A stretch of 64,000 nucleotides of DNA from Anaerolineae bacterium (lineage in GTDB: Bacteria; Chloroflexota; Anaerolineae; Aggregatilineales; J027). The notes beneath the pieces are model-generated. The model had not been told where the DNA came from. It made no database searches and saw only the letters and a program-made list of their open reading frames with translations. The stretch lies in NCBI GenBank assembly GCA_034437655.1, contig DAOTTU010000046.1, positions 55,115 to 119,114 on the forward strand. The letters run 5' to 3'. A program made the position numbers and the translations under genes. Below are positions 1-64,000 of the stretch, piece by piece (within the stretch, counting starts at the first letter, position 1; the number at the start of each line of letters is the position of its first letter).

Positions 1-327
1 CTGTTAGAACGTATCCCGGCGACGCATAAGGTGGTTCCTATTCCAGCGACGCCGCCTGTTTACCGCGACATTGCGCTGATTGTAGACGGAAACCGCCCGG
101 CGGCTGAGGTTGAGTCATTGTTGTGGCAGCATGGTGGGGAGTGGCTGCGCTCGGTGACCTTGTTCGATGTGTATGAGGGCGCACCGATTGCCGATGGCAA
201 AAAGTCGCTGGCCTATGCACTGGTCTTCCAGACGGACGAAGAAACGCTCAGTGACAAGAAGGTCAATAAGTTGTTCAAAAAGATCGTCAGCGCCCTAGAA
301 GCTGAAGGGGCTGCGCTCCGTAGCTAA
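1..327 (+). CDS. pheT: Phenylalanine-tRNA ligase beta subunit, C-terminal anticodon-binding domain (5'-truncated by the window edge)
   Basis: Frame is open from base 1. Motifs P-x-V-x-RDIALIV, LFDVYEG and GKKSLAY match the PheT FDX-ACB domain. Confidence 0.93.
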   Translation: MLERIPATHKVVPIPATPPVYRDIALIVDGNRPAAEVESLLWQHGGEWLRSVTLFDVYEGAPIADGKKSLAYALVFQTDEETLSDKKVNKLFKKIVSALEAEGAALRS

Positions 328-363
328 TTTATAACCCCTCTACAAAGGCATTGATGCGTTGAT

Positions 364-396
364 AGGCAGGTGCGCGTACAGTACCTGTCTTTTTTT
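364..396 (+). terminator. Intrinsic terminator after pheT
   Basis: AGGCAGGTGC-(GCGTACA)-GTACCTGTCT stem with G-U pairs, followed by a T run. Confidence 0.75.
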
Positions 397-499
397 CGTT
401 CATTTCGCAAACGGCCGGCGTTGCTTCATGTGCTGCTCACACGTACGTGATACAACCGACGTAACAATTGGGGTAGTTTCAGGACAAAAGGTTGTTTAC

Positions 500-1381
500 A
501 TGCGATGGGTACGGGCTTTGTTTGCCATGTCACGACCGCTACAACTGGTGGCGGTAACATTGGTTTATCTGATTGGTGTTGCAATTGCTGGCGCAATGGA
601 TATCGACCTTGAACGCAACGCCTTATGGCTTGGCTATCTGGCACTAATTCCAACCAGCGCCAGCATCCACTATGCCAATGAATACGCCGATTATGAAACC
701 GATGCACTCACGACTCGTACCCCATTTTCTGGCGGGAGCGGCGCGCTGCCAGAGACAGGGCTACCGCGCTGGTTAGCATTGCGGGCGGCGCAGGCAACGC
801 TTGGTATCGGGAGTTTAATTGCGCTGGTCGGTGTGTTGTTGAATGTGTTGAGTGTGGCGGCGCTGTTTGTGCTGGCATTCGGTGCTTTTTTCGGCTGGAT
901 GTATTCGTTGCCGCCCTTACAACTCGCCTGGCGTGGCTGGGGAGAACTGGACAACGCGGCGCTGGGGGGTGTGGTGTTGCCGCTATACGGCTTTACTGTA
1001 CAAGCCGGGTACATTGACCCGGAAGTCATCGCGATTTGTCTACCGTTTGGCGCATTGGTGTTTATCAATCTGCTGGCGACCACGTGGCCGGATCGTACCG
1101 CTGATGCACAGGTCGGCAAATATACGCTGGCAACCCAATGGCCCTATCGTCGCTTGCGAGCTTTATATGCTGCGGGGGCGATGACGGGCTTTGGTGCGCT
1201 GCTGGCTATGGCGAATTGGTTGGTACCACCGTTAGTGCTGGCTGCGGCATTGCTCCCCGTGCCGATTGTGCTGTGGGGATGGGTGGTCTATACGCGCTGG
1301 GAAACCCCATTCCCGACGGTATTTGCGATGGTCATCATGATGAACGCTTATCTGCTAAGTTGGGGGATTCTGGCGTTTTAA
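500..1381 (+). CDS. UbiA-family prenyltransferase (MenA-like, 1,4-dihydroxy-2-naphthoate polyprenyltransferase-like)
   Basis: Multi-pass hydrophobic protein with the Asp-rich motif NEYADYETD..RTPFSGGSG, a second motif DRTADAQVGKYTLA and an N-terminal SRP motif. Start moved to ATG 500. Confidence 0.82.
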   Translation: MRWVRALFAMSRPLQLVAVTLVYLIGVAIAGAMDIDLERNALWLGYLALIPTSASIHYANEYADYETDALTTRTPFSGGSGALPETGLPRWLALRAAQATLGIGSLIALVGVLLNVLSVAALFVLAFGAFFGWMYSLPPLQLAWRGWGELDNAALGGVVLPLYGFTVQAGYIDPEVIAICLPFGALVFINLLATTWPDRTADAQVGKYTLATQWPYRRLRALYAAGAMTGFGALLAMANWLVPPLVLAAALLPVPIVLWGWVVYTRWETPFPTVFAMVIMMNAYLLSWGILAF

Positions 1382-2031
1382 AATTGTCCGGCAAGGTGGT
1401 CCGCAGCGCGAATCGGTTCGGGGAGTTTGTAGCGTGTGGTGCAGTTCAAAATGAGTTGCACCGACGTGTCGAGCGTGGTTTTGTGACCCACCGATATATA
1501 AACAGGTTTGACCCGCGTTCGTGTGCGCACCAGCATTCCGACGGTTTCGCCGCGGTCAATAATGGGCGTTGTATTACCTTTTTCAGCGCCAAGCGTGTCG
1601 TGTTTCCCGATAAGCCGACTTTTTCCACAACCGACACTCGGCTTCTGTAACCATAAACCTATGTGGGCTGCAATTCCCAGCCGCCGGGGGTGCATAATAC
1701 CCTGCCCATCAAAGATGTACACGTCTGGTTTGATTTCCAGTTTGGCGTGGGCCTTCAGGATGACTTCACCTTCGCGAAACGTCAGCAACCCGGGGATATA
1801 GGGAAACGGTGTTGTGATGGCTTCCGTCGCCGTCTCAACAATTTCAAGTTCCGGGTAAGACATGACGACAATTGCAGCACGACTCACCTTGTCTTTGACA
1901 CTGCAATCGACGCCAGCAACATAGCGAATGCGGTCAAGTTTAAGGGGGGTGCTGGTATCAACCTGTGCAGCAAGTTGGTGCTGAAGTGCAATTGCATCGT
2001 TTGCTGATAAATCCCATGAATGCGGTATCAT
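1378..2031 (-). CDS. nfi: Endonuclease V (deoxyinosine 3' endonuclease)
   Basis: VAGVD, PFPYIPGLLTFRE, DGQG..HPRRLGIAAH and GCGKSRL motifs. ATG 2031 has a GAAGG SD; TTG 2043 is an alternative start. Confidence 0.95.
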   Translation of the reverse strand: MIPHSWDLSANDAIALQHQLAAQVDTSTPLKLDRIRYVAGVDCSVKDKVSRAAIVVMSYPELEIVETATEAITTPFPYIPGLLTFREGEVILKAHAKLEIKPDVYIFDGQGIMHPRRLGIAAHIGLWLQKPSVGCGKSRLIGKHDTLGAEKGNTTPIIDRGETVGMLVRTRTRVKPVYISVGHKTTLDTSVQLILNCTTRYKLPEPIRAADHLAGQF

Positions 2032-2039
2032 ATCTGCCT

Positions 2040-3254
2040 TCAAATATTGGGTTCTTGATGCATATCAACGTTTTCGGCGCTGTTAACGTCCGGCGAAATC
2101 GCGTTGAGTAAAAAGCTGGCGAATAAATGCGGCCGGATATTGTCGAAGTTCATCGTACCTGTTTCTAGCAAGATGCCTTTATTGATCATCAGGCGCGGAT
2201 AGGGCTCATGGGCATTTACCCCATAATCATGCTGCTGTTGCCGTGCCCGCACCATGCCAAACAACACCTGACGCTCGGCCGGGCTCAGGCTACGCCAGAT
2301 GGTTTTGCACTCATCCTGTATTTCAGTGATGTGCAGCAGGGTTGAAATCACTTCTATGTCTGACATATTCGGTTTCAGCAGATTATGCGGCGCATACGCT
2401 GAAAATGCTGCCCGTAGTAACCCCGCATGGCCCCCTGTCACCGCCATGAGTTGCTCGCGGAGTTCGAGCGGCGGTGCAGGCAAGTCGCGGCGCACCGACA
2501 TTCGCCGGAAGGTTTGCTCGGTGTCAGAGGGGCGATACGGTAGCAGGAAATGGCGCGAAAAGAGTTCAATAAACGGTTCATAATCGTCGTAACGGTTCTG
2601 GTCAATCAGCAATGGCATAATCTGACGCGACGTGGTCAGGTAAATCACCCGGTCTTTATACTGATCGCGCAGACTCCGTAATGTTTGGAAAAAACGGGGT
2701 GGTAATTCTGCCAGAAACTTCTCAAACTCATCGAAAATGAAAATTAGGCGTAGGTTATTGCTTACATCAAAAATGCGCTGCACGATGTCTTCTAAATACC
2801 GAAATGCGATAATATGCACCTTGTCACTGCCTTCGGGCCACATTTGCAGATACATCGCATAGAGCTGGTCAGGGTGGGCCGGGTCGCCGGGGGGCAAATG
2901 GTTGAGGAGTTGATGGGTTGCCACCGCGCGCAACAGGCGCGAGGTAATTAACTCATAGCCATTCCAGCTTGACGGTTGTGTGGGGTCCATCGCGCTGGGG
3001 ATTGGTGCCAGAAGACTGTTTGCATCTAAGCCAATGAAAACACAGTGTGCCTGTTCTTGAAAGCGTCCGTATAGAAATTGATCCTGCACATCACGCCGAA
3101 CAAGGTGCCGCACAAAGTTCGATTTACCGACACTGCCGACGCCAATGATCTCCGCTGACACACCAGCATGGACCAGACGAAAGACGCTTTCGGTATCTGC
3201 GCTGCGAAAGTTAAAATCCAGCCGAGGAGATGGATTAGGATTATAATTGACCAT
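2040..3254 (-). CDS. P-loop NTPase (AAA-like/STAND-type) with a C-terminal helical region, function unknown
   Basis: Walker A GVGSVGKS, Walker B LIFIFDEFE, downstream LxxLRDQY and TGGHAGLL motifs. Confidence 0.75.
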   Translation of the reverse strand: MVNYNPNPSPRLDFNFRSADTESVFRLVHAGVSAEIIGVGSVGKSNFVRHLVRRDVQDQFLYGRFQEQAHCVFIGLDANSLLAPIPSAMDPTQPSSWNGYELITSRLLRAVATHQLLNHLPPGDPAHPDQLYAMYLQMWPEGSDKVHIIAFRYLEDIVQRIFDVSNNLRLIFIFDEFEKFLAELPPRFFQTLRSLRDQYKDRVIYLTTSRQIMPLLIDQNRYDDYEPFIELFSRHFLLPYRPSDTEQTFRRMSVRRDLPAPPLELREQLMAVTGGHAGLLRAAFSAYAPHNLLKPNMSDIEVISTLLHITEIQDECKTIWRSLSPAERQVLFGMVRARQQQHDYGVNAHEPYPRLMINKGILLETGTMNFDNIRPHLFASFLLNAISPDVNSAENVDMHQEPNI

Positions 3255-3346
3255 GAAAAATGCCCTTTGTACCGCTTCCGACGCCCTGTAGTATTAAAGT
3301 TTTCAGGCAAAATGCCAAGCCTTAACTTTTTGGAGGAAAACACCCC

Positions 3347-4063
3347 ATGCATGAGGCTGCACAGCAATGGATAGGCAAGCAAATCCCGGTTCTAGACAAA
3401 GGATTCCTTGAATTACAGGCAGTGATGGGCGATGACCTGTCGATTGTCAACGCGGCGCGGGTGTCGTTTTTGGGGGAAAGCAAAGGCCCTGAGCGCGACA
3501 AGAAACTGCTCTTTTACCTGTTGCGCAACCGTCACACCTCACCGTTTGAAATGGTAGAGTTTAAATGGCGGCTTCGTGCGCCCGTAGTCGTGTTCTGGCA
3601 ATTGGTGCGGCACCGTACGGCGAATATCAACATGCAAAGCGGCCGCTATACCCCCTTTGAGGAAAACGACTTCTACATACCAACAGAATGGCGCAGACAG
3701 TCGGCAAGCAATAAACAGGCCAGCGATGGCGTTATTGATACCGAAACTGATGCTGCCTTGCTAAAAAAACTCCTCGCACACTACGACCAGTCCTATGCAC
3801 TCTATACCGAAGCACTGGAAGCGGGTGTGGCCAAAGAGCAAGCGCGGTTGTTCTTGCCAGCATTTGCCGTCTATTACACCGCTGTCTGGAAGATTGACGC
3901 CCATAACCTGATGCACTTCCTCAGCCTGCGCATGGCACCTGACGCCCAATGGGAAATTCGCCAGTATGCGGCCGCAATGTATCCCATTTTCGCGGCAATT
4001 TTACCCTGGACCGCCGAAGCCTTCCGTGAATATCGAATGCCGACGCTGGACCTACCTGAGTAG
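3347..4063 (+). CDS. thyX: FAD-dependent thymidylate synthase
   Basis: NAARVSF, HTSPFEM, RHRTANINMQSGRY (RHRx7SxR signature), EQAR, LMHFLSLR..AQWEIR. Confidence 0.96.
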   Translation: MHEAAQQWIGKQIPVLDKGFLELQAVMGDDLSIVNAARVSFLGESKGPERDKKLLFYLLRNRHTSPFEMVEFKWRLRAPVVVFWQLVRHRTANINMQSGRYTPFEENDFYIPTEWRRQSASNKQASDGVIDTETDAALLKKLLAHYDQSYALYTEALEAGVAKEQARLFLPAFAVYYTAVWKIDAHNLMHFLSLRMAPDAQWEIRQYAAAMYPIFAAILPWTAEAFREYRMPTLDLPE

Positions 4064-4068
4064 CCTGA

Positions 4069-6651
4069 CTACATCAAACGTACTCTGCTCCCGGCGCTGG
4101 TTTTTTCGACTTCCAGGCGGACGGGGAAAGCATCACGGAGTTCGTCAATGTGGGTGATAACCAGGATCAGGTCGAAGTCGTCTTGAATGGCAGTGATCGC
4201 CTCGACAAGGCGTTCGCGTCCACTGGCATCCTGTGTACCAAAGCCTTCGTCAATGAACAGCGTGCGCAACTGTGCCCCGGCGCGACGTGCCAACAACTGA
4301 CTGACCGCCACCCGAATGGCAAAATTGATGCGGAAGGCCTCACCGCCGCTGTAAAGCTGATAGTCGCGGGTGCCCAATTCATCGCTGATGGAAATGTCGA
4401 ATGTTTCAGCCACACCACCGGTTTTCTTTTCACGCTGAGTGTCAAACCGGACGACCAACCGACCGTCTGTCATGCGCCGCAAGAGATGGTTGGTCGCGTC
4501 TTCCAGTTCAGGCACCGCCGCTTCTATGACCATCGTCGGGATACCGTTTTTGCTAAACGCAACGCGAATTTCCTCGAACACACCTTTGCTTTGGTTCAAT
4601 TCATCCAACAGCGTCTTTTCTTGCTTGAGCTTCTCGCGCTTCTGCTCAATGGCTCGCAAGGTTTGTCGCAACCCGATGACCTTTTCGTGCAGTTGGCGCT
4701 CAGTGGTGCGCAGTTCGGTCCAGGCTTTTTCACGGCGATTCATTTCTAGCACGCGGGCTTCGCGTTCGACCAACTCAGCTTCCTCAGCAGTGTATTGTTC
4801 TTCCAGATCAGTAATATACTGCTGATAGCGCTCATATTGTGCAGTGGTATCGTCTAATGATTCCTGCAAGTTCTGCATGGACTCTAGCGCTGTGCTAAGC
4901 AGGGTTGCCTCTTGCTGAAAACCACGATAGGCGTCGAGTGTTTCTTTGATTTCAGAGTGCGTATCCTGGCTATAATTCAGGGCGTCGCGTTGCTCATAAA
5001 GTGCGATCAGTTCCTGTTGCAACTCGTGCGCAAAATCACGGTCAGCCAGTACCCGTTCCCATTCTTGAACAGCCCGCTTCATGGATTGAGCTTCTTCTTC
5101 GGCGGCGTGGGCTTCTTCAAGCTGGCGTTCAATGCTACCGACTTTGCTTTGCAACGGCTTCAAATCTGTAAGCCCGTTTTGCAGCACACGGATCGACCCC
5201 TGCCGCTCTTTGACCTCTGCGACGATGTCTTTGATGCGTTGTTTGTTGGCGCGGAAGGTGTCGCCCATGTCAGTACCCTGTTGGGTGTATTCTGCAATCA
5301 GGTTAAGGCGATGTTCTTCATTGAGTGGTTGGCCACACGCCGGGCAAACAGTGTCTGCGGCTTGCTGAAGCGTGTCAATCCGCATTTTGATGTCGTCCAT
5401 TTGTTCTTTAAGGCCCGTGTTTTCGCCCTTGAGTTCGCCTTCTTCCGCCCGGAGAGCTGCAATTTCATCTTTCAGGGTCTGGACACGAGTATCGTCCATT
5501 TCCAGGAGGCTGATGCGCTGTCGCAACTTATCAATTTCTTGTTGTAATTCAGCGGCCGCGTCTGCCTGTTTCAAGTTACGTTCAATCACGCCACTGGAAG
5601 ACGAAATCTGCTTGTGCAACTCGGCTTCTTGCTCACGAATTTGTGCTTCAACTTCATAGATCGACTGGTTCAGGTTGTTGAGGAGTTGAAGCTGGTCGGC
5701 AAGGGAATCGTTCATCTCCTGTGCTTCAACAAGGCGGGCATACCCATCTTCAATGGCTTCACGGCGTTCGATGATGTCTTGATATTGGGCAATCTGTCCT
5801 TGCAAACGCTCTCGTCGCGCTTTGATGGTTGTCATTTCTTTAGACTGGCGTTCAATGTCGCGCTGTAGGCGACTGATGGCGTCTTTGGTGTTGCGAAATT
5901 CAATGTCAGCGCCTGCTAGCTCACGGAAGGCGGCTCCGGCTTGTTCAGCCTGGTCGCGGGCGTGTTCGTATTCCTGGCTAGCCCGGCTATATTCTTGCTG
6001 AAACGCTGGTTCTTGTGCGATTTCTTCTTCAAGTTTCTTGATTTCAGCCGTGGTTGCATTTAAATCGGCTTCAATCTGCGCGAGTTTGTCTTTGGCGCGT
6101 TTTTCATACAGCGCCCATACATCCAGATTCAGAATTTCAGTGAGAATGCGCTTGCGATTCGCAGCAGTTTGTACAGTGAAGGCGTCGGCGTTGCCCTGTT
6201 GTAAATAAGCGGAATTGATAAATGTTTCATGGTCTAGCCCAATGACAGCATTAATCCGCGCTTGTGTCTGTCGCATAGAGGGTTCGCTGATGATGCGATA
6301 GGTGTTTTCCTCGGGGACCCAGCCAAGCAGGTCAAGTGTACTGGTGCCAGCGCCGCGCCCACCTGTTTTGCGTTTACGTCCAATTTTGCGATGCCGTCGA
6401 ATGCGGTAAAATTCATCACCCTGTACGAAGTCCAATGTGATAGACATTTCCTCTTGCCCGATATGTATCAGGTCGTCGTCGGACCGCGCGCGCGACTTGC
6501 CCCAGATGGCCCAGGTAATCGCGTCTAAAATAGAGGATTTGCCGGCACCGTTTGGGCCGCTTAAACAGGCCAGGTGAATGCCTTCAAAGTAGATTGCGTC
6601 TGGCGTGCGGTAGGCCAGAAAATTCACCAGTTCAAGGCGCGTGGGTAGCAT
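4069..6651 (-). CDS. sbcC: SbcC/Rad50 SMC-family ATPase
   Basis: Walker A GPNGAGKSS, Q-loop, long coiled coils, central Zn-hook CPACG, signature YSGGE, Walker B LFIDEGFG, H-loop ITH. Confidence 0.9.
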   Translation of the reverse strand: MLPTRLELVNFLAYRTPDAIYFEGIHLACLSGPNGAGKSSILDAITWAIWGKSRARSDDDLIHIGQEEMSITLDFVQGDEFYRIRRHRKIGRKRKTGGRGAGTSTLDLLGWVPEENTYRIISEPSMRQTQARINAVIGLDHETFINSAYLQQGNADAFTVQTAANRKRILTEILNLDVWALYEKRAKDKLAQIEADLNATTAEIKKLEEEIAQEPAFQQEYSRASQEYEHARDQAEQAGAAFRELAGADIEFRNTKDAISRLQRDIERQSKEMTTIKARRERLQGQIAQYQDIIERREAIEDGYARLVEAQEMNDSLADQLQLLNNLNQSIYEVEAQIREQEAELHKQISSSSGVIERNLKQADAAAELQQEIDKLRQRISLLEMDDTRVQTLKDEIAALRAEEGELKGENTGLKEQMDDIKMRIDTLQQAADTVCPACGQPLNEEHRLNLIAEYTQQGTDMGDTFRANKQRIKDIVAEVKERQGSIRVLQNGLTDLKPLQSKVGSIERQLEEAHAAEEEAQSMKRAVQEWERVLADRDFAHELQQELIALYEQRDALNYSQDTHSEIKETLDAYRGFQQEATLLSTALESMQNLQESLDDTTAQYERYQQYITDLEEQYTAEEAELVEREARVLEMNRREKAWTELRTTERQLHEKVIGLRQTLRAIEQKREKLKQEKTLLDELNQSKGVFEEIRVAFSKNGIPTMVIEAAVPELEDATNHLLRRMTDGRLVVRFDTQREKKTGGVAETFDISISDELGTRDYQLYSGGEAFRINFAIRVAVSQLLARRAGAQLRTLFIDEGFGTQDASGRERLVEAITAIQDDFDLILVITHIDELRDAFPVRLEVEKTSAGSRVRLM

Positions 6652-6710
6652 AAATTGAGTTTCCTATTGACCTTTGGCGGCAAGTTTGGTCTATTGTACA
6701 CGATTTCCAA

Positions 6711-6719
6711 TGCTATAAT
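6711..6719 (+). promoter_or_regulatory. Extended -10 promoter element (TGcTATAAT) for the 6761 gene
   Basis: Perfect TGnTATAAT about 40 nt upstream of ATG 6761. Confidence 0.6.
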
Positions 6720-6760
6720 GACGAGGTTATTCGTCAAGCCTGAATAGTAGAAAATCATAG

Positions 6761-7996
6761 ATGCAAGCAATACCCGCAGCGAATGATCTACGTATTGAAT
6801 TTGATGCTGAATCCTGGCGATTGGTGAGTCACGAACTAGAGACGGAAACCCGGCTGGTTGAGGCCACGCCCGAAGGGTTGGTTACGCACCCCGTCTTTCG
6901 AGCGGCCCGCTCATTGCCGGGGGCAACCATTGCGCCTGCACAGATTGTTCGTGTCATGCTGGGCTGGGCCCCAGAAAATGAAGCCTGGCGCCTGGGGCTA
7001 CTGCTAACCGATGGTAGCGCTACTGTGGTGGATACCACCCAGATGCAATGGTGTGAACTCGCTGCCTGGCCCGGTGAACTTTTCGAGGCTGACCCCCAGC
7101 GTTTACGCTATGCTGGTCAGGCGTTGGCCCGCCTGTTAAATCGGCCGTTTCAACTGGTCCCTCCCAGCACACCCTCCCGCGTGCCAGCAATCGGCACCAC
7201 CCCGGCACCACTTGACGACATAGATGCTGACCTTGACGCTGACGATGAAGACACGCCCGAAAACACCAACCTCTCAAACCCAACGGCCCAGACTGCGCCG
7301 CCAAACATACGGCACCTCGTCCCAGAAATTGAGGTGGCCGACCTGCCAATCATGGTCACACATTGGCGTTTAATACCGACCGCAACTGGTGTGCAATGGG
7401 AACGGTTGCAACGCTGGTGGCTGTTTGGGATAGGGCGCTTGGTGTTGATCTTCGCGCTGAGTGTGTTGTTTCTTGTACTCAGTATTGGGAGCTTGACCCG
7501 TGGTATTGCTGCTGTGGAGCCAACCTGGTTACCCAACCTCGGTGTGGCAATTGGTCTGGTGCTGGTGGTCGCGCTGTTACAAACGTTGTGGACTATGTTG
7601 AATAGCCGTATGGTTGCTGTAGATCGGTTTCGCGGCGAGCTTTATGAACGTGGAGTGCTATTGCCGTTCATCCATTGGCGCATTCCGTTTGACCAAATTG
7701 AATATATTCTCATCAGTCAGAATGCACCGCGGCCTATGGGGCGGCGGCAACATCGCGAGCCGATGCATACGGCTCAGGACATCTGGCTGCATGCCTTTGA
7801 CGGTCAGAATTTTTATACCATCATTCATTTTGAAGATGTCGAAGGGCGCTCATGGGATTGGACGACTGTAAGAACACATCATCGCACGCATGTTCGGCGT
7901 AATTTGCAGTTGGCACAATATGACACCCCTGCACATCATGCAGCCAGCCAAATAGCTGATATAATCGGGGTACCTGTTTATCTTGATCTAGTGTAG
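6761..7996 (+). CDS. Hypothetical membrane protein (two central TM helices, acidic/Pro linker)
   Basis: 411-aa ORF with two hydrophobic segments (WWLFGIGRLVLIF.., LGVAIGLVLVVALL..). No family recognised. Confidence 0.7.
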   Translation: MQAIPAANDLRIEFDAESWRLVSHELETETRLVEATPEGLVTHPVFRAARSLPGATIAPAQIVRVMLGWAPENEAWRLGLLLTDGSATVVDTTQMQWCELAAWPGELFEADPQRLRYAGQALARLLNRPFQLVPPSTPSRVPAIGTTPAPLDDIDADLDADDEDTPENTNLSNPTAQTAPPNIRHLVPEIEVADLPIMVTHWRLIPTATGVQWERLQRWWLFGIGRLVLIFALSVLFLVLSIGSLTRGIAAVEPTWLPNLGVAIGLVLVVALLQTLWTMLNSRMVAVDRFRGELYERGVLLPFIHWRIPFDQIEYILISQNAPRPMGRRQHREPMHTAQDIWLHAFDGQNFYTIIHFEDVEGRSWDWTTVRTHHRTHVRRNLQLAQYDTPAHHAASQIADIIGVPVYLDLV

Positions 7997-8015
7997 GTTG
8001 AGCTGTAGGTCTGTG

Positions 8016-9590
8016 ATGACTTTTGGACGTGATGACTATCGCAGCGATGAACAAGCGCGGCGTCTGCGTAACCGTAGCATTTTGTTATTCATCATCCTTG
8101 CGACGGTGCCCTGTTATGTTGTCGGTGCGATAATGTTAGGGGTTGCCCCCGATGATGATGACGTGATAACCGAAGACCGTACCCTTCCGGCCCCGGCCGA
8201 AGGGACTGATTCACTTGCTTCTGCAACCAGCACTGTGTCCCCAGACCCAACGGTCACATCTGTGTTGGATGCATCACGCGAGCCGACAACAACCCTTGCC
8301 GCAACACCACGACAGTTTAATCCACCGACGTCAACACGCTTCCCCACACGTGTATTCTTCACATCAACCCCGGCACCAAGCATTACGGTCAATCCTTCTG
8401 CTACAGCTACGCCAACCGCCTCACCCTCCGCCACGGCGACCAATTCGCCAGAGGCCACCGAACCACAGAACCGTGCGCCGATTCTGAATACACCGCTGCC
8501 AGATGTTGCACTTGAACCCGGTGAAACGCGCCCGGTGACTGTCGATGCTGATGACCCGGATAACGAACCAGTTAGCATCGTCGCCAGCTCTGATAATGCA
8601 GGCGCTGTGACGATTCAGGCCTACAACGATAATGGATTCACAATTCAAGCGGTTGCTGCGGGTAGCGCCACCATCACCGTCATTTTGAGCGATCCACAAA
8701 ACGCAGAAACTGCCGTCACGTTTGAGGCTACGGTTGCTGCCGCCAACCAGCCACCAACATTCCTACAAGAGCCAGCCCCCATCACTGTTGAAGTTGGTAC
8801 AGCTACCGCCCTGACGCTTGCCTTTGAAGACCCCAATGGTGATACGGTTATGTCGCAGGTTAGCATTGCTGATCAAGCTATTGCAATTGTTGGCAAAACG
8901 AATGAATCACAGTATGCGATTAGTGGTAATGCAGCGGGCGAAACCACGGCAACAATTAGCTTGAATGATGGCAATGGCGGCACCGCACAACGGACGATAA
9001 CCGTCACTGTGAACGAGCCACCACCACAAAACAGAGCGCCCACAATCAGTGCGATTGAACCTTCGCCACTGTCATTGACTAATGGGGATAGTACCGCCGT
9101 GTTTGTCACGGCTAACGACCCGGATGGTGATAACCTGACACTGAGCGTTACATCAGCCGCCCCTGCTACGGCTACAGCGTCTCGTATTGATAATCAGTCA
9201 TTTACAGTTCAGGCGCAGGCAGCAGGGACAACGACGATCACGGTTACCGTCAGCGATGGCAGCTTGACCGCTCAGCAAACCCTGTCTGTGACTGTAACAG
9301 CGCCCAACAGCCCGCCCAGCTTCAGCCAGGAGCCGCCAGCCAGCGTCACGCTAGCGCAGGGAGCCAGCCGACAGATTACGTTGGTCTACACTGATCCTGA
9401 TAACGATGCGGTGACATTGACGGTCTCAGCGACGACGCCGAATGTGGTGTCGTTACAGAAGATCAATGAGCAAGCATTTACAATCACGGGCACGAATGCA
9501 AGCTCTACACAGGTAACGATTCGGCTAAATGATGGGCGGGGAGGCACAGTAACACGCACAATTAACGTAACGGTGGCAGTAAATTCTTGA
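8016..9590 (+). CDS. Membrane-anchored surface protein with a P/T/S-rich linker and four cadherin/Ig-like repeats
   Basis: N-terminal TM helix, long PT/S linker, then four ~92-aa beta-rich repeats starting NRAP/NQPP/NRAP/NSPP, each with a D-P-(D/N)-x-(D/E) motif. Start moved to ATG 8016. Confidence 0.8.
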   Translation: MTFGRDDYRSDEQARRLRNRSILLFIILATVPCYVVGAIMLGVAPDDDDVITEDRTLPAPAEGTDSLASATSTVSPDPTVTSVLDASREPTTTLAATPRQFNPPTSTRFPTRVFFTSTPAPSITVNPSATATPTASPSATATNSPEATEPQNRAPILNTPLPDVALEPGETRPVTVDADDPDNEPVSIVASSDNAGAVTIQAYNDNGFTIQAVAAGSATITVILSDPQNAETAVTFEATVAAANQPPTFLQEPAPITVEVGTATALTLAFEDPNGDTVMSQVSIADQAIAIVGKTNESQYAISGNAAGETTATISLNDGNGGTAQRTITVTVNEPPPQNRAPTISAIEPSPLSLTNGDSTAVFVTANDPDGDNLTLSVTSAAPATATASRIDNQSFTVQAQAAGTTTITVTVSDGSLTAQQTLSVTVTAPNSPPSFSQEPPASVTLAQGASRQITLVYTDPDNDAVTLTVSATTPNVVSLQKINEQAFTITGTNASSTQVTIRLNDGRGGTVTRTINVTVAVNS

Positions 9591-9651
9591 GTTATTGTCT
9601 ATCGTGCGCTATAAACCACTTTGTATTCGAACTAAACTGGTGAAGTAATTT

Positions 9652-10758
9652 ATGGACAAAAATGCACTCAAGCAGCACTTAAAAGAACTCAGTGAGGGCT
9701 TTGGCCCTTCAGGCTATGAAGATGAGGTGCGCGCTTACGTCAGGACAGTGTGGGAACCCCTCGTGGATACGTTCATGGTGGACAAGCTAGGAACCCTCGT
9801 CGGGGTAAAGTATGGGTCTGCACCAGAACCACGCCCACGACTGGTCTTGAGTGCCCACATGGACGAAATTGCGTTTATGGTATGCGAAATTAAAAATGGT
9901 TACCTGCGCGTAACGAAGGTTGGTGGGTCAGACGCCCGCATCACGTTGGCCAAACCTGTCGACGTCCATACCCGTAACGGACGCTTAAAAGGGGTGTTTG
10001 CAGTTCCGCCGCCACACATCACAAAAACCACAGGCGGCACTGATGAATACACAAAATTGGACGACCAGTGGATTGATCTCGGCAGGACAGCGGAAGATGT
10101 CGCCGAACAGGTGCGGATTGGAGATTTGGTGACCATTGATGCGCCGCTGCTGGAATTGCTTGGCGATGATACGGTCGCGGGCAAGGCAATGGATAACCGC
10201 GCCTCAGTGGCGATTGTGACAGCCGCGCTGCACTATCTGCAAGGACGCGACCATGCGTGGGATGTCTATGCACTGTCGTCTATTCAGGAAGAAGTGCCGC
10301 CTTTTTTCGGGGTAATGACCGCCTACTACGACATTGACCCCCATCTGGGTATTGCGCTGGACTGTGGCTTTGCAGAGCAACCGGGCCTCAGCGGTGATGT
10401 CTTCTACAAGATCACTGAAGGCCCGCAAATTGGCGTGGGGCCAAACTTTCACGACGGGTTGCTCAAAGACCTGCGCGACATAGCCAAATCGCTGGAATAT
10501 GAAATGCCGCTAGAACCCACCCCCGGCCGCAGCGGTACAGAAGCATGGGCCTTGCAAGTCAGTCGTTCTGGTGTGCCAACCGCGCTGGTCGGTGTGCCGA
10601 TTCGTAATATGCATACCACCGTTGAAACCGTCAGCCTCAAGAGTATCCTACGGACCGGGCGGGTATTGGCTGAATTTATCACCGGGCTGGCTCCTGACTA
10701 CCTCGATTCATTGGTGGTGCCACTTGAGGACGAAGCAACAGAGGAAGAATCTGCATGA
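9652..10758 (+). CDS. M42 family (TET-like) aminopeptidase, paralogue 1
   Basis: GPSGYE, AHMDE, KAMDNR, QEE, ALD, NMHT metal and catalytic motifs. Confidence 0.9.
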   Translation: MDKNALKQHLKELSEGFGPSGYEDEVRAYVRTVWEPLVDTFMVDKLGTLVGVKYGSAPEPRPRLVLSAHMDEIAFMVCEIKNGYLRVTKVGGSDARITLAKPVDVHTRNGRLKGVFAVPPPHITKTTGGTDEYTKLDDQWIDLGRTAEDVAEQVRIGDLVTIDAPLLELLGDDTVAGKAMDNRASVAIVTAALHYLQGRDHAWDVYALSSIQEEVPPFFGVMTAYYDIDPHLGIALDCGFAEQPGLSGDVFYKITEGPQIGVGPNFHDGLLKDLRDIAKSLEYEMPLEPTPGRSGTEAWALQVSRSGVPTALVGVPIRNMHTTVETVSLKSILRTGRVLAEFITGLAPDYLDSLVVPLEDEATEEESA

Positions 10759-11804
10759 AGCTGCACGAAACGCATTTAAAACCCCTGGCGGATGCTGTCG
10801 GGGTGTCTGGACGCGAAGATGAAGTCCGCAACCTGATTTATGCTGCCATCAAAGATCATGTCGAAGACGCCCGCGTTGATGCGATGGGAAATCTGTTGGC
10901 TGTCAAAAAAGGCACCGGTGAGTCTGACCTGCGGGTGCTTGTCGCGGCACACATGGACGAGGTCGGCTTTATGGTGACAGGGTTCGACAGCAGTGGGATG
11001 TTAGAAGTCCGTGCTGTGGGTGGTGTTGACCACCGTATTTTACCCGCGTTGCGTGTGCAGGTCGGTGACGATAAACTACCGGGCTTTTTTACATGGAAGC
11101 CGATCCATATGAACCGGGGCAATAGCGTTCAGAAAATCGACACGCTGAAGGTGGACATTGGCGCGACGAGCAAAAGTGCTGCGCAGGGCAAAGCCACACT
11201 CGGGGACCGTGTTGCGTTTCTCAGTGAAACCGTCGAGCTAACCGATACGGTGATTCGTGGCAAAGCCTTTGATGATCGTACGGGTTGCGCAGAACTGATC
11301 GAGCTGATTAAAGGAGAACCGTTCCCCTTCGACTTGCTGGTGGCCTTCACTGTGCAAGAAGAAGTCGGGTTGCGTGGGGCATCGGTGCTGGGTGAAGCGC
11401 TCAAGCCAGACGCCGCTGTTATTCTGGAATGTACCGCTTGCCATGAAGTGCCACAGCCTGAAGATGAACCTGACATGACAACCGTCACCAGGATGGGCCA
11501 CGGCCCCGTGCTGAGCGTGATGGATGCACGCACGATTGCGCACCCCGGCCTGCGTGACCATTTTATTGACACAGCCGAACGCAACGACATCCCCTACCAA
11601 TTCCGTTCACCGCAATATGCTGGCGGTACAGACGCCGGGAGTATTCATATGTCGGTGGGGGGGGTGCCTTCAATTTCTGTATCGGTGCCGGGGCGTTACT
11701 TGCATACCCCGAATATTGTGATGAGCATGGATGATTTTAGTAATGTAGTGGCCCTGGTTCGGCAAGCGTTGCTGACCCTTGCGCCTGCCAACCTGGAGAG
11801 ATAG
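10755..11804 (+). CDS. M42 family aminopeptidase, paralogue 2
   Basis: GVSGRE, AHMDE, KAFDDR, QEE, ILE, GGTDAG, YLHT. ATGA overlap with paralogue 1. Confidence 0.9.
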   Translation: MKLHETHLKPLADAVGVSGREDEVRNLIYAAIKDHVEDARVDAMGNLLAVKKGTGESDLRVLVAAHMDEVGFMVTGFDSSGMLEVRAVGGVDHRILPALRVQVGDDKLPGFFTWKPIHMNRGNSVQKIDTLKVDIGATSKSAAQGKATLGDRVAFLSETVELTDTVIRGKAFDDRTGCAELIELIKGEPFPFDLLVAFTVQEEVGLRGASVLGEALKPDAAVILECTACHEVPQPEDEPDMTTVTRMGHGPVLSVMDARTIAHPGLRDHFIDTAERNDIPYQFRSPQYAGGTDAGSIHMSVGGVPSISVSVPGRYLHTPNIVMSMDDFSNVVALVRQALLTLAPANLER

Positions 11805-11806
11805 CA

Positions 11807-12847
11807 GTGGAAGCGTTAATTCAAAAATTAGTTGAAGCCTGGGGCCCCTCCGGCTATGAACACCATGTCCGCGCCTTGATCGAAGACGAAGTCCGCGAGT
11901 TGTGCGACGACATCGTTGTTGACAACATGGGCAATCTGGTTTGTCGCGTTGGTGAAAAGACCGAGGACAATGTACGCTTGATGATCGCAGCGCATATGGA
12001 CGAAATCGGCTTGATGGTCAGCCATGTTGACCGCAACGGATTTTTGCGTTTTGCGCAGATTGGTGGCTTGATGCGTACTTCCCTGATGGGCAACCGTGTC
12101 AAATTCGAAGACGGTACCATCGGCACCATTAGCGTGCATGATCAGTGGGGGCGCGACGGTAAAGTTCCTAAGCTGGATGAATATTATATTGATGTCAGCC
12201 TGGACGCTGATGGCGATGGCAAACAGGTTGGCAACATCAAGGTCGGTGACCCGGCGATCATGTGGGAAACGTTCTCCCGGCGGGATAATCGTCTGATTTC
12301 CAAGAGTATGGATGATCGTATCGGTTGCGTGGTTGCAATTGAAACCATGCGCAAGCTCAAAGAGACAGGTACCCCCAATGAGGTGGTATTTGTATTCACG
12401 GTGCAAGAAGAAGTTGGCATTCGGGGGGCGCGTACCTCGGCCTACAACGTGGCCCCAGACGTTGCGATTGCACTTGATGTGACGTCTGCCAGTGATGTTC
12501 CCACTCGCCCCGGAACCGGGATGTCTAGCTCCGTGAATTTGGGGAGCGGCGCGGCCATCAAAATTAAAGATAGCGGACATCTTGTGCCCCCGCTGATCCG
12601 TGATTTGATGGTTGAAACCGCCGAAGCTGAAGATATCCCCTACCAGCTTGAGATTCTGGTTGGCGGCAGCACCGACGGCGCAGCGATCCTTGTATCGCGG
12701 GCAGGGGTTCCCACCGGAACCATCTCGATTCCGTGCCGCTACGTCCATTCGACGAGCGAGACAGTCGATATTCGTGATGTGCAAGCCTGTATTGATCTCA
12801 CAACCGCTATTGCTGCCCAGAAAATTGACAATTACTTGCCGCAATAG
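11807..12847 (+). CDS. M42 family aminopeptidase, paralogue 3
   Basis: GPSGYE, AHMDE, KSMDDR, QEE, ALD, GGSTDG, YVHS. GTG start with a GGAG SD. Confidence 0.9.
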   Translation: MEALIQKLVEAWGPSGYEHHVRALIEDEVRELCDDIVVDNMGNLVCRVGEKTEDNVRLMIAAHMDEIGLMVSHVDRNGFLRFAQIGGLMRTSLMGNRVKFEDGTIGTISVHDQWGRDGKVPKLDEYYIDVSLDADGDGKQVGNIKVGDPAIMWETFSRRDNRLISKSMDDRIGCVVAIETMRKLKETGTPNEVVFVFTVQEEVGIRGARTSAYNVAPDVAIALDVTSASDVPTRPGTGMSSSVNLGSGAAIKIKDSGHLVPPLIRDLMVETAEAEDIPYQLEILVGGSTDGAAILVSRAGVPTGTISIPCRYVHSTSETVDIRDVQACIDLTTAIAAQKIDNYLPQ

Positions 12848-12874
12848 CCTTTTTCAGGCAATTGCATTTCTACA

Positions 12875-12909
12875 AGTTAGCAAGCCAGTGCGGTTTGCTA
12901 GCTTTTTTT
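12875..12909 (+). terminator. Intrinsic terminator after the M42 operon
   Basis: AGTTAGCAAGCC-(AGTGC)-GGTTTGCTAGCT stem followed by a T run. Confidence 0.8.
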
Positions 12910-12944
12910 CATGTTGAATTTGTAGTGAAAGGACATAATAGCGC

Positions 12945-13616
12945 GTGGATATTTACCTTATCCGGCATGGACAGAGCTATGTGAATTTGCCGAACTATAA
13001 TCATTATGACTGGGATCAACCGCTGACAGAACTTGGTGAATTGCAGGCCGTCGCCGCTGCTCAATGGATTGCGGAGAATATCGAGGCCAGTATGTTGTTC
13101 TCCAGTACCTTGATGCGTACCCAACAGACGGCCGAAGCGATCAGTGCGACAACACGCCTGACGATTGAATTTGACCATCGTATTCGTGAGATTGGCTGTA
13201 ATGCGCCAGACGGTTCACCGCTGAAACCCACCGAGGAAACCCGTTATATTGAAGGCGTCTGGGGGTCTTTGCAGCCTTACGACCCGGTTACAGGGGGTGG
13301 GGAAAATTGGATGCAATTCCGGGCGCGGGTCGGGGCCTTTATTGAAAGCCTGCTACGCCGCTTTGATAACCATACCACCCGATCACGGAAGAAACGCATT
13401 GCGCAAACAGCCATCGTTGCCTGTCATGGCGGGGTAATTGAGACCTTTTTTGAATATGTCTTCGAAAAAGGCCCCTGGAGTGTGGCGTCGGTTATGACTG
13501 AAAATACGGGCATTACGCACCTGCAATACCGACCCGTGCCGCATCGACCTGAGTGGCTTTTGCATTACCATAATCGTACCGAACATCTGACGCCGGACTT
13601 GTTTAGCCACCGCTGA
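12945..13616 (+). CDS. Histidine phosphatase (phosphoglycerate mutase-like) family protein
   Basis: LIRHGQS, LTELG..QA, SSTLMRTQQTA, RIREI, ACHGG motifs. Confidence 0.88.
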   Translation: MDIYLIRHGQSYVNLPNYNHYDWDQPLTELGELQAVAAAQWIAENIEASMLFSSTLMRTQQTAEAISATTRLTIEFDHRIREIGCNAPDGSPLKPTEETRYIEGVWGSLQPYDPVTGGGENWMQFRARVGAFIESLLRRFDNHTTRSRKKRIAQTAIVACHGGVIETFFEYVFEKGPWSVASVMTENTGITHLQYRPVPHRPEWLLHYHNRTEHLTPDLFSHR

Positions 13617-13991
13617 TCATTCCAGCCAGACTTCGACCCGCTCACCACTGTCGGTGTCTTCAACTTCGACCAGTTTGCCGACAGCACCACTATCAATGGC
13701 TGTCTTGAGTTCGTCAATATCAATGTCTGCATCTGAGGGGATGAAGCGAGCGCCCATCTTTAGACCGATATTGACGACCCCTACCGGGATATTGACGTTG
13801 ACCTTGTTGCGGCCTGACGTGGTATCGGTAATGCGGACCCGAAGCTGGCGTGGTTGGCGGCTGGGGGCAGTGCCGGTAGTGCGTGAACCTGACTTGCCGA
13901 GCGCACTCAGTAGCCGATTCGCCTCCTCTGCATTTATCTTGCCATCCTGCAACATAGCCAGGATACGAAGCCTTTCTTCTGATGTTGCCAT
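13617..13991 (-). CDS. Small protein with an N-terminal SHOCT-like helical hairpin (YvlB/DUF2089-associated type)
   Basis: N-terminus EERLRILAMLQDGKINAEEANRLLSAL, then a beta-rich C-terminal domain (LRVRITD..KVNVNIP). Strong SD AAGGAG. Confidence 0.8.
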   Translation of the reverse strand: MATSEERLRILAMLQDGKINAEEANRLLSALGKSGSRTTGTAPSRQPRQLRVRITDTTSGRNKVNVNIPVGVVNIGLKMGARFIPSDADIDIDELKTAIDSGAVGKLVEVEDTDSGERVEVWLE

Positions 13992-14071
13992 AGAGTGTTC
14001 CTCCTTTTAGTGGTTGTGTTTGCGCTCACAGAGTGGGCTTTGTGAGCAATTCAAATCGAAAAGTTGTGTAA

Positions 14072-16873
14072 CTAATCCGGCTGGACGGTGATTTCAGCGA
14101 GTATCCAAAAATCCTTTGTGTGATCCACAATGGCAAGCCGTTGGCCTGTGCTTTGGAGATAGAGCCCCACCCGTATTGGGTAGGTGCCGGGCGGCGCTGT
14201 GCTGGGCAGATTCAGCGTGTACGTGTCTTCGACAACTTCGCCGGGTATCCAGAGCGGTACCGGGTAGGTGTTCTGCCGCGGTTGCACATCGCGTTGGGCT
14301 TGATTTACGCCGTTGGGGTCTGCCAGATGCACAAAGACGGTCAACGGCAAATCAGTCGGTGCAATTGATTGCCAGTGCAGCGTGACGTCAAGTGGTTCGC
14401 CGGGTGCCAGTGTCGTTGTTGAGAGCGTATACCCCGCTAGCCTGACCGTATCACCGAAATTCACGTCCAGCGATGTGATATTGGCGGGAAGGTCAAAGGT
14501 GCGTCTCAGGTCGGCTACCCTCAATTGACCAAGCGCAACAGCATCCGCCCCCACTTCAACAGAAAGCGTATAGTCTCCCGCCGACAGTTGTGTTGGGAGC
14601 CGCCACCGATGCCGATCAATCAGCGTTTCGTTGGTTTGCCATGCGCTGAAGGGATAGCTGCCTTGCACGGGCGGCCCGTCGTATAGCACAGTCATGTCAT
14701 CAGCGGCACTGCGCAGCACCAGACGTAGTTCATCAGTAGTGGGCGGTGTGTTCAGGCGTTGCCAGTACAGGTCGAGCGGCAGAACTTCCCCGGGGCGCAT
14801 TGTCTCAGGCAGCACACTATACCCTGACAAACGCACCCCTGTGAAGTCATGTGCAGCTTGCACAGGAATATCCAGTGCGGCCGGTGACACTGGTTCCGCA
14901 GGGCGTTCAACGCGCACAGTAGCAACATCCGTCCACAGCCCGGCAAAACTACCGTTCTGGTCAACGCGCCCAACATATTGATCACTCAACCGCCCAACCC
15001 ATGCTACCCGTACACGATAATCATCCCCCGGTGCTGTCCCCGGCGGAATCTCGAAGCGTACTACTTCAATCAGCCTTTCACCCGACCGCCAGCGTGTTGT
15101 ACGTTGCATGAAGGGCTCGACACGATCCAGCACGTCACCTTGCGGTGTTTCGAGTTGAAACAACGGTGTAAAGTCGTCGTAGGGTGGTGCTTGCAAGATT
15201 TCCCATGCGCTGGTGACGGTTAGCGTGCCCCCGGCTGGTGCAACAGTCGTTTGTGCCTCGACCAGTCGCAACACACCACCGACACTTTCCCCGGTACGAT
15301 TCTGTGTCTGGGTGCGCGTGGTTGGGGTGAACTGATAAACACCGAACGCAAATTGTCCATCGTGGTTGTCGTGGGACTGCGCTGTATCGAATGTGTCGAG
15401 AAAGGGGCGCAGTGCTGAACTCAGGGGTGTGTTCGCTGTTTCAACAAAGTAGGCCGGGCGTGTCGGTGGCGGCAAAAAGAGCCGTTCCCCGAGCAAGTAG
15501 GTGATGTTGTCGCCGGGAATGTCATGCATTTGCAGCGTGGGGTGGTCATAGTGCTGGCTGGTAACGTACACGAGCGCATCCGGTTGCATATTGTCTTCTA
15601 GCCATGCGCCCGCAGCGACCATATCCCCGTCGTTGAGGTAGTACAGGTCCGGGGTGTTGACCCAGGTATCGTACCGCCCCCACACCCACACACTGAGTCC
15701 GATGAAAAGCGCAGCCATGAATCCGCTGGCAATTTGTGACCGAGCAAAAAACGGCACCTTATGGCGGTAGGTTGCTTGAAACAACCCTTCAGCCCCCAAC
15801 GCAGGCAGAAAGAAGACCAACGGCACCATCGCAATCGAGCGCATGTGGCTGGGCGGTAAACCGTCGAGCGCGAGTATACTTGGCAGCACCATCAACGGTG
15901 ATAGTAAAGCCAACAGATAGGCGCTCCGTTGTACAGGCGGCGTGTTGTGCTTGAAAAGACGTATTGTTGCCACAATCAACCCGATCAACAGTAGGCTGCC
16001 GCCAACAGCCGAAAAATAGGGTGCAAGCGGCTCATTGTAGCGAATGAACGGGTCACCTTCGATGAAGAACATGCGCAGGTGTAGCTCAACGCTCTCGGCA
16101 TAGGTGATAGAATCTGTGTTGCCGCTCAGTTGGTTCAGGCGGTCGTTGAACACGTCAGGATTATCAAGGTAGTAGCGCGTAATGGGAGCTGCTGCTAGCA
16201 GAAAAAACGCGCTGAATACCAGCATTTGCCGTAAGCGTTGCACCCACTGTCCCCGCTCAATATAGAGCAGCATCAACAGGGTGATGCCAACCCATACCGG
16301 GAATAATCGCGAAGCCATGTAGGTATAGAGTACCGTCCCGCTGAGTAGCCCTGCTAATGGAAGCCACCACGACACCCCCCGTCGTTGCAAGCCACGAAAC
16401 AACGCCCACAATGCAAGCGCTTGAAGCAATGGCAAACTCACCGCTCGGAAAGCCTGCCGGGCGATGAATATCTGTGGGAAAGAGACGGCCATAAACCCGG
16501 CGGCCAGCACGCCCAACATCCAACCCCGTTGCCCGCCGAACATCGCACGCCCCAGACCGATCGTTGTTGCCACGGTGAGCAGGTTCATCAAACCGCTGAC
16601 AACATGCATGGTGAAGATATGTTCACCGATCCCGCGCATGAATACAGCCGCGCTGTAGAAATAGAAGACCTCGCGCCCGTTAAAGGCTGCAAAGACTGGA
16701 AACGGTCGTGCGCCCTGAAACGCGATCTCACGCGCCACGATGAAATTAACTGCCTCGTCATAATGAAAGCCGGGTGGCGCACTACCTAACTGGTAGAAAC
16801 GCAGCACAGCCGCAACCAGCAACACCAGTAAGGTGCTTAGCAGCAGAAGGCGATTTGTAGCGCGGACCGTCAT
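14072..16873 (-). CDS. GT39/ArnT-PMT-like membrane glycosyltransferase with three C-terminal beta-sandwich repeats
   Basis: LRFYQL..PPGFHYDEA motif, about 12 TM helices, then three repeats of the type VRLxGY..PGE.L.V.L.W...YP...W..GE...D. ATG 16873 chosen; TTG 16891 is an alternative start. Confidence 0.82.
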   Translation of the reverse strand: MTVRATNRLLLLSTLLVLLVAAVLRFYQLGSAPPGFHYDEAVNFIVAREIAFQGARPFPVFAAFNGREVFYFYSAAVFMRGIGEHIFTMHVVSGLMNLLTVATTIGLGRAMFGGQRGWMLGVLAAGFMAVSFPQIFIARQAFRAVSLPLLQALALWALFRGLQRRGVSWWLPLAGLLSGTVLYTYMASRLFPVWVGITLLMLLYIERGQWVQRLRQMLVFSAFFLLAAAPITRYYLDNPDVFNDRLNQLSGNTDSITYAESVELHLRMFFIEGDPFIRYNEPLAPYFSAVGGSLLLIGLIVATIRLFKHNTPPVQRSAYLLALLSPLMVLPSILALDGLPPSHMRSIAMVPLVFFLPALGAEGLFQATYRHKVPFFARSQIASGFMAALFIGLSVWVWGRYDTWVNTPDLYYLNDGDMVAAGAWLEDNMQPDALVYVTSQHYDHPTLQMHDIPGDNITYLLGERLFLPPPTRPAYFVETANTPLSSALRPFLDTFDTAQSHDNHDGQFAFGVYQFTPTTRTQTQNRTGESVGGVLRLVEAQTTVAPAGGTLTVTSAWEILQAPPYDDFTPLFQLETPQGDVLDRVEPFMQRTTRWRSGERLIEVVRFEIPPGTAPGDDYRVRVAWVGRLSDQYVGRVDQNGSFAGLWTDVATVRVERPAEPVSPAALDIPVQAAHDFTGVRLSGYSVLPETMRPGEVLPLDLYWQRLNTPPTTDELRLVLRSAADDMTVLYDGPPVQGSYPFSAWQTNETLIDRHRWRLPTQLSAGDYTLSVEVGADAVALGQLRVADLRRTFDLPANITSLDVNFGDTVRLAGYTLSTTTLAPGEPLDVTLHWQSIAPTDLPLTVFVHLADPNGVNQAQRDVQPRQNTYPVPLWIPGEVVEDTYTLNLPSTAPPGTYPIRVGLYLQSTGQRLAIVDHTKDFWILAEITVQPD

Positions 16874-16887
16874 TATTCCAGGTATCC

Positions 16888-17907
16888 TCAATCTACATGC
16901 CAGCGCATGTGCATCAAACGCCGCTTAATTTTGAAATCATGTTCGCGGAGGGCGGTTGCCGCGTGTGGATCGTCGGCAGGGTGTTCAAGCATCAAGCCCC
17001 GCCGATAGTCTGCAACCAGCCGCATCGCAAATCCGAGCATATCGTGTTCAAGTTGGCCCTGTGCATCAGGTTCAACCAGCAGTTCAAGCGGGCGGTAGCG
17101 CGAGCCGAATGTGTTTTGCATCGACAGCGCTGCTAGCAACTGTCTTTCTGAATCACGTGCTACCCACCATTGCCGACTTTGCAAACCGAGGGCGCTCAAC
17201 ACCGTCTCGCCGAGGGTACGCTTGAAGGTGGTAGGTGTAGTCGGTCGCAGCCACCCTAAGCCACCCGCAACGTTTGGGCGAATACGTTTTGCAAGGTCGT
17301 AAATCTGTCGCCATTCATGGCGTGAACGCATGGTGATATCGGGTGCAGCATTACGCCGCGCCGGGATAATCGCTGTATAGGTTGGGTACCACTGCCAGCG
17401 TGTAAAGACACGTTCAATCGCAAAATCTAAGTTGGTGTATAGCTTCTGGGCCCCTTCATTTTCAGCATCGACTTGTAGCAGTACGGTTTCCATGTTGCGT
17501 TGCCGTGCGGTTTCAAGCGCAGCATCCATTATTGCTCTGGCAATTCCACGACGCCGATATTCTGGATGCACGGCGACATTGGCGATCACCAGTGTCTTCG
17601 GTAAATGCACATCATAAATTGAGACATTGCCAACCAGACGCCCCGTTGGTGGGTCAATCCAGACGAACCCTTTGTTCATCGAACGCAAGCCCCGGTCCAG
17701 CGAAGCCAGGAGCCACAATAGCGGCCCTGAGCGGCTCAGCGAGCGCATTTCGCGTACAGCCGCCCGTCCAGCAGAGTCCATGTCTGCACCAAAGGAAAGC
17801 TCAATCAAGTCTGCAATGGCCCCGAGATCTTGTCGTAAACGCACCGGCCGCAGCCCGGGGTTTGCGGTTGGTGATTGTGTTGATGGAAACGTAGATGATG
17901 CTGCCAT
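16888..17907 (-). CDS. GNAT family N-acetyltransferase (tandem GNAT fold)
   Basis: Acetyl-CoA motif A NVAVHPEYRRRGIARAIM and motif B NEGAQKLY..LDF. ATG 17907 with an AGAGGG SD. Confidence 0.85.
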   Translation of the reverse strand: MAASSTFPSTQSPTANPGLRPVRLRQDLGAIADLIELSFGADMDSAGRAAVREMRSLSRSGPLLWLLASLDRGLRSMNKGFVWIDPPTGRLVGNVSIYDVHLPKTLVIANVAVHPEYRRRGIARAIMDAALETARQRNMETVLLQVDAENEGAQKLYTNLDFAIERVFTRWQWYPTYTAIIPARRNAAPDITMRSRHEWRQIYDLAKRIRPNVAGGLGWLRPTTPTTFKRTLGETVLSALGLQSRQWWVARDSERQLLAALSMQNTFGSRYRPLELLVEPDAQGQLEHDMLGFAMRLVADYRRGLMLEHPADDPHAATALREHDFKIKRRLMHMRWHVD

Positions 17908-17917
17908 AAAGCCCTCT

Positions 17918-19126
17918 TTAACTATCTTCAAGCGTTGTGAGTAGCTGTTCTGCCTCCTCGATGCTTATTTTACCATCTTGAACCATCTGCAGAATAAGCA
18001 ACCGCTCTTCCTCACGTACGGGTTCAGCAGGCTGTTGCGGTGGCTGGCGTTGCTCAAAGCGGCGCGCGCGTTCTGCATTACGTTCTGCGTTGCGTTCAGC
18101 ATGGCGTCGTGCCCGTTCGGCCGCACGGTGGGCCCGTTGTTGTGCGCGTTCGGCTCCTCTAGCAGCCCGCTGCCGGACACGTTCCATCGTAGATTCAATG
18201 TCAAGGTCTTCTACCGCTCGTGCCGAGGCACTGGCAAAGGCTTTGGCCTGTTCTTCGATCATTTTGCCCAGTGTTGCAAAGCGCTTGTTGAGTTCGCTTT
18301 CCATTTCTTTGAACTGGCTGCCAAAATCGAAATCAAAATTGACTTCGTTCGCCGGGTCGGCGGCGACTCTGAATGCCACTGTATTGGCTTCATGGATTTG
18401 TACTGTGGCCGCACCATCCCCAAACACAATGACCTGCATATCTGTGTCATCGTCTGTGTGTTGCTCGGTTACTTCTGTTGCTTTGAGTTTCAGCATAACC
18501 TCAACATCTGCCGGAATAAGAAACGTGGCGTTTGTAGCGGGCAGGATGTCAAATACAATCGAGTCATTTGCGGCGAAATTATAATCGTTTTCAGGGCTAA
18601 AGGTGATACCCACGCTCAGATCGCCACTAACATATTCAATCCCACACCCACCGCTGATATTACGCAGCAACAGGTCGCCACTAACATGAGCCACTGTGAC
18701 GTGACCATCAACGCGCGAAATCGCTGCGTCCCCACTGACTGAGGTCAGCGCGACATTACCGTCAATACCCTTGATTTCGGTATCACCCAGTAAGTTGTCG
18801 ATCACGAGCTGTCCTTCAACGCGGCGTAACGAAGAATCCCCGTGAATACTGGTAATGTCAAGACGTGCAGCCAACCCGGTGATTTTAGCATCACCATTGA
18901 CCTGCTGAATGTGAATAGGGAGCTTAGCGGGGAGTTTCATAGCGCAATCGCCCGCACAACGAATCCGCACCGGAGCCTGTGGATCGTCGGGAACCTCGAT
19001 ATCGGTATTGCTACCCCGGATGACCGCTTCTTCGCCAGCTTGCCCACGGAGTTGCATGTCGCCATCAATTTGTTCAATGATGATGCGTCGGTTCTCACCG
19101 AACTTTTCGTACAAATTCATATCCAT
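17918..19126 (-). CDS. DUF4097 (toast-rack beta-helix) protein with a charged coiled coil and a C-terminal SHOCT-like hairpin
   Basis: Repeating I-x-x-V-x-G-D beta-strand units, an R/A/E-rich helix (AERN repeats) and the C-terminus EEERLLILQMVQDGKISIEEAEQLLTTL. Confidence 0.82.
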   Translation of the reverse strand: MDMNLYEKFGENRRIIIEQIDGDMQLRGQAGEEAVIRGSNTDIEVPDDPQAPVRIRCAGDCAMKLPAKLPIHIQQVNGDAKITGLAARLDITSIHGDSSLRRVEGQLVIDNLLGDTEIKGIDGNVALTSVSGDAAISRVDGHVTVAHVSGDLLLRNISGGCGIEYVSGDLSVGITFSPENDYNFAANDSIVFDILPATNATFLIPADVEVMLKLKATEVTEQHTDDDTDMQVIVFGDGAATVQIHEANTVAFRVAADPANEVNFDFDFGSQFKEMESELNKRFATLGKMIEEQAKAFASASARAVEDLDIESTMERVRQRAARGAERAQQRAHRAAERARRHAERNAERNAERARRFEQRQPPQQPAEPVREEERLLILQMVQDGKISIEEAEQLLTTLEDS

Positions 19127-19129
19127 CCC

Positions 19130-19513
19130 TCACTTACTCAAGAGCTTAACAGCTTCGTCGGGGCTAATATCTCCAGTAGCAAGCTGTTCCAGCACCTTCA
19201 TGCGTTGTTCTTCGCGTTGTGCTGCTTCGGCTTCAGTATCGGTAATGGGTTCATAGCCCATCGCATTGATAATTTCATGCAGGCGGCTGCGGACCGTTGG
19301 GTACGAAATACCCAGTTCACGCTCAACCCGATTAATTTTGCCCTCACACCGCAAGAATACCTCGACAAATTCAATCTGTTCGTTGCTAAGCGAAGCCAGC
19401 CCGCTAATCTCGAACCGGCCTTCAATCGAGATATCACAATGTTCACATTCCAGTCGAGTGGCCACGACAGGGCCCTCACATATAGGGCAATGTGTCAAAA
19501 TAGGATGATACAT
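19130..19513 (-). CDS. DUF2089 family protein (Zn ribbon + HTH + SHOCT-like tail), putative regulator
   Basis: CPIC..CEHC Zn ribbon, LSNEQIEFVEVFL..EGKINRVERELGISYPTVRSRL HTH, tail EQRMKVLEQLATGDISPDEAVKLL. ATG 19513 with an AGGAG SD. Confidence 0.9.
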   Translation of the reverse strand: MYHPILTHCPICEGPVVATRLECEHCDISIEGRFEISGLASLSNEQIEFVEVFLRCEGKINRVERELGISYPTVRSRLHEIINAMGYEPITDTEAEAAQREEQRMKVLEQLATGDISPDEAVKLLSK

Positions 19514-19548
19514 ACGACGACTCCTGACCAAACTTGATATTTAACCAT

Positions 19549-19577
19549 ATTTTACTTATGGGCATTGAATAAGTCAA
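19549..19577 (-). promoter_or_regulatory. Sigma70-type promoter of the DUF2089 operon
   Basis: Minus strand TTGACT (19577-19572), 17-nt spacer, TAAAAT (19554-19549). Confidence 0.8.
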
Positions 19578-19621
19578 TCTTTATATTGAAAAAATTAATT
19601 CTCGACTTATGAAAATTGATG

Positions 19622-20872
19622 TCAGGGTTGAGGGGGATTGGTTGAAAGTGGTCGCCAACGTGGAAACAAGCGCGACCATGATGGTTGTGTGGGTTGGTGG
19701 CGGTGGCGGTAGGGTTGAGGATGCTGGGCATGCTGGTGAATGATGTCAGTAATCTGCATGGCTGCATCTGGACGTGCAAGGTGTTGGGCTGCGGTACTGA
19801 ATGCATCTCGAATACCAGTGTCGGTGTGCAACCAGCGCCGCAGATAGTCAACCACAAGATGAGGACGCGGTGCGTAAACACCCGCCTTGCGGTTAACCAC
19901 CAGCCGCACATTGCCATCTTCTTGGCCCGGAACGCGCCCGCTGAGAATCATCGGCAACCCGGCCATGCAGGCCTCGGTGATGGTCGCCGGGCCCGCTTTG
20001 GTAATCAAGATGTCAGCGGCAGCCATCAGTGTTGCAATGTAGTCAATAAAAGGGTAAACCTTCGTGGGCTGATTCCAGTCGAGCGTATCCAATCGTCGTA
20101 TTAAATTGACATTGCGCCCGGCGACAATCGCAAGCTGCATGTCAAAGCACTGGTCGTTGATGGCGCGCACCGTTTCGAAAACCGGCCCCATGCCATCTCC
20201 TCCACTTACAAGTAAGACGGCGGTTTTCTCGGGGTGCCAGCCCAGTTGAACACGGGCCGCCTGTTTGTCGATGAGTCGCGTGGCGAAGTCTGGGTGAACA
20301 GGCAACCCGGTGACCTGTAGCTGTTCGGGGCGCATCCCCACGTCTAAGCCGCGCTGATAGGCTTCATCAGTGGCAACAAGGATAGCATCTGCATTGCGCT
20401 GATACCATGAAACGGGTGTTGAAACAAGGTCAGTGACGACAGTGATAAATGGTGGCCGCTGTGCCATACCTTGTAGCACATGCAAGGCTGCTCGGTTAAA
20501 CAGTGAATGTACACAGACAATCACGTCAGGTGCTTCATGAATTAGCATTTGACGGAGCTTCGTACGCCATGTAAAAAACGCAGCGTCGAGCAAAAAACGT
20601 GAGCGCAAGCGGCCATCGCTGAGCAAGTACGCAAACTGCCACGTAATGCTGCTGTAGGTCACCCAACGCGGATAGATTTCGGGCATATAGCGATACGGAA
20701 AGGGGGTACAGCAGCGGAAAACATCTACTGAACGACAGTCGTACTGTCCGGGGTAGCGGTTTGCTAGTGTTTGTTGAATGGCGGTTGCTGCCGCCCGGTG
20801 ACCACCACCGGTATCTGACGACAGAAACAACACACGCCGTACATCAGCAGCATTATGGTCGGTTGTGGTCAT
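19622..20872 (-). CDS. MGDG synthase/UgtP-like GT28 glycolipid glycosyltransferase
   Basis: [52 protein letters not shown]. Confidence 0.88.
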
Positions 20873-21066
20873 TGATCCGACCGTTGTGCAAGTTTGCGCT
20901 TGAACGCCTTTTCAAATTTACGCCGTGGTAGAAGCTGGCGACGTTGGCACCCGAGGCATTGTACGCCAATATCTGAGCCCACTCGGTATACACGCCACTG
21001 CTTGCTGCCACAAGGATGCGGCTTGCGAAACTCAACAATATCGTCAATTTGTACGTCAATCGGCAT
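20869..21066 (-). CDS. DUF951 family small protein
   Basis: [16 protein letters not shown]...R.GSDI...[15 protein letters not shown] matches the DUF951 pattern. Overlaps the glycosyltransferase start by 4 nt. Confidence 0.85.
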
Positions 21067-21089
21067 GAGCGCCTTAAACCTTGCCTGCC

Positions 21090-21800
21090 CTAGAGCTGAA
21101 GATACCCGAGCCGCAACATAACCGTTACGAGGTCATCCTGGCTTTCTGGCGGTGTTACCTTCTTCAATTCGCTGCATACATTGCCGGGTTCTATTGACTC
21201 ACCCAGTACACGCTCAATAGTTGGGCCATCCCAGACATCAATGGTACTGAGGAGAATACCAGAAAATGGCGGCAAGTATTTAATGACAATATCGGCGTCC
21301 GGCGCTTTTGCGGTAGCCCCTAACAGCTTGGTCGGGGCAGCACCATTGCTGGTCAAGCGTTGGAGCCCGTCGTCATTCATGACAAATGCACAGCCGTTGC
21401 CGATGCTAGTCATAAAGAGACGATTGTCTACAACCACGACCGAAAGCATTTCGATGTGGGCGTCTTCGTGGTTGTCATAAACTTGTTTATTGGCGAGTTG
21501 AACGGTGTCGCTGAGAACCTCATTGACGGCCGGCGCTTCGTCCAAATCATCAAGCGTAATATGGTAAAACTTCTGCATAAGCTGGGTGGCAACAGTGCGG
21601 GCAACAAGGGCTGCGGCATTCACATTGTCGGGGCTTTGGCTGGCTGCTTCATTGCTGATATGCGTGAGTGTAAAAACCCCAAAATCGTTACATTCACCGT
21701 CACCACACCGCGTTGCAGTCAATGAAACGGCAAAAGCGCGGCGTTCTTGAATATGATTATTGCTGAGTTGACAATAAGTCAGACGATCATCTGAAGCCAT
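21090..21800 (-). CDS. PP2C/PPM phosphatase-fold protein with degenerate metal ligands
   Basis: Order of motifs is PP2C-like (AN..VY, L...SIGNG.AF, LQRLT, ILLS, DDLVTV), but the ADGxGG and SDGl motifs are replaced. Confidence 0.6.
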
Positions 21801-21966
21801 GAATCTTATCCTGATGGTTGGCTCATGAGTTGGTTGCTACCCGCAACTATAACGCAAAATCAGGTGCATGAGAAGTCTATTGCATGTTGTTGGCGGTTTG
21901 TTGCACAATGTCGATACTGCTACGCTAAGCTCAAGTGATGTTCTATAGTTCAATGGAGCCGCCTGC

Positions 21967-22842
21967 ATGGATCAACCTCAGGTAATTTACGATCCAGATG
22001 TTGTTGATCAACTTGAAATCACCGGGTTTTTGGCTGATGTTATGACTCACATGCGTGATGTGGTAGCGCAACGTCAAGCGCAGGTGCCGACTAACGGACT
22101 GCGTGCGCTGAACTCGATTCAACGCCGTCCACGTGACCTGATCAGTTATTTGCGCCAGGACCGTTCGATGTCACTGATTATTGAAATCAAGCGTCGAACC
22201 CACCTCGGGCAGGTTCTCTTTGAAGATCGCTACGAACCTGATGACATCGCGCGATATTATCAAGACCTTGGGGTGCAAGCCATTGCAGTCGCAACCAATG
22301 AACGCTATTATGGCGGCGCATTGCATCACCTCACGTATGTCTCGCAGGAAGTCAAAATCCCCGTTATTCGACAGGACTTCGTTTTTGACCGCTATCAGGT
22401 CTACGAAGCACGTGCGGCTGGTGCTGACAGTGTAATCCTCATCGCAGCCTTGCTGGGCCAATATCGCCTGTGGGATTTGGTGTCACTCACACAGCGCCTA
22501 CGCATGACAGCGATTGTGCAGGTTGAAACAGAAGAGGAACTCCGCCGCGCCTTGAATGTTGATCCACGGGTGATTTGCATTAGCAATGTCAATTGGCGCA
22601 CACTTGAAGTCGATCTCAGCAAAACGACACAACTCGCGAAGTTGATTCCATCGCATGTGTTGACGATTTCGATGGGTGGAGTCCGCACTGCCGAAGACGT
22701 AACACAGCTTGCTGAAGCCAATGCTGACGCAATTATTGCGGGTGAGGCGATTTTGAGCGCACCGGATAAGCTGGCGGCGATAGAGGACTTATTTTCGATG
22801 ATTGATACCAACCCGACCGACCCCTGGAAGCCTGTCGAATGA
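21967..22842 (+). CDS. Indole-3-glycerol-phosphate synthase (TrpC)-like TIM barrel, probably catalytically inactive
   Basis: IIEIKR, AIAVATNERYYGG, DF.FD.YQVYEARAAGADSVILIAALL, L.M..IVQV are TrpC-like, but several catalytic residues are substituted. Confidence 0.8.
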   Translation: MDQPQVIYDPDVVDQLEITGFLADVMTHMRDVVAQRQAQVPTNGLRALNSIQRRPRDLISYLRQDRSMSLIIEIKRRTHLGQVLFEDRYEPDDIARYYQDLGVQAIAVATNERYYGGALHHLTYVSQEVKIPVIRQDFVFDRYQVYEARAAGADSVILIAALLGQYRLWDLVSLTQRLRMTAIVQVETEEELRRALNVDPRVICISNVNWRTLEVDLSKTTQLAKLIPSHVLTISMGGVRTAEDVTQLAEANADAIIAGEAILSAPDKLAAIEDLFSMIDTNPTDPWKPVE

Positions 22843-23720
22843 CGCGCCGTTATTTGCTGCTGGTTATTGTGCTGGCGGTTGTGCTGGCGGCTTGTGAAGA
22901 TGCCCCTGCCGAACCGCTCGTTAATGATGAAAACGCCCCGGTGCTGGTCGGCGATGCCCGCAGCCTGCCCAAGCAACTCGTCACCGTAGAGTTATCCCCC
23001 ACGCCAGACGCCGCCGCCGCAGCCCGCACACCGCAGGCAACTACACCCCCACCACCAACCGACGAGCCACTGCCTTTAGACCCGACTCGGACACCGACGC
23101 CCTTTGTGGGTGTGTTCGTGGGAACAGCGGTTGAGGGCACGCCGGGAAGCGCCGCCGTTGTGCCGGGCTCACCCAATTTGGGGACAGGTGGGTTGTCTGG
23201 TGGCGTAGGGAGTGGGGTTGGAACAACACCCGTTGCTGCTCCCGGAAATTGCCCCTTCGCTGTAGCAGATACCTTTGCACCGACCTACACCACCAACGAG
23301 AGCATTACGGCACAACTTGGGTGCCCACAGGATGCTGGCACAACGGTAAGCCTGGTACACCAACCCTTTGAACGTGGCTCGATGTACTGGCGCGACACTC
23401 GTCAAATTTACGCGCTACAGCCGAACAACGTGCTGCAAATTGTGCCAGACACCTGGCAAGAAAGCATCCCCGCCAGCGACCCAGCATTTTCGCCACCGTC
23501 ACCGAACCTGTTCCAGCCTGTGCGCGGTTTTGGCTTTGTGTGGCGCAGCAATGAGGGGTTACGCAATGCGCTGGGGTGGGCAACGCAACCAGAATCCTTT
23601 GTCTCAGGTTTCTGGCAAAACTTCGAAAATGGTGTGATCTTCCAGCGGCAGGATAACGGAAACGTCTTTGTATTGGTTGGGCCACCCGGGGGTAACGGCA
23701 CCTTCTATGGGCCGTTCTAG
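22839..23720 (+). CDS. Predicted lipoprotein with a PT-rich linker and a C-terminal LGCP..QPFERG.M.W..GFG.VW..LGWA domain
   Basis: Signal peptide with lipobox LAAC. ATGA overlap with the TrpC-like gene. Confidence 0.75.
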   Translation: MTRRYLLLVIVLAVVLAACEDAPAEPLVNDENAPVLVGDARSLPKQLVTVELSPTPDAAAAARTPQATTPPPPTDEPLPLDPTRTPTPFVGVFVGTAVEGTPGSAAVVPGSPNLGTGGLSGGVGSGVGTTPVAAPGNCPFAVADTFAPTYTTNESITAQLGCPQDAGTTVSLVHQPFERGSMYWRDTRQIYALQPNNVLQIVPDTWQESIPASDPAFSPPSPNLFQPVRGFGFVWRSNEGLRNALGWATQPESFVSGFWQNFENGVIFQRQDNGNVFVLVGPPGGNGTFYGPF

Positions 23721-23727
23721 TGCGCTG

Positions 23728-24921
23728 CTACCAGCCCAGATAGCTATGCGGGTTTTCACGGACGCCTGTCACGTTGCGAATTTCAAAATGCACATGCGGC
23801 CCGCTTGAATTACCAGAATTACCGAGTCCACCAATACGCTGACCGGCTTCGACGATTTGCCCACACCACACGTCAATCTCGCTGAGATGTGCATACAGGG
23901 ACATCACCGGGCCGTGTGCTACGACGATGGTATAGCCATAGCCCCACGTACTCCACCCGCGAAAAATAACCGTGCCGCTACCGACTGCATATACCGGATC
24001 GCCCATGCGGCCAGCGAGATCGACGCCGGGGTGCGCTTGAGTGTAATCATTGGTCAACACATAGCCGCGCGTCGGGAGTGTAACTGGCATCCCACCCCCA
24101 TAAATAGGCTGCACACCACATGAGCCAGGTTGCCCCTGCCCAAAAACCGCCTCGCCATTGTAGATTTGCGTTAAGCCACTCCCGGTTGACTCTACATTGG
24201 CATAGACGCTGTTGGGTGGTTCGTAGTATAGCGGCTCCCAGGCACCTGTCCCGCCGGGAATCACCACGCGCAAGCCAGCAGGTAGCAGATGTTCAGGATT
24301 AGCATCACGAAGGGCGTTAAAGTCTGAGTTGATGATCGTGAGCGGGTCCACAAGATACTGTTCGGCAAGTTCCTGGATCGTTACGGGTTGTTGCACGATA
24401 TGCAATGCGCCGTCAAAAGGCAAAATCATCATTTCAAAGCCAACCTGCAAGGCATTGTTATAAAAGCGGCGATTGGACCAGATCAGCGTGTATTCTTCCA
24501 GTCCGTAGCGGGTCGCGATGTCGTTGACGGTTTCGCCACGTTGGACAACATGCGTGACAATTGCGCTACGCTGCGGGGCCGGGTTAATGGTGAAGGGGCT
24601 CTCGGCGCGTGAGACATTCACGGCCCGGTCATCTGCATCAAGCGGCTGTGCGATTGAGGTTGCGATACTGTCCGGGTCGGCTGTGGATAGGGGTGTTGCT
24701 GTGATCGTTGGCAACGATGTCACGCTCGGACGAGGTGTACTGGTCGTTGTTGGCGTTATTGAAGGTGTCAGCGTCAGCGTGCTGGTTGGCGTTGCGACAG
24801 CGACCTCTTCGGCGTCCTCGTCTGGTAACAGGAACAGCCCCAGCGCCGCGATTGTCAGCATCAGGGCCATGACCAACAAAGCACCGCCTATCCAGCGTGG
24901 GTTTGGGCTCTGGCTATGCAT
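23728..24921 (-). CDS. Membrane-anchored LysM + M23 metallo-endopeptidase
   Basis: N-terminal TM helix, PT linker, LysM (HVVQRGETVNDIATRYGL), Zn motifs HPGVD and HVH (GPHVHFEIR). Confidence 0.9.
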   Translation of the reverse strand: MHSQSPNPRWIGGALLVMALMLTIAALGLFLLPDEDAEEVAVATPTSTLTLTPSITPTTTSTPRPSVTSLPTITATPLSTADPDSIATSIAQPLDADDRAVNVSRAESPFTINPAPQRSAIVTHVVQRGETVNDIATRYGLEEYTLIWSNRRFYNNALQVGFEMMILPFDGALHIVQQPVTIQELAEQYLVDPLTIINSDFNALRDANPEHLLPAGLRVVIPGGTGAWEPLYYEPPNSVYANVESTGSGLTQIYNGEAVFGQGQPGSCGVQPIYGGGMPVTLPTRGYVLTNDYTQAHPGVDLAGRMGDPVYAVGSGTVIFRGWSTWGYGYTIVVAHGPVMSLYAHLSEIDVWCGQIVEAGQRIGGLGNSGNSSGPHVHFEIRNVTGVRENPHSYLGW

Positions 24922-24933
24922 TGTTCGCCGCCT

Positions 24934-26256
24934 TTAGCACCGAATCGTAAAGCAGGGGTCAAGCGGTTCGAAATTGGCATTGCGGATTTCAAAGTGCAGG
25001 TGTGGCCCCGACGAACGGCCCGTACTGCCGAGTGTACCAATAACCGCCAATGCGCCGACTTGTTGCCCACATGAGACGCCAATACTGTTCAGGTGGGCGT
25101 AAATCGTGAAGCTAGAGCCGTGTGCAATCACAACAGTATTGCCATAGCCAAAGTTGTTCACCCCGGCGAAAATCACGGTGCCACCACCCGCTGCCCGAAT
25201 CGGGTCGCCTGTGTTGCCAGCGAGGTCCACACCTGTATGCGCTGCACTGAAGCCTGCGAAGAAATTTCCGGTATAGGGTTGATTCACAGGGAATGAACCG
25301 GGCGTGATGCTGCTGATATTGCAGCCTAGCAAGCCATAGAAGCGGACATAGTCAAGGATGTTGCTACCCGGGCCAGCGGGTGCGTTTTCATCGGCAGGCC
25401 CAGCACCGGACCAGATGGCACAGTTACCCCCATCACCGCCCGGCACCATAACCCCTGCCCCTTCAGGCAGAACCTGGTCTGGTTCAGCATCAACCAACAA
25501 TGGGTTATAGACCGACTCGATAATGTCTTCTGGGCTCACACCTGATGCCTCTGCGAGTTCTGCGATAGTAATTGGCGCGTTAATGCGGGCATAGTAACCA
25601 TCAACAGGGGGAATATTCAGGGCCACGCCGGGCCGTAGGGGGCTTACATTGCGCCGGTCGTTTGACCAGATGATTGAGCAAACGTCCTCTAGTTGAAACT
25701 GTTCCTTAATTTCATCGAGGGTGTCGCCCGTCTGCACAACGTAGCTTGCCAGTGTCACATTGCCCTGCCCGGTGTCTCCGATGCGCCGGGTAAACGGTGA
25801 GTTAGAGCGCTGCACAGCGTTCAGGTCAATGGCATCCTGTGCAACGACGGCCGGGGTGAGCAAGGCAACAGCAGCCACATCGACCGGGGCGGTTGGTAAC
25901 ACATCGGCACGGGTTGGTTGTGCGGTGGGTTCACCGGGGGCGACGGTTGGTGTTGGGGTGGCCGTGCTATCCTCATCCAGTGGTTTGGTGTCGGTCGTCG
26001 GCTCAGCAACAACAACGGGATCGCCTGTATTCTCGTCGTTTTCGGTATCACCCAGGAAAGTGAGCAGACCAGCGGCCAGCGTAAATACCAGAGCCGCAAT
26101 CAGCAGCATACCACCTACGAATTGCTGTTGCATACCGCTACGCGCTCCGACTGGTGCGGTGGGTGCAGTGGCGCTGGAGAGGGTATCATCGTTTTGTAAT
26201 GGCGGCTCTTCGGCGGCCAGTTTACGGAAAAGCTCGTCTGAACGTTGATCGGACAT
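24934..26256 (-). CDS. Membrane-anchored LysM + M23 metallo-endopeptidase, paralogue
   Basis: TM helix, PT linker, LysM (YVVQTGDTLDEI), HTGVD and GPHLHFEIR. Start moved to ATG 26256. Confidence 0.9.
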   Translation of the reverse strand: MSDQRSDELFRKLAAEEPPLQNDDTLSSATAPTAPVGARSGMQQQFVGGMLLIAALVFTLAAGLLTFLGDTENDENTGDPVVVAEPTTDTKPLDEDSTATPTPTVAPGEPTAQPTRADVLPTAPVDVAAVALLTPAVVAQDAIDLNAVQRSNSPFTRRIGDTGQGNVTLASYVVQTGDTLDEIKEQFQLEDVCSIIWSNDRRNVSPLRPGVALNIPPVDGYYARINAPITIAELAEASGVSPEDIIESVYNPLLVDAEPDQVLPEGAGVMVPGGDGGNCAIWSGAGPADENAPAGPGSNILDYVRFYGLLGCNISSITPGSFPVNQPYTGNFFAGFSAAHTGVDLAGNTGDPIRAAGGGTVIFAGVNNFGYGNTVVIAHGSSFTIYAHLNSIGVSCGQQVGALAVIGTLGSTGRSSGPHLHFEIRNANFEPLDPCFTIRC

Positions 26257-26438
26257 GGTTCCCTGTAATTTCATCAATCGGCAGATCAATGTCATCAGTG
26301 TAGCGTGACAGCCCGGTTTTTCAAGTTATGGTTGACCTACGCCTGTCACACATCCCACAGTGGTCAACGCATGAGTAGTGCAAATTCATGACGAGGGGTA
26401 CAATGCAGGCAGGCATCATAACAAGAAGGACGGGACTT

Positions 26439-27269
26439 ATGCCAGAAGCAGATAGTGTCAACAAAGTAGAACACCCTAACACCGTACTCACCCTCTCCCA
26501 GAATTTTAGTGATCTGGGCCTGAAACCCGGCGATGTCGTGTTGATGCATAGTGCGATGGGCAAACTTGGCTGGACGGTGGGTGGCCCCGTTGCGGTGATT
26601 GACGCCCTTCTGGAAGTCTTAACGCCGAGAGGCACGTTGGTCATGCCCACACACACCACTGACAACAGCGAACCATCCTACTGGGAAAACCCGCCCGTGC
26701 CGGAAAGCTGGTGGCCCGTTATTCGTCAACAGATGCCCGCCTTTCGGCCTGAAGTGACCCCGACGCGCATGATGGGTGCTATCCCGGAGCTATTTCGTAC
26801 GTATCCCAACGTGCTGCGCAGCAACCACCCGGCCTACTCTTTCGCGGCGTGGGGGCAATATGCACAGTTCGTCATTGACGGACATGAGCTGGAAGCCTCA
26901 CTCGGTGAACAATCTCCCCTGGCGCGGGTGTACGACCTGGAAGGAAAAGTTTTGCTCTTGGGTGTCAACCACGAGAATAACACATCGCTACACCTGGCTG
27001 AGCATCGCGCCTCATACCCCGCCAAAATAACCGTTAAGCAAGGAGCCGCATGGATGCTGGGTGGTCAACGCCGCTGGGTGGAGTGGGAAGAGCTGGCCTA
27101 CGACGAAGACGACTTCGCGGAACTCGGCACGGCCTTTGAACAGAGCATCGGTTATACACCCGGCAAAGTCGGTGCAGCAGAGGCACGGTTAGTCTCGCAA
27201 CGGGCCGTGGTAGATTTCGCCGTAGGATGGCTGACAGCGAACCGCAAGCAGGCAGTTTCAGAAGAATAG
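26439..27269 (+). CDS. Aminoglycoside N(3)-acetyltransferase family protein (AAC(3)/YokD-like)
   Basis: LMHSAM..LGW, GTLVMPTHT, TPTRMMG, RSNHPAYSFAAWG, VLLLGV..ENNTSLHLAE. ATG 26439 with an AAGGA SD. Confidence 0.88.
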   Translation: MPEADSVNKVEHPNTVLTLSQNFSDLGLKPGDVVLMHSAMGKLGWTVGGPVAVIDALLEVLTPRGTLVMPTHTTDNSEPSYWENPPVPESWWPVIRQQMPAFRPEVTPTRMMGAIPELFRTYPNVLRSNHPAYSFAAWGQYAQFVIDGHELEASLGEQSPLARVYDLEGKVLLLGVNHENNTSLHLAEHRASYPAKITVKQGAAWMLGGQRRWVEWEELAYDEDDFAELGTAFEQSIGYTPGKVGAAEARLVSQRAVVDFAVGWLTANRKQAVSEE

Positions 27270-27272
27270 CCT

Positions 27273-29867
27273 CTACTCTGCGCGAATGGCCTCTACAGGT
27301 TGGATATGACTGGCCCGCCACGCCGGGTAAATGCCAGCCAGCAGTGCGGCAACAATTGACACCGCAAACGCCTGCAAAAAGAACTCCGCCCGCAGGTTGA
27401 GTTCTAACGCCCACCCAAAGCTGCGTAAATTGATGATGTAAATCAGAATCACGGAAAGCACCAACCCCACCGGCATCGCAACTACACCGGCAATCGTGCC
27501 CATAATCCCCGTTTCCCAGAAGGTGAGGCGGAACAACTGCCCGCGTGTGAGCCCGTTCGCCCGCATAATGCCGATTTCACGCCGCCGCTCGATTTGCAGG
27601 GCCATCAACGCGCTGAGAATACCGATAAAGGCCACCACTGTCGCCAGTAGATTCAACGCGCTGGTGATGGCAAAAGTGCGGTCGAAAACCTCAATTGCAC
27701 TGTCGCGCAACTCACGGTTTGACTGCACCAGCAAGCCCATGCCAGACAGCGCTTCGGTCATGCGTTGTTGCACGGCGTCAATGTCGGCGTCAGCTTCAAT
27801 ATAGGCGGCCAGACTGCTTATGCTGGTATCATTCCATTCTTCGCGATAGGTTTCTAAACCGATGAGTACCACACCCTCAATACTGGCGAAGTCTTGATAG
27901 ATGCCAAGTACCGAAAACTCCTCCGGGCCATCGTCTGTCACCAATTCCAGCGTCAGGTTGTCGTCCCACTCAATGTTGCGCGTGTTGGCAAAGACCTCTG
28001 AAATGAGCAAGCCACGCCCGTCAATCACCCGGTCGAAAATCTCGTCATAGCTGGCGTCAATGCTATCCGTAATGGTACGCTCCCCCTGTGAAATATCGCT
28101 CATGATGGCGTTGAGTTGCACATCGCGCTCAAATTCGGGTGATCTTACTTCTGCTACACGGACATAGGTCACACGCTCGACGCCTTCTACAGACTGTACC
28201 GTCCCAATAATGTCCTGTTCTAGCGGGATGGTCGCCAGGTCGCCTGTGGCGTTCGGTTGTGAGATGAATAGGTCAGCCGACAGCGTATCGAACAGCCAGT
28301 TCTGCACCGTGATGCGGAAGGAGCCGACCATTGTTGTCACGCCGATAATCACGCTGACGGAGAGCATTAGCGCGGTAATGGCAATGCTGGTGCGGCTCAG
28401 GTTGCGGAGGATGCTACGCGGTGCGATGCGCCCGACCAGACCACCGACTGCGCCCGTCACGGGTTGTATGACCTTTGCTAGAATGACCGTCGCCCACACC
28501 GTGAGCAGCGCCAGCCCGATGATGACTGCAAATACCGCGCCCAGGCTCACTACAAGGATTTCAATCGTTAGCAACAGTCCCCCGATAACCGCTGTTGCAA
28601 TACCAATTCCGGTGATATATGGCACCAGCTTGAGCATACGCTGTTCAAGGTCGCTGCGGCGGGTGGCGCTGGTGGGTGGTGTGTTGGTCGCTTCATAAGC
28701 GGGGAGGAGCGCCGCTAACAGAGCTGCCCCCACGCCAACCACTAAGCCCCGCAGCAAAATCCACGGCGTGACTCGCGTCTCGGAGACGTTCACCGTGAAG
28801 TAGGAGTCATTGACCGTCTGTGTTACGGCGTCCACCGTAAAGCGGCCGAGCAAAATGCCAAGCCCCAGCCCCAGCACCGAGCCAACGAATGCCAGCAAGG
28901 CCGCCTCTGACCAGATCAAAAAGAAGGTCTGCCGCCGTGTAACGCCGAGACTGCGCATAATGCCAAGCACCGGCCGCCGTTGTACAACACTGAACGTCAC
29001 AGTGTTATAGACAAGGAACATCCCCACAACGAGCGCCAACAAACTGAGCGCCGTCAGGTTGAGTTCAAAAGCGTCGGTCATTTCGGCGACAGCGTTGCTC
29101 CGTGTGGTCGTTGTTTGCACACTGAGCCCGGCGGGGAGGAGCGCTGCAATGTCGGACATTGCTTGCTGGCCGGCGGGTGTATCCTCATCAATGATGAGGT
29201 CGATAGCAGTCAGGCGGCCGCGCATGTCGAGTAATTCCTGGGCCGTGCTGATGTCGGTGATAAGCAGGCTTTGCAGCGCTTGTTGGGTGAGTTGGTCGTC
29301 GGGGTTCAGCAGCCCGATAATGGTAATGTCCTCACGGCGGTCGCCATATTGCACGCTGATGGTGTCGCCCGGCGAGATGTCGTATTGCTCGGCCAACTCG
29401 CTGCCGAGTAGGGCCGTATTCGGCTCAATCAGAAAACGTCCTAGCGCGACTAAATCAGCACCCGCCTCGGTGCTGCCGACGTCAATCGTGCCCTCTGCCG
29501 TAATGTAATTGCGGAAGGGAGCCTCAGCGAAGGGGTCAATGCCAAAAACGCGCAACGGCTGTTCGTTAAAATCTTCAACCAGCACAAAGTCGGTCACAAT
29601 TGGCGCGGTTTCTTGCCAGCCAACCTGCGTGCGGATGTCGCTGTAGACCTTCTCGCTGAAGCCACGCGGCCCACCCGAGATTTCGTGGGTAGCACGGCCG
29701 ACGATGGCCTCTGTGCTGAGGTCAAACGCGGTGCGGGCACTGTTGTTGGCAATGTCGATAGAGACCATCATCGCTACACCAATCATCACACCGATAATCA
29801 GTAGCAGGCTTTGTGTGAAGCGTCGCCGGACATGACGCAACATCACGCGAAATAATGAGACAGGCAT
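27273..29867 (-). CDS. FtsX/MacB-type ABC transporter permease (double-length, AttF/G-like)
   Basis: Two MacB periplasmic + FtsX TM modules ([15 protein letters not shown]; [13 protein letters not shown]). Confidence 0.88.
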
Positions 29868-29914
29868 AGGGTTCTATAGCTCCTGGTGGTGTGGGCTAGG
29901 GGGAAGGTTCAGAT

Positions 29915-30667
29915 TTAGACGTTTTCGCTGACGCGCTCCGAAACACGGGCTTCCATCTCGGCACGCATTTTTGCACCCTGTTTGAGCGCGTTGGTGTCCT
30001 CGATGAGTTTGCCATCTTCAATGCGGAAGATACGGTCCGCCATTGGAATCACATCCATGCTGTGCGTGGCCATGATGAGCGTTTTGCCAGCATCGCGGGT
30101 CATTTCTAGCAACAAGCGCATCACATCATCGCTGGTGTGCTGGTCAAGATTCCCTGTCGGCTCGTCGGCCAGAATCAACAGCGGTTCGTGAACGATGGCG
30201 CGTGCAAGAGCGACACGTTGCTGCTGCCCACCTGACAGGCGATCTGGAAAAGAATCCCCGCGATCACCGATACCGACTTTTTGCAGCAGGTCTATGGCGC
30301 GTTGGTGAGCAACTTTGCGGGATTGACCCTGTAATTCAAAGGGCAACGCAATATTCTCGGCAACCGTTAGCGTGGGGATGAGGTTGAAAGATTGAAAGAC
30401 AATGCCAATGTTGTCACGCCGAAAGAGGGTGCGGTCGCGTTCGTTCAACCCGGTGATGTTGGTGCCCTGAATGAAGATGTCACCTGCGTCCGGACGATCA
30501 ACGCCGCTCATCAGGTTAAGCAATGTGCTTTTGCCACTGCCAGAAGGGCCGAGCAAGACTGCAAATTCGCCCTCGTAAAACTCGATGTCCACCGCATCCA
30601 GCACGCGACTTTCGCGGCCGGCCTCGGTATATGTTTTGGTGATGCCACGTGCTTCAACAAGTGTCAT
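29915..30667 (-). CDS. ABC transporter ATP-binding protein (LolD/AttE-like)
   Basis: [30 protein letters not shown]. Confidence 0.93.
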
Positions 30668-30802
30668 GCGGCCTGGTACTTTCTATGTTGTTTAGGGTTT
30701 TCTTTTGTAACAGTGATTGTACCGGGCCGGGAAGGGCGTGGTCAACGCGATTGTAATATTTCTCACAATGGGCTTAGTTGTTGTGGAGGACATGTTGCCC
30801 GG

Positions 30803-32185
30803 TTAGCTACCACCAAGCCAGTCTGCGTTGGCGGCGTCGGTGGCAAGGAGGCGCAGCTCTGCCGTTTCAAGGTCATACAGCCAGACCTCGGGCACAAAGT
30901 CGGCTGTTTGAAGCTCGTACCGTTGGAATAGCAACTGGTCTCCGCTGGGGCTCCAGGCGACATTGCTGTTGGTGAAGTTGGGTTCGGTCGTCACCTGCCG
31001 TGCTTCGCCTGTTTCGCGGTTGTAGAGCATGACATGGGAGCCCGTGCCGTATTCATCGGTGTTGATGAAGCGCCGCCGAAACGCCAGCCACTCGCCATCT
31101 GGTGACCAGACCGCCGCTTGGTCTTCCTCTGGTGATGTCAATAAAGCACGGTCGCTTATGCTGCTCTCGCTCCCATTATCAAGATTGACAGTAAGTATGT
31201 AGGGGTAAAACCACCCATCTTCGGTGCGGAGGTCGGTATAGGCGAGGGTGTTATCTTCAGGGTGGAAGCTCCACTGGTCGGCACGATCCGTTTCTACCAG
31301 CGAAACATCAAGGGTGTCCAGATTGATAATGCGTATGCCAGTGGAGTTTGAATCGTAAAAAGAAAGCAGGCTACCGTCATTATTCCACGTTGGGTCAAAG
31401 CCAAGCACCTGTGAATCTTCGAAGACTTCGCCCGTTTCATCCGTAGATAAGTCCCATAACCAGATACGCGGTGGGTTCATTGCACCTGTTTCAGTCGGGA
31501 ATTGGCGGGCATAGGCCAACAAATCTCCATTGGGTGACCACGAGGGCTGCCCACACACCCCCGGCTGGCAGTCGGTTAACTGTATCGTATCACGACCATC
31601 AGCACTGATTAACCAGATGTCTGCGCTGTTACGTTCCTCGTTGAACACAGTGACTGCAATGCGGCTTCCGTCCGGGCTGGGGGCAAACTGAAAGATGCCG
31701 TTTTCAGGCGCAAAAACCTCACGCGCTGCGCTACCATCACTATTGACTGCCCACAATGAACGAAGCTGGCTGTTGGCAGGGGCAAGGTAATACACGGTTG
31801 TCACCTGTGTCCGAAACCGTACATCTACGGATTCCACGAGGCGACGGCCGGTCAGGCTACGCGCCGACTCACCCAGACGAAAGACGTATTCTTCGCCTGG
31901 AATCAGCGGTAGGTCGGGCGTAAAGATCATGGTGTTGATGCGCCAGCGGATGGTGCCTTCAAGGTCGGGTTCAATTTCGAAGGCGTCGGCAACACTATCG
32001 CGATCCATTGGCTGAGCAAATGTGATGCGGATGTCGGTGGAGGTGGCGACCATTGCGCCATCTGTTGGGGAAAAGTCTTCCACATGTGCCCCAACGTTGT
32101 CACCAAGCGCGATAACGCCGCCGAGGACCAGTAACAACAGCCCGACGACACCCAGCATGTAACGATCAAAAGGATCAATGCGCAT
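30803..32185 (-). CDS. Membrane-anchored Big_5 (Ig-like) + TolB/PD40 beta-propeller protein
   Basis: N-terminal TM helix; Ig-like FSP.DG....ITFAQPMD..SV...F.IEP; repeated SPDG/WSPNG/WSPDG/WSPSG propeller blades. Confidence 0.82.
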   Translation of the reverse strand: MRIDPFDRYMLGVVGLLLLVLGGVIALGDNVGAHVEDFSPTDGAMVATSTDIRITFAQPMDRDSVADAFEIEPDLEGTIRWRINTMIFTPDLPLIPGEEYVFRLGESARSLTGRRLVESVDVRFRTQVTTVYYLAPANSQLRSLWAVNSDGSAAREVFAPENGIFQFAPSPDGSRIAVTVFNEERNSADIWLISADGRDTIQLTDCQPGVCGQPSWSPNGDLLAYARQFPTETGAMNPPRIWLWDLSTDETGEVFEDSQVLGFDPTWNNDGSLLSFYDSNSTGIRIINLDTLDVSLVETDRADQWSFHPEDNTLAYTDLRTEDGWFYPYILTVNLDNGSESSISDRALLTSPEEDQAAVWSPDGEWLAFRRRFINTDEYGTGSHVMLYNRETGEARQVTTEPNFTNSNVAWSPSGDQLLFQRYELQTADFVPEVWLYDLETAELRLLATDAANADWLGGS

Positions 32186-32211
32186 AGCAGTTATTCGTTA
32201 CTCGCTATCGG

Positions 32212-32958
32212 TTATTGATAGAGGTACGGTTGTGCAGGCTGTTCAACAGGTGTGACAGACTCGGCATAGAGAATAGGAATAATGCTGCCGTCAAACTCTG
32301 TTTCTTCGAAGGTGCCTTCAATGCGTACCCACGTATCAAGTGCAAAGTCGTCACCGCCCTCAAAATTTACCACCAAACCCACCGCCAACGCATCGGCAAC
32401 GCAGCAACTCAGCGTGAAGCGTGTCACCATAAACTGATTCTCAGCGAAGCGTGAATCACGGAATACAAAACCGACAACGTTTGCTTCTTCGCCATCGAAT
32501 TCAGAGGGTTCAGGACTACTGGCGATGGCACGGGCCCAGTCGAGGACGTTGCGTTCGCTGGCGACAATCGTCAGGCTTTTGCTACCCGCTGAACTCAGTG
32601 AGACAGAAGTGAAGGTTGTATCAACGCCGCGTGTACCAATCGCGTCTGCACCAAGCGGCCGGGCGGGGATGACCAAGCCCAGGAACAACGGTACGGCTGC
32701 AATCAGAATCGACCATGTACTCACCCGTGTATGTTCTTCTTCGGGAACATCATCTTGCATGCCTTCGTTATCGTCACCGCCGGCCAGATGCCCTATCGCC
32801 ATTAACCCAAAAAGCACAATTGCAACGACAGAAAGCCACTGGAAGCTGTTGTCAATATATAGCGCCCAGCGGCCCGACAACACTACAAAGGCGAAATAGC
32901 CACTGAACGTGGCCAGAACCAGAAGCCGATAGAAGTTTTTGTTACGGAGAATGTTCAT
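32212..32958 (-). CDS. TIGR03943/YcgQ (DUF1980) family membrane protein
   Basis: Three TM helices, LYI, then GFV..D, RFTLSCCVADA and WVRIEG motifs. Confidence 0.85.
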   Translation of the reverse strand: MNILRNKNFYRLLVLATFSGYFAFVVLSGRWALYIDNSFQWLSVVAIVLFGLMAIGHLAGGDDNEGMQDDVPEEEHTRVSTWSILIAAVPLFLGLVIPARPLGADAIGTRGVDTTFTSVSLSSAGSKSLTIVASERNVLDWARAIASSPEPSEFDGEEANVVGFVFRDSRFAENQFMVTRFTLSCCVADALAVGLVVNFEGGDDFALDTWVRIEGTFEETEFDGSIIPILYAESVTPVEQPAQPYLYQ

Positions 32959-32993
32959 TAAGGTTGCCCTTTTATCTTCACGATAGCTGGTCG

Positions 32994-33956
32994 CTACAGA
33001 TCAATGTTGAGGTTGATAAAAACGGTCACGACAAGCACACTTAAGAATGCCATTGAGATGATATAGAACACCACATTGCGCCGAAAAACGTTCAAGTACA
33101 TCAGCGTGCTTTTGATGTCTGCCATCGGGCCAAACACCAGAAAGCCCAGAATAGAGCCCGTGGAGAAGGTGTTTACGAACGATAGCGAAATGAAGGAGTC
33201 CACTGTTGAGCAAACGGACAGCACAAAAGCCAGCACCTGCATAAACACAACTGAGGTCACCGGGTTGCTGCCTAATGACAGAATATCATCCTGCGACACA
33301 AATGTCTGCATCAGTGCCGCCAGCACAGAACCGAGGATGAGATATTTGCCCATTTCAAAAAATTCATTGCTCGAGATGCGAGTGGCCTGACGCAATTGCA
33401 CGAGTAAGGATGGCTTCTGTCCCTTCTGGTCAGGCACTTCAATGGCGTCGAAGCGGTCCACGTCTGAAAAATCAGTAGAAGCGCCGCTCATGACGGGGGC
33501 TTGTTGGGCATAACTGCGTGGCAACAACAGGCGTGCAGGGGTGGCCCCCAGTGCAAACACCAGCCCGATAAACACCGGAATACTCAAGCCCAGAGCGAAA
33601 CGCAAGAACAACACATCGCTGATGCCATAGGCGGCATAAGTCGCAGCGAGGGCAATCGGGTTAATTGTTGGGGCTGCCAGCAAAAACGCGATCCCCGCTG
33701 AGACCGGGAAGCCTTTGCGAAACAGACGCCGTGTAAGCGGCACAACGCCGCATTCACATACCGGGAAGGCAAAACCGAGCATGCCTCCCATCAAGGTTGA
33801 GGGAAACATCCCTTTTGGGATAATGCGGGCCATATCATCACGGCTGATAAAGACTTCAACAAAACCGGAGGCAAACGTGCCCAGCAGCAAAAACGGGGCT
33901 GCTTCAATAAAAATGCCCAGAAAGACGGTCGTGAAGATATAGACTTCATTGGGCAT
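32994..33956 (-). CDS. DUF318/YcgR family predicted permease
   Basis: IFIEAAPFLLLG, FPVCECGVVP, FLLAAPTINP, LSVCSTVD, FLVFGPMADIK. ATG 33956. Confidence 0.88.
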   Translation of the reverse strand: MPNEVYIFTTVFLGIFIEAAPFLLLGTFASGFVEVFISRDDMARIIPKGMFPSTLMGGMLGFAFPVCECGVVPLTRRLFRKGFPVSAGIAFLLAAPTINPIALAATYAAYGISDVLFLRFALGLSIPVFIGLVFALGATPARLLLPRSYAQQAPVMSGASTDFSDVDRFDAIEVPDQKGQKPSLLVQLRQATRISSNEFFEMGKYLILGSVLAALMQTFVSQDDILSLGSNPVTSVVFMQVLAFVLSVCSTVDSFISLSFVNTFSTGSILGFLVFGPMADIKSTLMYLNVFRRNVVFYIISMAFLSVLVVTVFINLNIDL

Positions 33957-34211
33957 GAAAGACTCCCACATTGAATGAATAATTTAACGACTTCATGATA
34001 ACGAGTGCATATGCTACATTCAAGCGCGTTTGCACTACGATCACCACACCCTAACGTACACTATGGTTTCAGAAGAGCCGCACTTTCGGAGGCAAACAAT
34101 TATTTTTGTGGACATTCGACAACTGATTTCTCCGACAAAATACGCTATAGTGGCGTCTGATGAAAGTTAAGTGAAAGGTATTGCCAGCACAACAAAAAAA
34201 TCGAGAGTATT

Positions 34212-34445
34212 AGCGCAAGGCCCGCCGATGCAAAAGCCATCTACAGGTGGCGGGTGACGAGGTGACGGTTCCTGCCGTGGGGCAGTGTTAACCCTGTTGG
34301 GATACGGAACACCATACAGGGAAAAATCGAGGAATCAGCGGATGCCGTCGAGGTTGCCACATCACAACCTCCATACTCTCCCTACAAAACTCAACACGGG
34401 TAGCAAAATCCTCAGTAATGAGACCACAAGCCCCTGTGATGATGT
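34212..34445 (+). ncRNA. glmS riboswitch-ribozyme (GlcN6P-activated self-cleaving RNA) with a core insertion
   Basis: Conserved A/GCGC cleavage context at 34212/34213; P1 GCCCGCC/GGCGGGT; GACGAGG 34256-34262; P2 GACGG 34264-34268 / CCGTC 34345-34349; ATCGA..CAGCGG..ATGC core; P3 GAGGTTG/CAACCTC; pseudoknot ACATCA 34359-34364 / TGATGT 34440-34445; GNRA hairpin CTCA-GTAA-TGAG 34411-34422; lies directly 5' of glmS. Confidence 0.92.
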
Positions 34446-34499
34446 CAGTTTGTCCACAAACCATTTTATAATTCTATATAACACCAGGAGAGACACAAC

Positions 34500-36347
34500 A
34501 TGTGTGGTATCGTTGGCTATACTGGCACGCGCAATGCATCCCCGCTTATTTTGACCGGGCTCCAACATCTTGAATATCGTGGTTATGATTCTGCGGGAGT
34601 GGCAGTGTTGGAGCAAAATGGTAGTATCAAGCTCCACCGCGAAGTTGGTAAGCTCATCAATCTCAAAAATAAAGTCGATGCACACCCCATCATCGGGCAC
34701 ATGGGTATTGGTCACACCCGTTGGGCCACGCATGGCGAACCTAGCGAACGTAACTCGCATCCGCACGCCAGCATGGACGGTTCAACAGTTGTAGTCCATA
34801 ACGGCATTATTGAGAATTTCATGGAGTTGCGCGAGGAACTCCAGGCAGAAGGGGTTGAATTTACCTCTGATACAGATACAGAGGTCGCGGTGCATCTCAT
34901 CGAACGCTATCTGGCGACGGGCGTAAACTTGACTGATGCTGTGCGCAAGGCTGTGCAACATTTGTCTGGAGCCAGTGCCATCGTTGTAATGAGCGTCCAT
35001 GAACCCGGGACGCTGGTTGCGGTGCGCCTCGGGAATGCGGGGGGCGTTGCGGTTGGTATCGGGGAAGATGAGATGTTTGTAGCGTCAGACATCCCCGCGA
35101 TCCTGGAACATACGCGCCGCATTGCCTTCCTCGAAAATCGCCAGATGGTGACGGTTACAGCACACGGATATTCCGCGATGTGGGTAGACACTGCAACCCC
35201 GATTGAGCCCGAGGTCCACGTTATTTCATGGGACCCGGTCAGTGCGGCGAAGGGTGAGTACCGCCACTTCATGCAAAAAGAAATCTTTGAGCAAGCCCGT
35301 ACACTGACCGACACCATGCGCGGCCGCATTGATTTCCACACTGGTGAGGTTAAGCTAGATACCTTGCCGCTTACGGTAGAAGAAGCACGAAGCATCGCTC
35401 GTATTGTAACGGTCGCCTGTGGCACCAGTTTCTATTCGGGGCAAGTTGGTAAGTTTGTGATTGAACGGCTGGCACGCATTCCCGTTGAGGTTGATTATGG
35501 TAGTGAGTATCGCTATCGTAATCCGATTCTTCAAGACGATGATGTTGTTCTGGCGATTACACAGAGCGGTGAAACCGTCGATACCCTCGCGGCCATGGAA
35601 GCTGCACAGGAACGTGGGATTCGGCGTTGGAGTATTGTCAACGCGATTGGTAGCCAGGCGATGCGTATTGCGGACGGTTATATCGGGATGCAAGTTGGCC
35701 CCGAAATTGGTGTGGCGTCCACAAAAGCCTACACAGCTAGCATTGTTGACCAGATCCTGCTTGGCCTATATCTGGGTAAATTGCGCGGCACACTCAGCCC
35801 CGAAGAACAGAGCCGTTATGGACAAGAACTGGCGCATTTACCCGAACTTGTCAGCGAGGTGCTGGACCGTGACCGTGAATTTCATGATCTGGCTTATGAA
35901 TTGCAGCACTACAGCAATTTTCTCTATCTCGGGCGCGGCATGAACTACCCCACAGCACTGGAAGGGGCTCTCAAGCTCAAGGAAATCAGCTATATTCATG
36001 CCGAAGGCTACCCGGCTGGCGAAATGAAGCATGGCCCTATCGCCTTGATTGATGAGAACATGCCAGTGGTAACCATTGCCTTGCAAGATTCGCTCTATGA
36101 AAAGATGGTCAGCCAGATTGAGCAGGCGAAAGCACGCGGTGGAATTGTGATTGCGGTGGCGACCGAGGGCGATGAAGACATCCGTGAATTGGTAGACCAC
36201 GTGATTTACGTACCACCTATGCCAGAGCTGCTCAGCCCGGTGGTGGCCGTGTTGCCCTTGCAACTGTTGGCGTATCACATCGCAGTGTGGCGTGGTGCTG
36301 ACGTTGACCAACCGCGCAACCTTGCCAAGAGTGTAACGGTGGAATAA
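34500..36347 (+). CDS. glmS: Glutamine-fructose-6-phosphate aminotransferase (isomerizing)
   Basis: MCGIVG N-terminal Cys, EYRGYDSAG, GHTRWATHG, HNGIIEN, SDTDTEV, TQSGET, VASTKAY, EMKHGP, DVDQPRNLAKSVTVE. Confidence 0.98.
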   Translation: MCGIVGYTGTRNASPLILTGLQHLEYRGYDSAGVAVLEQNGSIKLHREVGKLINLKNKVDAHPIIGHMGIGHTRWATHGEPSERNSHPHASMDGSTVVVHNGIIENFMELREELQAEGVEFTSDTDTEVAVHLIERYLATGVNLTDAVRKAVQHLSGASAIVVMSVHEPGTLVAVRLGNAGGVAVGIGEDEMFVASDIPAILEHTRRIAFLENRQMVTVTAHGYSAMWVDTATPIEPEVHVISWDPVSAAKGEYRHFMQKEIFEQARTLTDTMRGRIDFHTGEVKLDTLPLTVEEARSIARIVTVACGTSFYSGQVGKFVIERLARIPVEVDYGSEYRYRNPILQDDDVVLAITQSGETVDTLAAMEAAQERGIRRWSIVNAIGSQAMRIADGYIGMQVGPEIGVASTKAYTASIVDQILLGLYLGKLRGTLSPEEQSRYGQELAHLPELVSEVLDRDREFHDLAYELQHYSNFLYLGRGMNYPTALEGALKLKEISYIHAEGYPAGEMKHGPIALIDENMPVVTIALQDSLYEKMVSQIEQAKARGGIVIAVATEGDEDIRELVDHVIYVPPMPELLSPVVAVLPLQLLAYHIAVWRGADVDQPRNLAKSVTVE

Positions 36348-36383
36348 CACCGCATCTGTATCTATTCAACGCCGCGCTGGCCG

Positions 36384-36392
36384 TGGTATACT
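36384..36392 (+). promoter_or_regulatory. Extended -10 promoter element of the tRNA
   Basis: TGgTATACT ending 13 nt before the tRNA 5' end. Confidence 0.6.
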
Positions 36393-36405
36393 GTTGAGCG
36401 AAATA

Positions 36406-36478
36406 GGGCCCATAGCTCAATGGTTAGAGCAGTCGGCTCATAACCGATTGGTTGGGGGTTCGAGTCCCTCTGGGCCCA
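36406..36478 (+). tRNA. tRNA with CAT anticodon, most likely tRNA-Ile2 (lysidine-modified); CCA end not encoded
   Basis: Acceptor stem GGGCCCA/TGGGCCC, D-arm AGCTCAATGGTTAGAGC, anticodon loop CTCATAA (CAT 36439-36441), T-loop GGTTCGAGTCC. The G1-C72 pair excludes initiator tRNA; the acceptor and anticodon stems resemble known Ile2 tRNAs. Confidence 0.92.
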
Positions 36479-36493
36479 TATCAGCACGACAAC

Positions 36494-36521
36494 AAGCAAG
36501 CCTTATCGGGTTTGCTTTTTT
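36494..36521 (+). terminator. Intrinsic terminator after the tRNA
   Basis: AAGCAAGCC-(TTATCG)-GGTTTGCTT stem followed by a T run. Confidence 0.75.
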
Positions 36522-36587
36522 GTTATTTCACGGGCGCAGTGGGATGCTATACTGTTCAAAACGAGTCATATATATGGAGGTAGAAGT

Positions 36588-36905
36588 ATGACAGTTGACG
36601 ACATTCTTGAGCAGGTGAAAGCCCTTTCGCCAGAAGAACGGGAAGAATTGGTGCGGCGGTTAGAGGAATTGCCCATAGAACACGAAGCGTTGTACGATGC
36701 GACTGGTTCTGAGAAACCCGAGCATTGGGGCAAATCATTGGCAGAAATTATGGATGAAATTGGACCTATCGAATTGAAATATCCGGAAATAGAAGACCCC
36801 GTTGAATGGGTCAAACGGTTGCGTGCTGATGAACGCAAAAGACGGCTCGGTGATCTAGATAATTGGGCCGAAAGTGACAATAGTGATCTGGAAGAGACAG
36901 AATGA
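36588..36905 (+). CDS. Putative antitoxin (acidic, upstream of and coupled to a PIN toxin)
   Basis: 105-aa acidic protein with a GGAGG SD, a TGcTATACT element at 36545-36553 and an ATGA overlap with the PIN gene. Confidence 0.7.
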   Translation: MTVDDILEQVKALSPEEREELVRRLEELPIEHEALYDATGSEKPEHWGKSLAEIMDEIGPIELKYPEIEDPVEWVKRLRADERKRRLGDLDNWAESDNSDLEETE

Positions 36906-37285
36906 CACCAGGTATTGTGGATACAACGGTCATCTTGCACTATTTTCGTAATTACCAGCCGGCTCGTAACTGGGTAGATGCAAATTCACAAGCCCTTTCA
37001 GTAACCACAATCACCTGGTTGGAAGTGATGATGGGGGCTAGCAATAAGGCGAATCAAGCTGAATCGCGCCGAATTTTGAGCAAGTTTCAGCTCATCTACC
37101 TCACAGCCTCGGATCAACAATGGGCAATGCAACGCCTTGACGAATTTCAATTTAGCCATCACATTGGCATGAACGATTGTCTTATCGCTGCGGTTGCCCA
37201 TCGTCGCCAGTTGTCCCTCTACACCCATAATCTTAAAGACATGCAGCCGATGATCAGTGAATTGGCTGTCAAACCTTACCCCTAA
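36902..37285 (+). CDS. vapC: PIN-domain (VapC-like) toxin
   Basis: IVDTTVIL, TITWLEV, NDCLIAA.A, LYTHN.KD: the PIN acidic residues are present. Confidence 0.88.
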   Translation: MTPGIVDTTVILHYFRNYQPARNWVDANSQALSVTTITWLEVMMGASNKANQAESRRILSKFQLIYLTASDQQWAMQRLDEFQFSHHIGMNDCLIAAVAHRRQLSLYTHNLKDMQPMISELAVKPYP

Positions 37286-38940
37286 GCATTGATGTGCCGC
37301 TTTGCCTTCCCTGCAACATAATCTGTGTATCCACCGGGATAGTAACTGAGTTCACCATCTTCTAATTCGACAATCTGATCTACGACGTTATCCAGAAAAT
37401 AGCGGTCATGTGAAATGATCAGCACTGCGCCTTCAAAGTGTTCAAGCTGTTCTTCCAACACTTCAACAGACTGAATGTCGAGGTTATTGGTCGGCTCGTC
37501 CAGCAGCAATAGATTCGGCTTTTGTAGCATGATAGTCGCTAGTTGCAAACGACTTCGTTCACCACCACTCATGCTATGGATGGGCTGACGAAGTTGCTCA
37601 TATGCAAATGTGAAGCTAATCAGAAATGCGACGGCCTGATCTTCACTCATTGGTTTCAAGTCACGGATGAGCGCCAGTGGCGAACGGTCTAACCAGTCAG
37701 CAAGTGTCTGGTGTTCCTGCGCGTAGTAGCCAATATTGGTGCTGGGACCAATGTCAATGAAGCCATCCAGCGGTTGTAAGTCACCTGTAATCAATTTAAA
37801 CAGCACCGATTTGCCCGCCCCATTCGGCCCCACCAGCCCAATGCGCTCACGATGACGGACAATAAAATCCAGGTCGAGGAACAAAACATCATCGTCGAAC
37901 CCCATTGACACCTGCTTAAACTCGATGGCTTTTTTGCTGCCCCGGCTGCCGTTGAGTTTGAGGTCCATCAGCTTGCGGTCAGTGACTTTTTCAATAATCT
38001 CGCCGCGTTCTTCCATACGGTCAAGCATTTTGCGACGGCTGCGGGCTTGCTTGATATGGCGTTCGTTCACTACCAGACTGGCCCACAGTTCGAAACGGGC
38101 AATGGCTGCCTCAATTTTCGCAATTTCCTTTTGCTGGGCAACGTAAAGCTGTTGTTGGCGGAGCCGGCGCAACTCACGTTCGGTCTTGTAATACGAATAG
38201 TTCCCGGCATAGTGCGTGATTTGTCCATCTTCAAGCTCAGCAATCTCCGTAACCACATCATCCAGCAGATAGCGGTCATGTGAAACGATTACGACTGCGC
38301 CGTTATAGCTGTTCAGAAAGTGTTCTAAACGAGCCTTTGCTGCCACATCGAGATGATTATCGGGTTCGTCGAGCAATAGAATGCTGGGCTGTTCAGCGAC
38401 AAGGCGCGTCAACGCTACCAACTTCTTCTGCCCCCCGCTGAGCGAGTCGGCGGGTAGACTAAAGTCCGCTTCTGTAAAGCCAAGATGCGCCAGTGTCCCC
38501 AGAACTGTACTCCGATGACGATCACCGCCAAGCGCGTTATAGTGTTCAAGGGTGCGCTGCTGACGATTCAAGACTTTAGTAAGTCGTTCTTCGTCGTTAT
38601 AGACGGCTGGGTCTGCGAGGAGTGTATCTATTTCGTCCAATTCTGCATTGACGTGGGCGAGGCGTGGTGGCGTTTGCATGGCAGCTTCTAACAAAGTTTG
38701 GCTCGGAGAAAGTATGACGTCTTGGGGCAAATAGCCTACCGTGACATCGCGTGCCAGAGTGATGGTGCCAGCATCTGGCTCAATGAGGCCGTGGATAGTC
38801 TTCAATAAGGTTGATTTCCCGGTGCCATTCGCCCCAATAAGGCCAATACGTGCGCCATTCTGTACAGCAAAGCTCAGGTCGTTGAAGATGACGCGGGTGG
38901 CGTAAGAGACTTTTAGATGATCAATGCGTAGCAGGTGCAT
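37282..38940 (-). CDS. ABC-F family ATPase (ribosome-associated; possibly ribosome-protection type)
   Basis: Two ABC domains (GANGTGKST/LSGGQ/LDEPDNHLD; GPNGAGKSV/MSGGE/LDEPTNNLD), inter-domain helical linker, no TM segments. ATG 38940 with a GGAGG SD. Confidence 0.93.
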   Translation of the reverse strand: MHLLRIDHLKVSYATRVIFNDLSFAVQNGARIGLIGANGTGKSTLLKTIHGLIEPDAGTITLARDVTVGYLPQDVILSPSQTLLEAAMQTPPRLAHVNAELDEIDTLLADPAVYNDEERLTKVLNRQQRTLEHYNALGGDRHRSTVLGTLAHLGFTEADFSLPADSLSGGQKKLVALTRLVAEQPSILLLDEPDNHLDVAAKARLEHFLNSYNGAVVIVSHDRYLLDDVVTEIAELEDGQITHYAGNYSYYKTERELRRLRQQQLYVAQQKEIAKIEAAIARFELWASLVVNERHIKQARSRRKMLDRMEERGEIIEKVTDRKLMDLKLNGSRGSKKAIEFKQVSMGFDDDVLFLDLDFIVRHRERIGLVGPNGAGKSVLFKLITGDLQPLDGFIDIGPSTNIGYYAQEHQTLADWLDRSPLALIRDLKPMSEDQAVAFLISFTFAYEQLRQPIHSMSGGERSRLQLATIMLQKPNLLLLDEPTNNLDIQSVEVLEEQLEHFEGAVLIISHDRYFLDNVVDQIVELEDGELSYYPGGYTDYVAGKAKRHINA

Positions 38941-38975
38941 AGTTACCTCCATAGAACAGGTGTGATGGATACAGG

Positions 38976-39012
38976 AAAAACAAAAACGGCTCCGGGGTGC
39001 GCCCAGAGCCGT
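38976..39012 (-). terminator. Intrinsic terminator inside the ABC-F 5' leader (attenuator)
   Basis: Minus strand ACGGCTCTGGG-(CGCA)-CCCCGGAGCCGT followed by TTTTGTTTTT, about 35 nt upstream of the start codon. Confidence 0.8.
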
Positions 39013-39043
39013 GATACAATCAAAATTAGCAAAATGTGTTACA

Positions 39044-39133
39044 TTATGACGAGGCGCAGTTCTCCAATGTAGGCTGCGCATTGCCACTCTGGCAGCTAAA
39101 TGAGAGGGTGACTGTGTCCGTCATATAAATCAT
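39044..39133 (-). CDS. Putative leader peptide (uORF) MIYMTDTVTLSFSCQSGNAQPTLENCASS
   Basis: ATG lies 6 nt after an extended -10 TGcTACAAT (hexamer 39145-39140), so it would be leaderless; stop TAA falls before the leader terminator. Confidence 0.35.
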   Translation of the reverse strand: MIYMTDTVTLSFSCQSGNAQPTLENCASS

Positions 39134-39196
39134 GCTATCATTGTAGCAGTAATTCGCTCTATGGCATAGTCATGGGCAACTGTTTTGGAGCAAAGC

Positions 39197-39556
39197 ATGG
39201 CAACCTTTGAATACCCCATTGCGTTTTATTACACTCGCGACCTTGCGACTACAGCAGATTTCTACGAAACTAAACTCGGCTTAACACTACACCGTGACCA
39301 GGGTGACTGCCGCATTTATAGAATCAACCCCGGTGCCTATATTGGTTTCTGCGAACGTGAGACAGTCGAACCAACGGGTAATATCATCTGCTTGATAACT
39401 GACAATGTTGATGCCTGGTATGAAAAGCTGACCCTGCTGGGCGTCGCGTTTGAAAAACAACCGGCCATCAACCCCAGGTACAACATTTATCATTGCTTCT
39501 TGCGCGACCCCAACGGCTACCTGCTTGAGATTCAAACATTTCTGGACGATGCCTGA
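39197..39556 (+). CDS. VOC/glyoxalase family protein
   Basis: FYYTRDL....DFY..KLGL, DNVDAWY..L, FLRDPNGYLLEI. ATG 39197 with a GGAG SD. Confidence 0.85.
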   Translation: MATFEYPIAFYYTRDLATTADFYETKLGLTLHRDQGDCRIYRINPGAYIGFCERETVEPTGNIICLITDNVDAWYEKLTLLGVAFEKQPAINPRYNIYHCFLRDPNGYLLEIQTFLDDA

Positions 39557-40295
39557 CTTTTCGCGCTTTGATGCCGATGACCCGCTCAACTGGGATGCTG
39601 ACGCTGCCAGTGAGGAGGTTGTTGACTGGCCAGAACTTGAAGCCGCACTCGGCCCACAAGCACCACTTCCCCAATATAACTGGTGGCAGGCCTGGCACCT
39701 GGTCCTGAGCAGACCTTTTCCCCAAACATTCGACACACTGCTACAAGATCCCAGCGCGGGGTTAGGCCGTGCTAATTCGTGGTTGGCGCTGGCGGGTGCA
39801 ATCAGTAGTGTAGCACCAATCTTTCTTGTCGCAGTCCTGCGGAACACAGATACCTCGGGCCTTTTTGCAGCGGGGATTAGCGCGGCATGTATCGCCCCTT
39901 TCGGTGTTATCGGTTACATGGTTGTGGTGCTGCTTGGCATGGCGGCTGTACATATCAGTGCTAGAGCGCTGGGTGGGGATGAAACTTTTGACAAAGCAGC
40001 CTATGCGCTGTCATTGTCAATTGCGCCACTGACAGTCGTGGTCAGTATATTGAGTGTAGTGCTAGGGGCGATTATGTCGGCCACCGTTGCACTGGCCGTG
40101 TTCCTCTCAGCAGTAGCGGTTATAGCAGCGAGTGTGTATCAAATCGTACTGGCGGCGATGGCTGTTCAGAGGGTGTACCGCATTGGGTGGGGCGAAAGCA
40201 CGATAGCCGCGTTAGCACCATTGCTATTGTTGTATGCGTGCGGGTGTTCGTGCTTGTCGCTTGTATTGGCCTCGGGCAATACGTCTATTCTCTAG
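39549..40295 (+). CDS. Yip1-like multi-pass membrane protein
   Basis: W..VL..P..TF motif, then about five hydrophobic helices with ARALGG..TF. Start moved to ATG 39549, overlapping the VOC stop. Confidence 0.65.
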   Translation: MPDFSRFDADDPLNWDADAASEEVVDWPELEAALGPQAPLPQYNWWQAWHLVLSRPFPQTFDTLLQDPSAGLGRANSWLALAGAISSVAPIFLVAVLRNTDTSGLFAAGISAACIAPFGVIGYMVVVLLGMAAVHISARALGGDETFDKAAYALSLSIAPLTVVVSILSVVLGAIMSATVALAVFLSAVAVIAASVYQIVLAAMAVQRVYRIGWGESTIAALAPLLLLYACGCSCLSLVLASGNTSIL

Positions 40296-40373
40296 TGCTG
40301 TGTCTGGCAAGTCATCCAGAACGAGCGATGAAACAGGCGCGAATTTTGCGCAAAGCCATTCTATGGCGGCGTG

Positions 40374-40673
40374 CTAATTCACTAACCGCTGTTCGACGTC
40401 TATCGGCTTAATACCATCAACCGAGATGAGCTTCTCTCGCGTGTTTTCCCCGGCAACAATCTCTATCTGCTCGGGGTTAACTTCTAGTTTTTCAGCAAGG
40501 AACTCAACAAGCTGGCGGTCAGCCGCACCGTCGGTATGATTCTCCGTGAGCCGAATTTTCAGTGTGCCGTCTTCTTGCACACCCGCAATTTCAACGTTGC
40601 TGGCACGGGTAACCACTTTCACCGTAAAAGCAGCACCACTATGTGCTTCTGTGATTTCAAACTTTCGTGTCAT
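40374..40673 (-). CDS. DUF167/YggU family protein
   Basis: VKVVTRAS, LKIRL......G.A...LVEFLA..L.V....IEIVAGE..REKLI. Confidence 0.85.
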   Translation of the reverse strand: MTRKFEITEAHSGAAFTVKVVTRASNVEIAGVQEDGTLKIRLTENHTDGAADRQLVEFLAEKLEVNPEQIEIVAGENTREKLISVDGIKPIDVEQRLVN

Positions 40674-40751
40674 GGTTCAGGATTCCTCTCAGTTTATTTA
40701 GCTAAGGGCCGATGTCTCAACGCTTGTGCAGTTCAATTTCAACGATATGAA

Positions 40752-41012
40752 CTATAACCCGGCGGAAATAAACGCCTGAGCAATGATATTACCGATAATC
40801 TGAATGCCAATCATCGCAATAATTGGGCTGAAGTCGAGCCCGGCCATCGCCCCACCCATCATGTTACGCAGTGGCGCAAGGACTGGCTCGGTTAACTGAT
40901 ACATCGTGCGTGCAAGTGGGCTGTAGGGGTCTACCTGTACCCAACTCATTAACACGCGCCCCAGAATGATAAACGAATACAACTGTGTGATAATGAGGAT
41001 TAGTTCACCCAT
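40752..41012 (-). CDS. yggT: YggT/YlmG family membrane protein
   Basis: ILGRVLMSW..VDPYSP, LTEPVLAPLR, LDFSPII. Confidence 0.92.
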   Translation of the reverse strand: MGELILIITQLYSFIILGRVLMSWVQVDPYSPLARTMYQLTEPVLAPLRNMMGGAMAGLDFSPIIAMIGIQIIGNIIAQAFISAGL

Positions 41013-41091
41013 TGATTTCTGTTTCTCCTGATACTAGCATTATCTACAAATTTCCTGTCGATAACCCAATTTGTGACGGAATATCCGGCGC

Positions 41092-41832
41092 TTATTGACG
41101 TTCACCAAAGATAGCACGTCCGACCCGAACCATCGTCGCCCCTTCTTCAACGGCAACAACGAAGTCGTTGGTCATACCCATACTAAGTTCACACCAGGGC
41201 ACCGCCTCAAAGTCATTACGCAATGCATTCAGCAGACGTCGCAACGATGCAAAAAATGGGCGCACCGTTTCAGCATCTTCGACATATGGAGCCATGGTCA
41301 TCAACCCAACCAGGCGGAGATGCGTATAGGTCGTGGCGTTTTCCACAAATGCCCATAATTGTTCCCGTTGAACACTATTGTTTTCCCAGTTTGCCACGTC
41401 AAACCCATATTTGCTATCTTCACCAGAGACATTCACCTGCAATAAGATGTCAAGCTGGCGTCCGAATTCGGCTGCAAAGCCATTAAGTCGCCGCAGCAAC
41501 TTATCACTGTCTATGGAATGTACCACGTCAAAATGTTGTGCCACGTCCCGCGCTTTCCGGCTTTGAACATGGCCAATCATGTGCCATTGCATTGTAGAGG
41601 TATCGTGGCCAAGCTGCGGTTGCTTTTCAACAGCCTCTTCGACGCGGTTTTCCCCCAAAAACCTTACACCAGCATCGAGCGCAGTCCGTATTTCATCAAC
41701 AGTGCGCTTCTTGGAAACTGCGATCAGCTTTACATCTTCCGGCTGACGGCCAATACGCACACAGGCAGCCGCTATTTGCTGCTGAATGGCGCTAATGTTC
41801 GCCCGGATGTTGCTTGCGCTCAGTTGTTCCAT
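41092..41832 (-). CDS. yggS: Pyridoxal phosphate homeostasis protein (YggS/YlmE)
   Basis: LIAVSKK, GENRVEE, WHMIGHVQSRK, LQVNVSGEDSKYG, GLMTM, LSMGMTND, GATMVRVGRAIFG. Confidence 0.95.
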   Translation of the reverse strand: MEQLSASNIRANISAIQQQIAAACVRIGRQPEDVKLIAVSKKRTVDEIRTALDAGVRFLGENRVEEAVEKQPQLGHDTSTMQWHMIGHVQSRKARDVAQHFDVVHSIDSDKLLRRLNGFAAEFGRQLDILLQVNVSGEDSKYGFDVANWENNSVQREQLWAFVENATTYTHLRLVGLMTMAPYVEDAETVRPFFASLRRLLNALRNDFEAVPWCELSMGMTNDFVVAVEEGATMVRVGRAIFGERQ

Positions 41833-41850
41833 AAGGTTACCGTATCAATA

Positions 41851-42645
41851 TTATAGTTCGTTGAGTGCCATCACTGCGCCGAAACGGCCAGTTTTACCTT
41901 TTTCAGCCCGATGTGAGTAGAAGTCGTCGGTACGCTGTGCTGTACAGATGCCTGCAACCTCAATGTGCTGTACACCAACAGACTCCAGCAGGCGTCGATT
42001 GGCCGCCCACAGGTTCAGGTATGCGCTACCATCAGCCGCACGTGCGATCAGGCCCTCCGTACTACCAAAGCGTGACTGTACCGCCGCCACCACTTCTTCA
42101 CCGACCTGATAATGCTCCGGGCCGATGCTGGGGCCAATGGCCGCCTGAATATCTGCTGCAACGGAGCCAAACGCGGTTTGCATGGCGGCAACGACGGCGC
42201 ACACAACCCCCGCGACAGTTCCACGCCACCCTGCATGGGCAAGGCCGAGGGCATGTTGCACCGGGTCATAAAATAGCACTGGCACACAATCTGCATAGCG
42301 CATCGCCAGGCCGATGTCAGTGCGTTGTGTCACCATACCATCAGCACGCGCTAGCCATTTGCGTTGAGGTTGCGGCCCATTGACGAAAACTGTGTCTGCG
42401 CCATGCACTTGCCAGACTGTACACACCTGACGTGGATGCAACCCCAATGTGTGATAGATACGGCGCGAATTTTCTAGCACATTGGCTTGTGAATCACCAA
42501 GCATTCCACCGACATTGAGTGTGTCAAATGGGCCCTTGCTTACCCCGCCATGCCGCGTGAAAACACCATGTCGTAAGGGGGCATGATGCCAGCAATCAAA
42601 TTGGTAATAAATAGGGTGGTGCGGCTCACTGACGACGCGTTGCAT
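41851..42645 (-). CDS. pgeF: PgeF/YfiH/YlmD family protein (peptidoglycan editing factor / purine nucleoside phosphorylase)
   Basis: FTRHGGVS, QVHG, ADG..T, ADCVPVL, AHAGWRG, IGPSIG...Y.VG, CT...DDFYSHR..G.TGR. Confidence 0.92.
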   Translation of the reverse strand: MQRVVSEPHHPIYYQFDCWHHAPLRHGVFTRHGGVSKGPFDTLNVGGMLGDSQANVLENSRRIYHTLGLHPRQVCTVWQVHGADTVFVNGPQPQRKWLARADGMVTQRTDIGLAMRYADCVPVLFYDPVQHALGLAHAGWRGTVAGVVCAVVAAMQTAFGSVAADIQAAIGPSIGPEHYQVGEEVVAAVQSRFGSTEGLIARAADGSAYLNLWAANRRLLESVGVQHIEVAGICTAQRTDDFYSHRAEKGKTGRFGAVMALNEL

Positions 42646-42743
42646 ACCCTCGCCTCAACTCTGTGTCTGCTTTCATTTTCTGGCATTATAGCATAAGGGT
42701 TCGATGGTAAATCTAACCTTCATAAAAAATTCGCAAGCAACCG

Positions 42744-42773
42744 TTGAAATCCATTAATTTCGTATGATAGAAT
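42744..42773 (+). promoter_or_regulatory. Sigma70-type promoter upstream of greA
   Basis: TTGAAA (42744-42749), 18-nt spacer, TAGAAT (42768-42773) with an extended TG. Confidence 0.6.
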
Positions 42774-42931
42774 GCGGCATTCTTTCCTGGATTCTTATAA
42801 ATTTCAGACTTCTTCAACTTACAATACATCCAAAACGAGCGGTTTAGATACACAGTGCCAACACCACTACACGCTTCGCTGATACGCACTTGAGGTGCAT
42901 CTAACGCTAAGTGAAATAAGGACGAGAAGCC

Positions 42932-43405
42932 ATGACAGACACCGTACATTATCTTACAGCAGAAGGGTATGCTGAACTAGAGCGCAAGCTCGAATACCTA
43001 CGCAATGAGCGGCGACAAGAAATCGCTGAGCGCCTGCGGGTGGTGATGTCCGAGGGTGGTGAACTCAGTGAAAACGCCGAATACGAGGACGCTAAAAACG
43101 ATCAGGCCTTTGTTGAAGGTGAAATTCAGCGACTGGAGCAAATCCTCGGCAGCGCCGAAATCATTGAAGACGATGCGCCAAAAGATAGCGTTAGCCTGGG
43201 TAATCGTGTCACCTTGCGCGAAAAAGGCGTGGAAGAAACCGAGGTTTATCACCTGGTTGGCCCGGCAGAGGCCAATCCAAAAACGGGCAAAATTTCATAC
43301 AAAAGCCCACTGGGGCAGTCTTTGTTGGGCCAACAAGTTGGCGACCGTGTGGTCGTAAAAGCGCCTGATGGAGATATTGTGTTTGAAGTGCTGGGGATCG
43401 AGTAG
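42932..43405 (+). CDS. greA: Transcription elongation factor GreA
   Basis: LTAEGY..L..KL..L, GELSENAEYEDAK..QAFVE, KISYKSPLGQSLLG, APDG. Confidence 0.96.
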   Translation: MTDTVHYLTAEGYAELERKLEYLRNERRQEIAERLRVVMSEGGELSENAEYEDAKNDQAFVEGEIQRLEQILGSAEIIEDDAPKDSVSLGNRVTLREKGVEETEVYHLVGPAEANPKTGKISYKSPLGQSLLGQQVGDRVVVKAPDGDIVFEVLGIE

Positions 43406-43437
43406 CATCGACTACTCTCTGTTGGACCATCGTCGCG

Positions 43438-43474
43438 CCCGTGTCTGGCACTTCCCATACACGGGTCTTTTTTT
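43438..43474 (+). terminator. Terminator-like hairpin between greA and lysS
   Basis: CCCGTGT...ACACGGG stem with a 14-nt loop, followed by TCTTTTTTT. Confidence 0.6.
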
Positions 43475-43525
43475 GCTATCGTTGCTTTCGTGAGCAAAGC
43501 TGAGAATCAGAAGAAAGGGATTGGA

Positions 43526-45052
43526 ATGAGCTGGCAACCGACCAATACAGTTGAAGAAGACCGCCTGGAAAAGCTACGTCGCCTTGAAACCGCAGGTGTT
43601 AACCCCTACCCACCTCGGGTCGAGCGCACCCATACTGCGGCCGAAGCCATCGTTGCCTATGAAGACGCTGAAAAAGCGAACCCGGACACCCCCGACGACA
43701 TCAGTGTGACGGTTTGTGGGCGTGTTGTGCGACAGAATGTGAAGGGCAAGATTTATTTCGGGCACATCGAAGACGGTAGCGGGCGCGTGCAGCTTATGAT
43801 CCGCATTAACGTGATTGGTGAGGAAAAGTTTGCGCTCATCAAGCAAAACCTCGATATGGGCGATTTTGTACAGGCTAGCGGTACTATGTTGCGTACCAGA
43901 ATGGGTGAGGTATCGGTAAATGTTGAGGCGCTCGAGATTCTTTCGAAGTCGTTGAAGCCGCTCCCGGTGATTAAGGAACGTGAACTAGAAGACGGCACGA
44001 TTGAACGCTATGGTGAGTTCAGCGACGTCGAAGAACGCTACCGCCAACGTTATGCTGACCTCGCTGTGAACCCTGATGTGAAAGAAGTCTTCCGTACCAG
44101 GGCGCGGATTATCCGTGAAATGCGTCATTTTCTGGATGAACGTGACTTTTTGGAAGTTGAGACGCCAATTTTGCAGCCACTTTATGGTGGTGCAGCGGCG
44201 CGTCCCTTCACCACCCACCATAACCAACTGCACCAGGAACTATATCTGCGCATCAGCTTTGAACTGTACTTGAAACGGCTGTTGGTTGGCGGCTTAGATC
44301 GGGTTTACGAAATTGGGCGCGACTTCCGTAATGAGGGTGTGAGCCACAAGCATAACCCAGAATTCACACAGATGGAACTATACCAGGCTTACACCGACTA
44401 CTATGGCATGATGGACATTGCCGAAGCGATGGTGAAGCACATCGCGCAAACCGTACTCGGTACTACAACCCTAACCTATAAAGAATATAGCATCGACCTC
44501 GGGCAGTCCTGGCGACGGGTTACCATGCGCGACTTGATTCAGGAACGGCTTGGCATTGATTATGATGCTCATCCTACTGCCGAAGCGCTTGAAGCCGCTA
44601 TTCGTGATGCTGGCATCCCCGTGCAACCTAATATGAATCGCGGCAAGCTCATTGAGCATCTGCTGGAACAAATTGAACCTGAGTTGATTCAGCCGACGTT
44701 TGTCATGGACTATCCCATCCAGATTTCGCCACTGGCTAAGAAGAAGGCTGGTTCTGAGGATCATGTCGAGCGCTTCGAACTCTACATGGGTGGGATTGAG
44801 CTTGGGAATGCCTTTACAGAATTGAATGATCCGCTTGATCAGGAACAACGTTTCATTGAACTTAGCCGCTTGTATGCGGATGACGACGATGACGCCAACC
44901 CCATTGACGAGGACTATCTCAATGCGATGCGCTATGGCATGCCGCCCTGCGGTGGACTGGGGATTGGGGTAGACCGTCTGGTGATGATGTTTACTAACCG
45001 GCCCAACATCCGTGAAGTATTACTCTTTCCACATTTGCGCAGTCGGGATTAA
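43526..45052 (+). CDS. lysS: Lysine-tRNA ligase (class II)
   Basis: OB-fold domain, YRQRYADL, EVETPILQ, ARPFTTHHN, LRISFELYLKRL, FRNEG...HNPEF, ERFE, YGMPP..G.GIGVDRL. ATG 43526. Confidence 0.98.
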   Translation: MSWQPTNTVEEDRLEKLRRLETAGVNPYPPRVERTHTAAEAIVAYEDAEKANPDTPDDISVTVCGRVVRQNVKGKIYFGHIEDGSGRVQLMIRINVIGEEKFALIKQNLDMGDFVQASGTMLRTRMGEVSVNVEALEILSKSLKPLPVIKERELEDGTIERYGEFSDVEERYRQRYADLAVNPDVKEVFRTRARIIREMRHFLDERDFLEVETPILQPLYGGAAARPFTTHHNQLHQELYLRISFELYLKRLLVGGLDRVYEIGRDFRNEGVSHKHNPEFTQMELYQAYTDYYGMMDIAEAMVKHIAQTVLGTTTLTYKEYSIDLGQSWRRVTMRDLIQERLGIDYDAHPTAEALEAAIRDAGIPVQPNMNRGKLIEHLLEQIEPELIQPTFVMDYPIQISPLAKKKAGSEDHVERFELYMGGIELGNAFTELNDPLDQEQRFIELSRLYADDDDDANPIDEDYLNAMRYGMPPCGGLGIGVDRLVMMFTNRPNIREVLLFPHLRSRD

Positions 45053-45099
45053 ACTCGTTAAACTGTGAAAAAGTGCCGTAAACAAATGGAGTCCGACTT

Positions 45100-46338
45100 A
45101 TGACGACCACCCCTGACCATAACGCCGCAACCCCTCATATTGACCACGCCGCTATTCTGGAAAAACTGGGCGAAGGTGTGTTGATTTTCGGTGCAGACGA
45201 CAAGCTGCTGTTAGACAACCACGTGGCACGGAAAATTCTGGGCTCCAATATGGTCGTCATTCGTCAGCAGGGGTGGCCCGCATTTGCCTTGATTGTTGAC
45301 CGTGACCAGGCCGACGACGTGACAGCCGACAGCCTGCGGGCGAAGTCGCTGCGACAAACTGACCCGGTGCGCTTTCGGATTCTGGTCGCAGATGCATATG
45401 TCCCGTGCTGGCTTTCCGCCGTGCATCAGGAAGACGTTACCCCACTGACTATTGTGACCCTTGAACAGGCAGACTGGACCCCAATCCACGAGTTTATGGC
45501 CAACATGCGCAAGGAAGGCACCCCCGCCATTGAAGACACGCTTGGCCATGCCAAATTCATGATTCAGATCGCGAAGCGGACGAATGAGAAGACCAAAGTC
45601 CCGCAATTAGCCGGGCAAATGCAACGTTTCGCCACTCTGATCCATGAAGAAATGGAACACTTGCAAATTCTGCTACGCCAGATGCATCGTCTGGAAGAAA
45701 TCCGCACTGGCAATGTCCGGCAGGCGATTGCCCAGCAACGCAAACGTGTTGACCTGGAAGACTTCTTCGAAGATTTTCTTGAAGAATTGTCTGAAGAATA
45801 CAGCAAACGCGACGGTCAAGAAGACAAAGATGTCCGTGACCGCATCAATATGGACATTGACGCCGACCTCTATATTGACGCCTCTGTGCCGCATATGGAA
45901 ACCGTCATTCATGATGTGTTGAATAACGCGCTACTTTATAGCAAGCCAGACTCCCCCCTTCAAATTCGGGCATTTGCTACCAATCAGCGTAAAAGTGTGC
46001 AGATCAATGTCATTGATGAGGGCATCGGCATTCGTGAATCTGAATATGACCGTGTTTTTACCTTGTTCAAACGGGCGCGGCAGCCTCAGGTTATCGCAGA
46101 ATTTGGCTTTGGGGTGAGCCTGGCGTTGGTTAAGTCAGAAATGGAAGCCATGAACGGGCGCATCTGGTTCAACAGTGAGGAAAAAGTGGGGACCATCTTT
46201 AGCTTGAAATTCCCGGCACACATCAAGAGCGACCCACCACCTGCGACGACCGCCGCCGATACTGAAGCGGAAACCCAGTCCACCACCCCTGAGTCCACAC
46301 CAAAAGAGGATACAACGCCGCAACCACCGTCGTCATGA
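45100..46338 (+). CDS. Histidine-kinase-like ATPase lacking the canonical phospho-acceptor His (PAS-like N-terminus)
   Basis: N box VLNNALLYS, G1 DEGIGI, F box VFTLF, G2 FGFGVSLAL, GTIF. The H box reads FMANMRKEGTP. Confidence 0.78.
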   Translation: MTTTPDHNAATPHIDHAAILEKLGEGVLIFGADDKLLLDNHVARKILGSNMVVIRQQGWPAFALIVDRDQADDVTADSLRAKSLRQTDPVRFRILVADAYVPCWLSAVHQEDVTPLTIVTLEQADWTPIHEFMANMRKEGTPAIEDTLGHAKFMIQIAKRTNEKTKVPQLAGQMQRFATLIHEEMEHLQILLRQMHRLEEIRTGNVRQAIAQQRKRVDLEDFFEDFLEELSEEYSKRDGQEDKDVRDRINMDIDADLYIDASVPHMETVIHDVLNNALLYSKPDSPLQIRAFATNQRKSVQINVIDEGIGIRESEYDRVFTLFKRARQPQVIAEFGFGVSLALVKSEMEAMNGRIWFNSEEKVGTIFSLKFPAHIKSDPPPATTAADTEAETQSTTPESTPKEDTTPQPPSS

Positions 46339-46427
46339 ATTGAACCCGGTCTGGCATTACGCGGTAAGCTGTTTAGAATCAATTTTGAGATAAGACCACG
46401 ACCTATTCTGTACTGGAGTACCTCAAC

Positions 46428-48227
46428 GTGAGACCACAGTATTTATTGAGCATTTGTATTCTCATCGCTGCGATGTTGCTGGTAGCGTGTAGTGAAGGCA
46501 GTAGCACCAGCGGCGAATTACCGCCCCTGGAAGGCACCGCCGCCCCCGGCCCCATCACGACGCCGACGTATGTTCCGCTAGCGGTGGATGACGAAATTCA
46601 AGCGCCAGACTGGAGCCGAGGCGAGCATATGTACGCAGCCATGCGCCCGGAATACGCTGTAGATGTCGATGAGTTTGTAGACAAGACCCGCTACTATGTC
46701 GAGGCAGAACTCGAATATGGCATCGAAGCCGTTGTGATTAATGGCCAGCAGCTTGTGCGCTTTACCAACACTACTGAAGTTGCGTTAGATGAGATCGTAT
46801 TTCGGCTGACGGGGAACATCGGGCGGCAAGCGCTGCAAATCCGTGTCGACAACGTCACGCTGGACGGCGCTCCCATTGAACCTATCTATGAAGCACGAGG
46901 CAGTGTGATGGCGGTGCCGTTGCCTGAAACCCTGCCCATTGGTGAATCGGTTGAGATCGGCATGGACTTCATTTTCGTTGCAGAAAACGGCGTACTACCA
47001 ACCCAGCTTGGTTATGCTAACGACCAGTTCCAGATGGTGAACTGGCTGCCGGTGGTGTCAGTGCATGAAGGGCCAGAACTGGGCTGGTTCCGTGACCGTA
47101 TCTTCGGCAATGACTGGGACCCCTACTACGGCGAAATGGCGCTGTTCGAATTGATGTTCACCTACGATAGCGATCTACCACTGGCGATCACGGGCATCAC
47201 CATCGAAGAAATTGACAACAGCGACGGCACTGTTACACACCACATTGTGACCGGGCCCGTGCGCGACAATTTCATCATCACCAGCCCGCAGTTCGGCGTG
47301 ATTACTGATATTACTGAAGGCGTTACGGTGAACGTGTATTTTATGCCGGGCGGTGAACGGGCCGCTGAATGGGTGATGGAAACCTCATTGCGCTCGCTGG
47401 AAATCTTCAATGAAACCTTCGGTGAATATCCCTATAGCACGCTCGACGTTGCCCAGACTGAAACCAATGTTGGCGGGGTCGAATATTCGAATGTGATCCT
47501 TATTGACCGTGGTTTCTGGCAAAACGGGAGTCCTGTCACTGAGTTTATTACCGCTCACGAGGTCGCGCACCAGTGGTGGTATCTGCTGGTCGGCAATAAC
47601 CAGACCCGCGCCCCCTATATGGACGAAGCAATGGCCTCATTTTCTGAGGGTGTATACTGGCGCGAAGCCTACGACGATAACGGCGAACGCTACGATAACT
47701 GGATTGCGAGTGAACGCAACACGGTGAATCAGGTGCGCTTCAACGTGGACGACATGTCGATGTATCAGGAGCCAAACGAAATCAACCCGCCCCAGTTTGC
47801 AGCGGTGGTCTACTATACCCAGGGTAGTGTTTTCTACGATACGTTAGAACAAGCGTTGCGTACCCCGGCCAATCGTATTGGCGAAACTTTTGCCGCGCAG
47901 GGCATTCACCAGCAAGATACTATCGCCGCTGTGCAAAACGATACCAGCTTTACGCGGCACTATAACCGAGCGCTCTATGAAGTCGATAAGGCAGAAATGA
48001 CCTATCGCGCTTTACAACATTACTTCGACAAGATGAAGTACAAACTCAGTAATCCCGCTGAAATCCTGCAAAGCTATGAAGCAGTCACCGGGCAAGAGCT
48101 GGACGCCATCTTCTACGAATTCTTTGGTGAATTCCCTGGGCTGGACCCCGCCGTGATTGAAGGCGAGGCCCCAACAGACGCCACCAACGAGGCAGAAAAC
48201 GTCAATACCAGCTTTATCGGCGGCTAG
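46428..48227 (+). CDS. Lipoprotein M1-family zinc aminopeptidase
   Basis: Lipobox LVAC; GGVEY, HEVAH..WW and the downstream Glu (DEAMASF), then YYTQG. GTG start with a GGAG SD. Confidence 0.88.
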   Translation: MRPQYLLSICILIAAMLLVACSEGSSTSGELPPLEGTAAPGPITTPTYVPLAVDDEIQAPDWSRGEHMYAAMRPEYAVDVDEFVDKTRYYVEAELEYGIEAVVINGQQLVRFTNTTEVALDEIVFRLTGNIGRQALQIRVDNVTLDGAPIEPIYEARGSVMAVPLPETLPIGESVEIGMDFIFVAENGVLPTQLGYANDQFQMVNWLPVVSVHEGPELGWFRDRIFGNDWDPYYGEMALFELMFTYDSDLPLAITGITIEEIDNSDGTVTHHIVTGPVRDNFIITSPQFGVITDITEGVTVNVYFMPGGERAAEWVMETSLRSLEIFNETFGEYPYSTLDVAQTETNVGGVEYSNVILIDRGFWQNGSPVTEFITAHEVAHQWWYLLVGNNQTRAPYMDEAMASFSEGVYWREAYDDNGERYDNWIASERNTVNQVRFNVDDMSMYQEPNEINPPQFAAVVYYTQGSVFYDTLEQALRTPANRIGETFAAQGIHQQDTIAAVQNDTSFTRHYNRALYEVDKAEMTYRALQHYFDKMKYKLSNPAEILQSYEAVTGQELDAIFYEFFGEFPGLDPAVIEGEAPTDATNEAENVNTSFIGG

Positions 48228-48260
48228 CTGACAACCGTCTGGCATCAACTACAACAAGGG

Positions 48261-48296
48261 CATGATTCCATATTCGGAACATGCTCTTTTTAATTT
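48261..48296 (+). terminator. Possible terminator after the M1 peptidase gene
   Basis: CATG-A-TTCC-(ATATTC)-GGAA-CATG followed by CTCTTTTTAATTTT. Confidence 0.45.
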
Positions 48297-48324
48297 TGAC
48301 AGCAACCACCCCCCTCTCTATAAT
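48296..48324 (+). promoter_or_regulatory. Perfect consensus sigma70 promoter of the upp operon
   Basis: TTGACA (48296-48301), 17-nt spacer, TATAAT (48319-48324). Confidence 0.88.
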
Positions 48325-48383
48325 CTGCCGTGGCTCAATGACAACAAGCGAAGCCCGATTAAGCAAGGAAGGCGATCTGTTAC

Positions 48384-49010
48384 ATGGAAAACGTTCACGT
48401 CTCAAATCATCCGCTGCTGTTGCACAAACTGACCCTGTTGCGTAATGCTGAAACCAAACACCGCCAATTTCGTGAACTGGTCGGTGAAATGGCGAAGCTC
48501 CTGTGTTACGAAGCCACTCGCGACTTACCCGTGCAAGATACGACTGTTACAACCCCGATGGGTGAAGCTGGCGGCCAACGTCTGATGACAGAAATCGGGT
48601 TGGTGCCAATCTTACGCGCCGGTCTCGGTATGGTGGACGGATTGCTGGAAATGATCCCCAGTTCGCAGGTATGGCATCTCGGCTTTTATCGCGACGAGGA
48701 AACACTGCGCCCGGTGGCCTACTACAACAAACTTCCGAACGAAGCGACGGTGCAGGTCTGCCTTGTGTTGGACCCAATGCTGGCGACAGGTGGTTCGGCC
48801 GTTGCGGCTGTGCAAACCCTCAAAGACTGGGGAATAGACCACATCAAATTCGTAGGGCTAATCGGTGCGCCCGAAGGCATTCAACACTTTCACAAGCACC
48901 ACCCCGAGGTTCCCATCCATTTAGCGGCGGTAGACGAACGGCTCAACGACATCGGCTTTATTGTGCCGGGGCTGGGCGATGCAGGTGACCGTCAGTTTGG
49001 CACTGCATAG
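48384..49010 (+). CDS. upp: Uracil phosphoribosyltransferase
   Basis: [50 protein letters not shown]. Confidence 0.97.
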
Positions 49011-49013
49011 ATT

Positions 49014-50114
49014 ATGTCTGCAACACTTGCTGAGCATGGCCTCTCGTTTGCCATCATCTTTGGCGTGGGGTTCGGGGTTGCCCTGCTGTTAACCCCCCTG
49101 ACCATGCGCCTCAGCCATCGCTGGGGCATTGTGCGTGAACCGGGTGGTCGTCGGCAGCACCACAAAACCATGCCGCTGTTGGGTGGGTTGGCAATCGTTG
49201 TCGCCTTTTACGCAGCAGTTGGTGTCGCACAATTACTCCCTGCTGAACGCACTGACCCCAACGAGGTTATCCGGCTGACCGGGTTGGTGCTTGGCGGGCT
49301 GTTTATCGCGGCGGTAGGGTTTCTGGACGACCGTTTCGAACTTTCCCCTATCCCGCTGTACATCGCGCAACTCATTGCGGCTGCGATTGCCGTTGCGTTC
49401 CTGATCTTCATTGAGGGTTTCAATAACCCCATCAACGGTCAAACGGTCACGGGCTGGCCATTTGTTGTAACCGTCACGATTACCCTTTTCTGGCTTGGTT
49501 TTATGATGAATACCGTCAATTGGCTGGACGGGCTAGATGGGTTGGCTGGCGGTGTCGCTGCGATTGCCGCCTTTATGATGTTCTATCACGCCACGTTTCA
49601 ACTCAACCAGATCAGCGTTGGGTTTTTGCCGCTGGCACTATTTGGCGCAACGCTCGGCTTTCTGGTCTATAACTTCCACCCGGCAAAGGTGTTTATGGGG
49701 GGTAGTGCATGGTTTTTGGGGTTTGCGCTCGGCGTGTTAAGCATCATTGGCGGGGCCAAGGTTGCTACAATTTTATTGGTGATGGGGCTACCCCTGTTGG
49801 ATGTTGGCTGGCAAATTGTGCGCCGCATCCTCGAAGGTCAAAACCCGATGATTGGCGACCGGGGGCACCTGCATTTCCGATTGGTGGATATGGGCTATTC
49901 ACAGCGGACCATCGTACTCGGTTACTACTTCTTCTGCGCCATGTTCGGCACTATCGCACTGATGACAACCAGCCGCCTGTTTAAGCTGATTTCGCTAGTC
50001 GTAATGGGGCTCATCTTGCTCGGTGCATTTGCGCTGGTAAGCTGGCAATACAGCCGCCAGAAAGCCGCGCTGGCCAATACCAGCCACGAAAGCGAACCCT
50101 CTACAAGTCCGTAG
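49014..50114 (+). CDS. MraY/WecA/TagO family UDP-GlcNAc:undecaprenyl-phosphate GlcNAc-1-P transferase
   Basis: PLLGG, GFLDDR, NTVNWLDGLDGLA, YNFHPAKVFMG, DRGHLHFRL; multi-pass TM. Confidence 0.9.
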   Translation: MSATLAEHGLSFAIIFGVGFGVALLLTPLTMRLSHRWGIVREPGGRRQHHKTMPLLGGLAIVVAFYAAVGVAQLLPAERTDPNEVIRLTGLVLGGLFIAAVGFLDDRFELSPIPLYIAQLIAAAIAVAFLIFIEGFNNPINGQTVTGWPFVVTVTITLFWLGFMMNTVNWLDGLDGLAGGVAAIAAFMMFYHATFQLNQISVGFLPLALFGATLGFLVYNFHPAKVFMGGSAWFLGFALGVLSIIGGAKVATILLVMGLPLLDVGWQIVRRILEGQNPMIGDRGHLHFRLVDMGYSQRTIVLGYYFFCAMFGTIALMTTSRLFKLISLVVMGLILLGAFALVSWQYSRQKAALANTSHESEPSTSP

Positions 50115-51123
50115 GATCGGCGGGCAGTGTGTGGTCGTCGTCAGTGAGGGGCAATTCCGGCAAGTCAGGGGGTGGTGCTGGCGTGGCCGGTGGTGTCGCG
50201 GCTGAAGACGGGGTGTTATTATCCGCTGCGCCTCGGCGTTGCATGGCCTGTGTTTTGCCAATGCCGGGGTGCCATTCGTCTGGCAGGGCATCGTGGGCCC
50301 GGGTAAGTTCTTCGCCACCGAGGTTGCGGGCAATAACTTCGACAGTGCGCGGCGAAATCCAGGTAAGCGTGTCAATCTGCACGGCACGGGCTCCCGCATC
50401 AAGGAAGTCGCGAGCATCGTCTGGCGTGTGAATGCCACCGCAGGCAATGATCGGGGTGTCGGTGTTGCTGGCAATTTGCCCCACCAGCCGCAGATTTTGC
50501 CCTTTCATCAAGCGTCCATACATCCGTCCCCCGACCAGCCGGCCCGACTGTGGGTCGCGTTCGGTGCCACGCGGCGGTGCAGACACAACCATTGCATCCG
50601 CGCCGCACATTTCAACCACTTCCCATAGAAACTGAGCCTGATACAGCGGCAGCTTAACCAACATTGGCAACTGGCACCGTGCCCGCGCTGCGCTGAGAAT
50701 ATCCTGAACCTCGTCGGGATGAACAAGATCATGCAAGCCCAGTTCAACGCCAACAACGTTTGGCACCCCCTCAAGACGCTCGGTAGTACGGGTGATGTCA
50801 TCCAGATTCGATGCAATCACATGTACAATGATAGGAATAGGGCACCGTTCCCAGCCGCGTGCGTATTGTTTCACGACACGGTTCACACCCGGATGCGGCA
50901 AGCCAGTATGCAATAACATACCGCCTGTGGTTTGCACGACGCGCGGGCCGTGGGCAACCTTCCGTGCTTTCGCAGAGACAGGCGCGGTCACGGCTGCACC
51001 GAGTTTGTCGAGCTTGAGTAAGTCGCGATAGGCGAGCGGGTCAAAGCCCATCATGCCGCTGGCAATCATCACCGGGCTATTGAGTACGAGCGAGTATTTG
51101 CCGGGGCGCGTAATTTCAATCAA
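50101..51123 (-). CDS. Dihydroorotate dehydrogenase (family 1B PyrD)-like flavoprotein with an eroded active site
   Basis: PyrD scaffold (NSPVMIASG, PRV..T.GGML, LVKL, GAD, PIIACGGI, AGARAVQ), but the catalytic NxSCPN loop is absent. Confidence 0.8.
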   Translation of the reverse strand: MIEITRPGKYSLVLNSPVMIASGMMGFDPLAYRDLLKLDKLGAAVTAPVSAKARKVAHGPRVVQTTGGMLLHTGLPHPGVNRVVKQYARGWERCPIPIIVHVIASNLDDITRTTERLEGVPNVVGVELGLHDLVHPDEVQDILSAARARCQLPMLVKLPLYQAQFLWEVVEMCGADAMVVSAPPRGTERDPQSGRLVGGRMYGRLMKGQNLRLVGQIASNTDTPIIACGGIHTPDDARDFLDAGARAVQIDTLTWISPRTVEVIARNLGGEELTRAHDALPDEWHPGIGKTQAMQRRGAADNNTPSSAATPPATPAPPPDLPELPLTDDDHTLPADPTDL

Positions 51124-51851
51124 AAGCGCACCTTCCCGAGGTCAAACGCCGGGCCATCAACACATGCTGCATGATGACTGACCAGACAGGCCATACAACT
51201 CCCCGTGCCACAGGGCAATGGATAGTCAAACACGCCATAGAGGAAGTTCTCGGGCAGGGCGTGGCGGATGTCACGCATGGCTCGTAGTAGATGCGTGAAA
51301 CGATCATGAGCCTGATAAACATCTGTCAGCACAAAAATCTGGTCTGCCCACAACACCGTCGCTTTGAATGATGGCCATTGCTGCGGATTATCACTATAGA
51401 TAATTTCTGTTTCGGGGGGTAACGAATTCACTGGATAAGCCGTGAGCATCCCCGCCGCGACCAGCGTCACCGAAACGCCTCGCCGTAAGGCAGCCACCAG
51501 CAGATAGCGCAGGCGCGTGAGTGGATAATCCTGCACGACCAGCAACAAATTACGGGTAGGGTCTTCGAGCGGGAACGCCGCCCCGACCGGGCCAATCACG
51601 CTGACAACATCGCCGGGATCAAGCCATTCGTTTTCGCGGCGCTCAATTTCAAGCACGCCTGCTCTGGCGTCGTAGTCCACTGGTATCCACAATTGACGTA
51701 GATAAGGGTCGAAGCGGTCTTCACGCCGCACCAGCAAGCTCTGCCCGGGTCGGAGCTGCTCAAGGGCATTATCTTCAACGGCTAGCGAGACGTGCTGCCA
51801 ACCGTCACTGATGCGGCGTACCCGTTCGATAATCGCGAGGCTTTCGCGCAT
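51120..51851 (-). CDS. PyrK-like (DHODH electron-transfer subunit-like) protein with a [2Fe-2S] motif
   Basis: PGQ, GPVG and C-terminal CGTGSCMAC..CVDGPAF. The FAD (RPxS) and NAD (GGGxG) motifs are degenerate. ATGA-type overlap with the PyrD-like gene. Confidence 0.75.
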   Translation of the reverse strand: MRESLAIIERVRRISDGWQHVSLAVEDNALEQLRPGQSLLVRREDRFDPYLRQLWIPVDYDARAGVLEIERRENEWLDPGDVVSVIGPVGAAFPLEDPTRNLLLVVQDYPLTRLRYLLVAALRRGVSVTLVAAGMLTAYPVNSLPPETEIIYSDNPQQWPSFKATVLWADQIFVLTDVYQAHDRFTHLLRAMRDIRHALPENFLYGVFDYPLPCGTGSCMACLVSHHAACVDGPAFDLGKVRF

Positions 51852-51857
51852 GATGTC

Positions 51858-52250
51858 CTATAACAGTCCTTGCAGCCCACTCGGGAGCATTCCGCCCATG
51901 TTGCCTGTAATGGACTCCATGCGTTCAGAAGCCATTGCCTGCGACTGTTCAATAGCAGAATTCACAGCGGCAACCAGCAGGTCCTGCAAGTCAGTGGCCC
52001 AATCTTCGTCTTCAACGTCAATAATGTCGGGGTCAATCTTGATGGCCTGTACACGCTGATGGCCGGTAATCGTCACAGTAATGGCTCCCCCGCCGGCCGT
52101 CACATCAATCGTTTCGGTTTCAAGCGCTTTCTGTGCAGCAGCCATGTCTTCTTGCATTTTCTGCATTTGCTTGAGCAGCGCAGCCTGGTTCGCGCCACCA
52201 CCTGCACCGGGCATACCACCACCGCGTGATTTTTTGCTTCGTTTGGCCAT
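51858..52250 (-). CDS. ybaB: YbaB/EbfC nucleoid-associated protein
   Basis: LLKQMQKMQ..M..AQ..L, AGGGAI.V.I.G, IDP, LQDLL.AAVN.A. Confidence 0.93.
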   Translation of the reverse strand: MAKRSKKSRGGGMPGAGGGANQAALLKQMQKMQEDMAAAQKALETETIDVTAGGGAITVTITGHQRVQAIKIDPDIIDVEDEDWATDLQDLLVAAVNSAIEQSQAMASERMESITGNMGGMLPSGLQGLL

Positions 52251-52270
52251 AATATTCTCCTTGCTATGGA

Positions 52271-53827
52271 TTATTCGTCGTCAATATATTCAATTGTGGC
52301 ACCCAGCTCATGCACTGCGCGCCGGAAAAATTCGTCATTCTGAATTGTATCAGCCTCAGATGCATTGCCCGCACCTTCATGGGCCAATTCTAAACGAACA
52401 CCAATGCCTGCGCCAAAGGTTGCCTGTACGGCTTCTACCACAAATTGCCAGCGCCCTTCAAGCTGTTGGTGCAAGTTCGGGTCTTGCAAGCCGACAACTA
52501 CTGTTTTTCCGCCATCGTCTACGCGCAGCACAGCACACTGTTGCAACATCCCTTTGAGTGAGCTTTTTTGCGACACAACCGCCGCCACAATTTTAGGCCA
52601 GGCATGGTGTGCATCGTCGAAGCTCAGCAAAGGCGCAGTACCGTCGGTAGCAGATGGCGGTTCAACTTTTGGGGCCGGTTTAGATGGGCGTGGCATGGCA
52701 GGCGGTGGTGGTTTCGGCGGTGTTGCAGGTGTATCGTCAACAGCGACGCCAAGTGTGACTTCTACGAGGGCAAGTTCAAGCGGTAGTTGCGGTTGCCAGC
52801 CACCGCGCATGTCACTGATTGCCGCGTTAAAGAGCTGGATGGAGCGCAACAACAGTCGGTGTTCAAACACGCTGGCTTGCTCCTCAAGCATACGGCGCTC
52901 ATCTTCAGACGCATCTACCAGTGTGCCACCCCCCATTTTGATGAGCAGCAACCGTCGCAGATGTTCGACGAGTTGCCGGGCGAACTGGCGTGGGTCAGCC
53001 CCGGTATCCACCGCTTGATTAATTTGATCCAGCCCGTAGGCGGTATCTCGTTGCAAAATGGCGTGGCTGACTTCCCAGACGTAGCGTGTACCGGCCGCCC
53101 CAAGCATTGCCTGTGCAATTTCATAAGAGACATGCTCAGTCGGGTCGGTCACAATCTGGTCAAGTAAGCTGATGCTATCACGCACACTACCTGTTCCCTG
53201 CCGTGCCACCAATTCAAGGACAGCATCGTCAATACTGATACCTTCCGCATCACAGATACGGCGTAAATGCTCGCTTACTTCACGGATAGAGACACGCCGA
53301 AACTCAAAGATCAAGCAACGGCTTTTAATGGTATCTGGCACCTTATGAATCTCGGTGGTTGCCAGCACAAAAATTGCATGGTCGGGCGGTTCTTCCAGCG
53401 TTTTGAGCAACGCATCAAAGGCTGCCCCAGAAAACCGATGCACTTCGTCAATGATATAGACTTTGTAGCGCCCATCACTGGGGGCAAAGGCGACTTTGTC
53501 GCGCAGGTCTCGCACATCATCTACCCCGGTATGGGAAGCCGCGTCAATTTCGATGATATCCAGAAAGCGTCCCTTATTCACGGCGATGCAGTGCGCACAG
53601 ACGTTGCAAGGACGTTCAGCCGGGTCAGGGTCCAGGCAATTCACCGCTTTCGCCAGCAAGCGGGCGGTTGTTGTTTTGCCGGTGCCGCGTGGCCCACTGA
53701 ACAGGTAAGCATGTCGCACCCGGTCTAGACGGATAGCACCACGAATTGTGCGTGTGATGTGTTCTTGCCCAATGACATCACTAAAATGTTGAGGACGCCA
53801 CTTTAAGTAAAGCGCCTGTGTTGCCAC
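52271..53827 (-). CDS. dnaX: DNA polymerase III subunit gamma/tau
   Basis: ALYLKWRPQ.F, GPRGTGKTT, Zn motif C..PCNVCAHC, EIDAAS, IIDEVH, LKTLEEPP, TIKSRC, GSVRD. Confidence 0.97.
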   Translation of the reverse strand: MATQALYLKWRPQHFSDVIGQEHITRTIRGAIRLDRVRHAYLFSGPRGTGKTTTARLLAKAVNCLDPDPAERPCNVCAHCIAVNKGRFLDIIEIDAASHTGVDDVRDLRDKVAFAPSDGRYKVYIIDEVHRFSGAAFDALLKTLEEPPDHAIFVLATTEIHKVPDTIKSRCLIFEFRRVSIREVSEHLRRICDAEGISIDDAVLELVARQGTGSVRDSISLLDQIVTDPTEHVSYEIAQAMLGAAGTRYVWEVSHAILQRDTAYGLDQINQAVDTGADPRQFARQLVEHLRRLLLIKMGGGTLVDASEDERRMLEEQASVFEHRLLLRSIQLFNAAISDMRGGWQPQLPLELALVEVTLGVAVDDTPATPPKPPPPAMPRPSKPAPKVEPPSATDGTAPLLSFDDAHHAWPKIVAAVVSQKSSLKGMLQQCAVLRVDDGGKTVVVGLQDPNLHQQLEGRWQFVVEAVQATFGAGIGVRLELAHEGAGNASEADTIQNDEFFRRAVHELGATIEYIDDE

Positions 53828-53872
53828 TACAGTTTGTCCTTTTTCTCAAGAAAGCCCTGGGTGACGCTATGG

Positions 53873-54691
53873 TTACTGCGTGTTCAACTGCAACGCAGTT
53901 TCTAGCTCGTCAATACGTGTCGCGATTTCGATATCTTTAACAATGCTATCATGCAGCGGATGAACCGTCATGCGCTCAACAATTAAATGATCGTCAATAA
54001 TGAGGTCAATACGACCCAGGAATTGGCCGTGGCTGCCAGCTTGCGCAATAGAAACACCGTTTATTTCGATGCCGTGCGGCAAAAGTGAATGACTGTGTCC
54101 GCCGATGATTAACTCTACGTCACCGTGTAGCGCTCTGGCAAGCTGAATATCATCGTATAAACCAAGATGGGAGAGTACGATCACCGTATCAACACGGTGG
54201 GTTTCGCGCAGCTCACGGCATTGTTGCCGCATGCTGGACAACAACGGCAACGTCTGTAAGTTGTGATACTTGATGTAACTGACATCGTAAGCAGTCACGC
54301 CCAAAAAACCAATCTGCGCGTTGTTGACGGGCAACACATACGTGGTTACAGTCCCCGGGATTGCACCGCCATCTGGCATTGCGAGATTGCCAACGACAAT
54401 CGGAACATGTGCCGCATACTCCGCAACAATATCCATGCCCCAGCGTTTGATACACTTATTACCCAACACCGACACCTGGCACCGGGCCATCTTTAGCAAT
54501 TCGTACATCGCACGACCACGAGTCGCCTTGCTCAGCGGTGCATGTTTATCGAGGCTGTCGCCAGCGTCAACATAGACGACTGGCACCTGTGGTCGCTGGT
54601 GTTGAAGTTGCTGCCGCAGTGTGGCAACTCTGGCAAGGGCACGGGCGTTTCCGTGGATGTCGTTGGTGTGCAGAATCGACAATTTTTGCAT
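53873..54691 (-). CDS. Calcineurin-like metallophosphoesterase (5'-nucleotidase N-terminal-domain type, no C-terminal domain)
   Basis: ILHTNDIHG, DAGD, LGNK, LSHLG, IIGGHSH, QAG..G. Start moved to ATG 54691. Confidence 0.8.
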   Translation of the reverse strand: MQKLSILHTNDIHGNARALARVATLRQQLQHQRPQVPVVYVDAGDSLDKHAPLSKATRGRAMYELLKMARCQVSVLGNKCIKRWGMDIVAEYAAHVPIVVGNLAMPDGGAIPGTVTTYVLPVNNAQIGFLGVTAYDVSYIKYHNLQTLPLLSSMRQQCRELRETHRVDTVIVLSHLGLYDDIQLARALHGDVELIIGGHSHSLLPHGIEINGVSIAQAGSHGQFLGRIDLIIDDHLIVERMTVHPLHDSIVKDIEIATRIDELETALQLNTQ

Positions 54692-54881
54692 AAAAGCATT
54701 GTGCCACAAGATTAAGCCGCTTGGCAGGGTCCACATTTTGCGTCAGAATAAAGTAAAGGACTATAATATAGGCGCTTGTCATCCTGATAAAGCTGGTGTG
54801 TCTACATAAAACATCAACCGCGTACGGTTATAGTCATCATTCGTCTAAGTAATGCAATGCAGTAAACATAGATATATAGCC

Positions 54882-57497
54882 ATGAATATTCCTGAAAGCA
54901 TTCGCGCAGTTCGCATTTTTATCTACAGCCAAGACCCGCACCTTGTTGCCCTGCTTAACAACATCCTGTCGGGCGCAGGGTATCAATCACGCACTGTAGA
55001 AACCTTATCGTCTGCAAGCCAACACTACACCGCACATCATTTTGACCTGGGGCTGATTGATTTACGTCAAACAACTCATGAAGTCAAACACCTGTTAAAC
55101 GGCACCTCAAGTGCGGGCGATGTATATCAGTTCCCGTGGATTGCACTGGTTAGCAAAACACACAAGACCTCTGAAATTCCACCGGGGGCACGTGGTGTGA
55201 TAACGCTACCCATCGGTGCCAGGGAGCTACTCAACCAGGTAGCCGCAACCATTGAGCGCCTGGAAGACCGCCCGGTGGTGCAGGCACCGCATAATGAATT
55301 AACGTCAGATGACGACATGTATGAGATGTTTGCACGCAATGTTCTGGAACAAAAAACCCTTTCCGACATTGCGCAGACACTTAACAGCACCCTTGATTTG
55401 AATACTGTCCTGACCAAAGTTGTTGATGCTGCCACAACCCTGACCCCGGCTGAAGAAGGGTTATTGTTGCTCCCCGACGAGACAGGCAACACACTCTATA
55501 TCCGTGCCGAAAAAGGGATTGACCACGAGACGGCCCGCCAGTTCCGCATTCGGACGCGCGATACACTGGCCGGGCAAGTCTTCAAAACAGGCCGCCCGGT
55601 GCTGATTGATGACCCTAACTGGCGTGAACTGAAATCGGCCTATTTTGTGCGGTCATTGCTGTATGTACCGCTGCGGGTAAAAGATCAGGTTATTGGTGTG
55701 CTTGGTGTCAATAATCGCACCTCTGAACAAACATTCAGTAAACATGACCTTATTCTGCTTGAAGACCTTGCCTCGCATGCGGCTATCGCAATTGAAAATG
55801 CACGGCTCTATGGTGAATCAGTGGCACGTTCACACGAATTGCAGGTGCTGGTCAATGCCAGTCAGGCAGTCAATTCAACACTGGCACTTGATGGTGTTCT
55901 CAATATGATTGCAGAACAGTTGACCAATACCTTGAATGTGCCCTGGTGCGAAATCAGCCGCTGGACGCCTGAAACGCGACATCTTCAAATCCTGGCTAGC
56001 CAACGACAGGTGCATTGGGACACCTGGGAAACCCCAACGCTATCCCTTGCAGAGGCCGAGCTTTTTTTGCAAGCGCTAGACGAAGATAAGCCGCTGCAAA
56101 TTCAGCATGATTATTTCAATCTTGGTGAGCGCTACACCGCGTGGCTGGTCCCTATTTATGTCAACCAACAACCGCTGGGTCTGCTTGAACTGATTTATCA
56201 TCAGCATCCTGCCCCTGAATTCCTCAGTCATGTTGAACACTTTCGCCAGATGGGGCTGGCAGTCGCTATCGGAATTGATTCACGCCAGGAGAATGATCGC
56301 CAACAGTCACTCGAAATACTCAATGATATCTTGAAGCAAAGCAAGGCCAGCACTTGCCGCCTATGGACACTCTCATTAAGCGAGCAACGCTTCGAACAAC
56401 ACATTGATGTCGGGTATCATACCTGGACACAAGCACCATATCCCAGCACCGATACCTCGTATGTTCCTCAACTTCTGAAAGTCATTGAGCAACGCGAAGC
56501 CCGACATATCTTTTTCACAAAAGACGAACTCAGTGATGCAGACGCAACCCTACTGCGTCATTACAATGCGCGTTCAGTGCTGCTGGTGCCGCTGGTGATT
56601 TCTAGTGAAGTGTTGGGGTTGGTTGCTTTGATTGATACCTTGCAGTCTATGGCCTACACCGAGCGCGAGGTTCGACTTATTGAAGCCCTGGCAGTGCAAG
56701 CAGCCAACGCCATTCAAAATGCGCGCCTATATTCTGACCTGGAAAAAAGCCTGGAAGAATTGCGCATGACGCAGGGCAAATTGGTCCAAACAGCCCGTAT
56801 GTCTGCAATCGGGGAATTAGCAGCCGCTGTGGCTCACCAGATCAATAATCCACTGACGACCATCATGGTAGACACACAGCTTCTCCTACAAGACAAAGCC
56901 GAAACTGACCCGGACTACGAATCGCTTGCCGCGATACTGCGTGCTGGCAAACGTGCGCATGAAGTCGTGCGGCGTCTACTCAGCATGTCGTACAAGAACA
57001 AAGATGACGAGCAGCCTGGCTTGATGGATATTAACACCACAATCAGCAACACGTTGGAATTGGTCAGCAGCCATATTGAACAGGTGGGGATTAAGTTGCA
57101 GATTGAACTTGAGGAAGGGCTCCCGGTGGCCGCCGGATTGCAGGGGCAGCTTGAAGATGTATGGCTCAACCTGCTGATGAATGCACGTGATGCTGTCAAA
57201 GACGATGAAGACCCTGTTATTGGTATTCGTTCCCATAGCGGTGATAATTGCGTAACGGTTGAGGTATGGGATAACGGCCCGGGGATACCACCTACAGTGC
57301 GTGACCAGATATTTGAGGCGTTTTTTACTACCAAATCTGTCGGGCAAGGAACCGGGCTGGGACTGCATATTTGTCGGCAAGTCGTTGAAAAATGCGGCGG
57401 ATACATTAAGATACTTGAAACAGAAACTACCGGAGCGCTGTTTCAGATTCATCTACCAACACAAATTTTGCCAGAACTAACCATAGAATCTACATGA
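54882..57497 (+). CDS. Multi-GAF sensor histidine kinase with an N-terminal atypical receiver-like domain
   Basis: Receiver-like N-terminus, GAF domains (SLLYVPL..K.QVIGVL; LAVQAANAIQNARLY), H box AVAHQINNPL, N box NLLMNARDA, DNGPGI, FFTTK..GQGTGLGL. Confidence 0.92.
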   Translation: MNIPESIRAVRIFIYSQDPHLVALLNNILSGAGYQSRTVETLSSASQHYTAHHFDLGLIDLRQTTHEVKHLLNGTSSAGDVYQFPWIALVSKTHKTSEIPPGARGVITLPIGARELLNQVAATIERLEDRPVVQAPHNELTSDDDMYEMFARNVLEQKTLSDIAQTLNSTLDLNTVLTKVVDAATTLTPAEEGLLLLPDETGNTLYIRAEKGIDHETARQFRIRTRDTLAGQVFKTGRPVLIDDPNWRELKSAYFVRSLLYVPLRVKDQVIGVLGVNNRTSEQTFSKHDLILLEDLASHAAIAIENARLYGESVARSHELQVLVNASQAVNSTLALDGVLNMIAEQLTNTLNVPWCEISRWTPETRHLQILASQRQVHWDTWETPTLSLAEAELFLQALDEDKPLQIQHDYFNLGERYTAWLVPIYVNQQPLGLLELIYHQHPAPEFLSHVEHFRQMGLAVAIGIDSRQENDRQQSLEILNDILKQSKASTCRLWTLSLSEQRFEQHIDVGYHTWTQAPYPSTDTSYVPQLLKVIEQREARHIFFTKDELSDADATLLRHYNARSVLLVPLVISSEVLGLVALIDTLQSMAYTEREVRLIEALAVQAANAIQNARLYSDLEKSLEELRMTQGKLVQTARMSAIGELAAAVAHQINNPLTTIMVDTQLLLQDKAETDPDYESLAAILRAGKRAHEVVRRLLSMSYKNKDDEQPGLMDINTTISNTLELVSSHIEQVGIKLQIELEEGLPVAAGLQGQLEDVWLNLLMNARDAVKDDEDPVIGIRSHSGDNCVTVEVWDNGPGIPPTVRDQIFEAFFTTKSVGQGTGLGLHICRQVVEKCGGYIKILETETTGALFQIHLPTQILPELTIEST

Positions 57498-57510
57498 AAG
57501 GTAATCAAAG

Positions 57511-58224
57511 ATGTCAGAAACAGGCCATATTCTGGTTGTTGACGACGAGAAAGAGGTGCTAGGAACCTTAACCCGTGCCCTGACGCGGCAAGGATATGAG
57601 GTGACGACCGCCGATTCGGGGGTGGCCTCCTTGGAGGTGCTGGATAGCAGTTCCCACGATCTCATTGTACTGGATGTCAATATGCCGCCTGGAATTAGCG
57701 GTTTTGAGGTCTGCAAACGGATTCGTACCGATCATCAATACGACCACATCCCGATCCTGTTTTTGACTGCTCGTAGCAGCACAGATGATATCATTAAAGG
57801 GCTGGATGTTGGGGGGGATGATTATGTGGTAAAGCCATTTGAACTTACCGAACTACAGGCCCGGGTGCGTGCTTTGATGCGCCGCAGCGAGCGTGATGCC
57901 TTGCGCTATAATGCGCGTATTCAAGTGGGGCGACTATTGCTTGATTCTGACACATGCAGTGTTTCCACAGGTGATGCCGCTGGCGTTCAGCTAACCTCAA
58001 CGGAGCATCGTCTACTGCGCTACTTGATGGAACACACGAACCAGGCCTTATCCCCCAACCATCTACTCGAAGCCGTCTGGGGGTACCCACCCAACACAGG
58101 TGACCCTGACCTTGTGCGCGCGCACATCCGCAATTTACGGTCTAAACTGAGTAATCTGGAAGATAAAACCCGGTTTGTGAAAACAATACATGGGGTAGGG
58201 TATATGATCAATGCGACTCCCTGA
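57511..58224 (+). CDS. OmpR/PhoB family response regulator
   Basis: VVDDE, LDVNMP, LTA, KPF; winged helix LTSTE.RLL, VWGY, VRAHIRNLRSKL, TIHGVGY. Confidence 0.94.
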   Translation: MSETGHILVVDDEKEVLGTLTRALTRQGYEVTTADSGVASLEVLDSSSHDLIVLDVNMPPGISGFEVCKRIRTDHQYDHIPILFLTARSSTDDIIKGLDVGGDDYVVKPFELTELQARVRALMRRSERDALRYNARIQVGRLLLDSDTCSVSTGDAAGVQLTSTEHRLLRYLMEHTNQALSPNHLLEAVWGYPPNTGDPDLVRAHIRNLRSKLSNLEDKTRFVKTIHGVGYMINATP

Positions 58225-58227
58225 AAA

Positions 58228-58271
58228 TTCACACAACCTTCACAGGATAAAGCGCGTCATCATGCTATACT
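58228..58271 (+). promoter_or_regulatory. TTCACA direct repeat (11-bp period) plus extended -10 upstream of the second response regulator
   Basis: TTCACA at 58228-58233 and 58239-58244; TGcTATACT at 58263-58271. Confidence 0.55.
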
Positions 58272-58331
58272 GGGGCTAACTCTGGGAGTTTAAGCGTATA
58301 ACTAACGAAACAATAGAATGGGACGAACTTG

Positions 58332-59123
58332 ATGGCGACAGTAATGATTACAGACCATGATGCAGGTACATTGGCAAAACTTCAGTCCGTGCTTGGAGAA
58401 GACGGTAATGATGTAGTGAGCCTTAATGAGCCGTCTAGCATTATCGAAACGGCAAGAACTGTCCTGCCTGATTTGCTCATTCTGGATATGGATTTTCCCA
58501 ATACGAATAGCTTGATTATCTGCAATGAATTGCGCAGTCTGCCACACTTGACCCATATCCCTATCCTGTTTCTGACAAGCCATCCGAGTGACATTGTTGA
58601 TGCGCTTGATGCAGGTGGCGATGATCTGGTTGTAAAACCAATTGACTACCATGAAGTTGCCGCCCGCGTGCGAGCATTATTGCGGCGTGCGAAGCGTGTG
58701 ACACGTTTACACTCTTTGCGTATTGATTCGGGGACGAAACAAGTGTGGGTAAATGATCAGCCTGCCACCCTGACACCCACTGAGTTCAATCTACTGGCTT
58801 ATTTGTGTGAGCATGAAACCAGCTACCATAAGGCGAAAGACCTGCTAGAATTTGTGTGGCGTTATCCGGGTGGCGCTGGTGACACCGCCTTGATTCGTAA
58901 CCATGTTCATAATCTGCGCACTAAACTCGAAAACTTGCCCAACCGCCCACAAATCATTGTCTCACTACACGGGCGCGGCTACCGCGTTAACGCCGATATT
59001 GAGTACCATACCCCACAGGGACCACGTGTGCATGACGCTGAAGATGCGTCAGGCAGTGATGACAAAACCGATGGCGATGGTATTGAACAAGAAGAACACT
59101 CTGACGTCGCAACCACCAATTAG
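58332..59123 (+). CDS. OmpR/PhoB family response regulator, paralogue with an acidic C-terminal tail
   Basis: ITDHD, LDMDFP, LTS, KPI; LTPTEFNLL, VWRY, IRNHVHNLRTKL, SLHGRGY. Confidence 0.9.
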   Translation: MATVMITDHDAGTLAKLQSVLGEDGNDVVSLNEPSSIIETARTVLPDLLILDMDFPNTNSLIICNELRSLPHLTHIPILFLTSHPSDIVDALDAGGDDLVVKPIDYHEVAARVRALLRRAKRVTRLHSLRIDSGTKQVWVNDQPATLTPTEFNLLAYLCEHETSYHKAKDLLEFVWRYPGGAGDTALIRNHVHNLRTKLENLPNRPQIIVSLHGRGYRVNADIEYHTPQGPRVHDAEDASGSDDKTDGDGIEQEEHSDVATTN

Positions 59124-59297
59124 CGCCTTGCCATCTGTTCTTGCCTGCATATTGGTGCCGCTGCATGGCTATATTGTATATTGACCACACCACATCCCCC
59201 ACGGCTATACCCCATCAGCGGTAGGGGGTTGTAGGCATTCGCTGGCGCAGTGCGTAGCCACCCTCAGTCGTTTTAAAACGCATTGCGACAACAATTC

Positions 59298-59351
59298 TCT
59301 CACAAGTTCTCACAAAAACGGACAGCCCTCCTTCGGTAGCTATGGTATTAT
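59298..59351 (+). promoter_or_regulatory. TCTCACAA direct repeat (10-bp period) plus extended -10 upstream of the tad pilin operon
   Basis: TCTCACAA at 59298-59305 and 59308-59315; TGgTATTAT at 59343-59351; GGAGG at 59359-59363. Confidence 0.55.
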
Positions 59352-59385
59352 TTTTACTGGAGGCTCTATTTGTTTATAAGGGATT

Positions 59386-60351
59386 ATGCCGATGCAAAAC
59401 CCGCTAAAAACAGTACTCAGTGTACTTGACCGCAAGCCCAATTCAGAAAAAGGCCAGAGCCTGGTAGAACTGACCTTGACGCTACCGATTTTTCTCATTA
59501 TGTTGCTGGGCCTGGCTGAAATTGGCTGGCTGGCAAATAACTATTTGACACTTGTAGACGTCACTCGTGAGGCAGGCCGTGTCGGGTCTGTGCGTGATCC
59601 ACTCGCCTGGAACAATGCCAATACCAAAAGCTATCAGGTGATGGATTGCGATGAATCCAGCACTACCTACAACAAGTATGGCAATGATGACCCCAGTATC
59701 ACTACCTGGCCGGGGAATCGTGCTGTACTGGATGGCCGTGGCTACTCAGATGGTGTAGACCCCGGTTTTGGCTACTATGACATTGTTGCCTGCAATATTG
59801 TGGTGAGTATGTTGCCGCTTGAATTTAACGACCAGGAAGACGACATCGTTATTTCGGTAATCACGTACTCTATTCTTGACCAGGATCCAGGTGCGGGGCA
59901 AAACTTGAGCGCACGTGTTACCGGTCGATTCCCCTCTAACAGCAATGAATGCCCCGGAGAACGGGACCCATTTGCCCCGGGCTTTGGGATAGACCCGAAC
60001 GATGCTGGTGTCTTCTTCGAACCGGGTAACGATAACCAACGTGGCTTTATCTTCCGAGGCAACCTTGAAGAAGATGGCTGCCTGGGGTCGCGCTTCGACA
60101 TCGCTGAAATTGAGGAATTGCTCAACCGCACGACCATTTTTGATGACACGTCCGATATCCGTAGCGAAGAAATTACACTGGTACCCAATAATGCAATGGT
60201 GCTTGTCGAAATTTCCTGGCAACACCAACAACTGCTGGGGCTGCCATTCTTCCAGTTTTTTGGAGAAGAATCGAATCTCAACGTGTGGTCGTTCTTCCCA
60301 GTTTCTGCTGCTGAACCAACCGCAACGCCTGAACCTGAACCAGGTCCTTAG
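59386..60351 (+). CDS. TadE/TadG-type minor pilin (pseudopilin)
   Basis: Class III signal motif KG/QSLVE followed by the hydrophobic helix LTLPIFLIMLLGLAEIG and REAGR. Confidence 0.85.
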   Translation: MPMQNPLKTVLSVLDRKPNSEKGQSLVELTLTLPIFLIMLLGLAEIGWLANNYLTLVDVTREAGRVGSVRDPLAWNNANTKSYQVMDCDESSTTYNKYGNDDPSITTWPGNRAVLDGRGYSDGVDPGFGYYDIVACNIVVSMLPLEFNDQEDDIVISVITYSILDQDPGAGQNLSARVTGRFPSNSNECPGERDPFAPGFGIDPNDAGVFFEPGNDNQRGFIFRGNLEEDGCLGSRFDIAEIEELLNRTTIFDDTSDIRSEEITLVPNNAMVLVEISWQHQQLLGLPFFQFFGEESNLNVWSFFPVSAAEPTATPEPEPGP

Positions 60352-60373
60352 TTTGTAGAGGTAAGCAAAACCG

Positions 60374-62542
60374 ATGAAAAATTTGATGAAGCACCTGCGG
60401 AGGCGTTTTCGTAAAGATCAGGCTGGGCAATCTATTATCCTGCTGGCCTTTGCCTTTATCGCCCTCGCGGCTTTCGTAGGACTGGTAACCGACATCTCGG
60501 TACTCTTTGTCCGTTACAGCAGCTTGAGCCGCACCATTGACTCGGCGGCTGTGGCGGCTGCCGGGCAAATCCGCGAAGGCACTGACTATGGTACTGTGGC
60601 GCTCACGGCCAAGCAGTTTATTCAATTGCATGGACTTGAGCCATCGAGAGTATGGGTTGAAACCTGTGAAACCGATATTCTCGGCTGGCGTAGCGGCACA
60701 GGTGTTTTCGAAGGGCAAGGCGCGAACCCCGAGTCTGCGGACCCACCCGGCTCTCGGATTTCGGACGTCATGCCTGAAACTGAATTGTGTGACTGGGACA
60801 CCCCGCGCAAGCTGGTGCGTGTTCGCGCCCAAATTGACTCGGAAACCTTCTTCTTGCGATTAATTGGGATTGATACCCTGACGCTTGAAGCCTCGGCCGT
60901 GTCAGAAACGGCTGTGCTAGACATTGCCCTCGTACTGGACACATCCCAGTCGATGTCCGTTTCCACAACCAACGCGATGTACGACTCCGCCTGGAGCGGT
61001 ACCACCTATCCGCGTAACAGTCGTATTGAGTGTTTTGGTGATGTTGCCAATCCAGACGAAAACCTATATCGTTACGGCCCGTGTTGTAACGATCCGGGCA
61101 ATGGGATCGTTGAACTGAACGAGAGTTTGGGTACGTGGGAAATTACTGGATTAAACAACGCTGCACCAGACAACAACTACTCTGACTTAATCTGCCATCC
61201 GTTCCGTGATGTGAAAGACGCAGCGCGTAACTTTATCATCTCGCTGGACTTCGTGCGTGGTGACCGCGTGAGCCTCGTTACATTCGACAGTGAGGCCGTT
61301 ATCGTAGAGCCGAAAAATGGTAGTTCAGACATTGTAATGATGGCCAACGAACTCAATGCAGTGCAAACGCTCGATGAACGTGTCGCCGTCAACCCACAGG
61401 GCTTTATCAATGGGGTACCGACTGCACGCAAGACACAAAACATTCTGGAATGGGGTGACTGCCTTGCGTTCGACCAGGCATTTGAGGACTGGGTTTTTGA
61501 TCCAGGAACGGTTATTCCTCCGTCCACAGAACCCTCTGAGCCATTTGCAGTCGATAATACCGATGTTAACCCATTGGGACTGCGACCCGCCTCCTATGAA
61601 TCGATCGCACCCTGTCCGGACACCAACATTGGTGGCGGTATTCGTGCTGCGAATGACGCTTTGACGAACCTCAACACGATTCGTCGCGATGCGGTGTGGG
61701 TTATCATTCTACTAACAGACGGTGCGGCCAACCGCACTGACCCCGTGCCTGAGATTGACTTTCCAAACTATGGCTATGCAGGCTTCTGCCCGTGGTATAC
61801 CTTCTGTGACCCCGAAGCCTTAGATCATCCGAATAAGTCATACTACAATTCGTCCGGGTTTGCTTTCTGGTCAGAAATCAGTAGCAATCCATCCGGGTAT
61901 GTTCCGCTGTTCTCACAATTACCAGATACAGTTCCCCCGGCAGATTCCGGCACCGACTTGCGTCCTGAATGCCCGGACACACCACCTAACGACAGAACGC
62001 AGGGGCGTTCTCGTCCTTTCTGCAATGACAATAATCCGGGCTCGCGCCATTTTTGCCTGGAATGGACTGGCGACCCTGCCACCAACGGTCGCCCTGACTT
62101 GAGTAACCCTGTCTGCTTAAATTCCTACGATGCAGACGACTATGCACGTGACTGGGCAGACTTTGCCGGTCTAATCAATGTGGCGCCCAATGTTCCGGGT
62201 AACTTCATCACTATATTTACGATTGGTTTTGGTGAAGACTTGATCACGAGCGGGCCCAACGAACCCACCTCTACCAGTGCGCCGTTGCTGCGTTACATTG
62301 CGGATGCTGGTGACAATGGGTTTATCGACACCGACTTGCAACAAGACTGGCGCGACGACACATTCAACAATGGTTCTGTGCCTGCACAAGCCCTTGGTGA
62401 CCCGGACCCGTGCGAAGCCTTTTCGGCACCCGGTCAAGAAGACGAGCAATGCGGCAATTACTTCTATGCGGACAGCCCGCGCAGTATTGATGCGGTGTTT
62501 GAAGCAATCGCTAGCCGACTCTTTACTCGTATCGCACGCTAA
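60374..62542 (+). CDS. TadG-like pilin with a vWA (MIDAS) domain, Cys-rich
   Basis: AG/QSII signal, LVTD, D.AA.AAA Tad motif, MIDAS LVLDTSQSM, IILLTDG, FTIGFG; 16 Cys counted. Confidence 0.85.
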   Translation: MKNLMKHLRRRFRKDQAGQSIILLAFAFIALAAFVGLVTDISVLFVRYSSLSRTIDSAAVAAAGQIREGTDYGTVALTAKQFIQLHGLEPSRVWVETCETDILGWRSGTGVFEGQGANPESADPPGSRISDVMPETELCDWDTPRKLVRVRAQIDSETFFLRLIGIDTLTLEASAVSETAVLDIALVLDTSQSMSVSTTNAMYDSAWSGTTYPRNSRIECFGDVANPDENLYRYGPCCNDPGNGIVELNESLGTWEITGLNNAAPDNNYSDLICHPFRDVKDAARNFIISLDFVRGDRVSLVTFDSEAVIVEPKNGSSDIVMMANELNAVQTLDERVAVNPQGFINGVPTARKTQNILEWGDCLAFDQAFEDWVFDPGTVIPPSTEPSEPFAVDNTDVNPLGLRPASYESIAPCPDTNIGGGIRAANDALTNLNTIRRDAVWVIILLTDGAANRTDPVPEIDFPNYGYAGFCPWYTFCDPEALDHPNKSYYNSSGFAFWSEISSNPSGYVPLFSQLPDTVPPADSGTDLRPECPDTPPNDRTQGRSRPFCNDNNPGSRHFCLEWTGDPATNGRPDLSNPVCLNSYDADDYARDWADFAGLINVAPNVPGNFITIFTIGFGEDLITSGPNEPTSTSAPLLRYIADAGDNGFIDTDLQQDWRDDTFNNGSVPAQALGDPDPCEAFSAPGQEDEQCGNYFYADSPRSIDAVFEAIASRLFTRIAR

Positions 62543-62566
62543 AGACAATTTGTAAGGGAGACTTAC

Positions 62567-64000
62567 ATGCAACAACAACATGAAGTGAGAGGGAAAGGTC
62601 GGCGCGGGCAGACAATGGTCGAGTTTGCGCTGACACTCCCGATCGTCTTATTGCTGACCTTCGGCGTCATCGAGTTTGGTCGGTTGTTCCAGGCGTGGGT
62701 GACACTACAAAACTCAGCGCGTACAGCCGTTCGCTATGGCGTGACGGGTAACTGGGACGTTGATTCAGTCGCCAAGCACACCGAACGCACACCAAATCCG
62801 GGTATCCTTGATGAATGGGTGCCCTGTACTGAAGGAACAGATGTCCTTTTCCAGAGCCACTGGGGGTTTGACTGTGAACCCAGCGACCTCGACCACCAGG
62901 GCTTGCGCAACGACCTCGCCCGCCTGCCAAGTATTGTCGAAGAAGCACGACGTGGCGCGGCAGGGTTGAACCTCAATGACGGTGACAATATCGTCGGCCT
63001 TGAACGCGCACCCGGTCAAGATATGAACTCAGAGCCTCCGGGCGCGGAAACTGAGCCGGGGTGGTTCCATGTCTATGTTTGTAGTGGTCGCGCTGAAATT
63101 TCGAACGCAGAAGAGCGCCGCTATCGAATGACTGAGGACGACAAAGACAATCGTCTGTGTCACCTCAATGCAGATGCAGAGTACCCGAACCCGCCGCCGG
63201 GTACCAACCAGTATGACGCAGGTGGCCCCGGCGAACTGATTGAAGTGATCGTCTGGTACAATGCCCCATTGATTACGCCGCTCAGCAGTATGTTGGGGTG
63301 GACTGGTCTGGATGGCTATGTGCAGATGCGTGCCCGCCGTGTTGGTGTGAACGAATCGTTCCGTAACACACGCGCTGTGAATCTGCCACCCGTGTTGGAC
63401 TTACCGACGTTTACACCATCCAATACACCTGACCCCAACGAACCATCGCCGTTCCCATCTAACACGCCGTTCCCAACCGCAGAACTACCAACGGCAACAT
63501 CCACGGACCTGCCACCGACTGAGACGCCTAATTGTGTGAACTTGTCTGTTGTCGACTATGAATTGTTTGGCGCAAGCCTGCGTATCCGTGTACGCAACGA
63601 CAACCCGGCATCGGTCTTCATCACAGGTGCGGTTGTCGGCTGGGCGCAGCCTATCACTGGTGCTATGTACCCTGACCGTGCGCGTATCGTTTCTGGCGGT
63701 CGTGAGTCACACTGGCGTTATGATGGTGACCTTGACTTCACACCCCCCACCAACATCGGTGTGCAGGGTTCTGACGGTAATTGGCTGGAAGTGCCGACTT
63801 TTAACCGCGAATTCTTTGGTGGTGGCACGCTAACATGGTGGAGCGTCAGCTTCCAGAATGGTCCAAGCAATTTGGCTGACCCCGACAGCGGTTTGACCAT
63901 CAACGACTTCCACGAAACACGCCTATACTTCGAAGATGGCGGTCGTTGTGAGCTGGACCCGGGTATTCCCCCACCAGAAAACACACCCGTTCCATCCGAC
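62567..64000 (+). CDS. Large TadE-like pilin/adhesin (3'-truncated by the window edge)
   Basis: ATG 62567 with a GGGAG SD; MQQQHEVRGKGRRG/QTMVEFALTLPIVLLL..GVIEFG. Frame translated by hand is open for 478 codons to the window end and includes a PT-rich linker. Not in the ORF track. Confidence 0.85.
   Translation, partial: MQQQHEVRGKGRRGQTMVEFALTLPIVLLLTFGVIEFGRLFQAWVTLQNSARTAVRYGVTGNWDVDSVAKHTERTPNPGILDEWVPCTEGTDVLFQSHWGFDCEPSDLDHQGLRNDLARLPSIVEEARRGAAGLNLNDGDNIVGLERAPGQDMNSEPPGAETEPGWFHVYVCSGRAEISNAEERRYRMTEDDKDNRLCHLNADAEYPNPPPGTNQYDAGGPGELIEVIVWYNAPLITPLSSMLGWTGLDGYVQMRARRVGVNESFRNTRAVNLPPVLDLPTFTPSNTPDPNEPSPFPSNTPFPTAELPTATSTDLPPTETPNCVNLSVVDYELFGASLRIRVRNDNPASVFITGAVVGWAQPITGAMYPDRARIVSGGRESHWRYDGDLDFTPPTNIGVQGSDGNWLEVPTFNREFFGGGTLTWWSVSFQNGPSNLADPDSGLTINDFHETRLYFEDGGRCELDPGIPPPENTPVPSD

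Follow-up and report, generated by a model that had tools for sequence, protein, structure and literature searches.

A catalytically degenerate TrpC-derived TIM barrel encoded beside a lipoprotein gene in Anaerolineae-type Chloroflexota

Genes for TrpC (IGPS, short for indole-3-glycerol phosphate synthase) are mostly, if not always, in the company of other tryptophan genes, and the canonical relatives of the protein described here are located in trpEGDCFBA operons. The gene at positions 21967-22842 of the 64-kb stretch of Anaerolineae DNA that we analyzed (the window) has no such company, which raises the question of what its IGPS-like product does. A preliminary description of the sequence had proposed a repurposed TIM barrel, serving as a ligand sensor, a scaffold or a new catalyst. 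We have examined this proposal using alignments, structure prediction, tests of selection and comparison of 16 loci that carry the gene. The features on which the analysis is based are collected in Table 1.

Table 1. Features of the IGPS-like gene and its neighborhood (positions in the window; residue equivalences in SsIGPS numbering)
Feature	Position	Strand	Basis
Divergent 236-aa protein with weak PP2C-phosphatase resemblance	21090..21800	-	PP2C_2 E 0.0086; Stp1 E 0.0015
GGAG, Shine-Dalgarno-like sequence	21955..21958	+	8 nt before ATG; read off the sequence
IGPS-like protein derived from TrpC, a catalytically degenerate TIM barrel of 291 aa	21967..22842	+	ORF, Pfam, NCBIfam, AF2, Foldseek
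N-terminal extension, residues 1-21, MDQPQVIYDPDVVDQLEITGF	21967..22029	+	Absent from canonical TrpC; alignments
E73-I74-K75, equivalent to E51-x-K53	22183..22191	+	Alignments; K75 clade-invariant
Q136, replacing the general acid Lys110 (Mt Lys119)	22372..22374	+	Alignments; mutagenesis (PMC10591298)
Q185, replacing Glu159 (Mt Glu168)	22519..22521	+	Alignments; Gln invariant in the 29-member clade
S206-N207-V208 replacing N180-x-R182	22582..22590	+	Alignments; roles from PMC7681013
M236-G237-G238-V239-R240 replacing E210-S211-G212	22672..22686	+	Alignments
G259-E260, equivalent to G233-S234 of the phosphate-binding loop	22741..22746	+	Alignments
ATGA overlap of partner start codon and IGPS-like stop codon	22839..22842	+	Sequence
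Partner, predicted lipoprotein, 293 aa	22839..23720	+	Signal peptide, LAAC lipobox, alignment
M23 (LytM-type) peptidoglycan endopeptidase with LysM	23728..24921	-	Peptidase_M23 E 8e-28; convergent on the pair
Second, paralogous M23 endopeptidase	24934..26295	-	37-39% identity to the first M23

IGPS fold and active-site residues

The open reading frame starts with ATG, and its product matches the Pfam IGPS family (PF00218) over the full length of the model (E 2.5e-55, positions 3-254 of 254). It scores under the curated cut-offs of all 14 NCBIfam TrpC equivalog models, the top scores being 208 bits (cut-off 329) and 206.6 bits (cut-off 260). The AF2 model (pLDDT 86.5) aligns in Foldseek to Mycobacterium tuberculosis IGPS (3t44) with a TM-score of 0.94 and an rmsd of 1.7 Å, confirming a full-length IGPS-fold TIM barrel. 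As in TrpC (EC 4.1.1.48; M. tuberculosis 3qja and 3t44, S. solfataricus 1igs and 1a53), to which it is 34-36% identical, the (beta-alpha)8 barrel is accompanied by extra N-terminal helices. In contrast to TrpC, the protein is extended at its N-terminus by about 20 residues and, in most clade members, ends in a DPTDPW tail. The extension is modeled with low confidence (pLDDT 43-57) and is conserved in sequence, with a mean entropy of 0.88 bits versus 1.07 at non-pocket barrel positions. It is lacking in P0031 and P0032, and the tail is missing from the L009/L096 subclade. The protein has no signal peptide. Upstream of the gene, we found no convincing sigma-70-like promoter on the plus strand of the 166-nt intergenic region and no regulatory RNA, the sole match in an Rfam scan of the window being a tRNA elsewhere.

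Residue equivalences were taken from a pairwise alignment to M. tuberculosis IGPS (MtIGPS) and from a 32-sequence alignment. The motif changes listed in the preliminary description are reproduced by these alignments. It had noted that the sequence IEIK retains E51 and K53, which correspond to E73 and K75; the E51 position is not invariant across the clade (Glu in 24 members, Asp in three and Gln in two). It had also noted that K110 is replaced by Gln (LRKDF to IRQDF, Q136), that E159 is replaced by Gln (LVEV to IVQV, Q185), that GINNR has become CISNV (in the alignments, a change from G(I/V)N(N/A/S)R with N180 to S206 and R182 to V208), and that the ESG phosphate loop has become SMGG, which the alignments resolve as MGG (E210 to M236, S211 to G237). 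The Lys110 position varies within the clade itself (18 Gln, six Asn, three Arg and one Glu). These substitutions are not due to chance, as 77 of 77 canonical TrpCs sampled across many phyla have every one of the motif residues listed. The SPS motif that follows Lys53 in TrpC is altered as well. Compared with TrpC, the protein thus has replacements of Lys110, Glu159, Asn180, Arg182, Glu210 and Ser211, and has in common with it Lys53, Asp111/Phe112 and, in most members, Glu51, together with the aromatic residue of the pocket and the two phosphate-binding glycine loops.

These retained positions are part of a face that is under stronger constraint than the rest of the protein. A comparison within the clade gave an entropy of 0.66 bits on the catalytic face versus 1.07 elsewhere (p = 0.0008), meaning that the old active-site face is better conserved than the remaining barrel. 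Residues invariant in the clade include K75, Y114, F138, the phosphate-loop glycine G238 (G212), G259, which is invariant among canonical sequences too, and R240, a new arginine beside the phosphate loop. The polar pocket residues K75, D137, Q185, N207 and R240 are the same in all 29 members. The pocket is therefore conserved and is predicted to bind phosphate.

The consequences of the substitutions for the TrpC reaction can be gauged from published mutagenesis. Glu159 (Mt Glu168) stabilizes an intermediate and is a possible base. The beta6-loop residue Asn180 is essential, and Arg182 touches both the carboxylate and the phosphate of the substrate (PMC7681013). In MtIGPS, activity is undetectable in Lys119Ala, Glu168Ala and Glu219Ala, and kcat falls to 0.00037 of wild type in Lys119Arg and to 0.0001 in Glu168Gln, with Glu219Gln being more active than wild type (PMC10591298). 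Since milder single changes at the same three sites cause a 10^3-10^4-fold drop or abolish activity, canonical IGPS chemistry is presumably lost, and the IGPS-like protein is without residues that the TrpC reaction requires. By its sequence it would count among the pseudoenzymes, being homologous to an active family and devoid of essential catalytic residues, and we infer that it carries out no catalysis.

Clade, selection and genomic context

About 30 relatives with 45-100% identity make up a small Chloroflexota clade that is restricted to bacteria, most of them uncultured, with two clear 50%-identity representatives among ~15 000 IGPS homologs. The preliminary description had suggested a check for purifying selection on this clade, setting it against sporadic, decaying orthologs with dN/dS near 1. 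Purifying selection is what we found: comparison with a 90%-identical relative gives a dN/dS of ~0.03 (with dS near saturation), below that of all six neighboring genes where computable, and deeper pairs show pN of 0.09-0.39 at saturated pS. The reading frame is intact in 16 of 16 loci, which rejects the opposite expectation, and the gene is among the best conserved of its neighborhood. It is under purifying selection and is not decaying.

In a neighbor-joining tree with 200 bootstraps, the clade and a few other IGPS-like proteins (P0058, P0059, P0061, P0062 and P0066, from metagenomes and Ardenticatenia) form a degenerate branch that is monophyletic in 200 of 200 replicates and separate from canonical TrpCs, and hence of single origin. 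The canonical sequences nearest to this branch are from Chloroflexota. These five proteins resemble the window's clade in having xGG for ESG and a residue other than Lys at position 110, but differ in that position 159 is Glu, Ile, Pro, Lys or Gln and Arg182 is often kept. In P0058, P0061, P0062 and P0066, the Q185 position is occupied by Ile, Pro, Lys or Glu and the R240 position by Ser or Cys. Variation of the old catalytic positions from subclade to subclade is expected if the chemistry is no longer done there and, with the variable Lys110 position, speaks indirectly against a new active site common to the branch. The one context examined among the other degenerate proteins (L099) has no lipoprotein or M23 neighbors.

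The absence of adjacent trp genes, claimed at the outset, extends well beyond the immediate neighborhood. There is no trp gene within 10 kb on either side, tblastn searches with trp-operon ORFs found none anywhere in the 64-kb window, and none is present at any of the 16 loci examined. Complete canonical trp operons do occur in the lineage: one is in a Phototrophicaceae MAG (L144) of the same lineage, and another was found in related Anaerolineae sampled by the mat metagenomes that also contain the window contig. We did not accept the latter contig as belonging to the same organism, as its GC content (0.58 versus 0.53) and its tetranucleotide profile (TNF distance 0.026 versus at most 0.0165 within the window) are outside the range of the window. 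Matching of NCBI protein accession blocks revealed no genome shared by the IGPS-like gene and a canonical trpC, and no assembly holding both was found among the matches listed; record look-ups placed the closest canonical TrpCs in other assemblies. A probe taken from the contig flank beyond the window had a best match of 65% among species representatives, none of which was near-identical.

The IGPS-like gene overlaps the start of its downstream neighbor by 4 nt, in line with the translational coupling to a lipoprotein that had been noted. The partner begins with a signal peptide and lipobox (MTRRYLLLVIVLAVVLAAC), recognized by the pattern [LVI][ASTVI][GAS]C, in which Cys19 of LAAC is at 22893-22895 and Ala18-Cys19 is invariant in seven homologs. 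A Pro/Thr-rich linker leads to a C-terminal domain that carries two Cys conserved among homologs and two weak LGFP-like repeats (from about 23244). The Pfam LGFP match (PF08310) is marginal, scoring 23 bits where the cut-off is 22 (E 1e-4), with none of the individual stretches passing, and four of the seven homologs match at E <= 0.1. A single-sequence structure model of the partner had a pLDDT of 40, too low to use. In 15 of 16 loci the partner gene immediately follows the IGPS-like gene, often overlapping it, with the same 4-nt overlap in L093 and L009. Inspection of the window sequence found no terminator between the two genes, and this conserved linkage points to their co-transcription. 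The partner is predicted to be extracellular and the IGPS-like protein lacks a signal peptide, so co-transcription need not mean physical contact.

Conservation of the surrounding genes is less uniform. The two M23 genes adjoin the pair in 13 of 16 loci; they are convergent with it and not co-transcribed. Both products, the first of which is MepM/DipM/ShyA-like according to NCBIfam, retain the HxxxD and HxH metal-binding motifs and look active. Upstream genes vary by locus: some loci have the PP2C-like gene (conserved only in Aggregatilineales-type loci), others ABC/FtsX genes or one for a class A PBP. An ABC transporter of the FtsX/MacB type is also encoded nearby. In clade members at the greatest distance, the gene immediately downstream of the IGPS-like gene encodes a NudE/AdpP-like NUDIX hydrolase. 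Hydrolases of this type free sugar phosphates. We retrieved 20 metagenomic loci with a full-length partner. In 19 of them the gene upstream of the partner is a NUDIX gene and in only one it is the IGPS-like gene, and we therefore rejected a strict co-dependence of the IGPS-like gene and the partner. The same locus also occurs without the IGPS-like gene in an outlying L012-type lineage (L236, L245 and L248), and the Ardenticatenia member L099 has neither the partner nor M23 genes nearby. With a partner family that extends beyond the IGPS-like clade, the functional tie may be loose or lineage-specific.

Possible functions of the IGPS-like protein

The proposal of a repurposed TIM barrel is supported by the catalytic residues lost, selection, a non-trp context and the linkage to the partner. 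As to the new purpose, we lean, at somewhat less than even confidence, towards a non-IGPS pseudoenzyme that binds a phosphate ligand and is linked to a cell-envelope module. A TrpC paralog, most likely the product of a duplication within Chloroflexota, would have gone through a burst of change followed by strong purifying selection. It would no longer make indole-3-glycerol phosphate, with Lys110, Glu159, Glu210, Asn180 and Arg182 all replaced, but has retained the barrel, Lys53, the aromatic residues of the pocket and both of the glycine loops that grip the substrate phosphate, and has gained R240 next to the phosphate loop. On these features, the product would most likely be a cytoplasmic binding protein for a phosphorylated, probably sugar-phosphate-like metabolite. 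The same mRNA would yield, often by translational coupling, a cell-surface lipoprotein with wall-binding-type repeats, and the conserved, unstructured N-terminal peptide could be a docking motif. The protein might then have an accessory or regulatory role in a module for cell-envelope remodeling in these filamentous bacteria, beside the two M23 endopeptidases. Both the binding of a phosphorylated ligand and the link to cell-wall function are what we infer.

The five invariant polar residues K75, D137, Q185, N207 and R240 would be just as compatible with a new reaction.

It is less probable, although a real possibility, that the barrel was re-tooled after duplication into a new enzyme acting on another phosphorylated substrate, e.g. 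a sugar phosphate or a nucleotide-sugar-derived compound for envelope synthesis. Lys75 would be the base, acid or Schiff-base former, and Gln185, Asn207 and Arg240 would serve in binding. The conservation of the pocket face over the rest, its invariant polar residues, the retained phosphate site, the very low dN/dS and the NUDIX gene directly downstream in the most distant clade members are all consistent with this. The IGPS scaffold is also highly evolvable and is the basis of many designed retro-aldolases and Kemp eliminases. However, the candidate catalytic residues are not common to the wider degenerate branch (P0058, P0061, P0062 and P0066), the Lys110 position varies even within the core clade, the universal features are solely phosphate-binding and structural residues, and no metal-binding or acid/base pair is evident.

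We consider it unlikely that the barrel is a ligand-free scaffold or adaptor, a platform from which the N-terminal peptide (MDQPQxxYDPDxxDxLE) and the DPTDPW tail dock proteins of the envelope machinery. The termini fit such a role in that they are modeled with low confidence and the N-terminus, absent from canonical TrpC, is nonetheless conserved above the non-pocket barrel. A pure scaffold would have no need for a pocket face that, phosphate loops and K75 included, is better conserved than any other part of the protein, and each terminus is dispensed with in some members, the tail in the L009/L096 subclade and the extension in P0031/P0032.

More speculative still is a version of the binding protein in which the 'dead TrpC' is a cytoplasmic sugar-phosphate sensor that would couple the state of a nucleotide-sugar or pentose-phosphate pool to how much of the wall-bound lipoprotein is produced and, by way of the lipoprotein, to M23-dependent peptidoglycan remodeling across filamentous Chloroflexota of this lineage, docking through its conserved N-terminal peptide. 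The comparison drawn in this case is with the NudE/AdpP-like NUDIX gene, which occupies or shares the position of the IGPS-like gene upstream of the lipoprotein in related lineages.

That the protein is the organism's working IGPS, a very divergent TrpC with unusual residues, is highly improbable. The full-length fold, the kept K53/E51 and phosphate site, and the negative outcome of the search for a canonical trpC in the same genome among the matches listed would agree with it, and the superior MtIGPS Glu219Gln shows that not every change at these sites is harmful. Against this, five catalytic or binding positions are changed together, at sites where conservative Lys119Arg and Glu168Gln each cost 10^3-10^4-fold in kcat and Ala abolishes activity; the general-acid position is not conserved inside the clade; the gene never forms part of a trp operon, while relatives of the same lineage own complete ones; and its score is under every TrpC equivalog cut-off. 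A functionless pseudogene or annotation artefact, for which only the patchy presence in the L012-type lineage (absent from L236, L245 and L248) would speak, is scarcely credible given the intact frames at all 16 loci, dN/dS of ~0.03 with pN/pS far below 1 at saturation, the confident AF2 model, the ribosome-binding site and the translational overlap with the next gene.

Related systems and significance

For the favored reading of a phosphate-ligand-binding pseudoenzyme, there are parallels in other families. GH18 chitinase-like lectins are TIM-barrel pseudoenzymes that have lost the catalytic acid and kept a conserved ligand groove under purifying selection. They would share with the IGPS-like protein the logic of a dead barrel with a conserved ligand-binding site, but belong to an unrelated barrel superfamily and are eukaryotic, secreted and carbohydrate-binding, whereas the protein described here is cytoplasmic, bacterial and of the ribulose-phosphate-binding barrel type. 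EnvC and NlpD are degenerate LytM/M23 factors that regulate cell-wall hydrolases, and thus a precedent for dead enzyme homologs in the regulation of peptidoglycan remodeling; M23 genes and an FtsX/MacB-type ABC transporter are also found near the IGPS-like gene. In those factors the dead part is the M23 domain itself, while here it would be a cytoplasmic IGPS-fold protein and the neighboring M23 proteins have metal motifs. Literature searches for an IGPS pseudoenzyme or paralog returned no relevant description, 'TrpC-like' leading to ion channels.

Proteins of the clade are automatically annotated as 'indole-3-glycerol phosphate synthase' in several sources, and a step of the tryptophan pathway can thereby be wrongly credited to their hosts. 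IGPS is a much-studied model barrel for enzyme mechanism, evolution and computational enzyme design, and a natural clade that has retained the fold and the phosphate-binding half of the pocket under strong selection, with the whole catalytic apparatus gone, would be a ready-made evolutionary experiment on this scaffold. The sensor reading, if true, would add a new kind of regulatory pseudoenzyme on the IGPS scaffold. For the bacteria themselves, the fixed association of the gene with M23 peptidases and a surface lipoprotein provides a lead into the poorly understood envelope biology of Anaerolineae-type Chloroflexota.

The IGPS fold and its substituted active site

The ORF is genuine, and the indole-3-glycerol phosphate synthase (TrpC; IGPS) fold of its product is secure because the protein covers the entire Pfam IGPS model (PF00218, E 2.5e-55), has M. 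tuberculosis IGPS (MtIGPS) as its closest natural PDB relative (E 7e-43), and gives a confident AlphaFold2 model (29 clade sequences as input; pLDDT 86.5, pTM 0.85) that superposes on MtIGPS 3t44 with a TM-score of 0.94 and an rmsd of 1.7 A. The top PDB sequence match overall, outscoring MtIGPS, is a non-natural protein, a Kemp eliminase computationally designed on IGPS-family backbones (9hvh, E 8.7e-49). Against all NCBIfam TrpC equivalog models the protein scores far under the curated cut-off (208 bits versus 329 for the top model, 206.6 versus 260 for another).

The preliminary description listed E51/K53 (S. solfataricus numbering) as retained and K110, E159, GINNR and ESG as altered, and every change is seen in both the pairwise alignment to MtIGPS and a 32-sequence alignment. 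Retained are E51/K53 (E57/K59 in MtIGPS, E73/K75 here) and two glycines of the phosphate loops, G212 (G238) and G233 (G259). The replaced residues are K110 (MtIGPS K119; Q136 here), E159 (E168; Q185), N180/R182 (N189/R191; S206/V208) and E210/S211 (E219/S220; M236/G237). MtIGPS activity is undetectable with Ala at Lys119, Glu168 or Glu219, and residual kcat relative to wild type is 0.00037 for Lys119Arg and 0.0001 for Glu168Gln (PMC10591298). Five of these positions are altered together in the window protein. Since 77 of 77 canonical TrpCs from many phyla retain all these residues, the substitution pattern is not due to chance. Judged from the alignments, the catalytic and carboxylate-binding residues are lost and the phosphate site is retained.

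Origin and conservation of the clade

The IGPS-like clade has a single origin and is under strong purifying selection. A word-indexed search returned 32 proteins at 45-100% identity, exclusively from MAGs and metagenomes of Chloroflexota (Phototrophicales, Aggregatilineales and Anaerolineae where the source is named), after which identity falls sharply to 39% or less, the level of canonical TrpCs. When 1.84 billion representatives were searched exhaustively with a profile, ~15,000 IGPS homologues were found, of which only two are clear 50%-identity representatives of the clade, together with a handful of intermediate scorers. Clade-wide features are a common set of catalytic-position substitutions and a conserved N-terminal extension of ~20 residues (MDQPQxxYDPDxxDxLE); most members also carry a DPTDPW C-terminal tail.

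Sporadic, decaying orthologues with dN/dS near 1 had been named as one finding that would speak against a repurposed protein, yet the clade is conserved. The ORF is uninterrupted in 16/16 loci examined, and dN/dS against a 90%-identical relative is 0.03, an approximate value with dS of ~2.2 and close to saturation. The six comparable neighbouring genes all have higher ratios (0.037-0.096), and in deeper pairs pN is merely 0.09-0.39 with pS saturated (0.7-0.88).

In a bootstrapped neighbour-joining tree (200 replicates) that included 29 canonical TrpCs, the core clade is recovered in 195/200 replicates, and the clade plus the intermediates P0058, P0059, P0061, P0062 and P0066 forms a single branch apart from the canonical sequences in 200/200. 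The canonical sequences nearest to this degenerate branch are from Chloroflexota, and the tree distance from clade to canonical TrpCs (1.26) exceeds that among canonical TrpCs of different phyla (0.83). Taken together, the single supported branch, its neighbours and this distance indicate one duplication and accelerated change afterwards, with the long-branch attraction of a distance tree as a caveat.

Conservation in the protein is highest on the active-site face: across 29 clade sequences, mean entropy is 0.66 bits for the old catalytic face (the ends of the eight strands and the loop residues after them) versus 1.07 for the remaining barrel (Mann-Whitney p = 0.0008). K75 (K53), Y114, F138, Q185, N207, G237, G238, G259 and a new arginine, R240, are invariant in this set, and the general-acid position varies (Q n=18, N n=6, R n=3, E n=1).

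A normal trpC is present in the lineage, as all of trpE-G-D-C-F-B-A stands in one operon of a Phototrophicaceae MAG, whose TrpC is canonical throughout. The metagenomes that contain the window's contig also contain a comparable operon (TrpC P0355); the contig of that operon differs in GC content (58.0% versus 53.0% for the window, whose chunks range over 50.2-54.7%) and in tetranucleotide distance (0.026 from the window versus at most 0.0165 inside it), and probably comes from a related but distinct population. Among the matches listed by genome scans, accession matching, a flank probe and record look-ups, no assembly combines the IGPS-like gene with a canonical trpC. The AMP-binding enzyme flanking the window (17496-19247 of L182, the window's contig with flank) has a best match of 65% identity among 185,579 species-representative genomes, which would fit a set that lacks any near relative. 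Extra ORFs between trpG and trpD were observed in canonical operons, encoding an HNH-endonuclease-domain protein in the Phototrophicaceae locus (L144, 6549-7457) and an unannotated 277-aa protein in L177-L181 (1092-1925); operons of Phototrophicaceae and related MAGs have a further unannotated ORF of 256-262 aa between trpB and trpA.

Linkage to a surface lipoprotein

Features of the window (positions in the window unless a locus is named)
Feature	Position	Strand	Remarks
DUF2089 zinc-ribbon, DUF4097/SHOCT-like and GNAT acetyltransferase cluster	16888-19531	-	Conserved, upstream of IGPS-like gene
PP2C-like protein	21090-21800	-	236 aa; divergent from IGPS-like gene; Pfam PP2C_2 E 0.0086, Stp1 model E 0.0015
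IGPS-like ORF	21967..22842	+	291 aa; ATG start, GGAG 8 nt upstream
Partner lipoprotein	22839..23720	+	293 aa; ATGA overlap with IGPS-like ORF
Two tandem paralogous M23 peptidases	23728-26295	-	37-39% mutually identical
MacB/FtsX-type ABC permease	27273-29867	-	864 aa; ATPase gene beyond
tRNA gene	36406-36478	+	Sole Rfam match at gathering threshold
TadE-like, VWA-like (722 aa) and SpaA-like/TadE-domain (1492 aa) proteins	59386-64000 (right edge); L182 12194-16672		

Co-transcription of the IGPS-like gene with a surface lipoprotein gene is conserved, beside peptidoglycan peptidases. A partner homologue lies directly downstream in 15/16 loci, and the IGPS-like proteins of those 15 share 49-100% identity with the window's. 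The coupling proposed earlier fits the 4-nt overlap, which L093 and L009 also have; other called loci have a 1-nt overlap, zero gap, or a 6-nt or 17-nt gap, and in L012 a NUDIX gene lies between. Likewise, trp genes, earlier said not to be adjacent, are absent from the whole 64-kb window and from the loci examined. The partner has a signal peptide and lipobox (Ala-Cys19 invariant), a Pro/Thr-rich linker, and a C-terminal domain in which two Cys are invariant and LGFP-like repeats occur twice; its Pfam LGFP match is marginal (23 bits, cut-off 22) and found in 4/7 homologues. In L003 (MAG TC_152), the lipoprotein homologue is broken into two frames at ~11462-11465 by a frameshift or assembly error.

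The M23 peptidoglycan endopeptidase pair is convergent on the IGPS-like-lipoprotein pair in 13/16 loci. Both peptidases have N-terminal anchors, Pro/Thr-rich linkers and intact HxxxD and HxH motifs, with a LysM domain detected in the first. Upstream, window-type loci have the PP2C-like gene, DUF951 and an MGDG-synthase-like glycosyltransferase, four loci (L009, L096, L097 and L098) have a class A PBP, and L095 has an ABC and MacB/FtsX-type transporter. As these genes vary by lineage and the lipoprotein is constant, what stays invariant is the pairing of the IGPS-like gene with the lipoprotein gene, in envelope-related surroundings.

The PP2C-like protein, whose resemblance to PP2C phosphatases is faint, is fast-evolving (26-36% identity where the IGPS-like protein has 64-79%) and, from its sequence, may be another enzyme homologue that has degenerated. 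In the window, L002, L004 and L093, a few genes separate a MacB/FtsX-type transporter from the M23 pair; in L095 (2731-6128) the transporter is just upstream, where one ABC-transporter gene separates it from the IGPS-like gene. This arrangement recalls FtsEX-type control of cell-wall hydrolases. Synteny of the DUF2089 cluster extends to L094 and, in part, to L093, where the contig stops inside the cluster. The right-edge genes possibly form a cluster for a pilus or an adhesin.

The lipoprotein family is wider than the IGPS-like clade. In a metagenome scan queried with the lipoprotein, restricted to the 20 full-length homologues whose contigs extend 1.5 kb or more upstream, the gene directly upstream encodes a NudE/AdpP-like NUDIX protein in 19/20 and an IGPS-like protein in 1/20. 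Set against 15/16 in the other direction, this makes the dependence one-sided: the IGPS-like gene nearly always accompanies the lipoprotein, and the reverse is untrue. The NUDIX-lipoprotein pair is widespread on metagenome contigs (L227-L250, L259 and L263) and far commoner than the IGPS-like-lipoprotein pair. In L012 (10857-12193) and L255 all three genes are consecutive; some loci have the downstream genes of L012 without the IGPS-like gene, so its presence is patchy in that outlying lineage. In L099 (Ardenticatenia, 50% identity), the IGPS-like gene sits amid unrelated housekeeping genes, with neither lipoprotein nor M23 nearby.

Function of the IGPS-like protein

With these substitutions, the protein very likely makes no IGP. 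Across the wider degenerate branch, residues differ by subclade at E159 (Q/I/P/K/E), K110 (Q/N/H/T/R) and R240 (R/S/C), and the universal set is limited to K53, the phosphate loops xGG and G(E), and residues with a structural role. Such a pattern speaks for a pocket retained to bind a phosphorylated ligand, more than for one new catalytic centre common to the branch, although subclade-specific catalysis is possible; the protein likely binds a phosphorylated metabolite. Chief among the alternatives is a new enzyme activity towards a different phosphorylated substrate; the ADP-sugar-type NUDIX hydrolase gene adjoining the IGPS-like gene in distant members is a lead for this alternative and for a binding protein alike. 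As such a binding protein, it could plausibly be a sensor, regulator or accessory factor of a cell-envelope module, for which its conserved, low-confidence N-terminus would be a possible docking element.

The repurposed TIM barrel of the preliminary description is supported by the kept fold, the lost catalytic residues and the purifying selection on a conserved clade. The papers searched contain no account of an IGPS clade with a degenerate catalytic site, and in several sources these proteins carry the name 'indole-3-glycerol phosphate synthase' or 'hypothetical protein'. In this small clade, which is restricted to mostly uncultured Chloroflexota, the protein is rated as a natural pseudo-IGPS or neofunctionalised TrpC paralogue.

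Follow-up and report, generated by a model that had tools for sequence, protein, structure and literature searches.

The glmS ribozyme is, to our knowledge, the only natural ribozyme with a metabolite as its cofactor, and it serves widely both as a model for RNA folding and as a target for antibacterial drugs. Almost all that is published on its architecture comes from Firmicutes, and the canonical structures are those of Bacillus subtilis, Thermoanaerobacter tengcongensis and B. anthracis. In the window (the whole 64,000-nt stretch of DNA that was analysed), a glmS leader carries 55 additional nucleotides between two core strands that are nearly adjacent in the canonical form. Is this RNA still a glmS ribozyme, is its insert peculiar to one genome, and what might the insert do?

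The complete ribozyme lies at 34203-34445 on the forward strand, as do all features described here, and ends 54 nt upstream of glmS (34500..36347), placing it in the 5' UTR of the gene under its control. The encoded glutamine--fructose-6-phosphate transaminase has 615 aa and matches the GlmS profiles NF001484 (789 bits) and TIGR01135 (765 bits) over their full length. A Shine-Dalgarno-like (SD) sequence, AGGAGAG (34486..34492), precedes the ATG by 7 nt. No terminator was found between the ribozyme and glmS, and a promoter scan near the ribozyme returned nothing convincing.

The core strands are all intact. Alignments to the Rfam glmS model and to R1, a covariance model of the two-hairpin class described below that was built without the window sequence, place the cleavage-site motif A|GCGC at 34212..34216 (AGCGCC consensus), with the predicted scissile bond at A34212/G34213. 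The nucleotides 3' of this bond pair with the GGCG of CGGCGGAUG to form P2.2, in which C34214-C34216 face GCG (34338-34340). These pairs are unchanged in 29 of 29 relatives, and the terminal pair is A.A in the window, where canonical ribozymes have C-G and some relatives C-G or U-A. P1 (34220..34255) has 7 bp including one G.U (34220-26/34249-55) and encloses a GATG/CATC sub-hairpin (34227-30/34238-41); both sides have changed at four of its five basal pairs in relatives. The invariant GACGAGG follows at 34256..34262, and its C34258-G34259-A34260 form the 5' strand of P2.1, pairing with UCG (34327..34329) of AUCGA according to the numbering and P2/P2.1 pairing scheme of PMC7125110. This CGA/UCG pairing shows no change in sets of 64 and 29 relatives. 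The 5' strand of P2, GACGG (34264..34268), is followed by U34269 and U34270 and pairs with CCGTC (34345-49), with both sides changed at 2-3 of the five pairs in relatives. The segment 34336..34349 comprises CAGCGGAUG, which holds the 3' strand of P2.2, and then the 3' strand of P2.

The peripheral domain was located by inspection and minimum free energy (MFE) folding, the Rfam alignment of the P3-P4 half of the window being poor. It consists of the P3 hairpin AGGTTG/CAACCT (34351-56/34365-70), the P3.1 pseudoknot between ACATCA in the P3 loop (34359-64) and TGATGT (34440-45), and P4 (CACGGG/CCTGTG, 34395-400/34433-38; domain 34395..34438) with its A-rich internal loop IL4 and the hairpin P4.1 (CTCA-GTAA-TGAG, 34411-22), whose GNRA loop is GTAA (34415-18). 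For canonical glmS ribozymes, PMC11602151 describes what IL4 and L4 do. The window thus has in common with the canonical ribozyme (RF00234) the cleavage motif, GACGAGG, AUCGA, GCGGAUGCC, P1, the P2/P2.1/P2.2 double pseudoknot, P3, P3.1, IL4, P4.1 with its GNRA cap and a location in the glmS 5' UTR. All core elements and coordinates listed in an earlier note on this DNA, including the P1 sub-hairpin, proved correct on checking. Judged by its sequence, the RNA is a genuine glmS self-cleaving ribozyme for which cleavage itself is predicted.

The canonical spacing against which the insert was judged comes from 37 ribozymes, each a pattern-scan match preceded by AGCGC and followed by a GlmS N-terminus; the loose pattern also gave many chance matches within coding genes such as dnaK. 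In all 37, the linker from the 5' strand of P2 to AUCGA is 2-3 nt plus the A of AUCGA, and consensus and crystal structures have 2-4 nt in this joining strand (J2/2.1). The 55 nt at 34271..34325 are therefore truly extra, as the earlier note had counted. In the nested structure line of Rfam the insert falls in what appears to be a hairpin loop, but in the pseudoknotted fold (PMC7125110 numbering) it sits in the P2/P2.1 joining strand, so that its description as an insertion in the catalytic core is topologically right. A short linker belongs to the consensus and is no requirement of catalysis, and the long J2/2.1 is what defines the variant.

Within the insert, hairpin A (CTGCC-GTGG-GGCAG, 34272..34285) has 5 bp and a GUGG loop. 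The linker UGUUAA (34286..34291), which holds a YUAA conserved in the family, connects it to hairpin B (34292..34321), formed by CCCTGT/ACAGGG and an inner TGG/CCA, where one T is bulged and the loop measures 11 nt. An A-rich tail, AAAA with A34326 (34322..34326), leads from hairpin B to P2.1 and corresponds to GAAA-A in the family. Folded alone, the insert gives precisely hairpins A and B at -21.2 kcal/mol (z = -2.33), an energy equalled in one of 200 shuffles. Replacement of 34271-34325 by a single U restores GGUUUAUCGA.

The earlier note had treated the insert as an oddity of a single RNA, but it turns out to be the standard form of a bacterial class. The module of hairpin A, YUAA, hairpin B and GAAA was recovered from at least 120 GTDB species, all of them Anaerolineae-type Chloroflexota among the matches listed, where 122 of 131 distinct sequences parse in this way. 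It is carried by 29 of the 33 ribozymes that adjoin the nearest GlmS homologues; the four insert-less members of the same clade (L001, L011, L028 and L030) imply that some backgrounds can do without the module. Among the 122 sequences from the matches listed, hairpin A measures 16-18 nt in 108 and is capped by GCGA or GCAA in 74, the GUGG loop of the window (34277-80) occurring in only two. The window hairpin A is accordingly a minority form, shorter than the usual hairpin of 7 bp with its GNRA cap, and contains a C.U mismatch. Nearly all of the 122 have CUAA or UUAA as their linker, with or without two extra nt, and the tail is GAAA in 82; UAA and the tail are invariant in alignments A1 and A2. 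Hairpin B, by contrast, ranges from 10 to 61 nt, and no two are alike among these same listed matches.

Covariation supports both hairpins. In a gapless alignment anchored on landmarks only, all seven hairpin-A pairs and all five basal hairpin-B pairs have changed on both sides, and an independent MAFFT alignment gave the same outcome. In the landmark-only alignment 94.7% of cells are paired, against 71% in shuffles (none of 500 reaches the native value), with a covariation score of 0.67 against 0.20. Because the sequences share a phylogeny, the shuffle controls overstate significance; the safer measures are the number of pair types and the slide controls, in which paired cells fall to 36-48% when the partner strand is slid. 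The insert is conserved in Chloroflexota, with covarying hairpins in dozens of species. On this covariation the insert structure is under selection, and the two-hairpin form is the standard, lineage-specific glmS ribozyme architecture in Anaerolineae. No J2/2.1 hairpin element in glmS ribozymes is described in the full-text literature that was searched, a scope that stops short of the 2011 consensus.

The same site has been expanded elsewhere. A single hairpin is present in about 40 other Chloroflexota, 21 Clostridia (Oscillospiraceae/Ruminococcaceae) and about six Caldisericota, inserted after GGUU as in the window, often GNRA-capped (GAAA in 9 of the 21 Clostridia) and followed by GA-AAAUCGA, in the same position as the two-hairpin module. 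These variants differ from the window in having one hairpin of 4-9 bp and lacking the YUAA linker and hairpin B, and those of Clostridia and Caldisericota also lack the leader helix described below. J2/2.1 thus holds zero, one or two hairpins depending on lineage, and its occupation in further lineages marks the linker as a recurrent expansion site. The core joining strands of the glmS ribozyme are more tolerant of mutation than its helices (PMC11602151). With its apparently independent use in three phyla, J2/2.1 offers itself as an engineerable insertion site.

The expanded form is poorly served by the current Rfam model, as the earlier note had anticipated. A local search with RF00234 matched 34201-34415 to model positions 1-167 with 29.8 bits (E = 3.7e-5), below the gathering score of 37 bits, so that the ribozyme goes unreported at that threshold; no Rfam family other than glmS matched the ribozyme region. 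The low score arises because a 61-nt stretch is skipped by a local end and P4 is misaligned, and is due to the insert and the enlarged J3/4. R1 matches the window over its full length with 76.1 bits (E about 2e-16), and the window has the complete arrangement of the subclass: GGUU, hairpin A, YUAA, hairpin B and (G)AAA-AUCGA. The gathering score is a detection threshold and not a biological criterion. Only 13 of 29 insert-bearing relatives pass it, and with about 55% missed, too little of the glmS regulation in Chloroflexota is reported, an annotation gap that a subclass model of the kind of R1 would close at once.

A second departure from the canonical form involves J3/4, which has about 24 nt in the window (34371-34394, C/U-rich) and about 5 nt (GUAAG) in canonical ribozymes. 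Its segment ATACTCTC (34373..34380) is complementary to GAGAGTAT (34203..34210) in the leader, the latter ending one nt before A-1, and the resulting leader-J3/4 helix ('P0') is recovered by the nested MFE fold of the window. The helix was assessed by duplex energy and contiguous helix length with swapped leaders as controls, a fixed-register test being blurred by 1-2 nt offsets and by purine/pyrimidine bias. Across 99 Anaerolineae sequences, native leaders gave -11.7 kcal/mol and swapped leaders -9.6 kcal/mol (p = 4e-13). The helix is specific to Chloroflexota and absent from canonical ribozymes.

How, then, might the insert serve the ribozyme? We think it reasonably probable that this is a lineage-specific expanded glmS ribozyme in which the J2/2.1 module acts as a peripheral brace with sensing unchanged. 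In place of the short strand from P2 to P2.1 stands a conserved module of UU, hairpin A, YUAA, hairpin B and GAAA-A, which would make a multi-helix junction out of the P2/P2.1 junction in the double pseudoknot and may help the core to fold or to keep its fold. Ligand sensing would be left as it is, so that down-regulation of glmS through GlcN6P-dependent cleavage at A34212/G34213 is presumably retained. Hairpin A, with its fixed 6-7 bp and usual GNRA cap, would be the functional element; probably it and the invariant A-rich junction strands contact a neighbouring helix by tetraloop docking or A-minor interactions; hairpin B may be a variable spacer directed to the solvent. What is conserved in the insert amounts to a fixed-length, usually GNRA-capped hairpin and about eight A-rich junction nucleotides, both hallmarks of tertiary scaffolding. 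The role suggested for the module would resemble that of the canonical P3-P4 domain and of P4 in HDV-type ribozymes, a variable-length hairpin in a joining strand of a nested double pseudoknot that stabilises the fold and supplies no catalytic groups. The HDV family is another ribozyme class with another topology, and the likeness would be one of role only. Since the loop of hairpin A in the window is GUGG, GNRA docking cannot literally apply there, although it may suit the majority of the family. No receptor for the proposed hairpin-A contact was identified. The GUGG loop could pair with CCAC of the P3 loop, but this is probably coincidental; in the relative L036 P3.1 takes up that CCAC.

Other accounts of the insert have to be set against this brace. 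That the RNA is a decayed relic or a chance resemblance is scarcely credible: the Rfam score below the gathering level might suggest it, but that shortfall is accounted for by the skipped stretch and the misaligned P4, whereas every helix and all invariant core strands are present, an intact glmS lies directly downstream and a class model built without this sequence scores it at 76 bits. It is unlikely, though less far-fetched, that the insert is a neutral 'variable insertion', consisting of stable stem-loops at a permissive surface site, retained for being harmless and contributing nothing to function. In riboswitches, stem-loops are found at specific permissive sites where even long ones leave the core intact, and the RNAs remain bona fide hits with lower covariance-model scores (PMC2258182). 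The lineage-dependent number of hairpins at J2/2.1, the hypervariability of hairpin B and the survival of insert-less forms in the same clade would fit such an origin. Riboswitch variable insertions are, however, described as non-conserved (Barrick & Breaker 2007, PMC2258182), whereas here the length of hairpin A, its loop type with the GNRA bias, and the UAA and GAAA of the two junction strands are held across the class, in at least 120 species of several orders, and the insert is retained in 29 of 33 neighbouring lineages.

The earlier note was right to call the RNA a structural variant, but its further suggestion of a second input, by protein, ligand or temperature, found no support, and we regard a second sensor domain that gates cleavage in response to a ligand, protein, ion or temperature as highly unlikely. 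The roughly eight conserved junction nucleotides (UU, YUAA, GAAA-A) could line a pocket near the active site. Against this, the module has no conserved internal loop or bulge, its sole conserved loop is of the generic GNRA type, no common sequence is shared by hairpin B among the matches listed, the hairpins number zero to two by lineage with single-hairpin versions in three phyla doing without YUAA, and nothing but glmS in Rfam matches the region. A fixed-length, mostly GNRA-capped hairpin A beside a hypervariable hairpin B speaks for a brace rather than a ligand pocket. Quite improbable, too, is a different expression platform in which cleavage frees an anti-SD-like J3/4 strand that then pairs with the glmS SD, the insert helping to organise the switch. 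In its favour, the leader helix is specific to Chloroflexota and stops one nt short of the scissile bond, the ribozyme-to-glmS interval is free of a terminator, and in the window the 3' strand of the helix overlaps CTCTCC (34376-81), a sequence complementary to GGAGAG of the SD (34487-92). Yet complementarity to an SD is found in any C/U-rich strand, SD sequences are nearly invariant and thus beyond covariation testing, a G/C-rich helix of 8-10 bp would not readily come apart after cleavage, and ribozyme and start codon lie anywhere from about 50 to 300 nt apart. The insert and the leader helix also have different phylogenetic distributions, so their joint action is not required. Probably, then, the insert braces the structure and is not a second sensor; tuning or stabilising of cleavage is its most plausible role.

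The bracing reading bears on a group of compact two-hairpin ribozymes from Anaerolineaceae (e.g. L031, L032, L081, L089, L105 and L126), whose tails measure only 89-111 nt. A motif regex found no recognisable IL4/L4 motif in them, and in two Rfam alignments the P3-P4 half of the model stayed unaligned. From their sequences, the canonical P4 domain seems to be missing in some compact lineages, and the insert module is possibly redundant with P4. One could go further and suppose a rebuilt periphery, in which the J2/2.1 domain and the leader helix stand in for a P3.1-P4 that is apparently missing in some Anaerolineaceae, and the leader helix couples cleavage to translation by releasing a C/U-rich anti-SD strand that would sequester the ribosome-binding site of glmS. 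We hold this to be clearly unlikely; if true, the Anaerolineae platform would differ from that of Bacillus, which works through the 5'-OH/RNase J decay route. With the brace as the favoured role, what emerges is a whole bacterial class with a systematically expanded glmS ribozyme, comprising a two-hairpin domain, a leader-J3/4 helix and, in some members, an apparently absent P4, and these forms may be natural experiments in which different peripheries stabilise one catalytic core. The core and insert of the compact Anaerolineaceae score 93-102 bits on R1.

The element upstream of glmS in the window is a glmS ribozyme; it belongs to an expanded type that is conserved, structured and class-wide. 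The Rfam glmS model (RF00234) covered window positions 34201-34415 over its whole length in a local search, with 29.8 bits (E 3.7e-5), short of the gathering score of 37 bits; the earlier note had anticipated such a poor score against the standard covariance model. Scanning the 64 kb with Rfam at the curated threshold reported a tRNA alone and no glmS ribozyme. A local end in the alignment bypasses 61 nt where the model has 6. A full-length GlmS ORF (34500-36347; NF001484, 789 bits) lies 54 nt 3' of the ribozyme. Direct search relocated each element on the forward strand: the cleavage motif (A34212/G34213), P1 with its GATG/CATC sub-hairpin (34220-34226/34249-34255), GACGAGG (34256-34262), P2 (GACGG 34264-34268/CCGTC 34345-34349), the insert (34271-34325), UCG (34327-34329), P2.2 (GCG 34338-34340 paired with 34214-34216), P3 (34351-34356/34365-34370), P3.1 (ACATCA 34359-34364/TGATGT 34440-34445), P4 (34395-34400/34433-34438) and P4.1 (CTCA-GUAA-UGAG, 34411-34422). 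Folded alone, the insert gave exactly the two hairpins described earlier (-21.2 kcal/mol, z = -2.33), and all coordinates in the earlier note proved right. That the element is not a ribozyme is extremely improbable. The window is part of a 278-kb contig of a microbial-mat metagenome, and the organism is uncultured.

With core positions numbered as in Andreasson et al. 2020 (PMC7125110), P2.1 consists of C28-A30 with U43-G45, P2 of 34-38 with 61-65, and P2.2 of C2-C5 with G53-G56. The insert takes the place of nucleotides 39-42 (J2/2.1), the short stretch linking the P2 5' strand to the P2.1 3' strand; the site lies within the double pseudoknot as a joining strand, though the nested structure line of Rfam gives it the look of a hairpin loop. 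In 37 verified canonical ribozymes, this linker consists of 2-3 nt followed by the A of AUCGA, confirming the 55 extra nucleotides claimed between the P2 5' strand and AUCGA, and the spacing from GACGAGG to GCGGAUGCC is 20-23 nt. The P2.2 helix is commonly reported as invariant. Its terminal pair (consensus C5-G53; A34217/A34337 in the window) is A.A in the window and 19 of 29 relatives, C-G in nine and U-A in one (columns 8 and 118 of A2, the MAFFT alignment of the relatives), and thus covaries.

The closest GlmS homologues are from uncultured Anaerolineae, with at most 71% identity. Upstream of ~30 of these, the spacing from GACGAGG to GCGGAUGCC is 45-110 nt, compared with ~22, and each insert folds into hairpin A, YUAA, hairpin B and GAAA. 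A pattern scan for this architecture, using one genome per GTDB species, yielded at least 120 loci. All matches listed are MAGs of Anaerolineae-type Chloroflexota (Anaerolineales, Caldilineales, Ardenticatenales, Aggregatilineales, Thermoflexales and Promineifilaceae), with a few mislabelled bins evident among them. MAGs labelled Oceanobacillus, Zixiibacteriota and Nitrosomonadaceae (L012, L025 and L189) carry an Anaerolineae-type GlmS and two-hairpin ribozymes, and these contigs are probably mis-binned or mislabelled. The two-hairpin parse succeeded for 122 of 131 distinct sequences. Hairpin A is 16-18 nt long in 108/122, with a GCGA (58/122) or GCAA (16/122) loop, the linker is CUAA or UUAA, in some cases with two additional nt, and the tail is GAAA in 82/122. 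Hairpin B ranges from 10 to 61 nt and is distinct in all 122. Constraint thus acts on hairpin A and on the junction strands but not on hairpin B. The window itself has a rare form of hairpin A, with 5 bp and a GUGG loop, found in 2/122.

Covariation was assessed on a gapless alignment built from sequence landmarks (GGUU, an 18-nt segment, YUAA, 6 nt from each end of hairpin B, and GAAA-RUCGR), made without any folding to avoid circularity. Across 64 sequences, 94.7% of cells were paired, compared with 71.0% in shuffles (reached by 0/500, a count that is not a probability since the sequences are related) and 36-48% with slid partners. The covariation score was 0.67 versus 0.20, and both-sided changes occurred at 7/7 pairs of hairpin A and 5/5 of basal hairpin B. 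Of this evidence, the slide controls are robust, and so is the occurrence of 3-6 pair types at each position. In the MAFFT alignment, made from 29 real core sequences, the hairpin picture was the same and P1 and P2 were also supported, with P2.1 and most of P2.2 invariant. The covariation among Chloroflexota glmS leaders that the earlier note proposed to look for is thus present in both alignments, and pairing within the insert is under selection. A covariance model of the class (R1; 113 positions, 22 pairs), built from the 29 sequences with the window left out, gave the window 76.1 bits. Applied to 41 Chloroflexota GlmS loci, R1 detected 33 ribozymes: 28 two-hairpin forms at 67-113 bits, one single-hairpin form (L007) at 87 bits and four insert-less forms at 36-52 bits. 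The Rfam model, applied with its gathering score, detected 13 of the 29 insert-bearing ribozymes at these loci; about half of the two-hairpin RNAs pass its threshold, so some are annotated by automated pipelines without comment.

Searching for linkers of intermediate length gave 68 loci in all. Single hairpins followed by GA-AAAUCGA, as in the two-hairpin forms, occupy the same J2/2.1 site in ~40 Chloroflexota, 21 gut and rumen Clostridia (Oscillospiraceae, Ruminococcaceae and Butyricicoccaceae; GAAA loop in nine) and ~6 Caldisericota. In the Clostridia and Caldisericota (within L321-L388; e.g. L324, L335, L351; L328, L353), the hairpin is short and often GAAA-capped. The site therefore shows a series of zero, one and two hairpins, with the two-hairpin form restricted to Anaerolineae among the matches listed. 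The Clostridia and Caldisericota hairpins may share ancestry with those of Chloroflexota or be convergent.

A further helix is formed by ~8 nt directly 5' of the cleavage site and a C/U-rich stretch of the enlarged J3/4; in the window, the nested MFE fold recovered it as GAGAGTAT (34203-34210) with ATACTCTC (34373-34380) on the forward strand. Native duplexes were more stable than those with swapped leaders in 99 Anaerolineae sequences (-11.7 versus -9.6 kcal/mol, p 4e-13) and Chloroflexota single-hairpin forms (-11.4 versus -9.5, p 4e-4). By the same comparison, the helix was absent from the 37 canonical Bacillota ribozymes (-5.7 versus -5.5, p 0.27), Clostridia (-6.9 versus -7.4, p 0.74) and Caldisericota (-6.5 versus -6.1, p 0.44). 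The duplex lies immediately 3' of P3 and ends at -2 or -3, and its sequences are diverse. At least seven contiguous pairs at the correct place occurred in 35% of native versus 14% of swapped sequences, a modest effect because both strands are compositionally biased. Insert-less Anaerolineae (L001, L011) also have the helix, which is specific to Chloroflexota glmS ribozymes. It was noted in the window and among L001-L036 and L081-L200. The pairing would keep the 5' product of cleavage attached to the body of the ribozyme. CTCTCC (34376-34381), overlapping the 3' strand, is complementary to the glmS Shine-Dalgarno sequence GGAGAG (34487-34492). Judged by sequence, the two pairings would be mutually exclusive; the complementarity could represent a cleavage-to-translation switch or mere composition.

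In several two-hairpin Anaerolineaceae (L031, L032 (=L170, L144), L081, L089, L105 and L126), P2 is just 89-111 nt from the start codon. Besides a short P3, these compact tails contain the leader-helix 3' strand and a single unrelated hairpin; neither an IL4/L4 motif nor P3.1/IL4/P4.1 was recognisable in them. In L031 and L032, the part of the Rfam model that covers P3-P4 does not align, and R1 gave their core and insert 93-102 bits. The canonical P3/P4 domain, which steadies the core via IL4-P2.1 and L4-P1 contacts (PMC11602151), seems to have been lost or replaced by the unrelated hairpin. Its apparent loss where insert and leader helix are present would fit alternative bracing by both, on this partial analysis.

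We consider it reasonably likely that the module braces the double pseudoknot from its periphery and would leave ligand specificity unaltered. A neutral, tolerated insertion is rather unlikely: it would match the 'variable insertions' of Barrick & Breaker (PMC2258182), but the conserved length, loop and junctions do not fit. More doubtful still is an expression-platform role exerted jointly with the leader helix. The second input suggested in the earlier note is the least probable of these roles, as the insert has no conserved pocket-like feature for a sensor. No description of a J2/2.1 insertion or of Anaerolineae glmS ribozymes was found in the literature searched; the 2011 refined-consensus paper and the structural papers fell outside that search, and an optional stem at J2/2.1 may have been drawn before.

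In the insert-less Anaerolineae relative L011, a 6S RNA (53.6 bits, 3381-3558) lies directly 3' of glmS. In the window, a tRNA gene (36406-36478, 74 bits) lies ~60 nt 3' of the glmS stop codon, probably tRNA-Met because of its anticodon loop CUCAUAA. Two small overlapping ORFs (36588-36905, 105 aa; 36902-37285, 127 aa), the second with a PIN domain (PF01850), are a probable VapBC-type toxin-antitoxin pair. An ABC-F family protein is encoded on the reverse strand at 37282-39087, convergent with the glmS region, and scores 528 bits to the ribosomal-protection-like NF000355.

Follow-up and report, generated by a model that had tools for sequence, protein, structure and literature searches.

A predicted leaderless uORF within a conserved candidate attenuator ahead of an ABC-F gene in the Anaerolineae

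How is an ABC-F gene expressed when a strong intrinsic terminator stands directly before its Shine-Dalgarno (SD) sequence, and to which signal would such an arrangement answer? The question is raised by a gene on the minus strand of a 64,000-nucleotide stretch of DNA from an Anaerolineae bacterium, the whole of which is hereafter called the window. Antibiotic-resistance ABC-F genes are usually controlled by attenuation that depends on an upstream open reading frame (uORF) (PMC9226507; bioRxiv 10.1101/2022.12.05.519065; PMC12421871; bioRxiv 10.1101/2021.11.29.470318), and a sequence-only reading of the window had proposed the same here, naming a promoter, a leaderless ATG, a uORF, a terminator and an SD sequence. 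All of these elements lie on the minus strand where that reading had placed them (Table 1).

Table 1. Positions in the window of the ABC-F gene, its leader elements and the predicted switch segments
Feature	Positions	Strand	Basis
-35-like hexamer ATGCCA	39162..39167	-	promoter scan
Extended -10, TGcTACAAT	39140..39148	-	promoter scan
uORF, predicted leaderless, 29 codons + TAA, encodes MIYMTDTVTLSFSCQSGNAQPTLENCASS	39044..39133	-	start context in 55 leaders, coding signature
uORF codons 1-17, amino-acid-conserved part, family consensus MIYFTGFSTLSFALMAS	39083..39133	-	coding signature
CCAGAGU, antiterminator strand of the sequence-only reading; pairs with GCUCUGG (39009-39003)	39086..39092	-	duplex, -13.1 kcal/mol
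uORF codons 15-20, predicted inducing P-site stall window	39074..39091	-	ribosome-mask folding
Segment 1, GCGCAG, 5' strand of the predicted anti-antiterminator hairpin with segment 2	39074..39079	-	folding, -10.6 kcal/mol
Segment 2, C-UGCGCC-U, switch strand, pairs with segment 1 or 3	39052..39059	-	alignment
Mini-hairpin AAUGU-AAC-ACAUU with conserved UGUAAC motif, overlaps the uORF stop codon	39033..39045	-	folding
Segment 3, GGGCGCA, upper part of the terminator's 5' arm plus loop; forms the antiterminator with segment 2	38998..39004	-	pairing, covariation
Intrinsic terminator hairpin, 11 bp (8 G-C), predicted -20.4 kcal/mol	38986..39012	-	folding, RNAalifold
U-run TTTTGTTTTT	38976..38985	-	sequence; T-run invariant in alignment of 39 leaders
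SD of ABC-F, GGAGG	38946..38950	-	sequence
ABC-F ATPase gene, 552 aa, two ABC domains, Arm subdomain	37282..38940	-	domain and model searches

The Anaerolineae are a lineage known mostly from metagenome-assembled genomes. With an nhmmer profile, a leader of about 150 nt was found 5' of the ABC-F orthologue in 53 of the 80 Anaerolineae genomes or loci, each positive locus giving one match upstream of ABC-F, and one match was found in the window. Most counts given below refer to these 53 orthologous loci, to 55 leaders for start context and motifs, or to an alignment of 39 leaders. Promoter, leaderless ATG, uORF and terminator keep identical spacing in the 53 loci; the uORF ATG lies at a near-constant distance from segment 2 and from the terminator, while the gap between terminator and ABC-F start varies. 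As the same elements recur in relatives at the same spacing, the leader architecture, as read from the sequences, is beyond chance and is kept across the class, and the proposed order of a promoter leading directly into a leaderless uORF, followed by an intrinsic terminator and ABC-F, is borne out class-wide by these relatives. Leader and ABC-F gene are inherited vertically across the class, in one copy per locus. An Rfam scan of positions 38000-40000 with E-values up to 10 gave no match on the leader strand, the uup motif included, and no DNA match was found in E. coli genomes. On the opposite strand, the Rfam scan returned just two hits, both near 39895 and attributable to chance. The divergent VOC/glyoxalase gene was rejected as a part of the system, because it is common only to the window and its nearest relative, L001.

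In the window, the spacer between the -35-like hexamer and the -10 measures 16 nt, and in most relatives a TTGACA-like hexamer precedes the -10 by 17-18 nt. The uORF ATG (39133) follows the -10 by 6 nt, and the end of the -10 hexamer lies 6-7 nt upstream of this ATG in 50 of the 55 leaders, 34 of which also carry the TG extension. An SD-like sequence between -16 and -4 of the uORF ATG was seen in none of the 55 leaders. Together, the promoter spacing and the absence of an SD point to a leaderless uORF start.

The terminator is the consensus structure returned by RNAalifold, compensatory changes being seen in 10 of the 11 pairs; when run on the whole alignment, RNAalifold recovered the terminator only and not the alternative helices. 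Hairpin, U-run and covariation thus substantiate the strong terminator that had been proposed ahead of the ABC-F SD. The terminator ends no more than 50 nt from the ABC-F start in about 27 loci (11-50 nt in many loci), which leaves no space for a separate promoter, so that transcription of ABC-F must there traverse the terminator. In the window, the interval separating the terminator from the ABC-F start codon (ATG at 38940) holds nothing promoter-like according to the promoter scan.

The uORF carries a clear coding signature, its BLOSUM62 score per site amounting to +0.90 in frame versus -0.44 and -0.43 in the other two frames. Within the family, Tyr3 is encoded by both TAC and TAT, and Ser11 and Ser17 are each encoded by TCN as well as AGY codons. 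The alignments show that the uORF is under amino-acid-level coding constraint over its first 17 codons, and hence it is putatively translated. The window peptide differs from the consensus at residues 13-17 (SCQSG versus ALMAS), and no known drug-arrest motif is evident in the uORF peptide. The length of the uORF ranges from 22 to 30 codons across the family. In the 22-codon variants, a 1-nt deletion shifts the frame and the RNA motifs are retained, so that conservation of the C-terminal third lies in the RNA and not in the peptide. The stop codon falls within -9 to +13 nt of the UGCGCC strand in 53 of 55 leaders, and GUAA[U/C] motifs occur in the 43 nt past it in 42 of 55.

The UGCGCC core of segment 2 is nearly invariant, with four of six bases fully invariant in the alignment of 39 leaders, and the segment starts at leader nt 76 in 39 of 55 leaders. 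When this strand is set against the terminator top (UGCGCC:GGCGCA, an 8-bp core), 89.5% of cells are paired, compared with 24-60% in slid registers. The flanking pair of this helix (GC 20, AU 10, GU 1, UA 1) covaries between G-C and A-U (Fisher p=8e-5), and the observed number of double changes in the antiterminator was reached by none of 500 shuffles. Moreover, GGCGC is present in 29 of 58 leader terminators versus 2 of 35 other terminators from the same loci, and the cognate duplexes of segments 2 and 3 average -15.0 kcal/mol, compared with -9.7 kcal/mol when segment 2 is shuffled. The pairing register was picked by motif search, and the covariation is confined to one base pair because the core is invariant. 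These comparisons show a conserved and covarying antiterminator, UGCGCC:GGCGCA, whose formation would exclude the terminator and which would be within reach of a ribosome on the uORF. A longer, 14-pair antiterminator was discarded, as its outer flanks are unsupported and only the 8-bp core holds.

Segment 2 has a second potential partner in segment 1. Among the 20 distinct leaders with the segment 1 motif, 80% of cells in this helix are paired, and its flanking pair reads CG 7, UA 4, UG 2 and GC 1. Its mean energy of -13.9 kcal/mol against -15.0 kcal/mol for the antiterminator makes the two states near-equal in energy. The anti-antiterminator is not uniform, with the GCGCA form of segment 1 found in about 22 of 55 leaders and the others pairing differently. 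In naked leaders, the minimum free energy (MFE) structure pairs segment 2 with an upstream partner in 36 of 53 cases, and in full leaders the terminator forms in 52 of 53. On account of these two results, the idea that a further element at codons 16-17 (NCG-UCC) pairs with segment 1 and lets polymerase read through untranslated RNA was dropped after folding.

The effect of a ribosome on these alternatives was modelled by partition-function folding under a ribosome mask, with the specific probability of the segment 2:3 helix as readout; four footprint definitions gave the same result. In the window, the antiterminator probability rises from 0.0 in the naked leader to 0.9-1.0 once the P site occupies codons 15-20, and is back at 0.0 between codon 21/22 and the stop. 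The corresponding family means are 0.27 (naked), 0.52-0.73 (codons 15-21) and 0.00 (codon 23 through the stop). Read-through is accordingly predicted by the model only for a P site at codons 15-20, and termination for a leader that is untranslated or holds a ribosome at the stop. A first masking measure, which scored pairing of the terminator 5' arm with anything upstream, did not discriminate, because this arm always finds some partner, and was replaced.

We regard it as reasonably probable that transcription of the gene is under ribosome-dependent attenuation of the classical four-segment kind, with a leaderless uORF as its basis. The first transcribed base would be the A of the uORF ATG or its neighbour, and a ribosome would translate the 5' end of the nascent RNA. 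In an untranslated leader, segment 1 would pair with segment 2, and in a translated one a ribosome at the stop codon, 12 nt past the start of segment 2, would cover segment 2; by either route the terminator hairpin (segments 3 and 4) would form and RNA polymerase would halt before ABC-F. With the P site arrested at about codons 15-20, segment 1 would be covered and segment 2 left free to pair with GGGCGCA atop the terminator 5' arm, whereby the terminator would be blocked and ABC-F transcribed. According to this model, a ribosome stall on the uORF is probably required for ABC-F to be switched on. This arrest probably hinges on the sequence of the nascent peptide, since the peptide made by that point is the conserved N-terminal stretch of 15-20 residues. 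Of this scheme, the architecture, the promoter features that point to a leaderless start, the coding constraint on the uORF, the terminator and the segment 2:3 helix are established by comparing sequences, whereas the role of the ribosome's position comes from the folding models.

The nature of the trigger was approached through the protein encoded downstream. The ABC-F protein contains PF00005 twice and the ABC-F linker PF12848; an EttA-like Arm is present, and the linker exceeds that of EttA by about 11 aa, the ARE1-5 linkers being about 30 aa longer on average (PMC6723617). With 527 bits it passes the cut-off (380) of NCBIfam NF000355, 'ribosomal protection-like ABC-F', against which E. coli EttA (residues 18-534, rebuilt from alignment) scores 373 bits. 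The models of named resistance families (Msr, Vga, Lsa, Sal, OptrA, CplR, producer type) gave 172-330 bits versus cut-offs of 680-1450, and the housekeeping equivalog cut-offs were missed as well (EttA 384 versus 599, Uup 342 versus 900, YbiT 323 versus 762, YheS 315 versus 917). The protein is equidistant from housekeeping and resistance ABC-Fs, and a PDB sequence search placed it in no subfamily. Given the EttA-like Arm, the short linker extension, this equidistance and the vertical inheritance, a housekeeping role fits equally well.

Other leaders in the class bear on the same issue. Two genomes with the ABC-F leader carry a further copy of the segment 2-spacer-terminator module in front of a Mef-like DHA3 efflux pump, and five more Mef-like loci each have their own leaderless uORF attenuator, with TATAAT-N7-ATG (TAAAAT in one). 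As related attenuators precede Mef-like pumps in the same class, they hint at an antibiotic response. A pattern search in genomes gave 57 hits, of which about 16, from non-Chloroflexi phyla and without a profile match, were set aside as chance. From the gene content and by analogy, we infer that the trigger may be an antibiotic that targets the ribosome, or else a comparable stress on translation, which ABC-F would relieve.

Several other readings of the locus have to be weighed. The sequence-only reading had sought the switch elsewhere, with CCAGAGU pairing to the terminator 5' arm (GCUCUGG) as the antiterminator and a local hairpin, UGCC-AGAGU-GGCA, as the anti-antiterminator. The complementarity is real and strong in the window, this duplex being the strongest among 53 cognate pairs and part of the predicted MFE structure of the naked window leader truncated before the terminator 3' arm. 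However, it is absent from all relatives, L001 included: only 26% of their cells are paired, which is the shuffled-control level, and a register-free test of the two regions detected no co-evolution (p=0.73). The local hairpin can fold, with 51% of cells paired, but it is weakly supported and just 4 bp long. Moreover, the duplex would be free to form with the ribosome at the stop codon or absent, which would give constitutive read-through instead of regulation. It is thus improbable that the switch works in this form even in this genome, although the window leader could be leaky if CCAGAGU:GCUCUGG sequesters the terminator arm while a ribosome sits at the stop codon. We see hardly any chance that the uORF stands alone as a gene for a small protein, ending at its own terminator, and that ABC-F depends on constitutive leakage through that terminator or on an unrecognised promoter. 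The amino-acid conservation over 17 residues would agree with such a gene, but the C-terminal third is conserved as RNA, with its motifs kept in the frame-shifted 22-codon variants, the invariant UGCGCC is complementary to the terminator top with covariation, and the genes for the peptide and for ABC-F are linked in every case, often just 11-30 nt apart.

A weightier rival retains the attenuator and replaces the signal: the leader peptide would be intrinsically hard to translate, ABC-F or translation capacity would resolve the arrest, and the leader would serve as a homeostatic feedback sensor for a housekeeping translation factor. This would suit a gene and leader that are inherited vertically class-wide in one copy per locus, as well as the EttA-like domain layout and the lack of a match to any specific resistance family, and feedback of an ABC-F on its own leader is documented for MsrD (bioRxiv 10.1101/2021.11.29.470318) and ARE5 (PMC12421871). 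Nevertheless, the documented cases act with antibiotic present, related attenuators precede Mef-like efflux pumps, which are incapable of relieving ribosome arrest, and the NF000355 score exceeds that of EttA by 150 bits. We consider homeostatic feedback unlikely overall, albeit deserving of more weight than the other two alternatives, and retain the drug- or stress-responsive attenuator as the preferred reading.

In trp-type attenuators, 1:2 and 3:4 pairing leads to termination and 2:3 pairing to read-through, a ribosome that has reached the stop codon hides segment 2, and stalling on segment 1 induces. The four-segment logic of our model is identical, whereas the leader described here has no run of codons for a single amino acid and its target is a translation-associated ATPase, not a biosynthetic operon. 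The same logic has also been described for Mycobacterium tuberculosis ilvB1 (PMC13236596). A leaderless uORF at the 5' end of a transcript likewise controls downstream genes in the mycobacterial cysteine-responsive short ORFs (bioRxiv 10.1101/834739), but these are rich in cysteine codons and sense cysteine supply, and that system works by translation attenuation, not by intrinsic termination (PMC13236596).

Among ABC-F genes, the leaders of vmlR (Bacillus subtilis), cplR, vmlR2 and lsaA similarly place a uORF and then an intrinsic terminator upstream of the coding sequence (PMC9226507; bioRxiv 10.1101/2022.12.05.519065), with anti-antiterminator, antiterminator and terminator alternating and uORF stalling giving read-through, as modelled here. 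Their uORFs, however, have 3-4 codons (MIN, MRI, MK[L/Q], MAGN), are SD-driven and sense blockers of initiation or early elongation, in contrast to a leaderless uORF of 22-30 codons with 17 conserved residues and a predicted stall at codons 15-20; in addition, there is no sequence similarity and the host phylum is another. The mef(A)/msr(D) genes, one for a Mef-type MFS pump and the other for an ABC-F, are likewise under attenuators, which act through the leader peptides MefAL and MsrDL (bioRxiv 10.1101/2021.11.29.470318), and arrest depends on the nascent peptide sequence, as we propose here. MsrDL differs in having 6 codons (MYLIFM), an SD and an arrest at its own stop codon, and mef(A)/msr(D) is one mobile operon, whereas the Anaerolineae pump and ABC-F genes lie at separate chromosomal loci with related but distinct leaders. 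The actinobacterial ARE5 genes (tiaA, are5sc, lmrC) are also chromosomal, vertically inherited ABC-F genes with uORF-terminator leaders (PMC12421871; PMC8546547), but their uORFs have 3-9 codons and ribosome-binding sites, and ribosomes stall at the start codon with lincosamide, streptogramin A or pleuromutilin. Besides, the uup RNA motif is another conserved element of 5' UTRs that precede genes for ABC-F-type ATPases (PMC5737381; Rfam), yet it is a simple structured RNA and not described as a uORF attenuator. The type of control is therefore already known, while its leaderless, long-peptide version is without earlier description.

The described ABC-F attenuators that we found come from Firmicutes and Actinobacteria and use very short, SD-driven uORFs, whereas the present leader, with its predicted leaderless start, its long peptide selected at the amino-acid level and its very clean four-segment pairing scheme, is kept throughout a Chloroflexi class. 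ABC-F attenuators have been used to learn which drugs a resistance factor answers and how peptide and drug arrest ribosomes; the leader described here offers a candidate new arrest peptide and a test case for the coupling of leaderless (70S-type) initiation to transcription attenuation. Its combination of TAnnnT-N6-7-ATG, UGCGCC and terminator is a signature by which drug-responsive genes may be found in hard-to-culture lineages. For annotation, the ABC-F clade would be one to flag as regulated, and possibly as an intrinsic resistance factor, instead of as a generic 'ABC transporter ATP-binding protein'. More tentatively, and with doubts of our own, we speculate that the 17-residue peptide MIYFTGFSTLSFALMAS may represent a new family of programmed ribosome arrest acting from leaderless mRNA, which would sense a natural ribosome-targeting compound or a state of the exit tunnel or peptidyl-transferase centre, and which, together with the Mef-like leaders, may constitute an ancient, class-wide intrinsic drug-response regulon in the Anaerolineae.

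On the minus strand, the intergenic sequence upstream of the ABC-F gene reads as the sequence-only reading had stated, with a promoter, an ATG-opened 29-codon uORF, a hairpin and a Shine-Dalgarno (SD) sequence in succession. The gene on the other side of this leader is divergent, so the hairpin cannot be an upstream gene's terminator, and no Rfam family matches the leader. The start of this VOC/glyoxalase-family gene, a neighbour shared only with the nearest relative, L001, is separated from the uORF ATG by only 64 nt, and the two promoters must therefore overlap back to back. At its 3' end, the ABC-F gene meets a convergent gene for a VapC-like PIN-domain protein and an overlapping preceding acidic ORF that has no Pfam match, likely forming a toxin-antitoxin pair. 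In addition, the Rfam family rydB has a low-scoring match (20.6 bits, gathering score 50, E=0.16) that falls within or close to a coding region and is almost certainly due to chance.

Features of the leader and its surroundings (window coordinates unless a locus is named)
Feature	Position	Strand	Details
-35-like element	39167-39162	minus	ATGCCA
Extended -10	39148-39140	minus	TGcTACAAT
uORF	39133-39044	minus	29 codons, encodes MIYMTDTVTLSFSCQSGNAQPTLENCASS; ATG 6 nt after the -10
Segment 1	39079-39074	minus	upstream GCGCA copy
Segment 2	39058-39053	minus	UGCGCC, three codons 5' of the stop
UGUAAC mini-hairpin	39033-39045	minus	overlaps the uORF stop codon
Terminator hairpin	39012-38986	minus	11 bp, -20.4 kcal/mol, then TTTTGTTTTT
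Segment 3	39004-38998	minus	GGCGCA, terminator 5'-arm top and loop
U-run and next 5 nt	38976-38985	minus	GTTTTTCC in place of GAUUC
ABC-F gene	38940-37282	minus	552 aa; GGAGG upstream of the ATG
VOC/glyoxalase-family gene	39197-39556	plus	119 aa; glyoxalase/bleomycin-resistance/VOC
Acidic ORF and PIN-domain gene	36588-37285	plus	105 and 127 aa
rydB match	39894-39986	plus	
Mef-like pump locus	L130:4571-4660	minus	related attenuator
Mef-like pump locus	L118:3118-3226	plus	related attenuator

Terminators of the same form (ACGGC, a variable stem, GCGCA, then GCCGTTTTTGATTC) stand upstream of the ABC-F orthologue in most of 80 loci. A profile built from 39 leaders found the element once per locus and always 5' of ABC-F in 53 loci, and gave a single match in the 64 kb of the window. 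The uORF ATG lies 112-131 nt from the terminator start in 43 of 45 leaders, and the near-invariant UGCGCC begins at nt 76 in 39 of 55; between the terminator and the start of ABC-F, in contrast, there are from 11 to >200 nt, and at the loci where this gap is only 11-50 nt ABC-F can be transcribed only through the terminator. As the relatives compared share ancestry, fewer independent events underlie these figures than the counts suggest. Besides, of about 40 leaders scored, 27 have GAUUC immediately 3' of the U-run regardless of the distance to ABC-F. One or two GUAA[U/C] motifs are present in the spacer in 42 of 55 leaders; these and the UGUAAC mini-hairpin may act as a pausing hairpin or as a binding site.

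A TAnnnT hexamer ends 6 or 7 nt 5' of the uORF ATG in 50 of 55 leaders, with a TG extension in 34 of these 50; most leaders also have a TTGACA-like hexamer another 17-18 nt upstream, and an SD-like sequence precedes the ATG in none of the 55. This spacing and the missing SD strongly indicate a leaderless uORF; in Chloroflexi few genes are leaderless, about 5% according to an early survey (PMC3160421). Between diverged leaders, codons 2-17 score a mean BLOSUM62 of +0.90 per site in frame against -0.44 and -0.43 in the other frames; the Tyr3 codon is TAC or TAT, and both TCN and AGY codons are used at Ser11 and at Ser17. Judged from these alignments, the uORF is selected as a coding sequence, with the consensus M-I-Y-F-T-G-F-S-T-L-S-F-A-L-M-A-S. 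Nine leaders have lost 1 nt, which puts the uORF out of frame so that it terminates at codon 22, but their nucleotide motifs are kept; past codon 17 it is the RNA rather than the peptide that is conserved. Divergent leaders from Promineifilaceae and Ardenticatenaceae (L057, L058, L060 and L065) retain the terminator and still begin their peptide with M-[FI]-[YF]-x-x-G-F; segment 2 is preserved as ACGCGCC, and the mid-peptide is arginine-rich instead, e.g. FDRRLIRPLF.

The RNAalifold consensus structure is the terminator, and compensatory changes are seen at 10 of its 11 pairs. Segment 2, the most conserved stretch of the leader, is complementary to segment 3. Of 58 leader terminators, 29 contain the GGCGC motif of segment 3, compared with only 2 of 35 other terminators of the same loci. 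On an alignment anchored on both motifs, the 8-bp 2:3 helix (the antiterminator) has 89.5% of cells able to pair versus 24-60% in slid registers, and its observed number of double changes was reached in none of 500 shuffles; the covariation is confined to one pair, flanking the invariant core (G-C in 20 leaders, A-U in 10, G-U and U-A in one each). Alternatively, segment 2 can pair with segment 1 as anti-antiterminator, a hairpin of -10.6 kcal/mol in the window. Among 20 distinct motif-bearing leaders, 80% of its cells are paired and the flanking pair varies in step; other leaders sequester segment 2 through a different pairing. Energetically the two states differ little, with family means of -15.0 kcal/mol (2:3) and -13.9 kcal/mol (1:2). 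Of 53 naked leaders, 36 have segment 2 bound to an upstream partner and 52 form the terminator. The sequence-only reading had proposed a different antiterminator, CCAGAGU:GCUCUGG, which is indeed real and strong in the window: of 53 cognate duplexes it is the most stable (-13.1 kcal/mol), and the MFE structure of the leader truncated before the terminator 3' arm contains it. However, it is absent from the relatives, L001 included, with 26% of cells paired (the shuffle level) and p=0.73 in a register-free permutation test. The pairing is not the conserved switch; it reflects either chance or fine-tuning in this single lineage.

The effect of ribosome position was modelled by masking a 28-nt footprint and computing the 2:3 probability before the terminator 3' arm is transcribed, an equilibrium approximation to a kinetic process. 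In the window this probability was 0.0 for naked RNA, 0.0-0.14 with the P site at codons 1-13, 0.90-0.96 at about codons 15-20 and 0.0 from codon 21-23 to the stop; the corresponding means of 39 leaders of 27-30 codons were 0.27, 0.26-0.50, 0.52-0.73 (codons 15-21) and 0.00 (codons 23 onwards). The window result was stable across four footprint definitions, and 22-codon leaders behaved in the same way. In 53 of 55 leaders the distance of the uORF stop codon from segment 2 is -9 to +13 nt, which means that segment 2 would always be covered by a terminating ribosome. The predicted inducing position thus coincides with a conserved 15-20-residue peptide just made, which points to an arrest that would depend on the peptide sequence.

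The signal is the weakest link of this explanation. We place an antibiotic or translation stress ahead of self-regulation by a housekeeping ABC-F factor, but not by much. The protein, with closest relatives (60-68% identity) in metagenome-assembled Anaerolineae (Chloroflexota) genomes, which assigns the window to that class, has two ABC domains, the ABC-F linker, about 11 residues longer than in Escherichia coli EttA, and an Arm subdomain, and is about equidistant from EttA, YheS, YbiT, Uup and VmlR, all with solved structures. In NCBIfam it falls below the cut-offs of all housekeeping and named resistance families. The housekeeping reading draws on this lack of a named resistance family, on vertical inheritance of the gene across the class, on the EttA-like layout and on a uORF peptide without a recognisable drug-arrest motif. 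In favour of antibiotic or stress, resistance ABC-F genes are usually under uORF-terminator leaders (PMC9226507; bioRxiv 10.1101/2022.12.05.519065; PMC12421871; bioRxiv 10.1101/2021.11.29.470318), and the protein fits the generic 'ribosomal protection-like ABC-F' model (527 bits, cut-off 380) better than EttA does (373 bits, residues 18-534). Moreover, a genome-wide pattern search found the module of segment 2, spacer and terminator twice more, in genomes also bearing the ABC-F leader, both times directly 5' of a DHA3-family MFS pump whose best named relative is the macrolide exporter Mef(A), with a score under the family cut-off; these copies, and the separate leaderless leaders of other Mef-like loci in the class, likewise favour such a signal. 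Related attenuators at Mef-like pumps occur also at L137-L147. The ABC-F module is common to three Mef-like loci, and five others carry a leaderless uORF, MQYILMPQVINMSK..SFY.RACL.VS., behind TATAAT-N7-ATG (TAAAAT in one), each with a CGCGCC motif and a terminator of its own.

The evidence for this attenuator is computational throughout. Its logic matches that of trp-type attenuators, here on an ABC-F gene; other such cases are vmlR, msrD, vga(A), lmo0919 and lmrC. In known ABC-F leaders the uORF has 3-9 codons behind an SD and arrest occurs at its start or stop codon, whereas the Anaerolineae leader is probably leaderless and has a long uORF with a conserved peptide and a predicted arrest deep within it, in hosts of another phylum. 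The element was not found described in the literature on ABC-F leaders, Chloroflexi ABC-F, the uup motif or leaderless uORF attenuation. While uORF attenuation of ABC-F genes is known, the leaderless, long-conserved-peptide form predicted here is new.
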